NCBI GenBank assembly: GCA_052327205.1
Contig: CM126209.1
Location: 149,482,001 to 149,546,000, forward strand
Source of the DNA: Somniosus microcephalus
Taxonomy: Eukaryota
Direction: 5' to 3'
DNA: 64,000 bases
Shown: positions 1 through 64,000 of the stretch, in pieces
Position numbering within the stretch: the stretch's first letter is position 1
Layout: each line of letters begins with the position of its first letter
Program-made: the position numbers and the translations under genes
Notes under the pieces: generated by a model
Seen by the model: the letters and a program-made list of their open reading frames with translations, nothing else
What the model was told of the DNA's origin: nothing
The model's database searches: none

Positions 1-1486
1 GTAGCCGCCGATGTCCGCCGACTGGGACTCGGAGGCCATAGAAATCCGCTGTTGCGCAGGCAGGACTGGGAGAGAGCAACGCCGCACCCGTGTCGGGGTG
101 GATGAAGCTCTCCGTGCTCCCAGAGTCAAAAAGGCAGATTGTATCGTGACCATTTACCTTAATGTCCATTGTGGAACTGGCCAGTTGGTGCGGTCTCGCT
201 TGGTCCAGTGTAACGGATGCCAGCGTAGGGGTCGGTGTGTCGCTGCGGGTATCAGATGAGGCGGTGTCGGGGGCCTGCTGCGTCCCGGCTGTCATCCAAG
301 ATGGCGGCGTCCCATGATCCCCATGTGGCTGGAGGCGTCCAAAATGGCTGCTGTACCGGTGATTCGCACATGGCCGGGGAGGTCCAAGATGGCGGCCCGC
401 ATGGCCCACATGCGGCGCTGCTGGGGTTCGGGGTGGCTTTGGCCCTGCAGACGCTAGCGTAGTGTCCCTTCTTCCCGCAGCCCGAGCAGATCGCGTTTTT
501 CGCCGGGCAGCGCGCTCTGGGGTGTTTTGCCTGGCCACAGAAGTAGCATTTCTGGCCTGGGGCACTGCTGTCTGGCCTTGGGACACTGCTGCGGTAGTTG
601 GGCCGTTGTTGGGGTGTGGCTGGGGTGGCACGGCGCTATGAGGCGGTCCTACCGTGTCCCAGGCTGTCATTCCCCGCGGCGTCCACGGTGCAGAGGAGTA
701 GGCATTCATGCCCTGGTAGGCTGCATCCAACGATAGTGCGAGTTCAGAGGCCTTGTTGAGGTCGAGGTTACTCTGCTCCAACAGTCGCTGTCGGGTGTAA
801 TTGGATCTGTGGCCCGCTACAAAAGCGTCCCGGATAAGTTCCTCTGTGTACACGGCGGCCTTTACATCCTTACAACCACAGGCCCGGCCAAGCACAGACA
901 GTGCCTGAAGGTATTCCACGGTCGATTCCCCAGGTTGTTGTTTACGACTCCCCAGAAGGTGCCTGGCGTACACTTCGTTCACTGGGCGCGTGTACTGGTC
1001 CTTGAGGAGCTTGATAGCGTCCGCGTACGAGGTCGCGTCTTGGATGACCGAGTACACTCGGTGGTTCACTTTGGAGGTCAGGACATCCAGTTTGTCCTCG
1101 TCCGATTTGATTGCTTCGGAGGCGGTCAGGAATTTTTCGAATCACTTAAGCCAGTGAGTAAACTTGGTGGATGAGTCCACCTCCCGATGATCTAAGTCCA
1201 GGCATGCTGGTGTGAGGATCTTCTCCATTATAAAAATGTTGTTAATAAAATTGATGCGCTGTCAATTACTCATAAAAGACTGAGAGTTAGAAGAGTAACT
1301 AAAGGCTTTTATTAACAACAGAATGGAGGTCTGCCTCGCGTGGTCGACCGGTCCATGATACTAAGGGCTAGGGAGCAGTCACCTTTATACTAGGACCTGT
1401 GGGAGGAGTCAGCCGAGGCATGTCCAGGCATGTACACAGTGGAATACAAACAGGACAAACAGGAATACAAACAGTGGTTTACCACA
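1..1486 (-). mobile_element. Ty3/Gypsy LTR retrotransposon copy A (5' LTR, gag, start of protease); runs off window start
   Basis: LTR 1252-1486; gag ATG at 1228 on the minus strand (MEKILTPACLDLD); CCHC knuckles and protease LFDSGS motif; nearly identical to 4862-6347. Confidence 0.93.
1252..1486 (-). repeat. 5' LTR of Gypsy copy A (235 bp)
   Basis: Minus strand reads TGTGGTAAACCAC...GCGCATCA, with TATAAAG and AATAAA; same termini as the paired LTRs of copies C and D. Confidence 0.9.
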
Positions 1487-2326
1487 CCCTTTCCCCCCCT
1501 CTTCCCCCTTTCCCCCATTCCCCCTTTCCCCTTTCCCCCTTCCCCCTTCCCCCTCTTCCCCCTTCTCCCCTTTTCCCCCCTCCCCCCTTCTTCCCCCTTT
1601 CCCCCCCTTCTTCCCCCTTTCCCCCCCCTTCTTCCCCCTTTCCCCCTTCCTTCCCCCTTTCCCCCTTCCCCCTTTCCCCCTTTCCCCCTTTCCCCCTTCC
1701 CCTTCCCCCTTTCCCCCTTTCCCCTTTCCCCCCTTCTTCCCCCCTCCCCCCTTCCCCCTTTCCCCCCTTCTTCCCCCTCCCCTTTCCCCCTTTCCCCCTT
1801 TCCCCCTTCTTCCCCTTCCCCCCCTTCCCCCTTTCCCCCCTTTCCCCCTCTTCCCCCTTTCCCTTCCCCTTTCCCCCTTTCCCCCCTTCCCCCTTCTTCC
1901 TCCCTCCTCCCCCTTTCCCCCCTCCCCCCTTCTTCCCCCTTTCCCCCTTTCCCCCTTCTTCCCCCTTTCCCCTTTCCCCCTTTCGCCCCTTCCCCCTTTC
2001 CCCTTTTTGCCCCTTCCCCCCTTTCCCCCCCTTTCCCCTTCTTCCCCCTTCCCCCTTCTCCCCCCCTCTTCCCCCTTTCCCCTTTCCCCCTTCCCCCTTC
2101 CCCCTTCTTCCCCCTTTCCCCCTTCCCTCCTTCCCCCTTCTTCCCCCCTTCTCCCTTCTCCCCCTTTCCCCCTTCTTCCCCCTTTCCCCCTTCCCCCTTC
2201 TTCACCCTTCCCCTTCCCCCTTCTTCCCCCTTCCCCTTCTTCCCCCTTTCCCCTCCTTCCCCCTTTCCCCTTATTCCCCTTCCCCCTTCTTCCCCTTCCC
2301 CCTTTCCCCCCCTTCCCCCCTTCCCC
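1487..2326. repeat. Polypyrimidine (C/T) low-complexity tract
   Basis: Almost only CCCCTT/CCCCTTT/CTT units; begins at the LTR edge and ends in an N gap. Confidence 0.97.
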
Positions 2327-2826
2327 NNNNNNNNNNNNNNNNNNNNNNNNNNNNNNNNNNNNNNNNNNNNNNNNNNNNNNNNNNNNNNNNNNNNNNNNNN
2401 NNNNNNNNNNNNNNNNNNNNNNNNNNNNNNNNNNNNNNNNNNNNNNNNNNNNNNNNNNNNNNNNNNNNNNNNNNNNNNNNNNNNNNNNNNNNNNNNNNNN
2501 NNNNNNNNNNNNNNNNNNNNNNNNNNNNNNNNNNNNNNNNNNNNNNNNNNNNNNNNNNNNNNNNNNNNNNNNNNNNNNNNNNNNNNNNNNNNNNNNNNNN
2601 NNNNNNNNNNNNNNNNNNNNNNNNNNNNNNNNNNNNNNNNNNNNNNNNNNNNNNNNNNNNNNNNNNNNNNNNNNNNNNNNNNNNNNNNNNNNNNNNNNNN
2701 NNNNNNNNNNNNNNNNNNNNNNNNNNNNNNNNNNNNNNNNNNNNNNNNNNNNNNNNNNNNNNNNNNNNNNNNNNNNNNNNNNNNNNNNNNNNNNNNNNNN
2801 NNNNNNNNNNNNNNNNNNNNNNNNNN
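2327..2826. other. Assembly gap (500 N)
   Basis: Run of N. Further gaps at 7182-7309 and 7686-7820. Confidence 0.99.
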
Positions 2827-5800
2827 GGACGGCCTTCCAAACTGTCGCATTTTCTCTTTCCACCTGTCCGTTCCCCCGGGGGTTGTAACTGGTGGTCCTG
2901 CTTGTGGCAATACCCCTAGTTAGCAGGTACTGACGGAGTTCGTCGCTCATAAACGATGAGCCCCGGTCGCTATGGATATAGCTGGGGAAGCCGAACAGGG
3001 TGAAGAGGTTGTTCAGACATTTAATGACCGTGGCACTGGTCATGTCCGGGCAGGGGAAGGCGAACGGGAAACGGGAGTACTCATCAATAATATTGAGGAA
3101 GTACACATTGCGGTCGGAGGAGGGAGAGGCCCTTTAAAATCGACGCTCAGGCGCTCGAAGGGGCGAGTGGCTTTTATCAGGTGGGCCCTGTCTGGTCTAT
3201 AAAAGTGCGGTTTGCACTCAGCGCAGACTGGCAGTTCTGGTCATGGTCCTGACCTCCTCAATAGAGTAAGGCAGGTTGCGGGCCTTGATGAAGTGGAAGA
3301 ACCTGGTGACCCCCGGGTGGCAGAGGTCATTGTGGAGGGCCGCAGTCTATCGATCTGCGCGCTGGCGCAGGTGCCACGCGATAGCGCATCCGGGGTTCAT
3401 TTAGCTTCCCGGCCGTACAAGATCTCGTAGTTGTAGGTGGAAAGTTCGATTCTCCACCTCAAGATCTTGTCATTTTTGATTTTGCCCCTCTGCTTGTTGT
3501 TAAACATAAAAGCAACTGAACGCTGGTCAGTGAGCAGGGTAAATCGTTTTCCGGCCAGGTAGTGCCTCCAATGACGCACAGCCTCCACAATCGCCTGGGC
3601 CTCCTTCTCACAGCGGAGTGTCTGGTCTCCGGCCTTGGAGGGTTCGTGAAAAGAAGGCCACGGGTCTCCCCGCCTGATTGAGGGTAGCGGCCAGGGCAAA
3701 GTCAGACGCGTCGCTTTCCACCTGGAAGGGGATGGATTCGTCCACTGCGTGCATGGTGGCTTTGGCAATGTCCTCCTTGATACGGTGGAAGGCTAAGCGG
3801 GCCTCTGCGTCAAGGGAAAAGAGGTTGGACTTGATCAGCGGACGGGCCTTGTCCGCATAGTAGGGGACCCACTGGGCGTAATAGGAGAAAAACCCTAGGC
3901 ACCTCTTCAGGGCCTTGAGGCAGTGGGGCAGTGGAAGTTCCATAAGGGGACGCATCCGGTCGGGGTCGGGGCCGATGACTCCGTGTTCCACAACACAGCC
4001 AAGGATGGCGAGGCGGTTTGTGCGGAATATGCACTTCTCCTTGTTATATGTCAGGTTTAGGAGTTGGGCGGTGCGGAGGAATTTTTCGAGGTTTGCGTCA
4101 TGGTCCTGCAAGTCACGGCCGCAGATGGTCACATTGTCCAGATATGGGAAAGTGGCCTGCAACGCATTTTGATCTACCATCCGGTCCATCTCCCTTTGGA
4201 AGACGGAGACCCCGTTGGTGACGCAAAGGGAACCCTAAGGAAGTGATAGAGGCGGCCGTTTGCCTCAAAGGCAGTGTACTGGCGGTCCTCAGGGCGGATG
4301 GGGAGCTGGTGGTACGCTGATTTCAGGTCAATGGTCGAGAAGACGCGGTACTGCGCGATCTGGTTGACCATATCAGCTATACGGGGGAGTGGGTAGGCGT
4401 CCAGCAGGGTGTAGCGATTTATTGTCTGGCTGTAGTCGAATGACCAGGCGCTGCTTCTCGCCGGTCTTAACGACCACAACCTGGGCTCGCCAGGGGCTGG
4501 TGCTGCCCTCAATAATCCCTTCTTTCAGGAGCCGCTCCACTTCGGTTTTAATGAAAACCCTGTCCCGGCACTGTATCGCCTGCTCTTTGTGCGATGGGCT
4601 TACAGTCGGGGGTGAGGTTAGCAAACAGTTGCGGGGGGTGACTCTGAGTGTGGAGAGGTTGCACCTGGTGCGCGGCGGGCAGTTTGGAAGCTGCTGGCTG
4701 CGGACTGTGAGTGGGGGTAGGGGTCCACCGTACGCCATCGTAACACTTTTAAGGTGGCACTGAAAATCTAACCCCAGCAGGACGGCAGCGCAGAGGTCAG
4801 GCAGGACCAGAAGTTTAAAATGATCGTACACGGTCCCGTCTACTACGAGTGTCACCACGCAGTAGCCGCCGATGTCCGCCGACTGGGACTCGGAGGCCAT
4901 AGAAATCCGCTGTTGCGCAGGCAGGACTGGGAGAGAGCAACGCCGCACCGTGTCGGGGTGGATGAAGCTCTCCGTGCTCCCAGAGTCAAAAAGGCAGATT
5001 GTATCGTGACCATTTACCTTAATGTCCATTGTGGAACTGGCCAGTTGGTGCGGTCTCGCTTGGTCCAGTGTAATGGATGCCAGCGTAGGGGTCGGTGTGT
5101 CGCTGCGGGTATCAGATGAGGCGGTGTCGGGGGCCTGCTGCGTCCCGGCTGTCATCCAAGATGGCGGCGTCCATGATCCCCATGTGGCTGGAGGCATCCA
5201 AAATGGCTGCTGTACCGGTGATTCGCACATGGCCGGGGGAGGTCCAAGATGGCGGCCCGCATGGCCCACACGCGGCGCTGCTGGGGTTCGGGGTGGCTTT
5301 GGCCCTGCAGATGCTAGCGTAGTGTCCCTTCTTCCCGCAGCCCGAGCAGATCGCGTTTTTTCGCCGGGCAAGCGCGCTCTGGGGTGTTTTGCCTGGCCAC
5401 AGAAGTAGCATTTCTGGCCTTGGGGCACTGCTGTCTGGCCTTGGGACACTGCTGCGGTAGTTGGGCCGTTGTTGGGGTGTGGCTGGGGTGGCACGGCGCT
5501 ATGAGGCGGTCCTACCGTGTCCCAGGCTGTCCATTCCCGCGGCGTCCACGGTGCAGAGGAGTAGGCATTCATGCCCTGGTAGGCTGCATCCAACGATAGT
5601 GCGAGTTCAGAGGCCTTGTTGAGGTCGAGGTTACTCTGCTCCAACAGTCGCTGTCGGGTGTAATTGGATCTGTGGCCCGCTACAAAAGCGTCCCGGATAA
5701 GTTCCTCTGTGTACACGGCGGCCTTTACATCCTTACAACCACAGGCCCGGCCAAGCACAGACAGTGCCTGAAGGTATTCCACGGTCGATTCCCCAGGTTG

Positions 5801-6090
5801 TTGTTTACGACTCCCCAGAAGGTGCCTGCGTACACTTCGTTCACTGGGCGCGTGTACTGGTCCTTGAGGAGCTTGATAGCGTCCGCGTACGAGGTCGCGT
5901 CTTGGATGACCGAGTACACTCGGTGGTTCACTTTGGAGGTCAGGACATCCAGTTTGTCCTCGTCCGATTTGATTGCTTCGGAGGCGGTCAGGAATTTTTC
6001 GAATCACTTAAGCCAGTGAGTAAACTTGGTGGATGAGTCCACCTCCCGATGATCTAAGTCCAGGCATGCTGGTGTGAGGATCTTCTCCAT
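2827..6090 (-). pseudogene. Frameshifted gag-pol of copy B
   Basis: ATG at 6090; fragments with LFDSGS (protease), IDLKSAYHQ and FPYLDN (RT), ESDASDF and TDQRS (RNase H), IIDEYSR / HSDRGSSF / GQVERE (integrase DDE). Many single-base indels that may be sequencing errors. Confidence 0.88.
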
Positions 6091-6113
6091 TATAAAAATG
6101 TTGTTAATAAAAT

Positions 6114-6347
6114 TGATGCGCTGTCAATTACTCATAAAAGACTGAGAGTTAGAAGAGTAACTAAAGGCTTTATTAACAACAGAATGGAGATCTGCCTCGC
6201 GTGGTCGACCGGTCATGATACTAAGGGGCTAGGGAGCAGTCACCTTTATACTAGGACCTGTGGGAGGAGTCAGCCGAGGCATGTCCAGGCAGGTACACAG
6301 TGGAATACAAACAGGACAAACAGGAATACAAACAGTGGTTTACCACA
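6114..6347 (-). repeat. 5' LTR of Gypsy copy B
   Basis: Near-identical to 1252-1486. Confidence 0.9.
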
Positions 6348-9300
6348 CCTTTCCCCCTCTTCCCCTTTCCCCCATCCCCCTTTCCCCTTTCCCCCTTCCC
6401 CCTTCCCCCTCTTCCCCTTCTTCCCCCTTTCCCCCCTCCCCCCTTCTTCCTCCTTTCCCCCTTCTTCCCCTTTCCCCCCCCCCCTTCTTCCCCCTTTCCC
6501 CCTTTCCCTCTTCTTCCCCCTTCCCCCTTCCCCCTTTCCCCCTTTCCCCTTTCCCTTCCCCCTTCCCCCCTTTCCCCCCTTCTTTCCCCCTCCCTTTCCC
6601 CCTTCTTCCCCTTCCCCCTTCCCCCTTTCCCCCTTTCCCCCTCTCCCCCTCCCTTCCCACTTCCCCTTCCCCCCTTCCCCTTCCCCCTCTTCCTCCTTCC
6701 CCCTTTCCCCCTCCCCCTTCTTCCCCCTTTCCCCCTTTCCCCCTTCTTCCCCCTTTCCCCTTTCCCCCTTTCGCCCCTTCCCCCTTTCCCCCCCTTCCCC
6801 CTTTTGCCCCTTCCCCCTTTCCCCCCTTTCCCCTTCTTCCCCTTCCCCCTTCTCCCCTTCTTCCCCCCTCTTCCCCCTCTTCCCCCTTCCCCTTTCCCCC
6901 TTCCCCCTTCCCCTTCTTCCCCTTTCCCCCTTCCCTCCTTCCCCTTCTTCCCCCCTCTCCCTTCTTCCCCTTTCCCCCTTCTTCCCCCCTTTCCCCCCTT
7001 CCCCCTTCTTCACCCTTCCCCCTTACCCCTTCTTCCCCTTCTCCCCTTCTTCCCCCTTTTCCCCTCCTTCCCCCTTTCCCTTATTCCCTTCCCCCTTCTT
7101 CCCTTCCCCCCTTTCCCCCCCTTCCCCCCTTCCCCCCTTCCCCTTTCTCCCCCTTCCCCCTTTCTCCCCCCTTCCCCTTCTNNNNNNNNNNNNNNNNNNN
7201 NNNNNNNNNNNNNNNNNNNNNNNNNNNNNNNNNNNNNNNNNNNNNNNNNNNNNNNNNNNNNNNNNNNNNNNNNNNNNNNNNNNNNNNNNNNNNNNNNNNN
7301 NNNNNNNNNCCCCTATCTCACCCTTCCCCCTTCTCCCCACCCTTCCCCCTTTCTCCCCCCTCCCCTTCTTCCCCCTTCTTCCCTTCCCCCTTCTTCCCCC
7401 CCCCCCTTCCCCTTCTTCCCCTCTCCCCCCCTCCCCCTTACCCCCTCTTCCCCTTCTTCCCCTTCCCCTTTCTCCCCTTCCCACCCCTTCCCCTTTTCTC
7501 CCCCTTCCCCTTCCCCTTTCTCCCCTTCCCCCCTTCCCCCTTCTTCCCCTTCCCCTTCTTCCCCTTCCCCCTTCTTCCCCTTTCCCCCCTTCTCGCCCTT
7601 CCCCCTTTCTCCCCCTTCCCCCCTTTCTCCCCTTCCCCCTTCCCCCTTTCTCCCCCTTCCCCCTTCCTTCCCCCTTTCCCCCTTANNNNNNNNNNNNNNN
7701 NNNNNNNNNNNNNNNNNNNNNNNNNNNNNNNNNNNNNNNNNNNNNNNNNNNNNNNNNNNNNNNNNNNNNNNNNNNNNNNNNNNNNNNNNNNNNNNNNNNN
7801 NNNNNNNNNNNNNNNNNNNNTCCCCTTTCTCACCCTCCCCCCTTCCCCTTTCTCCCCCTTCCCCCTTCTCACCCTTCCCTTCCTTCTTCCCCCTTCCCCC
7901 TTCTTCCCCTTCCCCCTTCTTCCCCTTCCCCCTTCTTCCCCTTCCCCCTTCTTCCCTTTCCCCCCTTCCCCCTTCTCCCCTTTCCCCCCTTCTCCCCTTC
8001 CCCCTTTCTCCCCCTTCCCCCTTCCTCCCCCTTTCTCCCCCTTCCCCCTTTCTCCCCTTCCCCCTTTCTCCCCTTCCCCTTTCCCCCTCCCCTTTCTCCC
8101 CCTTCCCCCTTCCTTCCCCCTTTCCCCCTTTTCCCCCTTTCCCCCCTTCCCCCCTTCTTCCTCCTTTCCCCCTTCTTCCCCTTCCCCCTTCTTCCCCTTC
8201 CCCTTCTTCCCCTTCCAACTTCTTCCCCTTCCCTCTTCTTCCCCTTCCCCCTTCTTCCCCTTCCCCCTTCCCCCTTCTTCCCCTTCCCCCCTTCCTCCCC
8301 CTTCTTCCCCTTTCCCCCCGCTCTTCCCCCTTCCCCCCTTCTTCCCCCTTCCCCTTCTTCCCCCTTCCCCCTTCCCCCTTCTCCCCCCTTCCCCCTTCTT
8401 CCCCCTTCCCCCCTTCTTCCCCTTCCCCCCTTCTTCCCCCTTCCCCCCTTCTCCCCTTCTCCCCTTCCCCCTTCTTCCCCCTTCCCCCCTTCTTCCCTTT
8501 CCCCTTCTTCCCCTTCCCCCCCTTCCCCCTTCTCCCCCTTCTTCCCCCTTCCCCCCTTCTTCCCCCTTCTTCCCCTTCCCCCCTTCTCCCCTTCTTCCCC
8601 TTTCCCCTTCTTCCCCTTTCCCCCTTCCCCCCTTCTTCCCCCTTCCCCCCTTCTTCCCCCTTCTTCCCCCTTCCCCCCTTCTCCCCTTCTTCCCCTTTCC
8701 CCTTCTTCCCCTTTCCCCCTTCCCCCCTTCTTCCCCCTTCCCCCCTTCTTCCCCCTTCTTCCCCTTTCCCCCTTCCCTCCTTCCCCCCTTTCTCCCCCTT
8801 CCCCCCTTTCTCCCCCTTCCCCCTTTCTCCCTTTCTCCCCCTTCCCCCTTTCTCCCCCTTCCCCTTTCTCCCCCTTCCCCCCTTTCTCCCCCTTCCCCCC
8901 CTTCCCCCCTTTCTCCCCCTTCCCCCCTTTCTCCCCCTTCCCCCTTTCTCCCCCTTCCCCCTTTCTCCCCCCTTTCTCCCCTTCCCCCTTTCTCCCCCTT
9001 TCTCCCCTTCCCCCTTCCCCCTTTCCCCCCCTTCCCCTTTCTCCCCCCTTTCTCCCCCTCCCCCTTTCTCCCCCTCCCCCTTTCTCCCCTTCCCCCTTTT
9101 CTCCCCCTTCCCCCTTTCTCCCCCTTCTCCCCCTTCCCCCTTTTCTCCCCCTTCCCCCTTTCTCCCCCCTTTCTCCCCCTTCCCCCTTTCTCCCCCTTTC
9201 TCCCCTTCCCCCTTTCTCCCCCTTCCCCCTTTCCCCCCTTCCCCCTTTCTCCCCCTTCCCCCTTCCTTCCCCCTTCCCCCTTTCTCCCCCTTCCCCCCTT

Positions 9301-10110
9301 CCTTCCCCCTTTCTCCCCCTTCCCCCCTTCCTTCCCCCCTTCCCCCTTTCTCCCCCTTCCCCCCTTCCTTCCCCCTTTCCCCCTTTCTCCCCCTTCCCCC
9401 TTCCTTCCCCCTTCCCCCTTTCCCCCCTTTCCCCCTTCCTTCCCCCTTTCCCCCCCTTTCCCCCCTTTCCCCCCTTCTTCCCCTTTCCCCTCTTCCCCCT
9501 CCTTCCCCCTTTCCCCTTCTTCCCCCTTCTTCCCCCTTTCCCCTTCTTCCCCCTTTCCCCTTCTTCCCCCTTTCCCCTTATTCCCCCTTCTTCCCCCTTT
9601 CCCCTTATTCCCCCTTCTTCCCCCTTTCCCCGTCTTCCCCCTTTCCCCCTCTTCCCCCTTTCCCCTTCTTCCCCCTTTCCCCTCTTCCCCCTTCTTCCCC
9701 CTTTCCCCTTCTTCCCCCTTTCCCCTTATTCCCCCTTCTCCCCCCTTTCCCCTTCTTCCCCCTTTCCCCTTATACCCCCTTTCCCCTTATTCCCCCTTTC
9801 CCCTTATTCCCCCTTCTTCCCCCTTTCCCCTTCTTCCCCCTTCTTCCCCCTTTCCCCCTTCTTCCCCCTTTCCCCTTATTCCCCCTTTTTCCCCCTTCTT
9901 CCCCCTTTCCCCTTATTCTCCCTTTCCCCTTCTTCCCCCTTTCCCCTTCTTCCCCTTTCCCCTCTTCCCCCTTTCCCCTTCTTCCCCTCTTCCCCCTTAT
10001 TCCCCCTTCTTCCCCCTTTCCCCTTCTTCCCCCTTTCCCCTTCTTCCCCCTTCTTCCCCCTTTCCCCTTCTTCCCCCTTTCCCCCCTTCCCCCCCTTCTT
10101 CCCCCCTCTC
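6348..10110. repeat. Long polypyrimidine/polypurine tract with two internal gaps
   Basis: About 3.5 kb of called sequence is nearly pure C/T on the + strand. Confidence 0.97.
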
Positions 10111-10708
10111 CTCAGTCTCTCCCTCTGTTCCCCCCAGTCGCTCTCTCTCTTCCCCCCTTTCCCCCCCTTCCCCCCCTTCTTCCCCCCTCTCCTCAGTCTC
10201 TCCCTCTGTTCCCCCCAGTCGCTCTCTCTCTTCCCCCCCTTTCCCCCCCTTCCCCCCTTCCCCCCAGTCGCTCTCTCTCTTCCCCCCAGTCACTCTCTCT
10301 CTTCCCCCCAGTCGCTCTCTCTCTTCCCCCCCAGTCACTCTCTCTCTTCCCCCCCAGTCGCTCTCTCTTCCCCCCAGTCGCTCTCTCTCTTCCCCCCAGT
10401 CGCTCTCTCTCTTCCCCCCCAGTCACTCTCTCTCTTCCACCCCAGTCGCTCTCTCTCTTCCCCCCCAGTCGCTCTCTCTCTTCCCCCCCAGTCGCTCTCT
10501 CTTCCCCCCAGTCGCTCTCTCTCTTCCCCCCCAGTCGCTCTCTCTCTTCCCCCCAGTCGCTCTCTCTCTTCCCCCCCAGTCGCTCTCTCTCTTCCCCCCA
10601 GTCGCTCTCTCTCTTCCCCCCCAGTCGCTCTCTCTCTTCCCCCCCAGTCGCTCTCTCTTCCCCCCAGTCGCTCTCTCTCTTCCCCCCAGTCGCTCTCTCT
10701 CTCTCTTC
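10111..10708. repeat. Minisatellite, ~19-22 bp unit CCCCCAGTCGCTCTCTCTCTT
   Basis: More than 20 tandem units with variable C and CT run lengths. Confidence 0.93.
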
Positions 10709-12168
10709 CAACAACAACATGCCCTTGAAAAAGCCTCGGCACCGCCGGGCACTCCAGCTAGTCTTCAATAACATTAATATTATAAAAGAACAAGCTTGCA
10801 TTGGAGTTGTTTATTGTGAAGGCATCATTTTCCAAATGATTAATTCACTGATGTTGGAGAACTGATGATTTTCTTTAGTCTTCCATGGGGGAAATTTACA
10901 TAATTGATGGATGGTTTTCTTGAGCACAGCTGTATTCCGTATATTGTAAAATTAATGCTTTCAATTGGGGTAAATTGGTCATTATTATTTAATTTCGAAA
11001 AGACTGGTAAATTGGCCTGAAACAATGTTGTTAATTTGCTCTTGAGGTAAGAGCAGTGCAATGGGATTTTAAAGAAATCTTCTGTTATTTTCAAGTACTT
11101 TCTGCAGCAGCTGAGATCAATGGAATGACTTGGTTAAAAGAGTGCAAGCCGTAGGGTTAATGTTACTGATGGCAGTGAATAGAATACAGAGTATGATAAT
11201 GCCTCAATCTTACCATCAGTGTTCAAAAGAAATAGAGGCAGTAAGTATTACAAATTACTTTTACTCCCTTACTGTAAAAAAAAATGAATGTACCCCTAAT
11301 TTCAAGCTATTAGGCCTTTCAATGCGTCAAACCTCTGTTGTAAATCACAGAGCCACCACATCAGTTGGCTTCCTGAAGTCCCCTTTGCCGATGCAAAAAA
11401 TTCAAAGCTGTGCTCAATTAATCGTTACAAACTTCTGGGCCCACTAGATGAGCATGAATCTTTAAAACAATAGTGTTGTCTTATCCAACTTTCCAGGGTT
11501 AAAATCATTGAGCTAACCTAAACTATTGATACAAAAGCAAAGCTATTGTTAGTTCACCTGAAATTCCCTTTTCTTTGTGGGTAAAATGGACATTCTGCGT
11601 TGGGCTTAGAAGGTGTAAACTCTGGTAACCCAGATCTAAGATGAATTCCACTGTTTTGTTGAAATTTAGAGTGGCTGTTCAAATGATTTGTCTGACCTGG
11701 AGATATATAATCCTTTGACTGAGGTGTACATTTGGATCATGTTTAGCTTGTTTTGATCTGTTCATCAGCAGGTATTGTAATTGGCTTGTCTGCAAATACA
11801 AGAGTTAAACTAGCTAAAGTTTCATATGATGTGTGTTTACTTTCTCATTAGCATTCCAATGATCCCCATGATATTGCAATTAAATCTTTAATTTGCACAT
11901 CTACACGACTGACATGTCAAAACATAATTTATTGCCTTGATCATGGGTGATCAACCCTATCTTTAATGGTAAATTTAAATTGATGGAAAGTACTTTTAAA
12001 ACTGATCTTGGAAAATGTTATTACTCAAGGAGTGATGCACCATTTGGAATGATGTACTAGCTAAAGTAGTGGGAGTAAGGAGGTCAGAGGAGTTCACAGT
12101 GCAGCTGGATGCTAAGCTCAGTGAGTTGACTAGATGGATGTTTACAATGGGCCATTTTGCCTTTTACT

Positions 12169-12436
12169 TATGTTAGGGAATGCAGAAAAACCTTCTCTAC
12201 CCAGAGAGTGGTGAGAATGTGGAACTTGCTACCACAGGGAGTGGTTGAGCTGAATCGTATAGAAGCATTTAAGAGGAAGTTAGATAAGCATATGAGAGAG
12301 AGAGAGAGAAGGGAATAGAGGGTTATGCTGAGGATGGTTAGATGAGGAAAGACGGGAGGAGGCTCGAGTGGAGCATAAATGCCGGCATGGACTAGCTGGG
12401 CCAAATGGCCTGTTTCTGTGCTGTATATTATATGTA
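12169..12436 (+). mobile_element. CR1-type LINE 3' end fragment
   Basis: Encodes a TQRVVRMWNLLP...FKRKLDK-like ORF2 tail, followed by the gggcc.aatggcctg 3' stem motif; tail-to-tail with the next CR1. Confidence 0.7.
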
Positions 12437-14650
12437 AACATAGAAACATAGAAGATAGGAGCAGGAGCCGGCCATTCGGCCCTTCGAGCCTGCTCCGCCA
12501 TTCAATGAGATCATGGCTGATCATCCAAATTCAGCACCCGGTCCCTGCCTTCTCCCCATATCCCTTCAGCCTCAAGAAATATATCCAACTCTTTCTTGAA
12601 TATATTTAATGAACTGGCCTCCACCGCCCTCTGTGGCAGAGAATTCCACAGGTTCACCACTCTCTGGGTGAAGAAATTCCTCTTCATTTCAGCCCTAAAT
12701 GGCTTACCCCTTATCCTTAGACTATGACCCCTGGTTCTGGATTCCCCGGCCATCCGAAACATCCTGCATCTAGTCTGTCCAGACCTGACAGAATTTTATA
12801 GGTTTCAATGAGATCCCCTCTCAATCTTCTGAACTCCAGTGAGTATAAGCCCAATCGGCACAATCTCTCCTCATATGTCATTCCTGCCATCCCAGGTATC
12901 AGCCTGGTGAATCTTCGCTGCACTCCCTCCATGGCAAGAACGTCCTTCCTCAGGTAAGGTGACCAAACTGCACACAATACTCAAGGTGCGGTCTCACCAA
13001 GGCCCTGTACAACTGTAGCAAGACATCCTTGTTCCTGTACTTGAATCCTCTTGCTACGAAGGCCAACATACCATTTGCCGCCTTAACCGCCTGCTGCACC
13101 TGCATGCTTACCTTCAGCGACTGGTGCACAATAACACCCAGGTCTCTTTGCACTTCCCCTTCTCCCAATCTATTGCCAGTGAAATAATAATCTGCCTTCC
13201 TGTTTTTGCCACCAAAGTGGATAACCTCACATTTATCCACATTATAGTACATTTGCCATGTTTCTGCCCAATCACCCAACCTGTCCAAACCGTACTGGAG
13301 TTTCACGACATCCTCCTCACAGCTTACCCTCCCACCCAGCTTTGTGTCATCTGCAAATTTGCAGATATTACATCCAATTCCCTCATCCAGATCATTAATA
13401 TATATTGTGAACAGTTGGGGTCCTAGGACCGATCCTTGCGGTACCCCACTAATCACTGCCTGCCACTCGGAAAATGACCCGTTTATTCCAACTCTTCGCT
13501 TTCTGTCTGCCAACCAGTTCTCTATCCAAGTCAATACCGTGCCTCCAATCCCATGTGCCTTAATTTTGCACGCTAATCTCTTATGTGGGACCTTATCGAA
13601 AGCCTTCTGAAAGTCCAAATACACCACATCCACTGGTTCTCCCTTATCTATTTTACCAGTTACATCCTCAAAAAATTCCAGTAGATTAGTCAAGCATGAT
13701 TTACCTTTTGTAAATCCATGTTGACTTTGTCCGATCCTGTCACTGCTTTCCAAGTGCTCTGCTACTACATCTTTTAAAATAGACTCTAGCATTTCCCCCA
13801 CTACCGATGTCAGGCTTACTGGTCTATAATTCCCCGATTTTTCTCTACCACCTTTTTTGAATAGTGGGGTAACATTAGCTACCCTCCAATCCATGGGTAC
13901 CGTTCCAGAGTCTATCAAGTTCTGGAAGATGACCAGCAATGCATCTACTATCTCTAGGGCCACTTCCTTAAGTACCCTGGGATGTAGACCATTAGGCCCT
14001 GGGGATTTATTGGCCTTCAGTCCCATCAATTTTCCTAACACCATTTCCCTACAAATACTGATTTCTTTCAGTTCCTCCCTTTCATCAGACCCTATGTTCC
14101 CCGACATCTCAGGGAGGTTATTTGTGTCCTCCTTTGTGAAGACAGAACTAAAGTATGTATTTAGTTGGTCTGCCATTTCCTTGTTTCCCATTATAGATTC
14201 CCCTGATTCTGACTGTAAGGGACCTATGCTTGACTTCACTAATCTTTTTCTCTTCACATATCTATAAAAGCTTTTACAGTCAGTTTTTATGTTCCCTGAT
14301 AGCTTGCTCTCATATTCTATTTTCCCTTTCTTAATTAATCCCTTTGTCCTCGTTTGTTGACTCCTAAACTGCTCCCAATCCTCATGATTATTGCTTTTTC
14401 TAGCCAATTTATATGTCCTCTCCTTGGATCTTATGCTATCCCTAATTTCCCTTGTTAGCCACGGTTGAGTCACCTTTTTTGTTTTATTTTTATGCCAAAC
14501 TGGGATGAACAAATTCTGTAGCTCATCCATTCGGTCTTTGAATGTTTGCCATTGCCTATCCACTGTCAACCCTTTGAGTGCCATTCCCCAATCAATCCTA
14601 CCTAACTCGCTCCTCAGACCATCGTAGTTTCCTTTATTTAAATTGAGGAT
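12437..14650 (-). mobile_element. 5'-truncated CR1 LINE
   Basis: 3' microsatellite (AACATAGA)n at 12437 on the + strand; RT ORF and frameshifted C-terminus. Confidence 0.93.
12950..14584 (-). CDS. CR1 ORF2 reverse transcriptase fragment (544 aa)
   Basis: [38 protein letters not shown] motifs. Confidence 0.9.
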   Translation of the reverse strand: MALKGLTVDRQWQTFKDRMDELQNLFIPVWHKNKTKKVTQPWLTREIRDSIRSKERTYKLARKSNNHEDWEQFRSQQTRTKGLIKKGKIEYESKLSGNIKTDCKSFYRYVKRKRLVKSSIGPLQSESGESIMGNKEMADQLNTYFSSVFTKEDTNNLPEMSGNIGSDEREELKEISICREMVLGKLMGLKANKSPGPNGLHPRVLKEVALEIVDALLVIFQNLIDSGTVPMDWRVANVTPLFKKGGREKSGNYRPVSLTSVVGEMLESILKDVVAEHLESSDRIGQSQHGFTKGKSCLTNLLEFFEDVTGKIDKGEPVDVVYLDFQKAFDKVPHKRLACKIKAHGIGGTVLTWIENWLADRKRRVGINGSFSEWQAVISGVPQGSVLGPQLFTIYINDLDEGIGCNICKFADDTKLGGRVSCEEDVVKLQYGLDRLGDWAETWQMYYNVDKCEVIHFGGKNRKADYYFTGNRLGEGEVQRDLGVIVHQSLKVSMQVQQAVKAANGMLAFVARGFKYRNKDVLLQLYRALVRPHLEYCVQFGHLT

Positions 14651-16234
14651 TCATAATTCTGTTATGAATTTAAGAGTTAAACTAGAGTACTTTCTGGGGT
14701 CATTATTGCAAGTTAGTTTCTGAAGCTTGGTTTGGCTTACATATTTCCCATAAGAAACATTGATTTTATTTACAAGAATGTAACAGGAATGTAACTCTCT
14801 GCAAGCCACAAAGAAAGACCTAAAAGAGACTACTGGATGAAACGTTTGCTGGGCTGCTGCTTTTAACAAGAAAAAATCTGAAGCTTGAAACAGTAAATTG
14901 TAGACCTTTCCTGTGCACTCACTGATCTCCTGCAGCTTTGCTTGTAATGTTTAGCTGTCAACCTTGCCTGCTTAAATATTCACCGTGGGAATCCAGGTAT
15001 GTAACTGCTTGTAATTTGCTTGGGTCAACTAGAGGTCAGTGAATTGATTGTACATTTCAGATTCCAAGTCTGGAAAACCCAGACTCTTCTTTTGAGTTTA
15101 CTTTAAAAAAAACAACAGCACAAATTTAAAACCAACAACACAAATTTATGAAGTCAATAGTTTTTCACATATTTACTTTGGTACTTGCAAAGGAATATGC
15201 TGGTTCGTCTGTGTGCTGTGCACACATTGGGCATGATCTCTGGGATTTGGCTGGGTTAGACAGTATTCATGGTCTTACAAATATAATGGTCTTTTTTTAG
15301 GGTTTGAGCATTGTCATTTGTGATGCACTAGGAGAGTTTTTTTTGCTTCTATCTGGCTTCCTTGGGTGGAATGTGTGGATTCCAGACTACCTGGTATTAC
15401 CAGAGTTCCAGGCGGAGTCCATAAATCGCCCTTTCTGACTGGTTTTTCAAATGTGGAGAGGATAGTGCCGAGCCACAGCGATTAAAATGCATCGTCTTGC
15501 TGATGGCAGTGGCAGTTACACTAGCCTGTATTGCAGGGGATATTCACTCTCTCTAGTGGCTAGCCTCAGCAGACATGCATATAGATCTGTAGGAATTGTG
15601 AAGCCTGTCATACTGTCTGTGGCCCTCGGGATTGTTATGAAAAACAGTGAAAGAGGATGGCGGGAACAGAAAGTGCAGCACTGTACTCCTCTGAAGCAAT
15701 CTCTCAGGAAGAGGTAGACCAGATGTGGGATGCAGTATGTTTGGTGCTGTATCATGAGCTGGCTCTTGCACATTCTGCTTTAGGTAGTAGTTGTGGGAAC
15801 CTGCTTCTGTACTAATCTCTCTTCCCCTCATAACTGTCGGCCTAGATCTCGCTTGTCTAAGGCTTTCTGTGTTGTCTTGGATAAACATGATGCATACAAA
15901 TCGCCATCCTCTATCAATTTGTCAGGGATTGGGGTATGCGGGGAGGTGGTTGCAGTTTTTCAAGTGCAACTGGGACTTGGAGGGGCGGTTTAATTTAAAG
16001 AAAAGAAACTAGATCGAAGGCAGGGCTGCGATCGGACAAAAGAAGTGAAAGAAACAAAAGAAGTAAAAGAGCTAGACAAGATGGTAATAGGCTGAGATTA
16101 GGTGTAAAGTGTACTGGCAGGGCAAGAGATAGCTGCCAGGTGTAAGAGAGAAACAAAAGGAAAGCGGGGGGGGGGGGGGGGCGCGGGAAAGGAGTGGAAA
16201 AATTACAAGAAAAAATGTGTAATAGGGGCCGAGG

Positions 16235-17395
16235 TTATGATCTGAAATTGTTGAACTCGATATTGAGTCCGAAAGGCTGCAGAGTGCCTAATCGGAAGAT
16301 GAGGTGCTGTTCCTCGAGTTTACGTTGAGCTTCCGTGGAACAATACAAGAGGCCAAGGACGGTGAGGTCCAAGTGGGAATGGAGCGGTGAATTAAAATGA
16401 CAGGCGACCGGAAGCTCGGGGTCACCCTTACGGACTGAACGGAGGTGTTCCGCATAGCGGTCACCCAATCTGGGTTTGGTCTCCCCAATGTAGAGGAGAC
16501 TGCATCGTGAGCAGCGAATACAGTATACTAGATTGCGAGAAGTACAAGTAAATCGCTGTTTCACCTGGAAGGGGTGTTTGGGGCCCTGGACAGTGGGAAG
16601 GGGGGAGGTATAGGGGCAGGTGTTACATCTCCGCTTGCACCGGAAGGTGCCAGGTGAAGGGGAAGGGCTGTTAGGGGTGATCAAGGAGTGGACTAGGGTG
16701 TCTCGGAGGGAGCGGTCCCTACGGAATGCTGAAAGGGGAGGGGAGGGGAAGATACGTTTGGTGGTGGGATCACTTTGGAGGTAGCGGAAATGCTGGAGGA
16801 TGATCCGTTGAATGTGGAGGCTGGTGGGGTGAAAGGTGAGGACAAGGGGAACTCTATTGTGGTTCCGGGAGGCAGGGGCAGGGGTGAGGGCAGAAGTGCG
16901 GGAGATAGAATGGACACGGTCGAGGGCAGTGTCAACCACGGTAGAGGGGAATCCTCGGTTGCAGAAAAAGGAAGACATGTCTGAAGCACTGGTGTGGAAG
17001 GTGGCATTGTCGGAGTAGATACGGCGGAGACGGAGAAACTGGGAGAATGGAATAGAGTCCTTACAGGAAGCGGGGTGGGAGGAAATGTAGTCCAGGTAGC
17101 TGTGGGAGTCAGTGGGCTTGTAGTGAATATTGGTCGATAACCTATCCCCAGAGATGGAGACGGAGGAGTCGAGGAAGGGAAGGGAAGCGTCAGAGATGGA
17201 CCATGTGAAGGTGGGGGAAGGGTGGAAATTGGAGGCAAAGTGAATGAAATTGTCAAGTTCGGGGCGAGAGCAGGAAATGGCACCGATACAGTCATCAATG
17301 TATTGGAAAAAGAGGTGAGGGAGGGGACCCGAGTTGGACTGGAACAAAGATTGTTCCACATAGCCCACGAAAAGGCAGGCATAGCTAGGACCCAT
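16235..17395 (-). CDS. Penelope-like RT C-terminal half plus GIY-YIG endonuclease (386 aa, 5'-truncated)
   Basis: FQYIDD, LPFLD, YKPT, CxxC linker, VYCIRCSRCSLLYIGET (GIY-YIG), LGTLQPFGLN terminus. Confidence 0.92.
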   Translation of the reverse strand: MGPSYACLFVGYVEQSLFQSNSGPLPHLFFQYIDDCIGAISCSRPELDNFIHFASNFHPSPTFTWSISDASLPFLDSSVSISGDRLSTNIHYKPTDSHSYLDYISSHPASCKDSIPFSQFLRLRRIYSDNATFHTSASDMSSFFCNRGFPSTVVDTALDRVHSISRTSALTPAPASRNHNRVPLVLTFHPTSLHIQRIILQHFRYLQSDPTTKRIFPSPPLSAFRRDRSLRDTLVHSLITPNSPSPSPGTFRCKRRCNTCPYTSPLPTVQGPKHPFQVKQRFTCTSRNLVYCIRCSRCSLLYIGETKPRLGDRYAEHLRSVRKGDPELPVACHFNSPLHSHLDLTVLGLLYCSTEAQRKLEEQHLIFRLGTLQPFGLNIEFNNFRS

Positions 17396-17512
17396 GCGGG
17401 TCTACCTAATCTCAGCCTATTACCATCTCGTCTAGCTCTTTTACTTCTTTTGTTTCTTTCACTTCTTTTGTCCGATCGCAACCCTGCCTTTGATTTAGTT
17501 TCTTTTCTTTCC

Positions 17513-17547
17513 AGTTTTGAAGAAGGGTTCGACCCGAAACGTGAACT
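17513..17547 (+). ncRNA. Degenerate minimal type I hammerhead ribozyme-like motif
   Basis: AGTT-TTGAAGA-A-GGGT/tcg/ACCC-GAAAC-GT-G-AACT; C3 and cleavage-site base are non-canonical. Confidence 0.6.
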
Positions 17548-17924
17548 CAAAATTCTCTCCACGGATGTTGCCTGACCTGCTGAGTTTTTCCAGCATTTTC
17601 TGTTGTTTTCTCAAAATAAAATCTTGTGCTGCAATGCTCTGCCACTTTGCAAAGACAGGGAACAGATCTTGTGGAGCACAGGATCAATCTCAGCCAAAGA
17701 AAATTTTAAGGAATGAGGCTTTATATCTTATCCTGGGCACATTACCAAAACTTAGATATTGGGGTCAGTGAAAATCATCTTGAGGCCATTAAGAACTAAC
17801 GGAAGTTGAAATTCCAATAAGGGCACAAAAGGTCCATAGACATGATGCAGTGTCCTGATCTACTCTCTGAAGTATAGAGGGATGCCCATGAGGGGTTGGA
17901 CAAACTCAATTAATAAGTAGAGTA

Positions 17925-18145
17925 GGAGCTATTGTCCTGGCCAATATTTATCCCTCAATCAACGTAACAAAAACAGATTATCTGGTCATTGCTGTTTGTG
18001 GGAGCTTGCTGTGTGCAAATTGGCTGCCACATTTCCTACATTACAACAGTGGCTACACTTCAAAAAATACTTCATTGGCTGTAAAGCACTTTGAGACATC
18101 TGGTGGTTGTGAAAGGCGCTATATAAATGCAAGTCTTTCTTTCTC
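17925..18145 (+). mobile_element. SINE 3' part (DeuSINE/SacSINE1-like) with L2-type tail
   Basis: cattgctgtttgtgggagcttgctgtg...cattggctgtaaagcac...aggcgctatataaatgcaag(tctt)n; family recognised from memory, not by alignment. Confidence 0.6.
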
Positions 18146-20069
18146 TTAGTCCTTTCGGTGGGTGGGGGGTGGAAGAGAGACATGTTAAAATTGTTCAAAG
18201 CACTTCTGAGTGAGTAGGGAGCATGCTCAGCTTCCTAGGCATGAGGGTCCCTGGTTGCCTAGTGGGACAGCAGGTCAGATTTGGTCGAAGTCACTGGACA
18301 TGCTGGCTCGATCCAAGTTTCACTAACCGTGCTCACTTCTGACTACAGGGCTTCCATTTTGGGTTGTATTGGGGAAGTGCAGTTGGAGCTAGCAGGTAGG
18401 ATTAGTGTTTCGATCAGTACTGCTGACATTGCTGGGGATTCAGCTGGTATTTTGTGTAGGAGGGTTGGGACATTCAAAGCTCACATCAGCTGTCGTGGCA
18501 TTTGCTGATTTAGTTGGATTACATTGTGGGCTGATTGAGGCAGCTGCAAAAAGCTTACATGGGCATGTGGCTGGGGTTCTTGTGTGGGGGTGGGGCAGGG
18601 AAATTATGCATTCAGGGCTGTTGAGCTTTGGAAGCAATTATCTGCCTTCTAGCAGCTTGTTCATACAGGGGAATCTGTCTTTATTTTTCCAATTTTCTCA
18701 ACTCCATGGGGGATTTAAAACAGAAATTGGCATTGGCTCTGGAGGTCTTACTGACTAGATTATGACATTAGCAGAAGTTTTTTTAAATATAAAATTGCTT
18801 TGCATCTGTAACAGAGAATGACAAATGTAGACTAGATGCAAGATTTATATACAAGAATTATTGTGATTTATCGTGTTTACCTAACATCTGTTACTCTAGA
18901 TTATATGATTCCAACAAATTGGAATAATTGCTTTAGTCTCTCTTCCACAAAACTGATTTAGCAAGCAATTTTTTTTGTCGATCTATCTATGTAAATATAT
19001 ATAATATCTATGTAAATTACAATAAGCAATATACCATGATCAGGGTTAATTTTACATCCAGGTTATGTTAGTTCAACAAAGCAGAAAATGGAAGATGCCG
19101 ATTTCTGATTGTAAGGGGCATGGTCTATTTATGAAAACTATTGTCAGATAGTGTGAGTGGGAAAACAATGTTAAAGCCTGACCTGTGTCGTGTGCAACCA
19201 CTTGCTATGTTATTTGGAACATTTATATTTCTGTTTTATGTTGTGTGCCATCCTAAATTCTGATAGTTATAACACTTTACAAAATTATTAAACATGCTAT
19301 TAAAATATTTAGATGTAGTTGAGAAATGAATTTACTTTTGGCATCTGAGAAATTTATTGAGTGTTAGTGATGGGAGAGATGTTTTAACACTTAGTTTATT
19401 AGTGTAGTTAGCTATAATAGTTGCATTTATATAGTGTCTTGTACACAAACATCTGAAAGTGTTTTACACAGTGAATTATGTTTTAAAGTGCAATGACTTG
19501 CTGCTAACTTAAGTTTGAGCGAATGCATTTCTGTTCTGTTTGTTTGCTTAATTTACATGCCAAAGCCAGTGAGTCAACATAAACATACACCTGTGGTATC
19601 AAACCTTTTTGTTATTGTATACACATCTGAGAAATCTTTCCACTCATATACCTCTCTTAATATGAAACTTCTCCCCTCTCTTAATATGAAACTTCTCCCC
19701 TATCGGCTAATAAACCTGTTGACCGATAACTTTTAAATTTTGACGAGAACAAACCTGTTGCCTGATCACTTAAATTTTGACGAGATTTATAATTCGAAAG
19801 CAATTTTGAAGATCAGCCAAGTTATTTTTATGAAACTACATGAAATTAAAATGCAGTGATTGACTTGAGCTGGCTCCCAAATGGCTACAAAATCCAAAGT
19901 TCGCAATCCCATGATGGCCCACAGGCAGTTGTCAACCCAAAAGTGGGCAATGTGGCGTGCTCCACTGTTTGGCTGCGCATGTCCGCAGCATAGTTGAACA
20001 GCTAAGTAGTATCGAGAGGTGGCCCTTGCATTAAGCGGCAAATTAACTTTTTTAGACATTCTTTTAACA

Positions 20070-20370
20070 TGCACTTCAGCTGCCTAGGACCAACGTTCTG
20101 ACATTCCCCCACTAAGCTTCCCCAACTCCCTCTCCTCCTTTCAGATCCTCCTTGAAACCCACTTCTTGGACCAAGCTTTTGGTAACTCTTCCTAATATCT
20201 CTTCCTTTTGGCTCAGCATCCACTTTTCCATTGTTTCATTGCTGTTTGCGGGATCCTGCTGCCATGTTTGCCTATAAAACAAGGGACCCCCCATTAGAAG
20301 TCATTCATTGGTTGTAAAGCACTTCAGGACCTTTTGACGACATGGGAAAGTTCTGTGAAAACATTTGCAC
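20070..20370 (+). mobile_element. L2 LINE 3' fragment joined to a SINE-type tail
   Basis: Degenerate F..LLKTHLFDQAF-type L2 end, then a tail similar to 17985-18100. Confidence 0.55.
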
Positions 20371-20859
20371 TCTCACTTAAGTTATTTTGCTCCCTATTAT
20401 TATTTTAATATTATTCAAAAGAATCCCCAGCAAAAATGTGTATAGAATAACCTATTTGCAGGCATTCACTCCAGTAGGATTGAATCCTAGCCTTAGATTA
20501 TCATCAAACTTTCTCTGCAGCATTGTAATCAAACCAGCAAGATGACGAGCACTTACTGAAGAGTTTGTTTCAGACTATAGTGCACCGAGGGGGTTTGATG
20601 CAATGAGCTGAGTCAGCAGCAGAAGTGTCTGGGACCCCAAAATAATACAGCCTAGGGACACTTTGCTGTGCACTTTTCAGTCTACATAATAGACTAAAAA
20701 CAGGGAGTCTGCAGCAACCTCTGTGTGATTGTCCTAGAATGTCATTATGTTGTGGCTTTGTCAGGCAACTCATTGAGGAATTAAACAGTTTGTAATTTGA
20801 TGCTATTGTATGCAGTGCCTTGTAGATATTCCCCTTTTTTTTAATCCACACTTTTTGTT

Positions 20860-21247
20860 TGGCCCCTTTTTTCTTCCCTCCCACATGGCAGCTGTCCTTC
20901 ATTCTGCCAGCACAATTCACAATTCATCTAGAGCCACCCTTTGTTCCTTAACCTGTCCCATTACCACCTCTTCTTGCCTTGAATATCTCTTAATGTCTCT
21001 CAATGTCTCTTAATCGCTGCTGCTTTCTATCCTATCACCGACCTTCTCTTTTGTTCTTTCATCCCCTCCCCCTTTTCCCAGCCCCTAAACTTGCTTTCCA
21101 TTTCCTGCTTTTTTTTCCCAGTTCTGACGAAAGGTCTTCGATCTGAAACTCTGTGTCTCTTTCCATGGATGGCTGCCTGGCCTGCTGAGTTTTTCCAGCG
21201 TTTTCTGTTGTTGTTTTGGATTTCCAGCATCCGCAGTATTTTGCCTT
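20860..21247 (+). mobile_element. Penelope-like 3' tail fragment with hammerhead core
   Basis: AGTT-CTGACGA-A-AGGTC/ttc/GATCT-GAAAC at 21120-21149, followed by the same gctgcctg.cctgctgagtttttccagc tail as 17570-17605. Left boundary approximate. Confidence 0.7.
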
Positions 21248-21307
21248 GTAGATAATGCAATTGTATGCAGGACACTAACTAGTAACATGTAACTACTAAC
21301 TAGTAAC

Positions 21308-21436
21308 ATGCCCGATATGAGACTCCCAAAACAAGCGCTCTACTCGGAGTTCTGACATGGCAAGAGAGCCCCAGGTGGGCAGAGGAAACGCTTCAAGGAC
21401 ACCCTCAAAGCCTCCTTGGAAAAATTGCAACATCCC
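21308..21436 (+). mobile_element. RTE-clade LINE 3' fragment, left part
   Basis: Translates MPDMRLPKQALYSE..HGKRAPGGQRKRFKDTLKASL; continues at 25730. Confidence 0.8.
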
Positions 21437-21727
21437 TGTAAAGTCCACGCCTCAATAATACACGGACTTCGGGAGAACAGTTTAACAGGTACTTTACTGA
21501 ACAAGAGGCAGCTTGAAACTGAAACTACAGAAGCCTGCTAGGGCCTTTTATACAGGGGTGGTCACTGCCGGTACTGCAGTCCAAGACCAGTTATTCCCTT
21601 AAAGGGACATACACAACAATTCCTCCCCTTTTAGATAAACAGTACATAACATTCATTTAACAACTAAATAATAACTAATTACAATTACAATTTTCTCAGT
21701 AATATATACATCAACTGGAATAGTCAT

Positions 21728-24700
21728 TTATAAGTTCAGTCTTTGAGGAGGCTTCCTGATCCGGACTGGATAGCGCCTTTCTCGAGTATCCTGTTCTGGC
21801 GGTGGAGTCAATTCTGGCTCATTGTCATTGGTTGGTTCGTCAGCTTCCAATACCCCTGCTTCTGAGGTAGATGCAATCTGTACTTCGGGCTCATTACCAG
21901 GTGCACATGCTTGTGGTACAGGTTTGGCTTGTTCCTGTGACTCTAGAATCTGGTCAGCATGGCGTCTCACGATGCTCTCTCCAACGTCCACGGTGTACAT
22001 TAGTGGTCCCTGCTGTGTGCATATCGTGCCTGGCTGCCATTTTTCTGTTCGGTAGTCGCGGGCCAAGGCTGGTTGCCCTATCTTGAAGCTCCTGGTTGGC
22101 TTCTCATTTATGTGCTGGAACTGCTTATCCTCAACAATCTCGTCTTATGTTTGGTTTGAGCAAATCCAAGCGACATCTTAGTCTCCAGTTAAAAAACAGT
22201 ACGGCTGGAGTTTGTTTGGTTACTGCATGTGTTGCATTCCGGTAAGCAAACAGGAAGTTATCCACCTTGTGTTGCAGTGGTATGTCGTCATTATACATTG
22301 CCTTTATGGCCTTTTTAAAGGTCTGAACAAACCTCTCAGCCAATCCATTTGTGGCTGGATGATATGGGGCAGATGTGTAATGTTTCACCCCATTATTCTT
22401 CAGGAACCTCCGGAAATCCTCAGACACAAACTGTGGGCCATTGTCGGAACAGATCTGTTCTGGCAACCCAATCCTGGCGAAGATGGTTCTTAGGACTGCA
22501 ATAGTTTTCTCCGTGGTGGTGGAGGACATTTTAATGGCCTCTGGCCATTTCGAATGGGCGTCCACAGCGATTAGAAACATTGAGTCCATAAATGGACCAG
22601 CGAAATCAATGTGTACCCGTTGCCATGGAGATGTGGGCCACTCCCATGGATGTCACGGGGCGTGTGGTGGAGCGTTTTGGACCTTCTGGCATCCTGTGCA
22701 TCTCTTGGTCATATCCTCAATTTCTTTATCGATTCCCGGCCACCACACAAACGCCCTGGCTAGGCTCTTCATTTTTACCCCTCCCAGATGACCCTCGTGA
22801 AGCTCATTGAGCACTCTATCTCTCAACTTGGGTGGAATTACCACTCGGGATCCACACATCAAGGTTCCCCGGCACACTGACAGCTGTTCCCTCCTTGGCG
22901 AGAATGCTGGCAACAGTGAGTCGGCATATGCTGGCCATCCCTTCACCGTCAAATCATAGACCCGAGAGAGTGTCTGGTCATTTCGGGTTTCCTTCTCAAT
23001 ACTTGCGTTTGTAACAGGCAAACATTCGACTATAGTCGCATGGAATATCTCCACAGGGTACTCTATGCCATACTGATGTGCCCCTAGAAAAAGTGACCAT
23101 CTTTGCAGCCGTTGCGCCGTCATCACCGGAACGCCCTTCTTTGGGTTAAAAATTGAGACCAGGGGTTGATGATCAGTCAGTAGGGTGAATTTCTGCCCGT
23201 GCAGATAGTGATTGAACTTCTTCAACCCCCACACCAGGCTGTCAACCTGGGCGTAGTTACGCTCGGCTGAGGTTAGCGAGCGCGATGCAAAGGCTATTGG
23301 CCTCTCTGAACCGTCACGGAATTTGTGTGACAGCACCGCTCCAATGCCGTAAGGTGACGCATCACATGCCAACCGAATCGGTAGTGTTGGGTTGTAGTGG
23401 GCCAATACTTCTTTTGAAGTGATTTGGCATTTACATTCCTGAAAGGCATGCTTACACTCATCACTCCATTTCCATGTTACACCAGTTTGAAGGAGGGCGT
23501 TCAGTGGGTGCAGAATTGTAGATAAATTCGGCAAGAACTTATGGTAGTAGTTCACCAACCCGAGGAACGACCTCAGTTGCGACACATTTTCTGGTGCTGG
23601 AGCCTTGACTACAGCCTCAATCTTGTCCGGCGACTTATGCAACCCTTCCTCATCAATCATGTGGCCACAATACGAGATTTGTCTCCTGAAGAACTCGCAT
23701 TTGGGGCGGTTGGCTCATAGCCCATATTCCTGCAATCTCGTGAGCACCTGATCCAGGTTCGCAAGGTGTTCATTGTCATTTTCGCCCATAACCAGGATGT
23801 TGTCCAAATAACACTGGGCCCCCGGGATCCCTTGCAGGACTTGTTCCATTGCCCTCTGCCACATAGCCGGGGCCGATGCTACCCCAAATACCAGTCGATT
23901 GTACTAGTAAAGGCCTTTGTGAGTGTTTATCGTGAGGTATTTCCTAGATGCTTCTTCCACCTCCATTTGTAGATACGCTTGAGCCAGGTCAATCTTTGTA
24001 AAACGTTTCCCTCCAGATAGCGAGGCGAAAATATCTTCTATCCGCAGAAGCGGATACTGTACTGTGTGCAGGACTGGGTTCACAGTCACCTTGAAGTCCC
24101 CACAGATGCGAACCTTCCTTGGCTCCCCAGGCGTGCTGCTCAATGCTTTCTTCATTACAGGAACGACGGGTGTCGCCCACTCGCTCCAGTCCACCTTAGA
24201 CGGCACCCCCGAACGCTCCAGACTCTCCAGTTCAGCTTCCACAGCTGGGCGTATCACGTATGGCACCGGTCTGGCCTTGAAAAATTTTGGGGTTGCGTTA
24301 TCCTCAATCTTTATGGTTGCCTTTACTCCTTTTAGAGTCCCAAGTCCTTGTTGGGACACCTCTTCCGCGTCAGATAGAATTTGTGACAGATGTCCAGGTG
24401 CGACGTCATCATCTTTTTTGTCAGTCAGTTAGTGCCAGAATGGAATGCCAATCCAATTGTAGTCTTCGGATCCATTCACATCCCAATAATGGTGGTCCTC
24501 CATCTCTTAGTATATACATGTATAGTTTCTGTGTTTCCTTTCCGTTATATTCAACTGGCACCCTTATTTTTCCTCTGGGGTAGACCTTTTGCCCCGTGTA
24601 TGTCTTCAATACAATGGACGTGTCCTTTAAGGGTATGTGTGAGAAAAGCCGCTCATAGTCTCGTCGATTCATGACAGTTAGGGCTGATCCTGTGTCCAAT

Positions 24701-25080
24701 TCCATCTTCACTGGGGACCCTGCTATCATGAGGGTGACCCAAATGGTTCGGTGATCTTCTTTTGCGATCACGTTGTGTAACTTTAAACAACTTAGTCGCC
24801 TGCTCCCGGAGTCCTTATCACACTCCTGATCTTCTGAACTACTATCTGTCAGTTTCTTTACTTTCCTGTACTGTTCCTTAGTAGTTCTTGTCGTGTTGGT
24901 CTTCTTTCCCGACCTGCAGACTCTTGCTATATGTCCCATTTTCCCGCATTGCCTGCATATTTTGTCTTTAACCCAGCAGTCCTTCTGCTCATGGGTTGTT
25001 CTGCCGCAGCAATAGCACTTTTTGGCTCCATACGCCATTTCGTTAGCGCTGTATTCTTGTGGTTTCTGTTGCATTTCCAC
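21728..25080 (-). pseudogene. Disrupted gag-pol of the Mag-like element
   Basis: Two Cys/His knuckles, MELDTGSA protease, IDLAQAYLQ RT, CDASPYGIG RNase H, VDAHSKWPE / SDNGPQF / NGLAER integrase; stops and frameshifts. Confidence 0.9.
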
Positions 25081-25536
25081 AGCTCCCCGTGCTTTTGCTT
25101 CTCCCCCTTACTGCCACGCTGCTCCTAGCATTCTACGGGGTAATGGCGGCGACCCGCGGCTTCGGCATGTCTCGCTTTCCTTCCCCCCCCCCCCGTTTAG
25201 TTTCTCTCCGCTGTCCTGTTCTCGAGCACCGACCGCGCCCTGTGCGCTCCACCCTCTCTCTCTTGTTTTCTTTTCCCGGCGACGCTGCGCGGCCCGATTT
25301 GTAGAGCCGCTCGATCGAGCTTGAGCCCGCCGCAGTCCGGAAGGGTCAGCGCGCTACCTGCTACCAGCACGATTCGCTGGAACCACAGTCTCTCCCGCAA
25401 TTCTCCAAACACCGATGGATTCTTTGGGCGGTTGCCCTTGGTCGACGCCTGTTGCTCAGACTACGACCTTCCAGGACCTTCCTTTCAGGCGAGATCCCCG
25501 TGAGATGATGCCACACTGCAGGTGAGTTCGAACTTA

Positions 25537-25546
25537 CTCGTCGCCA
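25537..25546 (-). promoter_or_regulatory. Primer binding site TGGCGACGAG, complementary to the tRNA-Ser(GCT) 3' end
   Basis: Lies 1 nt inside the 5' LTR; matches ...CUCGUCGCCA of vertebrate tRNA-Ser(GCT) as recalled. Confidence 0.8.
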
Positions 25547-25729
25547 CTGTAAATTCTGCGCCTCAATAATACACGGACTTCGGGAGAACAGTTTAACAGG
25601 TACTTTACTGAACACGAGGCAGCTTGAAACTGAAACTACAGAAGCCTGCTAGTGCCTTTTATACAGGGGTGGTCACTGCCGGTACTGCAGTCTAAGACCA
25701 GTTATTCCCTTAAAGGGACATACACAACA

Positions 25730-25985
25730 ATCCCCACCAACACCTGGGAATCCCTGGCCCAAGACCGCACAAAGTGGAGGAGAAGCATGCGGGAAGGCGC
25801 CGAACACCTCGTCTCTTCGCCGGGAGCAAGCGGAAGCCAAGTGCAAACAGCGGAGGGAGCGCACGTCAACCCAAGCACCCCACCTGTGACACAGACTGTA
25901 GGTCCCGCATTGGACTCATCAGTCACCTGATTTTTAGTGTGGAAGCAAATCATCCTTGGTTCTGAGGGACTGCCTAAGAGAAGAT
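25730..25985 (+). mobile_element. RTE-clade LINE 3' fragment, right part
   Basis: IPTNTWESLAQDRTKWRRSMREG, then a C..DCRSRIGLISH terminal zinc-finger remnant. Confidence 0.8.
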
Positions 25986-26288
25986 TAACAAGTTTTGATG
26001 TTTTATATTGAAATGTTTTTTTGCAAGAGATATTTAAAGAATTATTGCCTTCCTAAGAAGATGAAGACCTGAAGTAGCCATGTATACAGCAAAATAATGT
26101 TTGGATTAACACTAGTTTTTTGGTTTGTAATCTTGGCACAAATTGGGATTTCGGAATCTGACTGAATTTCCTGTGATCTAGAATCAGCAGCCTTGTAAAT
26201 GTTCCTACGAGTCATTATGTGCAAGTTGTGCATTAGCTTCACTTGGACCATAGAAGTTATATCACAGAAGGATGCCATTTGACCCAGA

Positions 26289-26433
26289 GGGGATCATTTT
26301 AACCTAGCTTGGCAGGTGGGAAACCCATGTGATTCATTACTTGAATGGAGAGTAAAACTGGGCGAGGTGTAAAATCAGCATTGCACCTGATCTTGTCAGG
26401 TTCCTGATGGACGGGTTGGGTTAAAATTGCCCC
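26289..26433. mobile_element. Short MITE with Harbinger-like TIRs inside a degenerate CR1 tail
   Basis: GGGGATCATTTTAACC ... GGTTAAAATTGCCCC imperfect inverted ends; TSD not clear. Confidence 0.5.
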
Positions 26434-26674
26434 ATTGTGTATGTGCTGGCTCTTTGCTGGAGCAGTCCAAAGCTAATGCCACTGCCCTGCTCATTCCCCA
26501 TAGTTGTTTATCTATTCTTACTTTAAAAAAAAATGCAATGGCCTCTGCCTCAAATATTCCATGATCTAACAACCCTGTGTCTTACTGACAATTTTAAATT
26601 GATGATTCCTCATCACTGATTCCCCAACCAATAGCAACTTGGATTAAATTTCCAATCCATCAACCTGGCCTTGT

Positions 26675-27270
26675 ACAACAACAACTTGCATTTATATAGC
26701 ACCTTTTAACATAGGAAAAGGTCCCAAGGTGCTTCACCATAGCATAATCAGACAAAAATTGACAGAGCCAAAGATATGACTAAACTCTTGGTTAAAGAGG
26801 TAGGTTTTATGGAGAGTCTTAAAGCAGGAGCGAAAGAGAGAGTGGTAGAGGTTTAGGGAGGAAGTTCCAGAGCTTTGGGTCTAAATGGTTGAAGGCACAG
26901 CTCCCGATGATGGAGAAGGGAGTGAGGGATGCACAGAGTTGAAGGAATGCAGAGTTCTTGAAAGGTTGTTGGGAGATTACAGATGGTGAGGGGAGAGGCC
27001 ATGGAGCGATTTGAACATAAGGATGAGAATTTTAAAACCCAGGTGTTGGTGGACCGGGAGCCAATGTTGATCAACGAGCACGGGAGTGATGGGGGAACGG
27101 GACTTGGTGCAAGTCGGGTTATGGGCAGCAGAGTTTTGGATCCGCTCAAGTTTATGGAGGGTGGAAGATGGGCCAGGAGACCATTGGAATAGTTGAGTTT
27201 GGAGGCAACAAAACCATGGATGAGGGATCCTGTAACGGATAAGCTGAGGCAGGGGTGGAGATGGGTGATT
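26675..27270 (-). mobile_element. L2 LINE 3' fragment
   Basis: (ACA)n-acttgcatttatatagcacc tail on +; degenerate ORF2 C-terminus on the minus strand. Confidence 0.7.
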
Positions 27271-29151
27271 TTACTGACAAGAATATTAATAATATAGACC
27301 AGAAGTATCTAAGCTGTTGTCTTTGGGGAAGCATAGATACATAGCAGGGAGACAAAGGCTCCACAGGTTTAAGTTCTGTTAATTTGCAGAATTAAATTGC
27401 TAACCGATTTTGGCGTTCTGATTTGGGACATCCACCAGATGAGTTACCAGTTCCAAAAATTGCCCTTGCCAGACCTCCAGGCCCATAAATATAAAGCCAG
27501 ACAAAGTGGCACATAAATATAAATACAAATGTCTCTGTTGCCTGGGCTGCATGTGACACAAGACTGCAGAGTGGACTCAATTGCTATGAACACTTTTCCT
27601 TTTATGGATTTGTGACTCCTGTAGATATTTTCTCGGGTACAGTGGTGTCAGTTGATCCCTTAAGTACTTTTTACTGCCCTGTGTCTACTTTGTACCATAG
27701 CAGGACACAGGAGTGTAACGATGAAACCATCGTGTGTTCCAGACCAGATTTCCTTGCCTTACACATGTGTACTCGTTCAATCTCTCTGAAGGCAGACTGA
27801 GTTAACACTAGGCAAGATGATGTTTGGTTTGATCTGTAAATTGTTTTATTCCACATTTGGTGAAATATACAAAATGCTGAATATGATGAGATTTAATCAG
27901 TATTACTTTTGTTCGTATACTATTACAAAAAATAGAACATGCCAGCATTTTGCTAAAAACATATCTAACACAACTCGCTTCCCAGTCCTTTCAGGTTTTT
28001 TTCAAAAAAAGGGGCAGGGAATCCTGAACTGTGACATTGTCCTTTTGAAATCTGGTGAAAAATTGGTTGCATTTTAACTATAACTGTTGCCAAACTGTTT
28101 GGGTGGGGGGGGGGGGAGAAAAGAAAATACAGAAATCCCTCTTTTTGGCAACAGGCATCCATGCAAATGATACAGAGACACTTCTATGATGCTAACCTGT
28201 TTTTACATCAACTGCCCCATGTGTTAAATATTTGCTAACAATTCAAATTCACTGTCTCCTCTGGTCCTTTTCCAGCTGCTTGAAACCTGCATTAAAAAGA
28301 CTTAAAACTCAGTAAATGTAAATCCTGCCACATCAAGCAGGAAACCATGGGTGTATAATATTTTGACTGGTGATGACATTTTACTGGGTGGATTTTTAAA
28401 AAAAAGTTCTGACGCTTTAATTTTCATGCTGCTTGATTATTTTGCCTTGAGGGCTATGGTTAGACTAGCCTCGTGGATCAATTACCTACCTTGTAAAATA
28501 TATTAACACTTAAATTGGAGACTACCTTTCATGGGTGGCAGGGCCAGTGCAGTTTTACTCATGGTAAATTTAGTCATCTTGCTGTTCATCATTAGAATTT
28601 GTACTGTGATTTGTCAGACCACCTATATACTACAGAAATATACAAACTAATATTCGTGCCATTCATGCATCTGGAAGTCATGCAAAATTTGCTGAGAAGC
28701 TCATGGTGGCGGGTCCTATCTTGAAATCATTTTATGAAAGCCATGTGAGGTCTTGCTTTTTTCCCATCATCAAAAACATTTGTAGTAATGTTGCATTTCA
28801 GAATAATCCCTAATGCACATCCTTGTTGTTTTGAGCTGCATTGTAGCTGGTTGGGTCAGCGATGAAGAACTTGGAATGTTTTATTTTAATAGGGTAGCCT
28901 TTTCACAGCTATATAAAAAGAAAAGTGGCGGTACTAGCAATCCCTGTAACTAGAATTCCTGAGTCACATACAATTATAAAGATGGCATGTTACTGCTCAA
29001 ATCTTCAGTTTTCTAATGAGTAAATAATGAGATATATGTGAATAATTACGCCTTGTTTTGCTTCACCGGAACATAACACTTGGCAGAGGAATTTATAAAT
29101 GGATGTCTTGCCAGCATGAGGTAATTGGTGAGGATCGGGTAGTTTGCTTTC

Positions 29152-32100
29152 TGATGCGCTATCAACAATACCAAAGACTACGAGATGGACTTAAATGAAG
29201 TAGGCTTTTATTGACTAAGAACTAGAGCATGCCTCTGCTAGTGAATCCATCCTAAGAGCTCTCGGGGGAAGGGTGGTGAGTCACCTTTATACCCGGGCTT
29301 AGGGGTGGAGCCAGGGGCTGAGACATGCCTGGACTTGTACAGGGTTAACAGTGGTTTACCACACAGGCATGTACAGGTTAACAGTGGTTTACCACATTCA
29401 CCCCTCGTTTAAAAAAAGAGTCCGGCGGGGTGAAGTGTTTCAAAAGGTCGTATACGAAAGTCTCTCCGGGGGTCTTGTCTGCCGTAATGATCTTCGTGGT
29501 GCCGGTTGCGGAGGTTCTTTGCCCGCGGCCGCTTCTCGCGTGGGACGGAGCACTGGCGTGTCGTCCTCTCGGGGTAGGGATGGCACCGGCATGTCGTCAG
29601 TTCGTGGTAGACACCCCGGTGGTGCATCGTGGGTAGTGGTGGTGGGTGGAGGTAGTGGATGGTGATCGATGGTGTTTCGGGTGGTACCTGAGGGTGCGAG
29701 GTCTCGAATTGAGACTGTGTCCTCCCGCCCGTCAGGATACGCCACGTAGACATACTGTGGGTTGGCGTGGAGGCGGTGAACCTTTTCGACCAGGGGGTCC
29801 ATCTTATGGCTCCTCACGTGTTTCCTGAGCAGGATGGGTCCCGGAGACGTCAGCCATGGCGGTAGTGATGTCCCCGAGGTGGATTTCCTGGGGAAGACGA
29901 ACATCTTCTCGTGAGGGGTGGCATTTGTGGCAGTACAGAGCAGTGATCGTATGGAATGGAGCGCATCGGGGAGGACATTTTGCCAGCGGAAGATTGGGAG
30001 GCCCTTGGATTTTAGGGCGAGCATGGCGGTCTTCCACACCGTTGCGTTCTCCCTCTCTACCTGTCCGTTACCCCGGGGGTTGTAGCTGGTAGTCCTGCTC
30101 GTGGCTATGCCCTTCTCGAGCAGGTACTGGCGCAGCTCGTCGCTCATGAATGACGAGCCCCTGTCGCTGTGGATGTAATTGGGGAAGCCAAATATGGCGA
30201 ACAGGTCGTGGAGGCACCTGATGACTGTGGCGCTGGTCATGTCCGGGCAGGGGATGGCGAAGGGGAAACGGGAGTACTCGTCAATAATATTGAGGAAGTA
30301 CGTGTTGCGGTCAGAGGAGGGAAGGGGCCCCTTGAAATCGACGCTGAGACGTTCGAAGGCTTTAATCAGGTGTGCCCTGTCTGGCCTATAAAAATGCGGT
30401 TTGCATTCGGCGCAGACCTGGCAGTTCCTGGTCATGGTCCTGACCTCCTCGATGGAGTAAGGCAGGTTGCGAGCTTTAATAAAGTGGAAGAACCTGGTGA
30501 CCCCTGGGTGGCAGAGATCATTGTGGAGGGTCCGTAGCCTATCGACTTGTGCGTTGGCACATGTCCCACAGGATAGGGCGTCTGGGGGCTCATTAAGTTT
30601 CCCGGGCCGGTATAAGATATCGTAGTTGTAGGTGGATAACTCGATCCTCCACCGCAATATCTTATCATTTTTGATTTTCCCCCTTTGTCTGTTGTTAAAC
30701 ATGAATGCTACTGACCGTTGGTCAGTGAGCAGGGTGAAATGTTTACCGGCCAGGTAATGTCTCCAGTGCCGTACAGCCTCCACTATCGCCTGGGCCTCCT
30801 TCTCGACTGAGGAGTGTCGAATTTCGGGGCCCTGGAGGGTCCGTGAAAAGAAGGCCACGGGTCTCCCCGCCTGGTTAAGGGTTGCGGCTAGGGCGAAGTC
30901 GGATGCATCGCTCTCCACTTGGAAAGGGATGGACTCATCCACTGCGTGCATTGTGGCCTTCGCAATGTCCTCTTTTATGAGGGTGAAGGCCGCACGGGCC
31001 TCTGCCGTCAGGGGGAAGGAGGTTGACTTGATGAGGGGCCGGGCTTTGTCCGCATAGTTTGGCACCCACTGGGCGTAGTAAGAGAAGAATCCTAGGCATC
31101 TCTTCAGGGCTTTTAGGCAGTGGGGGGGGGGGTAGTTCCAGGAGGGGGCACATTCGGTCGGGGTCGGGGCCGATGACTCCGTTTTCCACCACGCAGCCAA
31201 GAACAGCGAGGCGTGCGGTGCGGAACATACATTTTTCTCTGTTGTATGTCAGATTCAGCCGTTGGGCCGTACGGAGGAATTTTTCTAGGTTGGCGTCGTG
31301 GTCCTGCCGGTCATGGCCGCAGATGGTGACGTTGTCTAGATAGGGGAAGGTGGCCTGCAGCGCGTTCTGGTCAACCATCCGGTCCATCTCCCTTTGGAAG
31401 ACCGAGACCCCGTTGGTGACGCCGAAGGGGGCTCGGAGGAAGTGGTAGAGGCGACCGTCAGCCTCGAAGGCCGTGTACTGGCGGTCCTCAGGCCTGATGG
31501 GGAGCTGATGGTATGCCGACTTCAGATCAATCGTCGAGAATACCCGGTATTATGCTATCTGGTTGACCATGTCAGATATGCGGGGAAGTGGGTATGCGTC
31601 TAATTGCGTGGATCGATTGATCGTCTGGCTGTAATCAATAACCAGGCGCTGTTTTTCGCCGGTCTTTACTACCACCACTTGGGCTCGCCATGGGCTGGTG
31701 CTGCCCTCGATAATCCCTTCCCTCAGGAGTCTTTGTACTTCTGATTTAATAAAGCTCCTATCCCCGGCACTGTACCGCCTGCTTTTAGTAGCAATTGGCT
31801 TGCAGTCTTTGGCGAGGTTAGCGAACAACGGGGGGGGTTTGACCTTCAAGGTGGACAGGCTGCATACTTTGTGCGGCGCCATGTTTAAATTCTGCTGGCT
31901 GCAGACTGTAAGTGGGGGCAGGGGCCCGCCATATGCCATCGTGACGCTCTCCAGATGGCACTGGAAGTCTAATCCTAGCAGTACGGGAGCGCAGAGCTGT
32001 GGCAGGATGAGGAATTTAAACTCTCTGTACTCCACACCGTTCACTGTCAGAGTCGCTACACAGTAGCCGCCGACGTCCGCCGTATGGGCTTTGAGGCCAT

Positions 32101-33456
32101 AAAGACCTGGTGGCGTGTGCGCATAACCGATAGGGAGTAGCGTCGCACCGTGTCGGGGTGGATGAAGCTCTCCGTGCTTCCGCAGTCGAAAAGGCAATTT
32201 GTGGCATGGCCATTTACCTTTACGTTCATCATGGACCTGGCTAGTTGATGGGGCCTAGATTGGTCCAGGGTGATGGAGGCCATCGTCGAGGTCGGTGGGT
32301 CGCTGTAGTATTCGCCCGCACCGAGGGCCTGGTCCCGAGATGGTGTCCAAGATGGCGGCTCCCCCTCAGCTGGTGGGGTCCAAAATGGCGGCCTGTACGG
32401 TTCACACACGGCGCTGCTGGAATTGGGGGTCGATTTCACCTTGCACACTCTCGCGTAGTGGCCTTTCTTGCCGCATTTGGAGCAGGTCGCGTCCTTTGCT
32501 GGGCATTGCTGTCTGGGGTGCTTGGCCTGGCCGCAGAAGTAGCATTTCTGGCCTCTGGTCATTGCAGCTGTAGTTGGGCTACTGGCGGCTTGTGGCCTTA
32601 CCGGGTCCCAAGATGGCTGCTCCCGTGGCATCCACGTGGCCATCCGGTCAGGGGGGTAGGCGTCCATGTTCTGGAGGGCCACGTCTAACGAGTTAGCGAG
32701 GGCCACCGTCTTCTGCAGGTCGAGCCCCCTCTGTTCCAGCAGCCTCTGCCGAGTATAGTTGGACCTGATGCCGGCTACGTAGGCGTCTCGGATCAGGTCT
32801 TCCGTGCATTCCTTGGCCGTCACCGCTTTGCAATTACAGTCCCGGCCGAGGACTCTCAGTGTCAGTAAATATTCAGCGCCCGATTCCCCGGGGCGCTGTT
32901 TTCGGGTAGCCAGGAGGTGTCTGGCGTAGACCTCGTTAACGGGCCTCACGTATTGTTCCTTTAGCGTCGCGATGGCGGCCGCGTAAGTAGTGCCGTCTCA
33001 GATGATCGAGTAGACTCGGTGGCTCACCTGTGAGTTCAAGACAAGCCGTTTCGCGTCATCTGTAGTGACAGTAGTGCTGGAGGCCTCCAGGAAGGCTTCG
33101 AAACAGCTCAGCCAGTGTTCAAAGTTATTGGCTGCATCTGCTGCTTGAGGATCCAGGTCTAAACGTTCCGGCTTCAAGATTTGCTCCATGTTGAAAATTA
33201 GTCAATAAAATTGATGCGCTATCAACAATACCAAAGACTACGAGATGGACTTAAATGAAGTAGGCTTTTATTGACTAAGAACTAGAGCATGCCTCTGCTA
33301 GTGAATCCATCCTAAGAGCTCTCGGGGGAAGGGTGGTGAGTCACCTTTATACCCGGGCTTAGGGGTGGAGCCAGGGGCTGAGACATGCCTGGACTTGTAC
33401 AGGGTTAACAGTGGTTTACCACACAGGCATGTACAGGTTAACGGTGGTTTACCACA
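29152..33456 (-). mobile_element. Full-length Ty3/Gypsy copy C
   Basis: 245-bp LTRs at 29152-29396 and 33212-33456 with 1 mismatch; 5-bp TSD CTTTC; PPT GAGGGGTGAA abutting the 3' LTR. Confidence 0.97.
29440..33189 (-). pseudogene. gag-pol of copy C with premature stops and frameshifts
   Basis: MEQILKPERLDLDP start; CCHC knuckles; LFDCGS; YLDN; RNase H; HHCC + DDE integrase; stops at 32998 and 31550. Confidence 0.92.
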
Positions 33457-33497
33457 CTTTCTATCTCAAGTAACTTGACAACAGTTGCAAGAGACTT

Positions 33498-34749
33498 GCC
33501 GCGAAATTGGTCTCCGTAGCGCCTCTTTTTTGGCGCTACGGGTGCCGTATGGTGTCCGCACCATGCGTGCACTTCTGGTGCGTGCTGTGCCAGACAGCAT
33601 TTTGGTGAGGTCATTAGCATGGGTGTTGGGAGTGTGCGCCAGAAGTACGCAGAGTAGCCAGATCGTGACGTCAGTGTGTTCTGCTGATTTGGCGCCTGCA
33701 TTGCCATTTTCACCCTCCAACATTCCAGCTAATGCCCTCCCTTAAAGACACACAGCTGAATATGCATTCAACAGCAGGAAGGATGCCCTACCAGTGCTAT
33801 TTAAAGGGATCATCAACTGCTTTAGGTTAGTTGCTGAGTTTTTGGTGGTTTGATGTCTTAGTTGAAGTTGCTGAAGTCTCCAGGGAGTGGTGTAGCCGGT
33901 TACTTCAAGGCTTCTACTCAGACCAGTTGTTCCCAGACATGGGTGCAGTAGTTTGTATCCACCTTGTCCTGCAAGAGAGAGGGAAGTGTGTCAGTGCATG
34001 TGGTGCAATGTGTTTGGGTGATGTGCCTGATGGTTGAATAGCTGGCAGTGTGTGCACGATGTGGCTTGCAGCAGTGCTAAGTGTATAAGGGTGAGGTGAA
34101 GGTATGAGTCGTGATTGATGGAGATTGTTGGTAGGTGAGTGAAGGGAGGGTGGTGAATTGAGCAGTATCTGAGCCTAGTGGTTGAGTTGTAAGGACATGG
34201 CATTTGAAGATTAATTCACTGACCCATACCACTCTTGTGAGGTCATTAAATTTCTTACAGCACTGCATGCAGGTCCTCTGGGCTACACTGCTGGCATTGA
34301 CCATGACCGCTATCTGCTCCAATTTCCTTCTCGGTTTGTCTGGAGGACCCCCTGGCCCCCTATGGATAGAGGACACCTTTCTTCCTGTCCAGTGCCTGCA
34401 CCAAGGCCTCCATTGCTGAGTCAGAATCTTGAAAACCACTCTCTCCCCTGTTGTGCCTTTTTAGTACGTCGTCTTCCTGCTCAGAATGTCTTCCCCAGCA
34501 CCTGCTCCAGCCAGAATGCACTTCCCCTTGAAGAGGTGCAGGCTGGCTTTAAGTCGTGATCGCCTCGCATGAACTTGGGGCCCCTGCTGAGATGTACAGC
34601 CACACAGCGCAGTGAGCACTAGGCTGCACGCTACTATCATTGAAATTAGCAGGCAGCACGAAGTTTATGTCCTGCCTGCTTCGGAATCGACTGACGCGGT
34701 CTAAACGAGATATTTTCACCCGTTTTTGGGGGCTATCTAATTTAGCCCC
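33498..34749 (-). mobile_element. Harbinger-derived non-autonomous element with degenerate Myb/SANT exon
   Basis: 34077-34439 encodes EQIAVMVNASSVAQRTCMQCCKKFNDLTRV; TIR-like end taatttagcccc near 34749. Boundaries approximate. Confidence 0.6.
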
Positions 34750-34967
34750 CACTGATTGATTGATTGTTCGGAACAAAAAATACCAAAAACTTCGAAGCTG
34801 TACATCCACAGAGGAGGAATGTGTCCAGAGGAAACTGCTTGCTGCATGGTTACCAACATTACAGAGAGAGCAGACACAATCGGGACTCCGATTAGTGATC
34901 ACCTGGTCAAACATTTATTTGCAACAGTTTTTAAAGAGAAAGGAGAAATCACAGCCCATGGAACAAT

Positions 34968-35677
34968 GGGCTATATATTTTGTGGTCAGCGGTGAACAGA
35001 CGGCGCCATTCGTTTATTGCACTTGCCCATAGAATTTCTATGGGATTTTGCACTGGAACTTGCTGTAAATTAGAGAGCCAAAAAGTGCAACGCCCTCTAC
35101 AGAGCATCTGGGACCTGTGAACAGGCCAAGCAACTGTGTATCTCCTGAACCAATCAAATGGAAGAATCATTGATGAGCGGCGCAGAGTCTGAAATGGGAA
35201 GTGTCATTTAGAATATTTAATTCAATGTCACATTGGGTACAGAAAGCAAAATAAAAGAGGGAAAGACAGATTGGATTGCGAGAGATAATTAAATCTGATG
35301 GAATGAGACTCCACTTGTTAAAATTAATTTTCAGTTCCAGAGAGGTTGTTTGACAGTAATTAAGACTTATCACTGCCATTAAAAAAAAAAGTACTTACAC
35401 TGGCATAGACAAGCCCTAACTTTTTTGACAAGTTTTAGTGTGCATGTATCTGGTAAGTATATCAACCTCACGTCGTTCCATGTATTTTAATGATGAGTCT
35501 CTCCGTGAAATACTGTTAGCACGCAGCTTCTGGAGGAGCAGGGCAACCAAGATAGTAATTTCATGATTAACAAAATTTAACTGCACGTGTGCGGTCGCTG
35601 AAAGTTATTGTACGATTTACAAATTAATAACCGTAAGCGCTGTTAGCCTCACTGTTATTTAATGCAAAATCTGGCCC
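34968..35677. mobile_element. Putative MITE with AAT target duplication
   Basis: AAT-GGGCTATATATTTTG ... GCAAAATCTGGCCC-AAT; imperfect TIRs. Confidence 0.45.
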
Positions 35678-36659
35678 AATATTGACATTACATCAGGGAA
35701 ATATTAATTAAAAAATCCAGAAATACCAGTACAGCTTGAGTTCAGAGACAGCCTGTTGTGTGGGAATGCTGCTGTGGAGCATCTGCTCAATGAAGTGTAA
35801 CAGACCAAAACAACAGGTTGTGTAAAGGTGGACAAATGAGTACTTTAATGAATGATGTAACTCTGAGGACATTAGTAAACCATCGCTTTAATTAACCATT
35901 CAATTGCCAACAGGTATGTGGAAATTTCCTGTGTTCAGCTTGTTGACTGTCAAATTTAATGGGCCAAAAATTGCGGTTGGCATCGTACCTCCGGGGTACA
36001 CTGCCGACCTGCGAAAAGAATACACAACCGCCTGATGGTGGTCCTCCTGCGTAAACTTGTGCACTGACGCTGTGAGTAGGAGGGCAGCGTATTGGCCCAC
36101 GGATCCCAGGGGCACAGTCTGTGCGGAAGTGTACCTGGGATCACGTGGGCCTGGTCCTCCAATCAGAACACAGATTGTCTTTCTTTCATTTAAATTATTA
36201 CATTACTTCATTACTACAGCCTTTAAAATACATACAGATTTAGCTTTTATTGTGGGAATCCAATTCATTACTCAGAATTCCCACTTCTAAACAAATATGG
36301 TGCACTGTGCAGAAAGTTATGAAATTTAAACTTTATTTAAAAAAAAAAAAACCTGCAGCTTTAACATACACTAGGATTGCTTCTCATTAAAAGTTTTAAT
36401 AAAATTTTTTTTTCCTCATTTCGGGTATCCCCTTGTACCGATGCAGACAGGCCCTGTGTCTGTTCGCACCAGCCATAAAATTTCTGTAATCAATTGCTGG
36501 GCAAATAGCCCAACTCTGTGCCAGCAGAGAATTAGGTTTTCAGATGCAGAGCGAATGGCCTGTCAACTCGTACTACTTAAAGCTGGCCTGCGCCTCTTAA
36601 AGGGGAGGTTCATTATGACTGGTATAGGTGCTGGGAATCACTCTCCAAGTGAATCTGGA

Positions 36660-37470
36660 ATGGGAGAGTGTGGGCACCAAGGTATTTGGACACTACACTG
36701 GTGTCCTTGATTGAAGAGGTGGAACGGAGGAGAGATGTCATGTATCCTCTGGGGCAGGAGGCCCTCCAGGCACTTGATCAGAGGCAGTGACGAGAGATGG
36801 TTGCAAAGTCAGGAGTATAGCTCCAAGAACATGGATGCAGTGCAGAAAGAATTTAATGATCTCTCACGAGTGGTCAAGTTCAGTGATTTCACCTTTAAAT
36901 GCACCACTAGCCTCAGCCATTGCTTAATTCACCACATTCCCAACACTCTCACCTACTAACAATCTCTATCAATCAGTACTCATACCTAACATCCATATGC
37001 TTCACCTCACCCTCATGCTTAACACTGTTGCAAGTCTGAAACCCACATCTCTCAGCTTGCACACGCTGGCAGCTATTCAACCATGACAGCCACATCACCT
37101 AAACATATTGTACGACATTCACTGACACAGGAGCACAACCAGAGGCAGCAGGAACTTACCAGAGAGGGTGGGGAGGTGCATCTGCATGTTCTAACCTCCA
37201 TGGAGGAGATGGTGTTGGCCTTTATGGGAAGGACCACCGGCGGGGCTGAAGCCATTGAAGATGAGGTTATCCGCTTACCTAATCCTCCTTCTCTCATCCC
37301 ACTTCTCCCTCGGCTCACAATCTCTTATGACTTGCAAGCTGCTGATGGTGTAAGCATGCACTTCTTACTTTCTCCTCTCCCTTCACCACAACTGTACACT
37401 TGTCCCTTTTTCCTTTCAGATACCCAAGAACTGCAACCTGCCCAGTCAGTGGAGGAAGAGCAAAGACAGT
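36660..37470 (+). pseudogene. Harbinger Myb/SANT DNA-binding protein remnant (spliced)
   Basis: FNDLSRVVK exon end, HNQRQQELT..GG..LHVLTSMEEMVL second exon, ttcag acceptor near 37419. Confidence 0.6.
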
Positions 37471-38595
37471 GAAGGTGTAGACACACCATCACGCGATCTC
37501 ACCGTCTCAGCCACCAGCTGGGATATTGACACTGTGCATAATTTAGAGGATAGGATAGCGGTGGGATCTGCATGTGGTGAGACACTGGGCACAAGTGCAC
37601 TGTAGCCAGGAAAGGGGGAAAGGAGAGCCCAGCTGCCAGCTCACCGGAGGGAGAGGTTGCACACTAGTCCTGCTGCAGAGGACGCTGATGATGACTTCGA
37701 TGGGTCAGGCTACAGAAGAAGGCTGATGGGTGCACGCACCCAAATGCTTGGTGCAATGGGAAGTCTTCCAGAAGGCTTGGGCTCAATGTCGAGGAGCATA
37801 GAGGAGTCCGGCACTGACTTGGCACAGGGCTTTGCACAGAGCATGGAATGGTGGTCACATCCATCAGCACACTGGAACCCACCATCATGCAGCATCTGAT
37901 GGCTGATGTCTCGGCTTCCATTGCAGCACAAGCAGCACCCACCCAACGTCTGGGTGCCATAGTGGAAGCTGAGACTGGAGTCATGCAATCTCCGCTTGCT
38001 GCCATGGAAGCGCACACTGCTGGAAACCACTGTTCAAAGGAGCTTCCAGGGCATCACACCACTCTGGCAATCTGCTCTCCAACTGTATACTAGGAATTCT
38101 AAAGCACTACACTGGGAGAGTGGTAGTGGTTCTATTAAGTATGAACCTGCTGTCCCTTCAGAATGACAACATTTGTGCTGCCACTCCGCCAGTGCCCATG
38201 CTGTTGCCCGTTAGCCAGCCATCCCAGACTGCTACAGTCCAGGCCAATATGGTGCAGTCTGCAGCTGGGCCTTCTAGGCCCAGAGCTGCTCGGTCGTCCT
38301 CCAAGGCCATCTGCAGACCTCTCCACTGAGGTCAACAGCCTTCCACCAGCCATGCTGTAGCCACTAGGAAGCACATTGTAGGAACACTGGGGCATGCAAA
38401 GAGACACAGAAGCGATACTAAGGGAATGCACAAGGGTGATTTTTTTTTGTATGCACTATGGCATGATTTAATTTATAAATTTGGATTGGAATATATATTT
38501 TATGTTTGCATTGTGGGAAAGGGGCCGATGTGATGGTCAGAGACCGGGATGGTAAGGAGTGCGGGACTGTTGGTGAATGGGAATTGGGGTTGAAG

Positions 38596-39640
38596 TTACT
38601 GGTATTGCTCCCTAATTATTTCTTCATTTAGAACCTGGGCAGAAAGGGGCTGTCTACACTGTAGCCTCCTTTCTTCCTCCTCCCCCTGCTCCTGCTCCTC
38701 TGCTTCTTGCCTGATAGGTGGTAGTAAAGACTGTTCCCTCATGATGGCAAGGTTGTACAGCATACCACGACAAATCTTGATCTGCTCAGCTGAATACTGC
38801 AGGGCTTCTCCAGAGCGGTCCAGGCAGTGGAATCGTTGCTTTGGGATGCCAATGGTCTGGTCTGGTCTGCGCTCAGATTTCTTGTGGCAGCATAGCTCTG
38901 GTTGTATGCCTGTTGTGTGCGTGGGTTGCGGACGCGAGTCATGAGCCATGTCATCCGCAGATAAACCCTTGTTGCCCAGTAGCCACCCTTTGGTTTGCTG
39001 TGGTAGTTGAAATACAGCTGGCACAGAGGACTGCCACAGAATGAATGCCCGTGATTGCTGCTAGGAAAGGGGGCAGTGACCTGCATGATGCATTGCCTGT
39101 GGTCACACGCAATGTTCCCTTTAAGCTGCAGGGCCGCACAGCGCTTTGAAGGTCCCGTGCAGCCGGTGAGCTGGCTTTTAAATCGCAAACCAGCGGAATT
39201 TCCAGTGGAATTTTGAAAGGCCCGTGCAGCTCGTTAAAGGGGCCGCGTGTGCCAAAAATAAAATTAGAGGAAACATTGGTCACACACCAGCTGCACGTTG
39301 AGTGAGTGGAATCCCTTTTCCAGTTTAGGTACATAGAGTTGATATGAGGCACATACAAAGCAATGTGCATGCAGCCAATAGCACCCTGCGCCATGGGGAG
39401 GCCTGCAGTCCTTGCAAACCCTCGTGATCGCTCCACTTGCTCCTCCCTGGCAAGAGGGAAGGAGCTGAAGTGGTCTTCCTTTGCATAGAGAGCCTCAATG
39501 ACATCCCTTGTGCAGCAGTGCACTGCAAACTGAGATGTAGCTTATCACCAGCAGCAGCTTGGCAGGAGCCAGACACACACCCATTCAGAGCCACAGTCAC
39601 CTTGACAGCCACAGGCAATGCGGCCCTTGCCTTGCTGTGA
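38596..39640 (-). pseudogene. Harbinger (HARBI1-like) DDE transposase remnant
   Basis: PVAVKVTVALN..SGS.Q..AGD, QGAIGCMHIAL (degraded G.IDCTH), GWLLGNKG, IG..KQRFHCLDRSG.ALQY. Confidence 0.8.
39110..39278. mobile_element. 169-bp hAT-like MITE inserted in the Harbinger transposase
   Basis: TIRs CAATGTTCCCTTTAA / TTAGAGGAAACATTG; 8-bp TSD GTCACACG / GTCACACA. Confidence 0.85.
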
Positions 39641-40009
39641 GATTGGAGTTGTGGCTGTAGCGGGTGGCAAATTTCGGTGATGACCTCTGTCTTGCAGCTG
39701 GCAAAGGGTTTCCCAGTGCAGCCTCCTCCTGCAGTGGGCCTAGAATATGAAGGAATCCATGGCAGCTATCCAGATAGCAAGAAATCACATGTTGCGTGTT
39801 GATCATGAACTAGCTGAGCATTGAGTGAAATCCTTTCCTGTTCAGTAAACTGATGGCATTTTGGAATGTGGGTGCAGTTAATGAGTCCTTGTACTTGGGG
39901 AAATTCTGTCACTCTTAAATCTCAATCAACAGTCCTCTCATGCTGATGAACAATGTTTTGAGGGATGGTTATGAACTAGCCAAACAAACAGTGCATCAAT
40001 TAATTGTTT

Positions 40010-40170
40010 AATGCAGCATTGTACAGCTGATTGGTTGGTTGATCTGGCAAATGTCCTCTGATAAAGGCTTAAATGACATTGTGGCATAAAAGTTGAGGCT
40101 TGTAGAATGTGGAAGTTGGCCCCAGGTCCAAGACGTGAATGTGACGCAATTCCTGTATACTCTCCCTAGT
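40010..40170 (-). pseudogene. Older Harbinger transposase N-terminal fragment
   Basis: TSLNFYATMSFKPLSEDICQINQP resembles the ALNFYATGSFQ..GD..ISQ helix-turn-helix. Confidence 0.5.
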
Positions 40171-42391
40171 GCAATGTAACTCATTGCTGAGGTGGAGATA
40201 GGAGTTCCTTGCTCACTGGATGTGGGTGTGTGGTGGCCTGATGAACCTGTTCTAGATGCATTCTTTCTCTTCCCCTTCATAACATGGACATGGGGAATTC
40301 CCTATACAAGCACCATTGTGTCCTGGGCTGAATATGTAAAGGTGCTAACAAGGAAACCAGATGGCAAAGGAAACCATGCTAAACCCTGCATTAACTTTCA
40401 ATTGGAAAAGGCACAAAAAACACTGAGTATTGAGCAGCAAAGTTACAGGAAATAATTCCCAACATGGTTAACTTTAACTACCTGATGGCAGCTGCTTAGC
40501 AACAGTGAGCAACTTTGTTTTACATATACTGACATTCAATTGGAGAGGCAGACCAGAATGACACTGGGAACTTCACTGGTTTGTTGAGTATTAAATATAA
40601 TTTGCATATGGCAGCTACTGTGGGCTGCTGACGGCTCAACAGGAGGATAATTACACTAGGATTTTTGAGTAAGGCTTTGGAGCAACACCTCCCCGTTCCA
40701 CTTTCATCTTGCAGCAATTCAAAAGCACCTGAAATCAGGTGGCTGAAAAGAGGAAAATCGAGGAGAACCGGGTCCTAATAGGATAGGGTTTGATCACTTT
40801 ATTTGGCAGTGGAGATTTTTTTTTCTCCTTTTTTAAATAAAGGAAAACTTAATCACTGAAATTATCAGTGGGGGGAGGACTCTCTGACACCTCTGCAGGT
40901 GCCTCAACTAGTAGATAACAGAAAAGGTAGGCGGCTAGGGTTTAGGAGTCTGCTTATCCTTTTCACTAAATAGCCACTAAGATACATGGCTGCAGACGAG
41001 GTTAACCTGCGCATTGATTTTTATCTCATCCTTTTGGGTAAGTGCTTGACATTTACTTGGCTGAATGGAGGTCATGTTGCTCTTTGATCTGGTGCTCAGC
41101 CATGCTTTTGAAAGCGTTTTTTATTTACCTACTAGCATAAGTCTAATCTTTTTGATTTATTAAATTGACAATGATGTATACAATATATATGCCACCAAAT
41201 TATGGGTGTGTCTGTTTTCTGCCTGTCCTATTCCTCTTTTCTGACATCTTCTCATGTTAAAATCAAGACCATTCAAAATGTTGTTTTCTTTCCCAATTAT
41301 TTATGTTTGCTTTCACATAGACTAGGTATGATCAAGTGATTCGTATTGTGGAAGTGTGTATGGTGAGTATAAATTAACCAGCTGAAGTGAGATGGTGTAT
41401 TTTAACATACCGTACTCATGCTGGCTGGGTTAATACAATAATTAGTTACAGATGGAAGACCAGTTGGCAACATCAACTCCTTTCCATTGAGTCTGTAAAC
41501 CTTACACTCTCATGACCACTGACTTGGTCTGAGTTAATATATGAAGAACTGCTGGTTAAAGTTCAGAGGTTCAACCGAGAAGTTAATTTTTTACCAAAAG
41601 AAAAATGCCTTTTTCAACATGGAGTGAAGTACATTAGTGGTTCTTGTAGCACTGTTGTTTTGGGGTTTCTTACGCACCTAGTGTGTCAATAAGGTGGTGG
41701 TCCGGAGCATGCCAGAATGAAGGACATTTTAAAGGTAATATACTTCATCTCTTGGGTACATTGTTTTAAACAACCAATTGAAACTGGATTTGTTTTTATT
41801 GAAATAAGTAATACCTGCCAAAATAGGTAGCTGTAGGAAATCCATCTTGTTTTGAAATAGTGAAATGAAAAGGTCATGAAGTGGAACCTAAGCAATAATT
41901 TTGTTTCTTTTCTGCTTTCACTGTCGATCACTGCACTCTGGAAATTTGAATTGGAATCCTGATCTATAACTTGCAGGTCACATTATCTGGATTCCTCTGG
42001 GACAGTGCTAAGTCTATTTCAGAGAAAGATTTAAGAAAAAGAACAGCAGTGTTTTTTTTAAAAATGTTTTCAATGATTTGCTTGAATATTTAAATATTGC
42101 TAGTACATTTGAATTTTCTATTTATTTTATCATCGGGCAATATCCTCAATTTTTGTATTTTCTGTATCTGCAGTTAGCTATAATATGCATTATCAATAAA
42201 GAATAATAACCATTAATCATTTTACCAGAGACTTTTAATCCACAATTTCAATTTTATTTATACAAATACTTTTGTTTATAGTGAACACCAAAGATCAATG
42301 TTTGATATTTAACTCCTTCATTAATTCTGTCAAAGTATTCAGGAAAACCAAGTACTTTATTGAATGCTTCGCCATAATGCTTGTTAGTTTA

Positions 42392-42602
42392 GTTTGTTCC
42401 TGGAAGACGGTTGTGCAAATTTATTTTACTCCTGCAGGAGTTGTGGTTTGGTTGGTACCTAATTCCATCTCTAACGAGCTTCCCAAGAATCTGATGTTTT
42501 TGGGAAATGGTGGAGTGCGAGGCTAGCACGTGTTGGGAGCTGAAATTGACATAGCTACATAATACTGCATTGCAGGACCACCTTAAACTTGCAGAACTGT
42601 GG
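42392..42602 (+). repeat. Left copy of ~211-bp direct duplication flanking Gypsy copy D
   Basis: Matches 47009-47220 with 3 substitutions and 1 indel. Confidence 0.93.
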
Positions 42603-42699
42603 TGTGGTAAACCACTGTTATACCTGTCTGTATGTGTATGTGTATTCCACTAGGTACAGGTCTGGACATGCCTCGGCTGACTCCTCCCACTATTTCAGG

Positions 42700-42783
42700 T
42701 ATATAAGTGACTACCTCCCAGTCCCTTAGTATTCTGGACGGGTCGACCACTCGAGACAAGACCTTCATTCTTTAGTTAATAAA
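42700..42783 (+). promoter_or_regulatory. LTR TATA box (42700-42706) and poly(A) signal (42778-42783)
   Basis: TATATAA and AATAAA at equivalent positions in the LTRs of A, B, C and D. Confidence 0.65.
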
Positions 42784-42861
42784 AGCCTGGTTGTTACTCG
42801 CTTAACCTCAGTCTTTTGAGTAATTGATGGCGCATCAATTTTATTAACTAAATTTTTTATA

Positions 42862-43959
42862 ATGGAGAAGATCCTCACACTAGCATGCCTGGACCTGGAC
42901 AGTCGGGAAGCGGACGCTTCCACCAAGTTTGCTCACTGGCTCATGTGCTTCGAGACATTCCTGACTGCCTCCACTGCGGTCGTAATGGATGCGGACAAAC
43001 TGTCTGTCCTGATCTCCAAGGTGAACCACCGAGTGTACTCAGTCATCCGGGACGCGACCTCGTACACAGCCGCCCTCCAGCTCCTCAAGACCCAGTACAC
43101 GCACCCTGTGAACGAAGTATACGCCAGGCACCTTCTGGGGAGTCGCAAGCAACAACCTGGGGAATCGACTGAGGAATACCTCCAAGCACTGTCCGTGCTT
43201 GGCCGGGCCTGTGGGTGTAAGGTGGTAACGCCCGCTAAGTACACGGAGGAACTGATCCGGGATGCCTTCGTAGCGGGCCACAGGTCCAACTACACCCGAC
43301 AGCGACTGCTGGAGCAGAGTGACCTCACCCTCGACAAAGCCTCCGAAATCGCACCAACGCTGGACGCAGCCTACCGGGGCATGGAAGCCTACTCCTCTGC
43401 ACCGTGGACGCCGCGGGGAACGACAACCTGGGACACGGTAGGACAGCCCCATAGCACCGTGCCACCCCAGCCACAGCCCAACAACGGCCCAACTACCGCA
43501 GCAGTGTCCCAAAGCCAGACAGCAGTATCCCGAGGCCAGAAATGCTACTTCTGTGGCCAGGCCAAACACCCCAGAGCGCGCTGCCCGGCGAAGAATGCGA
43601 CCTGCTCGGGCTGCGGGAAAAAGGGACACTACGCCAGCGTCTGCAAGGCCAAAGCCACCCCGAACGCCAGCAGTGCCGCGTGTGGGCCATGTGAGCCGCC
43701 ATCTTGGGCCCCCAACAGCGCCGCGTGTGGGCCGTGCGGGCTGCCATCTTGGGCCTCCCCAGCCATGTGCGAACCACCGCAGCAGCAGCCATCTTGGACG
43801 ACTCCAGCCACATGGGAATCATGGACGCCGCCATCTTGGACACCAGCCGGGACGCAGCAGACCGCCAACCCCCCCCCCCCCCATCTGATACCCGCAGCGA
43901 CACACCGACCCCTACGCTGGCCTCTGTTACGCTGGACCAAACGAGACCGCACCAACTAG
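42862..43959 (+). CDS. gag: Gag of copy D
   Basis: 365-aa ORF with CYFCGQAKHPRARC and CSGCGKKGHYASVC knuckles; leaves the native frame at the C14 run 43869-43882. Confidence 0.88.
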   Translation: MEKILTLACLDLDSREADASTKFAHWLMCFETFLTASTAVVMDADKLSVLISKVNHRVYSVIRDATSYTAALQLLKTQYTHPVNEVYARHLLGSRKQQPGESTEEYLQALSVLGRACGCKVVTPAKYTEELIRDAFVAGHRSNYTRQRLLEQSDLTLDKASEIAPTLDAAYRGMEAYSSAPWTPRGTTTWDTVGQPHSTVPPQPQPNNGPTTAAVSQSQTAVSRGQKCYFCGQAKHPRARCPAKNATCSGCGKKGHYASVCKAKATPNASSAACGPCEPPSWAPNSAACGPCGLPSWASPAMCEPPQQQPSWTTPATWESWTPPSWTPAGTQQTANPPPPHLIPAATHRPLRWPLLRWTKRDRTN

Positions 43960-46769
43960 CTCGGTCCAAAATGGACGTTAAGGTAAACGGCCATGCAATA
44001 AACTGCCTTTTTGACTCCGGGAGCACAGAGAGCTTCATCCACCCCGACACGGTGCGGCGTTGCTCTCTCCCAGTCCTGCCTACGCACCAGCGGATTTCTA
44101 TGGCCTCCGAGTCCCAGTCAGCGGACATTGGCGGCTACTGCGTGGTGACACTAGTAGTAGACGGGACTGTGTTCAATAATATTAAATTCCTGGTCCTGCC
44201 CGACCTCTGCGCTGCCGTCCTACTGGGGTTGGATTTCCAGTGCCACCTCAAAAGCGTTACGCTGGCGTACGGTGGCCCCCTCCCCCCACTCACAGTCCGC
44301 AGCCAGCAGCCTCCAAATTGCCCGCCGCGCACCAGATGCAACCTCTCCACACTCAGATTCCCACCCCCACCACTGTTTGCTAACCTCACCCCCGACTGTA
44401 AGCCCATCGCCACAAAGAGCAGGCGATACAGTGCCGAGGACAGGGTTTTCATCAAAACCGAAGTGGAGCGGCTCCTGAAGGAGGGGATTATTGAGGGCAG
44501 CTCCAGCCCCTGGCGAGCCCAGGTTGTGGTTGTTAAGACCGGTGAGAAACAACGCCTGGTCATCGACTACAGCCAAACAATAAACCGCTACACCCTGCTG
44601 GACGCCTACCCACTCCCCCGCATAGCTGACATGGTCAACCAGATCGCGCAGTACCGCGTCTTTTCGACCATTGACCTGAAATCAGCGTACCACCAGCTCC
44701 CCATCCGCCCTAAAGACCGCCAGTATACTGCTTTTGAGGCAAACGGCTGCCTCTATCACTTCCTTAGGGTTCCCTTCGGCGTTACCAACGGGGTCTCCAT
44801 CTTCCAAAGGGAGATGGACCGGATGGTCGATCAAAACGCGCTGCAGGCCACTTTCCCTTACCTAGACAATGTGACCATCTGCCGCCATGACTTGCAGGAC
44901 CATGACGCAAACCTCGAGAAATTCCTCCGCACCGCCCAACTCCTGAACCTGACATGTAACAAGGAGAAGTGCATATTCCGCACAGACCGCCTCGCCATCC
45001 TTGGCTGTGTTGTGGAACACGGGGTCATCGGTCCCGACCCGGACCGGATGCGTCCCCTTATGGAACTCCCACTGCCCCACTGCCTAAAAGCTCTGAAGAG
45101 GTGCCTAGGGTTTTTTTCCTACTACGCTCAGTGGGTCCCCTACTATGCAGACAAAGCCCGTCCGCTGATCAAAACCACCTCTTTTCCCCTGATGGCAGAG
45201 GCCCGCTTGGCCTTCCACCGTATCAAGGAGGACATTGCCAAAGCCACCATGCACGCAGTGGACAAATCCATCCCCTTCCAGGTGGAAAGCGATGCGTCCG
45301 ACTTCGCTCTGGCCGCCACCCTTAATCAGGCGGGGAGACCTGTGGCATTCTTCTCACGAACCCTCCAGGGCCCGGAGACCAGACACTCCGCGGTCGAGGA
45401 GGCCCAGGCTATTGTGGAGGCTGTGCGTCATTGGAGGCACTACCTGGCCGGAAAACGATTTACCCTGCTCACTGACCAGCGTTCAGTTGCTTTTATGTTC
45501 AACAACAAGCAGAGGGGCAAAATCAAAAATGACAAGATCTTGAGGTGGAGAATCGAACTTTCCACCTACAATTACGAGATCTTGTACCGGCCTGGGAAGC
45601 TCAATGAACCCCCAGATGCCCTATCGCGTGGCACCTGCGCCAGCACGCAGATTGATAGGCTGAGGGCCCTCCACAATGACCTCTGCCACCCAGGGGTCAC
45701 CAGGTTCTTCCACTTCATCAAGGCCCGCAACCTGCCTTACTCCATCGAGGAGGTCAGGACCATGACCAAGAACTGCCAAGTCTGCGCTGAGTGCAAACCG
45801 CACTTTTATAGACCAGACAGAGCCCACCTGATAAAAGTCGAACGCCTGAGCGTCGATTTTAAAGGGCCTCTCCCCTCCTCCGACCGCAATGTGTACTTCC
45901 TCAACATCATTGATGAGTACTCCCGTTTCCCGTTCGCTATCCCCTGCCTGGACATGACCAGTGCCACGGTCATTAAATCTCTGAACAGCCTCTTCACCCT
46001 GTTCGGTTTCCCCAGCTATATCCATAGCGACCGGGGCTCATCGTTTATGAGCGACGAACTCTGCCAGTACCTGCTCGCTAGGGGTATAGCCACAAGCAGG
46101 ACCACCAGTTACAACCCCCGGGGGAACGGACAGATGGAAAGAGAGAATGCAACAGTTTGGAAGGCCGCCCTACTAGCCTTAAAGTCTAGGGGCCTTCCGA
46201 CCTCCCGCTGGCAGGAGGTGCTCCCCGATGCGCTCCACTCTATTCAGTCACTGCTCTGCACTGCCACCAATGCCACCCCTCATGAGAAAATGTTTGTCTT
46301 CCCAAGGAAGTCCACATCGGGGACATTGTTACCGCCATGGCTGACGTCCCCAGGGCCGGTACTACTGAGAAGACACGTGAGGGCCAATAAAATGGACCCC
46401 CTGGTCGAGAGGGTCGACCTCCTCCATGCCAACCCCCAGTACGCTTACATTGCGTACCCGGACGGGCGGGAGGACACAGTCTCCATACGAGACCTCGCAC
46501 CCTCGGGGACCGCTGTAACCCACTACCCATTACCACCCCCCCCCCCCCCCCCCACGACCCGATATCCAACCCCAGCAGCCGGCTCGCCTTGGACCGTCAC
46601 CCACGAGGACTACACTCCAGGGCCCCAGCCTACACGGGACGGGACGCGACGCCGGAAGCTCCACCACCCCTGCCGTCGCCACGTCGATCACAGCGGCAGA
46701 CAAGCCCTCCGGAGAGACTCCAATACACAAACTTTTAAATACACTTCACCCCGCCGGACTCATTTTTAA
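43704..46769 (+). CDS. pol: Pol of copy D (PR-RT-RNaseH-IN)
   Basis: 1021-aa open frame with LFDSGS, YLDN, DASD..E..TD..D RNase H, HHCC and D,D(35)E integrase; the listed start Met is probably not real. Confidence 0.93.
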   Translation: MGPQQRRVWAVRAAILGLPSHVRTTAAAAILDDSSHMGIMDAAILDTSRDAADRQPPPPPSDTRSDTPTPTLASVTLDQTRPHQLARSKMDVKVNGHAINCLFDSGSTESFIHPDTVRRCSLPVLPTHQRISMASESQSADIGGYCVVTLVVDGTVFNNIKFLVLPDLCAAVLLGLDFQCHLKSVTLAYGGPLPPLTVRSQQPPNCPPRTRCNLSTLRFPPPPLFANLTPDCKPIATKSRRYSAEDRVFIKTEVERLLKEGIIEGSSSPWRAQVVVVKTGEKQRLVIDYSQTINRYTLLDAYPLPRIADMVNQIAQYRVFSTIDLKSAYHQLPIRPKDRQYTAFEANGCLYHFLRVPFGVTNGVSIFQREMDRMVDQNALQATFPYLDNVTICRHDLQDHDANLEKFLRTAQLLNLTCNKEKCIFRTDRLAILGCVVEHGVIGPDPDRMRPLMELPLPHCLKALKRCLGFFSYYAQWVPYYADKARPLIKTTSFPLMAEARLAFHRIKEDIAKATMHAVDKSIPFQVESDASDFALAATLNQAGRPVAFFSRTLQGPETRHSAVEEAQAIVEAVRHWRHYLAGKRFTLLTDQRSVAFMFNNKQRGKIKNDKILRWRIELSTYNYEILYRPGKLNEPPDALSRGTCASTQIDRLRALHNDLCHPGVTRFFHFIKARNLPYSIEEVRTMTKNCQVCAECKPHFYRPDRAHLIKVERLSVDFKGPLPSSDRNVYFLNIIDEYSRFPFAIPCLDMTSATVIKSLNSLFTLFGFPSYIHSDRGSSFMSDELCQYLLARGIATSRTTSYNPRGNGQMERENATVWKAALLALKSRGLPTSRWQEVLPDALHSIQSLLCTATNATPHEKMFVFPRKSTSGTLLPPWLTSPGPVLLRRHVRANKMDPLVERVDLLHANPQYAYIAYPDGREDTVSIRDLAPSGTAVTHYPLPPPPPPPTTRYPTPAAGSPWTVTHEDYTPGPQPTRDGTRRRKLHHPCRRHVDHSGRQALRRDSNTQTFKYTSPRRTHF

Positions 46770-47008
46770 ACAAGGGGTGAATGTGGTAAACCACTGTTAT
46801 ACCTGTCTGTATGTGTATGTGTATTCCACTAGGTACAGGTCTGGACATGCCTCGGCTGACTCCTCCCACTATTCCAGGTATATAAGTGACTACCTCCCAG
46901 TCCCTTAGTATTCTGGACGGGTCGACCACTCGAGACAAGACCTTCATTCTTTAGTTAATAAAAGCCTGGTTGTTACTCGCTTAACCTCAGTCTTTTGAGT
47001 AATTGATG

Positions 47009-47220
47009 GTTTGTTCCTGGAAGTCGGTTGTGCAAATTTATTTTACTCCTGCAGGAGTTGTGGTTTGGTTGGTACCTAATTCCATCTCTTAACGAGCTTC
47101 CCAAGAATCTGATGTTTTTGGGAAATGGTGGAGTGCGAGGCTAGCACATGTTGGGAGCTGAAATTGACATAGCTCCATAATACTGCATTGCAGGACCACC
47201 TTAAACTTGCAGAACTGTGG
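47009..47220 (+). repeat. Right copy of ~211-bp direct duplication flanking copy D
   Basis: Matches 42392-42602. Confidence 0.93.
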
Positions 47221-47660
47221 TTAGAAAGCCACTAAGATGTGGTCTGAACAGACAAAAGTCTAACAAATGCCTGAATAAATTCAGTATTTGGGGGGGGGGT
47301 ACAACACCCATTTAGACCTAAGTAAATAAAGAGAAGTGGAAAAAGTTAGCAGTTGCAGTAGCTTTTCCTTGGTTATTTAGCAGGAAGACAACTAAAACTC
47401 TCAGGCAGTTATATAATCATGGTCTATCTCAACACTCTTTTTCCTTCTTGCTACCTGACGACTGGGGGCACATCTGCTCATTCACAAATGATAGCCTGAT
47501 CTTACAATAATCATCTAGTAATGATCCAAGATGAGAGAGGGTTGTTGATCAGTTTTTTGGGGGAAGGAAAGGAAAGCTTGAAGTGGGAGGTACACTTATT
47601 GTACAGTTATACTGCCCATTTTTCACCACTGTGAACCAATTTCTATGCTGCAGCAATGTG

Positions 47661-49630
47661 ACATAGAAACATAGAAGATAGGAGCAGGAGTAGGCCATTC
47701 GGCCCCTCGAGCCTGCTCCGCCATTCAATGCGATCATGGCTGATCATCCAAATTCAGTACCCAGTCCCTGCTTTCTCCCCATACCCCTTGATCCCTTTAG
47801 CCTTGAGAAATATATCCAACTCCTTCTTGAATATATTTAACGAATTGGCCTCAACTGCCTTCTGTGGTAGAGAATTCCACAGGTTCACCACTCTGGGTGA
47901 AGAAATTCCTCCTCATTTCTATCCTAAATGGCCTACCCCTAATCCTTAGACTGTGACCCCTGGTTCTGGACTCCCCGACCATCGGGAACATCCTTCCAGC
48001 ATCTAGTCTGTCTAGTCCTGTTAGAATTTTATAAGTTTAAATGAGATCCCCTCTCATTCTTCTAAACTCCAGCGAGTATAAGCCCAATCGACCCAAACTC
48101 TCCTCATACGTCATTCCTGCCATCCCAGGTATCAGTCTGGTGAATCTTTGCTGCACTCTCTCCATGGCAAGAACATCCTTCCTCAGATAAGGCGACCAAA
48201 ACTGCACACAATACTCAAGATGTGGTCTCGCTAAGGCCCTGTACAACTGCAGCAAGACATCCTTGTTCATGTACTCAAACCCTCTCGCTACGAAGGCCAG
48301 CATACCATTTGCCTTCTTAACCGTCTGCTGCACCTGCATGCTTACCTTCAGCGACTGGTGCACAAGGACACCCAGGTCTCATTGCACTTCCCCCTTCTCC
48401 CAATCTATTGCCATTTAGATAATAATCTGCCTTCCTGTTTTTGCTACCAAAGTGGATAACCTCACATTTATCCACGTTATATTGCATCTGCCATGCTTCT
48501 GTCCAATCACCCAACCTGTCAAAATCATCCTGGAGTTTCTTGGCATCCTCCTCACAGCACACACGCCCACCCAGCTTTGTGTCGCCTGCAAATTTGGAGA
48601 TATTACATCTAGTTCCCTTGTCTAGATCATGAATATATATTGTGAATAGCTGGGGTCCAAGGACCAATCCCTGCGGTACCCCACTAGTCACTGCCTGCCA
48701 CTCGGAAAAAGACCCGTTTATTCCAACTCTTTGCTTTCTGTCTGTCAACCAGTTCTCTATCCAAGTCAGTACCTTGCCCCCAATCCCATGTGCCTTAATT
48801 TTACATGCTAATCTCTTATGCGGGACCTTATCGAAAGCCTTCTGAAAGTCCAAATGCACCACATCCACTGGTTCTCCCTTATCTATTTTATACATCCTCA
48901 AAAAATTCCAGTATATTAGTCAAGCACGATTTACCCTTTGTAAATCCATGTTGACTTTGTCCGATCCTGTCACTGTTTTCCAAGTGCTCTGCTATTGCAT
49001 CTTTTAAAATGGACTCTAGCATTTTCCCCACTACCGATGTCAGGCTTACCGGTCTGTAATTCCCCGTTTTCTCTCTACCACCTTTTTTGAATAATGGGGT
49101 AACATTAGCTACCCTCCAATCCATGGGTACTGTTCCAACATTCGATGGAATCTGGAAGATGACCAGCAATGCATCTACTATTTCTAGGGCCACTTCCTTA
49201 AGTACCCTAGGATGTAGATTATCAGGCCCTGGGGATTTATCAGCCTTCAATCCCATCAATTTCCTTAACACCATTTCCCTACAAATACTGATTTCTTTCA
49301 GTTTCTCCCTTTCATCAGACCCTATGTTCCTCGACATCTCTGGGAGGTTATTTGTGTCCTCCTTTGTGAAGACAGAACCAAAATATATATTTAATTGGTC
49401 TGCCATTTCTTCGTTCCCCATTATAATTTCCCCTGATTCTGACTGCAAGGGACCTACGCTTGACTTCACCAATCTTTTTCTCTTCACATATCTATAAAAG
49501 CTTTTACAGTCAGTTTTTATGTTCCCTGCAAGCTTATTCTCATTCTATTTTCCCCTTCTTAATTAATCCCTTTGTCCTCCTTTGTTGAATCCTAAACTGC
49601 TCCCAATCCTCAGGTTTACTGCTTTTTCTG
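47661..49630 (-). mobile_element. 5'-truncated CR1 LINE, frameshifted
   Basis: ACATAGAAACATAGAA tail; RT fragments 48037-49487; same subfamily as 12437-14650. Confidence 0.93.
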
Positions 49631-49800
49631 CAGTGAAAACTGGCATCAGTTTGGCATTTGGAACTGGGTGTCTCCATCTTGAGAGAGTCTTACACCATTT
49701 CAGTTTTGAACTGCAAAAGTCTTGCACCCTTTGGCTGTAAGATCACAACCGGCGCAAGTCTAAAAGCTTTAAAGCTTTTATAAGAGCTGGGGGTGTGTGG

Positions 49801-51062
49801 GGGGGGGGTAGTGAAATTTGGTTGTTTAGCACCTCCAGTGGGTGCTAGGAACTCAGCACCCGAGCGCGGCGATTTTATTGCCGCTCGCGAAATTGACCAG
49901 TCATTTTGCAGCGGTGTTAAACACTACCGCCAAGATCTCCTGCACCCGCAGAACATGATGTTAGTCGAGCGTGTAGTGCCCCGGACCGGATATTGAGTTG
50001 CGCCCCCTTCCTTGGCATCTGCTACTAGAAATGACAGATAAAGGGGAACGTTTTCAAGTCGGGAAGGGGCTGGGGGAGTGCTATTTAAAGGCGGGCGCTT
50101 CCTGCCTTTTCTTGTCGGCAAAATTTTTGGTACACGCAGGTTGAGAGGGAGAGACAGCCTAAGGAGTTTTGGCCCTCAGCACCACTTTTGAGGTTCCTAA
50201 GCGCCGAGCTCTTTCCCTGGGCCTATCCATTAGTGCATCCAACACAATTGCTTTTGAGGTCTCTCCAGGCAGAGATTCAAGGCTGCAATGAGCAGGGTGT
50301 GGCTGGCCAGCAAGATGGCTGCTCCCCTTAAGAACTGGAGTGTCAGTGTGTCTGGCTTCCATGGTAACTGATATTGCATGAGCTTCGTTAGCGTTCTGAG
50401 GTAGCGCCTCGCTCCCCAACGTTTGCGCCTTGTGAGAGGTGTGTAGCGCATGATTTAGCGCTTGTTGGGGTAAAAGAGAAGTCTTCCCTCCTCTCAAGCG
50501 GACCCCCTGAGATAAGGGGTCGACTCTTGCCCTATAGCAACCACAAATTCACCAGACGGACACCTTTGATAAGTTTCACGATCTTTATTCATGCATATGC
50601 AGGGGTAAAATCTCAGTCTCATCCCAGAGAAAGGATTCTTCCCCCGAGTATCAAATACGTACAGCAATTATACCCTAACTTGAGGCGTGCACCCCCTTCT
50701 ATGCTCATTGATTGGTCTACAGAATCATGCTTTGAGAATCTGTATGTCCTGTCTTAAGCAAGGACAAAAGACCAGCTTATTAGCTTTACAGTTCCTGTTT
50801 TGTCTAGGTCCTACATTCCTAAGCAAGGATAGGAGACAAACTTATCAGCTTCTAGTTTCCACTAATTTTAATTTTAAGAAGTTATAGTTTCTTCTAACTT
50901 TAATTCTAAAGTAATTTTTGTCCCCTTACAGCGCTCAAATCACCTGCAGGGGGGATAGAGGCAAATTTTGCAGTCGGAGGCGATAATTAGCGCCGAGCGC
51001 TAAAATTTGCATCTGGCCAATATTGGTGCCCTAAAATGGGTGATGCCCAATTTTTTCCCCCC
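49801..51062. mobile_element. GC-rich Harbinger-type non-autonomous element interrupted by a solo LTR
   Basis: GGGG..GAAATTTGG and CCCAATTTTTTCCCC ends; many tagcgc motifs; TSD not resolved. Confidence 0.45.
50463..50930 (-). mobile_element. Solo LTR (468 bp), possibly ERV-like
   Basis: TGTTGGGG...CCCCTTACA termini; 5-bp TSD GCGCT on both sides; AATAAA, TATAA and CCAAT in the expected order on the minus strand. Confidence 0.85.
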
Positions 51063-51295
51063 AGGTGACTTGAACCACAAGTAAGTTTCTAATATTGGAA
51101 AAGAGCCGAACGTCCCATCGACTCTTTTATGGCAGGAATTTGATCAGTAAGTAAAAGCTCATGAGTAGTTTATTTTCAAACAATGCTTGCATAGATCGCT
51201 GCTTTCCTTTGGTTATAAAATTGTGTGACGATGCCAGTGTCATATATTGATTCACTAGCACTGCTCTAAAATTGGGTGCCTATGTTAAACATAAT

Positions 51296-52170
51296 GGCTC
51301 AAAAATTGCGGTCGGCGGCGTAGCTGAGGAGTACGCCACTGACCTACGAAAAAAATACGAACTTATCTCGTGCGAGGCCCAGAGCAGAGACTTCCTCTTC
51401 AGCACTGCAGAGTTGTGCGTAGCGTATGACATCACGACGGCCGGGAGCGCAGCGTACAGCCTGTGCGTAAAGGAAGATACGCCCACAGAAACTTCTCTGT
51501 CTCTTCCATTGAAATTACATTTTAAATACTTTTCATTAAACTGGTACTTGGACTTATTTCATATCAGCATTTTCTTTTTTTTTCATCCAAACTCTCAATT
51601 TATTAGTCCTATGTATACAACTTCCTGTTTTGATACTCAGTAAAGGTCTAACAATGTTTTATATCTCCTATAAGTAACTTTGTTGAAATTCAAAAAGAAA
51701 TTTGCAGCCATATATTTAATGTTAATTTTCAGGATTATAATATTATTCAGACCTCATTTTGACTGGTAATAGATAAATCTATTTTCCTTGTTATAAATGT
51801 ATTATATTGTTTGTTCATTTTTTGAGTTGAAAGGACAGAATTGTTCACTGAAACCTGATAGACGTTCACTTTATTTAACTTTCGTATTCAACTTCCCATG
51901 TAATTAAAATGAAACTCGACCGACAAAAAATGTTTCCACCACCAAAATGTACACAATATGCATACATCGATCTTTTTACCAACTGTAAAATTTTCGGCCG
52001 TAATTGGTGGGTAGTTAGCCCAACTCTGCGCCAGTAATTAGTATTTCCCTGTCGGTGCAGATCATCTGTCCAGGCGTACCTTGACAGATTGCAAGTTTGG
52101 GATTTAGCACATGCGCATGCAGAAATCCCATACTCTGAGTACGCCATTATATCCACCACAAAATCTACCC
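51296..52170. mobile_element. MITE related to the left arm of the 35961 Harbinger
   Basis: AAT-GGCTCAAAAATTGCGG ... CCACAAAATCTACCC-AAT; shares the internal agcccaactctg.gccag block with ~36507. Confidence 0.6.
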
Positions 52171-52651
52171 AATTGATATTTGATGTTGGGGTAGTTTATC
52201 TGGGGACCACATCTATCTAATTTAGAATACACTTGTAGAAATGTGAGTGGGGATGTCCCAAAGCTTGTAATGATGGCTCATCCTTTTAGGATTTAGTTAC
52301 TACATGTACCATTGCAATGAATTGCTATTGAAGATTCTTTCGTGGGCAAATTATAAACAAGGGTCATATTTTTTTTTTAATGTAGAAAAATTGTGGAGGC
52401 CATTTATTGCACAGCAGTCACATGATACAAAAAACCTGCATATTGAAAGCTGTTTTGCGTTGTATTTATATATACTTTCTTTGCTGAATCTATATCTATA
52501 TCCTGTTTAAATTCTCTGAACCAGAATGGGATTCCCGGCCTTGCTTATGAAGAGATGCCTGAAATCAGCATGCCTGTTGATGAAAGAATTCAAAATAAAA
52601 GTGATGTGGTAAGATGCAAACTTGATTTAATATTTAATGATGCTCTGGTAA

Positions 52652-53580
52652 TCATAGAATCTTACAGCACAGAATGAGGATATTCGGTCCATTGTGCATG
52701 TGCCAGCTCTTTGAAAGAGCCGTTCAATTTAGCCCCACACCACAGCTTTTACCCCATTACCCTGCAAATTAGTTCTTGAGTACTTGTCCAATTGTCTTTT
52801 CAAAGTTTCTATGGAATCTGATTCTACCACCCTTTCAAGTAGTGTGTTCCAGATTCTAACAACTCTCTGTGTGGAAAAAAATTCCCCTCTAGTTCTTTTG
52901 CCAATTATTTTAAATCTATGACCTTTGGTTACCAATCCACTTGCCAGAGGAAACAGTTTCTCCCTACTTGCTCTATCAAAATCCTCATAATTTTGAATAC
53001 CTCTATTAGGTCTCTCCTTAACCTTCACTGCTCTAAGGCGAACAGTCTCGGCTTCTCCAATCTCTCAAAGTAACTGAAGGCCCTTATCCCTAGTAAACCT
53101 TCTCTGTACCCTCTCCAAGGCCTTGACATCCTCCTAAAGTGTGGCGCCCAGAATTGTATGTAAAATCCCAGCTGAGGCCTAAAGAGTGATTTGTAAAGGT
53201 TTAGCATTACTTCCTTGTTTTTGTATTCAATCCCCCTATTTACGAAGCCAAGTATCCCAAACACGTTCTTAACCACCTTATCAACTTGTCCTACCACCTT
53301 CAAAGATTTGTGAATATGCATCCCTAGGACCCTCTGCTCTTGCCTCCCCCTGGCAATATAGTACCATTTGGATTATACTGCCTCTCCATGTTGTTTCTCC
53401 CAAAGTGCATCACTTCCCACTTATCTGCATTAAATTGTATTTGCATGTGTCTGCCCATTTCACCAGTCTGTCTATGTCCTCCTGAAGTCTGTGACTATCC
53501 TGCTAACTATTTACTACGTTGGCAGGTTTTGTATCATTTGCAAACTTCAAAATTGTACTCTTATACCCAAGTACAGGCCA
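52652..53580 (-). mobile_element. Older CR1 3' fragment
   Basis: catagaatc tail; RGIEYKNKEVMLNLYKSL and TQRVVRIWN motifs. Confidence 0.8.
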
Positions 53581-53599
53581 TTTATATATATAATATATA

Positions 53600-54600
53600 T
53601 ATGAGCAGAGTAGCTCAAGTCAGAAAGGTAGTGAATTTCAAGTGTATTCAAGATAGTTTTCTGGAGCAATATGTTCTAGATCCAACAAGAGGGCAGGCCA
53701 TACTAGATTGAGTAATTAGCCAGGCTAAAGAATATTTATCTACCAGTGATCATAATATGATTAAATTCAATATTGGGCTTGAAAAGGAAAAAGCTTGAAA
53801 AGGGAAAAACTTAACAGTTACTGAGATTCTAGAGTTTGGTAACGCTAACTTTAATGTAATGAGACAGAAACTGATGAGGACAAACTGGTCAAGACTGTTA
53901 TCTGGTAAAAGTACAGAGGAACAGTGGGAGGTGTTCAAAAAAGAATCTGGCTTCATACAGGATCAATATAAATACCCCGAAAGGGAAAGAGCTCCACTTG
54001 CCAAATAAAATAGCCATGGTTGACAAGAGATGAGAGAACCTAAAACTAAAGGAAGAGCATATAATAGTGCAAAGAATAGTGTAAATTTAGGGGATGGGGA
54101 GAACAGCAAAGCAAGACAAAAACAATAGTAAGAGATACAAAAAGAAACTTGAGGGATATCAAGATTAACACAAGTTTTTACGATTATTGAAGAAAAAGGG
54201 TAATGTGGGCCTTTTAAAACAGATGGGGTAATATAGCAAATAAAAATAAGGAAGTGACAGACTTGTTGAATTATTTTGTGTAGGTCTTCACAGAAGAGGA
54301 TGATAATATAACTGACACTCCAGGGAAATTAATAATGGATCCAGGACTGGAACGTCTTAAAGTTAATGTAAGCAAGAAAACCGTATTAGAAAAAATAATG
54401 ACACTAAAGACTGACAAAGCCCCAGGACCTGATTGTTTCCAGCCCAGAGTTTTAAAGGAAGTAGCTGAGGAAATTGCAGATGCTTTAGCTATAATCTTCC
54501 AAAATGGTCTCAATTCAGGAATTGTCCCTTTTTTTAAAATTGGAAAATTGCAATATAACTCCATTATTTAAGAAGGTGAGAGAAATCAGGAAATTATAGA
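53600..54600 (+). mobile_element. Older CR1 ORF2 fragment, left part (host of the 54601 insertion)
   Basis: FLEQYVLDPTRGQAILD, KAPGPD..PRVLKE; breaks at NYR and resumes PVSLTS at 58315. Confidence 0.8.
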
Positions 54601-57600
54601 CATAGAAACATAGAAGATAGGAGCAGGAGTAGGCCATTTGGCCCCTCGAGCCTGCTCCGCCATTCAATGAGATCATTGCTGATCATCCTAATTCAGTACC
54701 CTGTTCCTGCCTTCTCTCCATATTCCTGGATCCCTTTAGCCTTAAGAAATATATCCAACTCCTTGAATATATTTAATGAATTGGCCTCTACTGCCTTCTT
54801 TGGCAGAGAATTCCATAGGTTCACCACTCTGGGTGAAGAAACTCCTCCTCCATTTCTGTCCTAATTGGCTTACCCCTTATCCTTAGACTGTGACCCCTGG
54901 TTCTGGACTCCCTGACCATCAGGAACATCCTTCCAGTGTCTAGTCCTGTTAGAATTTTATAAGTTTTGATGAGATCCCCTCTCATTCTTCTAAACTCCAG
55001 CGAGTATAAGCCCAATCGACCCAATTTCGCCTCATACGTCATTCCTGCCATCCCAGGTATCAGCCTGGTGAATCTTAGCTGCACTACTTCCATGGCAAGA
55101 ACATCCTTCCTCAGATAAGGTGACCAAAACTGCACACAATACTCAATATGTGGCCTCACCAAGGCCCTGTACAACTGCAGCAAGACATCCTTGTTCCTGT
55201 ACTCAAACCCTCTCGCTAAGAAGGCCAACATACCATTTGCCGCCTTAACTGCCTGCATGCTTACCTTCAGCGACTGGTGCACAAGGACGCCCAGGTCTCC
55301 TTGCACTTCCCCTTCTCCCAATCTATTGCCATTTAGATAATCTGCCTTCCTGTTTTTGACACCAAAGTGGATAACCTCGCATTTATCCACGTTATATTGC
55401 ATCTGCCATGCTTCTGACCAATCACCCAACCTGTCCAAATCATACTGGAGTTTCTCGGCATGCTCCTCATAGCACACACGCCCACCCAGCTTTGTGTCGT
55501 CTGCAAACTTGGAGACATTGCATCTAGTTCCCTAGTCCAGATCATTAATATATATTGTGAATAGCTGGGGTCCAAGGACCAATCCCTGCGGTACCCCACT
55601 AGTCACTGCCTGCCACTCGGAAAAAGACCCGTTTATTCCAACTCTTTGCTTTCTGTCTGCCAACCAGTTCTCTATCCAAGTCAATACCTTGCCCCCAATC
55701 CCATGTGCCTTAATTTTACACACTAATCTCTTATGCGGGACCTTATCGAAAGCCTTTTGAAAATCCAAATGCACCACATCCACTGGTTCTCCCTTATCTA
55801 TTTTACCAGTTACATCCTCAAAAAAATTCCAGCAGATTAGTCAAGCACGATTTACCTTTCGTAAAGCCATGTTGACTTTGTCCGATCCGGTCACTTTCCA
55901 AGTGCTCTGCTATTACATCCTTTATAATGGACATTTTCCCCACTACCGATGTTGGGCTTCTGTAATTCCCCGTTTTCTTTCTACCACCCTTTTTGAACAG
56001 TGGGGTAACATTAGCTACCCTCCAATCCATGGTTACTGTTCCAGAATCTATCGAATTTTGGAAGATGACCATCAATGCATCTACTATTTCTAGGGCCACT
56101 TCCTTAAGTACCCTAGGATATAGATTATCAGGCCCTGGGGATTTATCGGCCCTCAATACTTTCAATTTTCCTAACACCATTTCCCTACAAATACTGATTT
56201 CTCTCAGTTCCTCCCTTTCATTAGACCCTATGTTCCCCGATATCTTTGGGAGGTTATTTGTGTCCTCCTTTGTGAAGACAGAACTAAAGTATGTATTTAA
56301 TTGGTCCGCCAGTTCTTTGTTCCCCATTATAAATTCCCCTGATTCTGACTGCAAGGGACCTACGCTTGACTTCACCAATCTTTTTCTCTTCACATATCTA
56401 TAAAAGCTTTTACAGTCAGTTTTTATGTTCCCTGAAAGCTTATTCTCATACTCTATTTCCCCCCTCTTAATTAATCCCTTTGTCCTCCTTTGAACCCTAA
56501 ACTGCTCCCAATCCTCAGGTTTACTGCTTTTTCTGGCCAATTTATATGTCCTCTCCTTGGATCGTGTGCTATCCCTAATTTCCCTTGTTAGCCATGGTTG
56601 AGTCACCTTTTTTTGTTTTATTTTTATGCCAAACTGGGATGAACAAATTCTGTAGTTCATCCATCCGATCTTTGAATATTTGCCATTGCCCATTCACCGT
56701 CAACCCTTTGAGTGACATTCCCCAATCAATCCTACCCAAGTCGCATCTCATACCATCGTAGTCTCCTTTATTTAAATTCAGGACCCTAGTCTCTGAGTCA
56801 ACTATTTCACTCACTGAATTATATCATATTATGATTGCTCCGACCAAAGGGGCCTCGGACAACAAGATTGCTAATTAATCCTTTCTCATTACATAATACC
56901 CAGTCTAAGATGGCCTGATCTCCAGTTGGTTCCTCAACATATTGGTCCAGGAAACCATCCCGTATACACTCCAAGAATTCCTCCTCCACAGTATTGTTAC
57001 TAATTTGGTAAGCCCAAACTATATGTAGATTAAAGTCACCCATGATAACTACTGTGCCCTTATTGCACGCTTCTCTAATTTCTCGTTTAATGCCATCCCC
57101 GACCTCCGCATTACTGTTTGGAGGTCTATATACCACTCCCACTAACGTTTTCTGCCCCTTGGTATTTCTCAGTTCTACCCATGCAGATTCCACATCATCA
57201 GAGCTAATATCCAATTGTGTTAATCCCCTCTTGAACCAGCAATGCTACCCCACCTCCTTTTCCTTTCTGCCTATCTTTCCTGAATATTGAATACCCCTGG
57301 ATGTTGAGTTCCCAGCCTTGGCCACCCTGGAGCCATGTTTCCGCAATCCCAAGCATATCATATTCGTTTACTTCTATTTGCGCAGTAATTCATCCACCTT
57401 ATTACGAATGCTCCTCTTGTTAAGACACAAAGCCTTCAGGCTTGTTTTTTTAATGCTCTTAGATCTTTTAGAATAATTATTTACTGTGGCCATGTTTGAT
57501 TTAAACCCTTGATTTCTCTGCCTGTCACTTTTGTTCTCCTTCCTATCTTTTGCTTTTATCCTTGTTTCCCTTTTCTTTGTTTCCCCGCTCAGGTTCCCAA

Positions 57601-58314
57601 CCCCCTGCCATTTTAGTTTAAACCCTCCCCCAGAGCACTAGCAAACACTCCCCCCTAGGACATCGGTCCCGGCCCTGCCCAGGTGCAAACCGTCTGGTTT
57701 GAACTGGTCCCACCTCCCCCAGAACCGGTTCCAATGTCCCAGGAATTTGAATCCCTCCCCCTGGCACCATTCCTCTAGCCACGTATTCATCTGAAATATC
57801 CTTCTATTTCTTCTCTGACTAGCACGTGGCACTGGTAGCAATCCTGAGATTACCACCTTTTGAGGTCCTGTTTTTTAATTTGCCTCCTAACTCCCTATAT
57901 TCAGCTTTTAGGACCTCATCCGGTTTTTTCCTATATCGTTGGTACCTATATGCACCACGACAACTGGCTGTTCACCCTCCCCCTCCAGAATGCCCTGCAG
58001 CTGCTCCGAGACATCCTTGACCCTTGCACCAGGGAGGCAACATACCATTCTGGAGTCTCGTTTGCGGCCGCAGAAACACCTATCTATTCCCCTTACAATA
58101 GAATCCCCTATTACTATAGCTCTCCCCCTCTTTTTTTCCTCCCGTCCTGTGCAGCAGAACCACCCCTGGTGCCAGGAAGTTGGCTGCTGCTGCCTTCCCC
58201 TGTTAAGCCATCCCCCCCCATCAGTATCCAAAGTGGTATATCTGTTTGAGAAGGGGATGGCCACAGGGGACTCCTGCACTACCTGCCTGCACCTACTACT
58301 CTGCCTGTTGGTCA
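54601..58314 (-). mobile_element. Long CR1 LINE with partial ORF1 esterase and degraded ORF2
   Basis: ORF1 IVIGDSIVRG / HIGTND / DGLH (SGNH esterase); APE VVYRPP and MGDFN; RT; CATAGAAA tail. Confidence 0.93.
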
Positions 58315-58590
58315 CCTGTTAGTCTAACATCTGTTATGGGGAAGTTATTGGAATCTATAATTAAGGACAGAGTGACTGAGCACTTAGAGAAATTTGAGCT
58401 GATTAGAGAGAGCCCACATAGATTTGTAAAGGGTAGGTCACATCTAACGAACCTAATTGAATTTTGAGGCAGTATCTAAAGTAGTAGATAGGAGAATGCC
58501 TATGGATGTAGTTTATATGGACTTCCAGCAGGAGGCTCCATATAAGAAACTGTTAGCTAAAATTAAAGATCATGGAATTCAACGGCAAAT
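58315..58590 (+). mobile_element. Older CR1 ORF2 fragment, right part
   Basis: PVSLTSVMGKLLESIIKD...LTNLIEF continues 53600-54600. Confidence 0.8.
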
Positions 58591-58593
58591 TAT

Positions 58594-59030
58594 TCATAGA
58601 ATCATAGTATAGTACAGCACAGAAGGAGGCCATTCAGCCCATTGAATCTGCACCAGCTCTTTCATAGAGTAATCCAGTTAGCCCCATTCCTCCACTCTTT
58701 TTCCCCATATTCCTGGAATTATTTCTCCATCAAATATTTTTCCAATTCCCTTTTTGAAGGCTAGTATTGAATCTATATCCACCACCCTATCAGACTGCAT
58801 TCCAAATTCTAACCACTGGTTCTTTTGCCAATCACCTTAAATCTGTGCCCTCTGGTTATCAGTGCTTCAGCCATTGGAAACAGTTTCTCTTTCTTGACTC
58901 TATTTTACACACCTCTATCAAAAATCCTCTTTGCCATCTCTGCTCGAAGGAGAATGACCTCGGCTTCTTCAGTCTATCCATGTAATTGTAATCGCTCATC
59001 CCTGGAACCATTCTAGTAAATCTCTTCTGA
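58594..59030 (-). mobile_element. CR1 3' fragment
   Basis: catagaatcatag tail; QKRFTRMVPGM motif. Confidence 0.7.
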
Positions 59031-59551
59031 CCGAGCGGTCTGCACAGAGCGGCATTAAACCGACTGCACATAAACAGTGTTTTATTTGGGAAGAATTCAG
59101 AGAAGAAGGGGAAGGAGTTGCTGCTTTTTGCCTACACTACGTGTAGTGCTTTGTTTTAAAGATAGATTGTAGGAATGTCTAGTTCCTATCCAAAGACTGA
59201 GGGCCACTCGGGCGCTTAAACAAAATGAAGTTTAATGGAAACTAACAGGTTTAAACAAGTAATTGCAGGAGAACATCAAGTGTAGCTCTATTCAGTTCGG
59301 AGGCTCCACGAGGACTGCTCGCTGGTCCCGTGGTTGATGTCATGATGTCATCGCGTTCTTCCCGCCAGTGGGGGATCATGTGATGTACGGCGTGATGTCA
59401 TCGCGTTTACCCGCGCTGTTGAAGTAATCATGCTCTATACAAGTAAACAGTATACATAAAGATACAGACTCAGGCTGTAGCTAACATGTTGTTAAAGGGA
59501 ATTATATAAAAACAGTCTGAGTCCTTTAGTGGCTCCGCCACAAGATATTTA

Positions 59552-60238
59552 GGCCTAGAAATTCAGTTAGGGGCGCCCAGCTGGCTAGCACCCAAAAGTT
59601 AGCGCTGGGCGCGGAGCCATTAGCGATCGTCAGATACTCGGCTTCAGCGCCCCAATCCGGAACCGGGCGCTATTCCAGGGTGTGCCCGCCTCCGCTTGGG
59701 GCGCTGAAACTGAATTTCAGCGCTCTTGGCGCCGCTGCGGAGCGGCAGGCTGCGGTACTGCAGGCCTCCTCCTTCTCTTAAGGGGGAGCTGCCTGCAACG
59801 GGGAGATCGCCGCTGGAGAGTGCCGGCAAATGAGCCCGGCACCTCGGAGAAGTTCCGGGTTCGCGGAAAGCAGCCGGCAATGCCGCGGGGGGGGGTGGAG
59901 GAGGCCGGGGAAGGAGGTGCGGGCAGGTGGCCGCCGAAAAAGCGGCCGGCCGCACCTCCACCTTAAAGCGCCCCACTAAGGCTAGAGTACGGCCCTGTTT
60001 TCTGGTCGCTGTTTGCGGAGGAGGCGGCCGCAACTAAATATGGGGATCGGGCCAGTTTCGGGGCGGAACCGGGGCACTGCGCACACCGATGACGTCATCA
60101 GTGCCGGCGCAGCGCTAACGGCTACTGCCGCCAATACCGCTGCACTGAATATCAGCGCAAACTCATTTTTGGCGCAGAAGCCCTCTTTAGGCGGTAACTG
60201 GCCGCAAAGCTGGCAGTGCCTTAATGAATTTCTAGGCC
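59552..60238. mobile_element. Harbinger/Tourist-type MITE (687 bp)
   Basis: Perfect 14-bp TIR GGCCTAGAAATTCA; TTA target duplication on both sides. Confidence 0.9.
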
Positions 60239-60331
60239 TTAATTTCATAACCCAAAACTTAATCTAGATCAAGCCAAGAAACTAAACTGTAAACTAAGTT
60301 ATTTAATTAAATAGAAGGTGGTCATCTAGGG

Positions 60332-60496
60332 ATGGCAGTGCAGGCAGTATGCTGCAACTTCAGCATGTGGGAGTTTGTGGAGAGCATTGTGATCCCGGAC
60401 AACCAGGTTTGCAGTAAGTGCCTGCATCTTGATCAACTTCAGCTCAGAGTTTTTAAGCTGGAGTCTCAGGTGCAGACATTGTGGGGCATCAGGGAG
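60332..60496 (+). mobile_element. CR1 ORF1 N-terminal zinc-finger/leucine-zipper fragment
   Basis: MAVQAVCCNFSMWEF...VCSKCLHLDQLQLRVFKLESQVQTL; 59030-60331 is plausibly its 5' UTR. Confidence 0.65.
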
Positions 60497-62850
60497 AACA
60501 TAAGAACATAAGAAATAGGAGCAGGAATAGGTCATTTGGCCCCTTGAGCCTGCTCTGCCATTCAATAAGATCATGGCTGATCTTCTACCTCATCTCCACT
60601 TTGCTGCACTATCCCTTGATTCACTTAACATTCAAAAATCTATCGATCTCTATCTTGAATATACTCTACGACTGAGCCTCCACAGCTCTATGGGGTAGAG
60701 AATTCCAGAGATTCACCATCCTCTGAGTGAAGAAATTTCTCCTTCTCTCAGTCCTAAATGGCTGACCCCTTATTCTGAAACTGTGACCTCTGGTTCTAGA
60801 CTCCCCAGGCAGGGCAAACATCCTCCCTGCATCTACCCTGTCGAGCCCTGTAAGAATTTTGTATGTTTCAATGAGATCACCTCTCATTCTTCTAAATTCA
60901 CTGTTTACTACACTTCCAAGTTCCGTGGCATCTGCAAACTTTGAATTCTGCCCTGTATCCTCAAGTCCAAGTCATTAATGTATACCAAAAAAAGCAGTGG
61001 TCCTAGTACTGAACCTTGGGGAACTCCAGTGCACATCTCCCTCCAGTCCAAAAAACAGCCATTCACCACAATTGTTTTCTGTCCCGTAACCAATTTTGTA
61101 TCCAAGCTGCTACTGTCCTTTTTATCCCATGGGCTTCAATTTTGCTAACAAGCCTAATATGTGGTTCTTTTATCAAATGCCTTTTGAAAGTCCATATACA
61201 CATCAACTGCACTGTCCTTATCCACCCTCTGTTACCTCATCAAAAAACTCAATCAAGTTGGCCAAACACAAGTTGCCCTTAACAAACCTGTGCTGGCTCT
61301 CCTTCTTTTAGTCCATGCTTGTCCAAGTGGTTGTTAACTTTCTCCTGGATTATTGTTTCTAAAAGCTTCCCCACCACTGACTGACTTTAAACTACCAGTT
61401 CTGACGAAAGGTCATCGATCTGAAACATTAACTCTGTTTCTCTCTTCACAGATGCTGCCTGACCTGCTGAGTTTCTTCAGCATTTTCTGTTTTTATTACT
61501 GACTTTAAACTGACTCGCCTGTAATTGCCAGGTTTATCCTTCTCCCCTTTTTTGAACCAAGGTGTAATATTTGCAATCCTCCAGTCCTTTGGCACCACAC
61601 CTGTCATAGAGTCATAGAGTCATAGAGTAATACAGCACAGATAGAGGCCCTTCGGCCCATCGTGTCCATGCCGGCCATCAAGCCCTGTCTAATCTAATCC
61701 CATATTCCAGCATTTGGCCCGTAGCCTTGTATGCTATGGCATTTCAAATGCTCATCCAAATGCTTCTTAAATGTTGTGAGGGTTTCTGCCTCCACAACCC
61801 TTTCAGGCAGTGAGTTCCAGACTCCAACCACCCTCTGGGTGGAAAAAGTTCTTTCTCAAATCCCCTCTAAACCTCCCTCCCTTTACCTTGAATCTATGCC
61901 CCCTAGTTATTGACCCCTCTACTAAGGGGAAAAGCTCCTCAGCATCCATCCTATCTATGCCCCTCACAATTTTGTACACCTCAATCATGTCCCCCCTCAG
62001 CCTCCTCTGCTCCAAGGAAAACAAACCCAATCTGCCCAGTCTCTCTTCATAGCTGAAGCGCTCCAGCCCTGGTAACATCCTGGTGAACCTCCTCTGCACC
62101 CTCTCTAACGCGATCACATCTTTCCTGTAGTGTGGCGACCAGAACTGCACACAGTATTCCAGCTGTGGCCTAACCAGTGTTTTATACAGCTCCATCATAA
62201 CCTCCTTGCTCTTATATTCTATGCCTCGGCTAATGAAGGCAAGTATCCCATATGCCTTTTTTACCACCTTATCCACCTGTTCCGCCGCCTTCAGGGATCT
62301 GTGTACCTGCACACCCAGATCCCTCTGACCCTCCGTCTTGCCTAGGGTCTTACCATTCATTGTGTATTCCCTTGCCTTGTTAGACCCCCCCAAAGTGCAT
62401 CACCTCGCACTTTTCCGGGTTAAATTCCATTTGCCACTGTTCCGCCCATCTGACCAACCAACCTGTATCTAAGAAGGATTGGAAAATTGTGGCCAGCACC
62501 TCCATAATTTCTACCCTTATTTCCCTCAGCAACCTAGGATGCATCCCATATGGACTGGGTGACTTACCTATTTTAAGTACTGCCAGCCTTTCTAGTACCA
62601 CCTCTATCTATTTTTATCTCATCCAGTATCTCTGCAAACTCCTCATTTACCATAGCTTTGGCAAAGCCCTCTTCTTGGTAATCACAGATACAAAAGTTCT
62701 CCTTTTAGTACCTCCAGCCATGCCTTCTGTCTCCACCAATAGATCTCCATCTTGGTCCCTAATTGCATCCCCCCCCCCCCCCCCCGCCACCACCACCACC
62801 CCCGCTCTTCTGACAACCTTTTTACTGTTAATATGCCTGTAGAAGACATT
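60497..62850 (-). mobile_element. Stack of three nested CR1 fragments
   Basis: Tails (AACATAAG)n at 60497 and (CATAGAGT)n near 61605; older RT pieces at about 60900-61600 and 62460-62850; ORF 61803-62393. Confidence 0.82.
61394..61497 (+). mobile_element. 104-bp hammerhead-bearing Penelope-derived insertion
   Basis: 14-bp direct repeat ACTGACTTTAAACT at 61380-61393 and 61498-61511; hammerhead-like core at 61397-61433. Confidence 0.8.
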
Positions 62851-62851
62851 T

Positions 62852-64000
62852 GGGCCTTGATTTTAATGGAGGAGGCGGGATGGAGTCGGGTTGCCTGGTG
62901 GGCGGGTTTCAGACCCGCTGCTGGTTTCAGCCGCTCCCGATGTCCCATTTTGGTTTAATTGGACCAATTAGTCCAGTCGTGCGCGCTGCCTGCTGCATTG
63001 CCTGGGAGCGGGTCTGTTGGTCTGCACTGATGAGGTCATTGCTACACTTGGTTTTTAAGGGCTCCAAGTAGCCTCAGCCTCTCATTTCTCATTCCTGCTG
63101 CAGCTTGAATGGCCAAGGAGACCATGAGTGCTGCAAAATCCATGGCTGCTCCCCATTTCACTGAGGAGTCCCTGCAAACTCTTGTGCAGGGAGTAAGAGG
63201 TCGCAGGGAGATTCTGTTCCCCGATGGCTGGAGGAAACCTCCTCCGCAGACAAAGGCAGACTGGCTGGAGATTGCCAAGAAGGTAAGCACAGGGTCGCTA
63301 TGTGCATGCACCTGGCTGCAGTGCCGAAAATGCTTCAATGATCTTCTGCAAACATGAAAAGTGAGTATCACATCACACTTGCCTTCAATCTGATTTCCCC
63401 CTTCTCATCACCAGCACTCTGCTTTGTAAGCCTGCTCCTCCACATCCCACCTTACCCTTACTTCCCTTGTCTCTGTCTCTGTCTCGAATCACTTCACCAT
63501 CCTGCTATGCAGCCCTCGCACTCGCTCTCACTGTTATGCAATGACAACAACTAACAACACACAGGGAGGCTGTTTCCTCTTTCCACCTCACTCCATCTTG
63601 GTCTCCCTCTAAGCTTCTAGGTTTTGGATTCTTCACACTCACTCCATCACTCTCTGGCTGAAACTCCACTTGTGTCCCTTCTTGCAGGAAATGCTAGTCC
63701 ACAATAAGGAGGAGAGAACAAAGACAGGAGGAGGCACACCATCCCTGGCCACATTAACAAACACTGAGGAGGCTGCTCACTACATCGTGGGAGATGGCGA
63801 GGAGCTGGAAGTGGGGGACGGATCATCTGCACAAAAGGATGTGTCTGCTACCTGAAAAGCTGATGTCTAACTCATGCCTTTACTCTCCCACAGGACCATC
63901 GAGAGCCCCCCTCCCCACTGTTCAGGAGGAAGAGCCGGACAACTCCTCGGAGGAACCTGGAGCCTCTGAGGAAGCAGTGTCACCAGGACTCCGCACCCAG
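62852..64000 (+). mobile_element. Harbinger element 5' arm with spliced Myb/SANT pseudogene; runs off window end
   Basis: GGGCCTTGATTTTA end; exon 63109-63360 (APHFTEESLQTLV...W.EIAKKV...TWLQCRKCFNDL) with a stop before the GTGAGT donor; exon from 63688 (HNKEERTKTGGG); acceptor at 63893. Confidence 0.78.

Follow-up and report, generated by a model that had tools for sequence, protein, structure and literature searches.

A 104-nt hammerhead-bearing insert in Somniosus microcephalus as a probable truncated copy of a Penelope-like element, begun at a family-wide stop at the hammerhead edge

The window analysed here, a stretch of 64,000 nucleotides of contig CM126209.1 of Somniosus microcephalus (assembly GCA_052327205.1), carries a 104-nt insert at 61394-61497, set between two identical plus-strand copies of the 14-mer ACTGACTTTAAACT at 61380-61393 and 61498-61511. 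Its host is a minus-strand, CR1-like LINE fragment (60498-61603, limits approximate) with ~90% identity to its paralogues, one of which (L154) encodes a reverse transcriptase (Pfam RVT_1, E 1e-25); the label CR1 is our presumption. Among the 14 aligned host paralogues, 12 cross the site with a single 14-mer and no insert, and the other two (L157 and L160) end or diverge at the insertion site. The repeat is therefore a true target-site duplication, which bears out the view, first reached from the letters of the window (hereafter the sequence-only reading), that this is a discrete insert in an old LINE flanked by a 14-bp duplication. Since both copies of the 14-mer share a substitution absent from the paralogues, the insertion is younger than the LINE copy that received it. 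An extra A at 61394 (plus strand), between the left duplication and the element, is likely non-templated, the parent element having T there. Relative to the LINE paralogues, four extra bases (ACTG, 61376-61379) also precede the left duplication.

The insert opens with ACC and continues with AGTT (61397-61400), CTGACGA (61401-61407), an additional A, AGGTC/GATCT, GAAAC, AT-T and AACT (61430-61433), the very order proposed in the sequence-only reading. On the plus strand, the 5' end of the copy (61395-61400) coincides with the upstream edge of a stop window common to the family (see below) and includes the 5' strand of stem I at 61397-61400; a minimal type-I hammerhead made up of CUGACGA, the bulged A, stem II, GAAA and helix III occupies 61401-61429, as judged from sequence and pair counts; the 3' strand of stem I, AACT, lies at 61430-61433 (97% of cells paired, with a closing pair of U-A, U-G or C-G); and the rest of the pLTR extends over 61434-61497, up to the short 3' end, the first of two putative reverse transcriptase (RT) start sites, without the 35-nt tail. 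Cleavage is predicted after 61429. The A at 61427 is a G in 68/79 long and 37/39 short copies of the family, so that the suggested decay of AT from GT at a CpG is sustained, and helix III, a palindromic AACGTT in the family, reads AACATT in the insert. GAAACGT is kept in 80/119 family copies, and in predicted foldings the palindrome forms a self-duplex of -4.1 kcal/mol in the parent and none in the insert. A palindromic helix III that permits dimers is thus present in the family and broken in the insert, and the hammerhead of this copy is for that reason probably inactive. The GUU triplet, thought atypical in the sequence-only reading, proved to be the usual one: with a core pattern that allowed GTA, GTC or GTT, the matches listed in this genome had GTT in 93/100 cases and GTC in 7/100.

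The identification as a minimal hammerhead of the Penelope-like element (PLE) type, also proposed beforehand, is supported by the CUGANGA and GAAA core in the proper order together with stems I and II, and by pairing across subfamilies. Across several subfamilies, 25 distinct rows have 97.9% of their cells paired, against 9-52% in slid controls, and two pairs have two-sided changes; the closing pair of stem I varies between U-A, U-G and C-G, and pair 10.1-11.1 between G-C, A-U and G-U, being A10.1-U11.1 in the subfamily of the insert. Because the rows are related to one another and the search pattern fixed the stem II base in 19/28 of them, though nothing in stem I, this pairing gives modest support to a hammerhead structure. 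An Rfam scan of the 64-kb window returned no hammerhead at E up to 5, and folding of the whole insert was no better than that of shuffles (z -0.77); the call therefore rests on the core sequence and the pairing across subfamilies.

The insert is identical at 100/103 positions to the last 103 nt of its parent, the differences being a stem II G-U wobble (61419), the CpG decay (61427) and a change at 61477. Two parent loci carry the anchor sequence twice, 3253 and 3226 nt apart, flanking an ORF remnant, and the parent is ~3.2 kb long. The tail motif has 1129 exact matches in the 6.4-Gb genome, and a shorter motif 5345. Matches of the parent to RT (PF00078, E 4e-5) and to the GIY-YIG endonuclease (PF01541, E 3e-4) are below the Pfam cut-offs and come from different, partly broken copies; nevertheless, an RT followed by GIY-YIG with CCHH residues and an upstream C-X4-C-xx-C linker (CKRRRCNTC), the arrangement of EN+ PLEs with their CX2-5CxxC linker, can be recognized, and the family also has pLTRs, an optional 30-40-bp tail, inverted 5' copies and target duplications. 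The linker and CCHH residues fit the Neptune/Nematis type as defined in the accessible part of PMC8557442; given the CX2-5CxxC linker, a Poseidon label was dropped. From the 5' pLTR to where the ORF begins, two parent loci (L072 and L112) present four pyrimidine-tract plus AG motifs in a row, the last of them immediately followed by the ATG with which, past an in-frame stop, the ORF frame opens; an intron or 5' UTR may therefore contain the hammerhead and tail.

Other elements in the window include two relatives of the insert. A Penelope-like copy at 15997-17607 combines a minus-strand ORF remnant, 90% like the parent locus L072, with an inverted, plus-strand pLTR of a sister subfamily whose hammerhead lies at 17511-17550; its segment 16222-17401 is 90% identical to the parent, and 17505-17607 is 83% identical. 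The insert, which was said to share its tail with this Penelope, matches it at 17511-17607 with 80% identity over 100 columns; the copy belongs to a sister subfamily. Its minus-strand arm ends just short of the hammerhead, and 15997-17607 yielded no duplication. The second is a longer 5'-truncated relative on the plus strand (20838-21242), with the tail, a 13-bp duplication and 82% identity to L072, in which a 6-nt deletion removes the cleavage triplet. Apart from these, LTR-retroelement pol frames with protease, RT, RNase H and integrase (Pfam) occur at 43695-46769 and 22653-23714, and copies related to them at 1-7100 and 29373-33225.

To locate the 5' ends of family members, positions were counted upstream of the anchor CACAG (window 61447) in 190 distinct tail anchors, the first matches in genome order, with anchors near a locus edge skipped; three duplicates of one insertion inside another repeat were left out, giving 187. 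Anchoring on the tail makes this sample independent of the 5' end, while an earlier genome search (40 of 1766 candidates scored), which favours full-length matches, was not used for the end histogram. With samples drawn mostly from two contigs (C1 and C2) and exact-match anchors favouring young copies, 52/187 copies start at positions 44-52, an interval of 9 nt at the hammerhead's 5' border, where 5.0 are expected from the flanking rate (Poisson p ~3e-34). The insert itself ends at position 52, and its 5' boundary is accordingly non-random, in line with the sequence-only reading. The edge is sharp upstream, with a single end at 53-56, and trails downstream, with 17 ends at 35-43; 98/187 copies pass it and go on into the parent pLTR and ORF, about 65% of the copies that reach the edge reading through. 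Peaks of long ends at 148, 175, 185 and 339 are probably alignment breaks at indels. At the junctions of edge copies the flanking sequences bear no relation to one another, one passenger event excepted; microhomology of 1-4 nt or a few additional bases are often present there, and 21/33 non-inverted edge copies have an exact 8-14-bp duplication. The passenger is an edge-type stub with a 13-bp duplication that was multiplied inside another repeat (L044, L069, L104 and L196; also L006 and L015). At three further loci (L131, L170 and L229) the apparent 3' end of another repeat lies inside the hammerhead, twice at the same place.

The same edge recurs beyond this sample. Sister subfamilies with G10.1-C11.1 and a different upstream sequence stop there in 11/30 cases, and another sister sample, read by eye, in only 3 or 4 of 30. 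Of 69 copies extending beyond the tail, 23 get as far as the stop window and 10 stop in it, with none at 53-74; 18 of the 69, the near-full-length ones, run at least 640 nt into the ORF, and of these 12 reach the stop window and 3 stop (p 0.012). In run contigs of another organism (~2,100 million letters), 290 loose ends fall at the position equal to 49. Its presence in sister subfamilies, in ORF-bearing copies and in another organism makes the edge stop a property of the reaction of the autonomous element.

The distribution of 3' ends has two modes, ~+49 and ~+86 relative to the anchor, ~37 nt apart. All 14 head-to-head pairs have one short (untailed) and one tailed arm (e.g., L034 and L221); in 10/14 the longer arm ends at 41-54, and in 4/14 the untailed arm reaches clearly further 5'. 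Fold-back of a single cDNA could not give these four pairs and was rejected as the origin of all 14; the inverted pairs are likely two cDNAs primed on the two target strands. Of the 69 copies past the tail, 34 rows (33 events, by eye) reach only +127 to +291 and then join a truncated 3' pLTR, 6 of the 33 joining at the hammerhead edge against ~1.3 expected. The left junctions cluster in this way even though they would be visible out to ~+990, a pattern that speaks for template jumping while reverse transcription was under way rather than for deletions afterwards. Head-to-tail dimers with a period of ~230-460 nt have this build (L258, L297, L288, L256, L296, L305 and L148), the upstream half running 40-200 nt past the tail and then into a truncated pLTR, some with two hammerheads and a duplication. 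L258 and L297 are two-hammerhead dimers with 13-bp duplications whose halves both start at the edge; in L258, L288 and L297, the three dimers in which the first-made half stopped at the edge and the second-made half came as far, the latter stopped again, whereas L256 and L296 each record one pass that went through the edge and one that ended at it.

Given a discrete size class with target duplications, amounting to at least 1,500 units if ~28% of the 5345 exact anchor matches are of this kind (an estimate), it could be asked whether the insert is, as the sequence-only reading had it, a distinct and very small non-autonomous unit, a SINE or retrozyme that descends from a master copy of its own and is moved in trans. 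In favour of this there is a T>C change at position 1, found in 5/39 short and 0/79 long copies (p 0.003 uncorrected, one of 46 tests); a subfamily artefact was dismissed here, the five copies having unrelated flanks. After correction, however, none of 46 positions holds a base that tells the 39 short from the 79 long copies, and the two groups have much the same mean mismatch (1.6 and 1.7). The 5' ends of the edge copies are scattered over 9 nt (44-52), with microhomology, rather than fixed; both 3' end types occur among them (30 short, 22 tailed), as they do among long copies (39 short, 41 tailed), and the same edge is found in several subfamilies and in ORF-bearing copies. Nor is there a pol III A or B box by simple pattern, or a non-element head that could hold a promoter, 103/104 nt aligning to the PLE. 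The insert is a single unit rather than a tandem with at least two complete hammerheads, and no head-to-tail repeat of the unit below 250 nt was seen among 285 distinct anchors. With 98/187 relatives passing the edge, the notion of an independent unit is already largely refuted and we hold it to be improbable; what survives of the original proposal is placement by PLE enzymes. Random 5'-truncated debris ending near the motif by chance is more improbable still. Although 135/187 copies do end elsewhere, from 5 nt to >3 kb, random truncation, which the sequence-only reading had itself named as the adverse outcome, is at odds with a tenfold excess in 9 nt that was repeated in further samples, and at the level of the family it is refuted.

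We consider it very likely that the insert derives from an autonomous Neptune-type PLE as a 5'-truncated copy, begun at the family-wide stop at the hammerhead edge, with run-off of uncut RNA as the likely cause; it is short because about a third of the family's copies stop at the front edge of the hammerhead. In this scheme the GIY-YIG endonuclease would have cut the LINE target with a 14-nt stagger, of which the observed duplication is the trace, and RT would have begun at an internal start site, the first of two, as suggested by the bimodal 3' ends and by the mechanism in the accessible part of PMC11167929. The copy runs 103 nt straight through the cleavage site, as its sequence attests, so the template must have been uncut. 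Synthesis ended at C52, presumably for one of the causes weighed below, and the end would have been joined with one extra A; three later substitutions, one of them in the helix III palindrome, would then have left a copy predicted not to form an active dimer. A 5' end made by hammerhead self-cleavage of the template, for which the apparent structural constraint on the motif might speak, is scarcely credible: such a copy would start at 61430, and a boundary ~33-35 nt upstream of the cleavage site was not made by cleavage. At the predicted site (positions 14-21) there are 5 ends against 6.3 expected, and 2 of those 5 (L059 and L107) share an upstream flank motif, as if another repeat had inserted later.

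As for the cause of the stop, the parent has a pyrimidine tract plus CAG at the edge, and CCAGTTC with TTAAAAA ~30 nt upstream. We take the latter pair to resemble an initiator with a TATA-like box, and the same stretch could presumably also be read as a splice acceptor. Run-off at the RNA 5' end, whether at the initiator-like CCAGTTC or at a processed end, has in our judgement about an even chance of being right; it agrees with the sharpness of the edge, with the second stop seen in three dimers and with small duplications by re-priming at some junctions (L054 and L172), and an Inr-like pLTR sequence is noted in the accessible part of PMC3846280 (for an internal promoter, see PMC2377424). Against it, no cap-derived G was seen at the junctions, and with about 65% read-through, longer templates or seamless strand transfer are also needed. 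A spliced template, with a short exon joined at CCAG, was rejected, since edge copies have no shared or parent-derived sequence directly upstream. Among the joints listed in contigs of three runs guessed to be RNA and of one larger run there was no GT-AG joint, a result without bearing on splicing or start sites. A stall or protein block, with RT brought to a halt where the folded hammerhead domain has its base, by a protein sitting on the pyrimidine tract or splice acceptor just upstream, or through fold-back of the cDNA end, is a serious possibility that we rate at somewhat under an even chance. The predicted lowest-energy fold of the parent RNA closes a long interrupted hairpin at C51-G11, and a cDNA ending at 52 is predicted to fold at -4.5 kcal/mol; the stop fractions are alike (25-43%) in four of five samples, and their likeness between short and near-full-length copies has in a stall an equally simple explanation; the dimers L256 and L296 fit, and a D. 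virilis intron ends at helix I according to the portion of PMC4209133 available. Yet the hairpin is already unwound once RT reaches its 5' edge, the edge is sharp (a single end at 53-56), and the three dimers L258, L288 and L297 stopped at it twice, as one short RNA would give. Some other cause is unlikely. A more specific form of run-off is put forward only tentatively: element RNA would start at the front edge of the hammerhead, and a strong-stop cDNA like that of retroviruses, primed 100-140 nt downstream, would be either pasted as a stub such as this insert or carried by a jump to the 3' part of the RNA (+127 to +291) for a second round of copying. If so, such jumps would yield target-duplicated two-hammerhead dimers with a 230-340-nt period (L258, L297 and L288), and retrozymes would arise in this way from Penelope elements in a single step.

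The insert is real and probably a dead stub of a known kind of element, and in itself ordinary; its family, however, provides a precise, testable clue to PLE reverse transcription. The function of hammerheads in PLEs is called unclear in the accessible review literature, and thousands of genomic copies record the reaction, those of this family showing a template copied uncut, both target strands primed from different start sites, and one sharp stop. A base-precise prediction for the PLE reaction and a candidate route from PLE to retrozyme follow from them. They also carry a warning for annotation, in that a discrete size class with target duplications is insufficient for a SINE call.

Much of what surrounds the stop is already in print, namely truncated PLEs in the form of lone minimal hammerheads, as well as tails, inverted copies and solo pLTRs; in the open main texts searched, no report of a stop at the hammerhead edge was found. 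The comparisons that follow refer to the accessible portions of the sources cited. Minimal type-I hammerheads in metazoan PLE pLTRs were described by Cervera and de la Pena (2014, PMC4209133), mostly as single motifs "probably related to truncated PLEs", with some opposite-strand pairs 100-700 bp apart. The motif studied here is like theirs in its short helix I, the bulged base between 9 and 10.1 and the palindromic 15.2-16.2, and unlike theirs (G-C) in the A10.1-U11.1 pair of the insert's subfamily; those portions give neither a distribution of 5' ends nor a stop at the edge. With the Neptune/Nematis EN+ PLEs (Craig et al. 2021, PMC8557442; Arkhipova et al. 2013, PMC3846280) the parent family shares an RT with C-terminal GIY-YIG and CX2-5CxxC linker, heavy 5' truncation, partial tandems, an inverted 5' copy, a 30-40-bp tail at one end only, solo pLTRs and target duplications, whereas the edge stop and the dimers in which the upstream half extends 40-200 nt beyond the tail are absent from those accounts as far as they are accessible. 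Poseidon PAc in vitro (Frangieh et al. 2024, PMC11167929) likewise has two internal RT start sites bounding the tail, cuts and extends both target strands, takes uncut RNA as its main substrate and gives no reads that end at the cleavage site; unlike the parent of the insert, it belongs to a different clade without the CX2-5CxxC linker, and its genomic 5' ends are not profiled in the text available. Animal non-LTR retrozymes (PMC7229834; bioRxiv 10.64898/2026.07.22.740005), for their part, are similarly non-coding, hammerhead-bearing, pLTR-related and dependent on PLE enzymes; in the portions consulted they are tandem, with at least two complete hammerheads and circular RNAs where tested, whereas the insert is one unit of 104 nt whose motif is damaged and which has no separate lineage.
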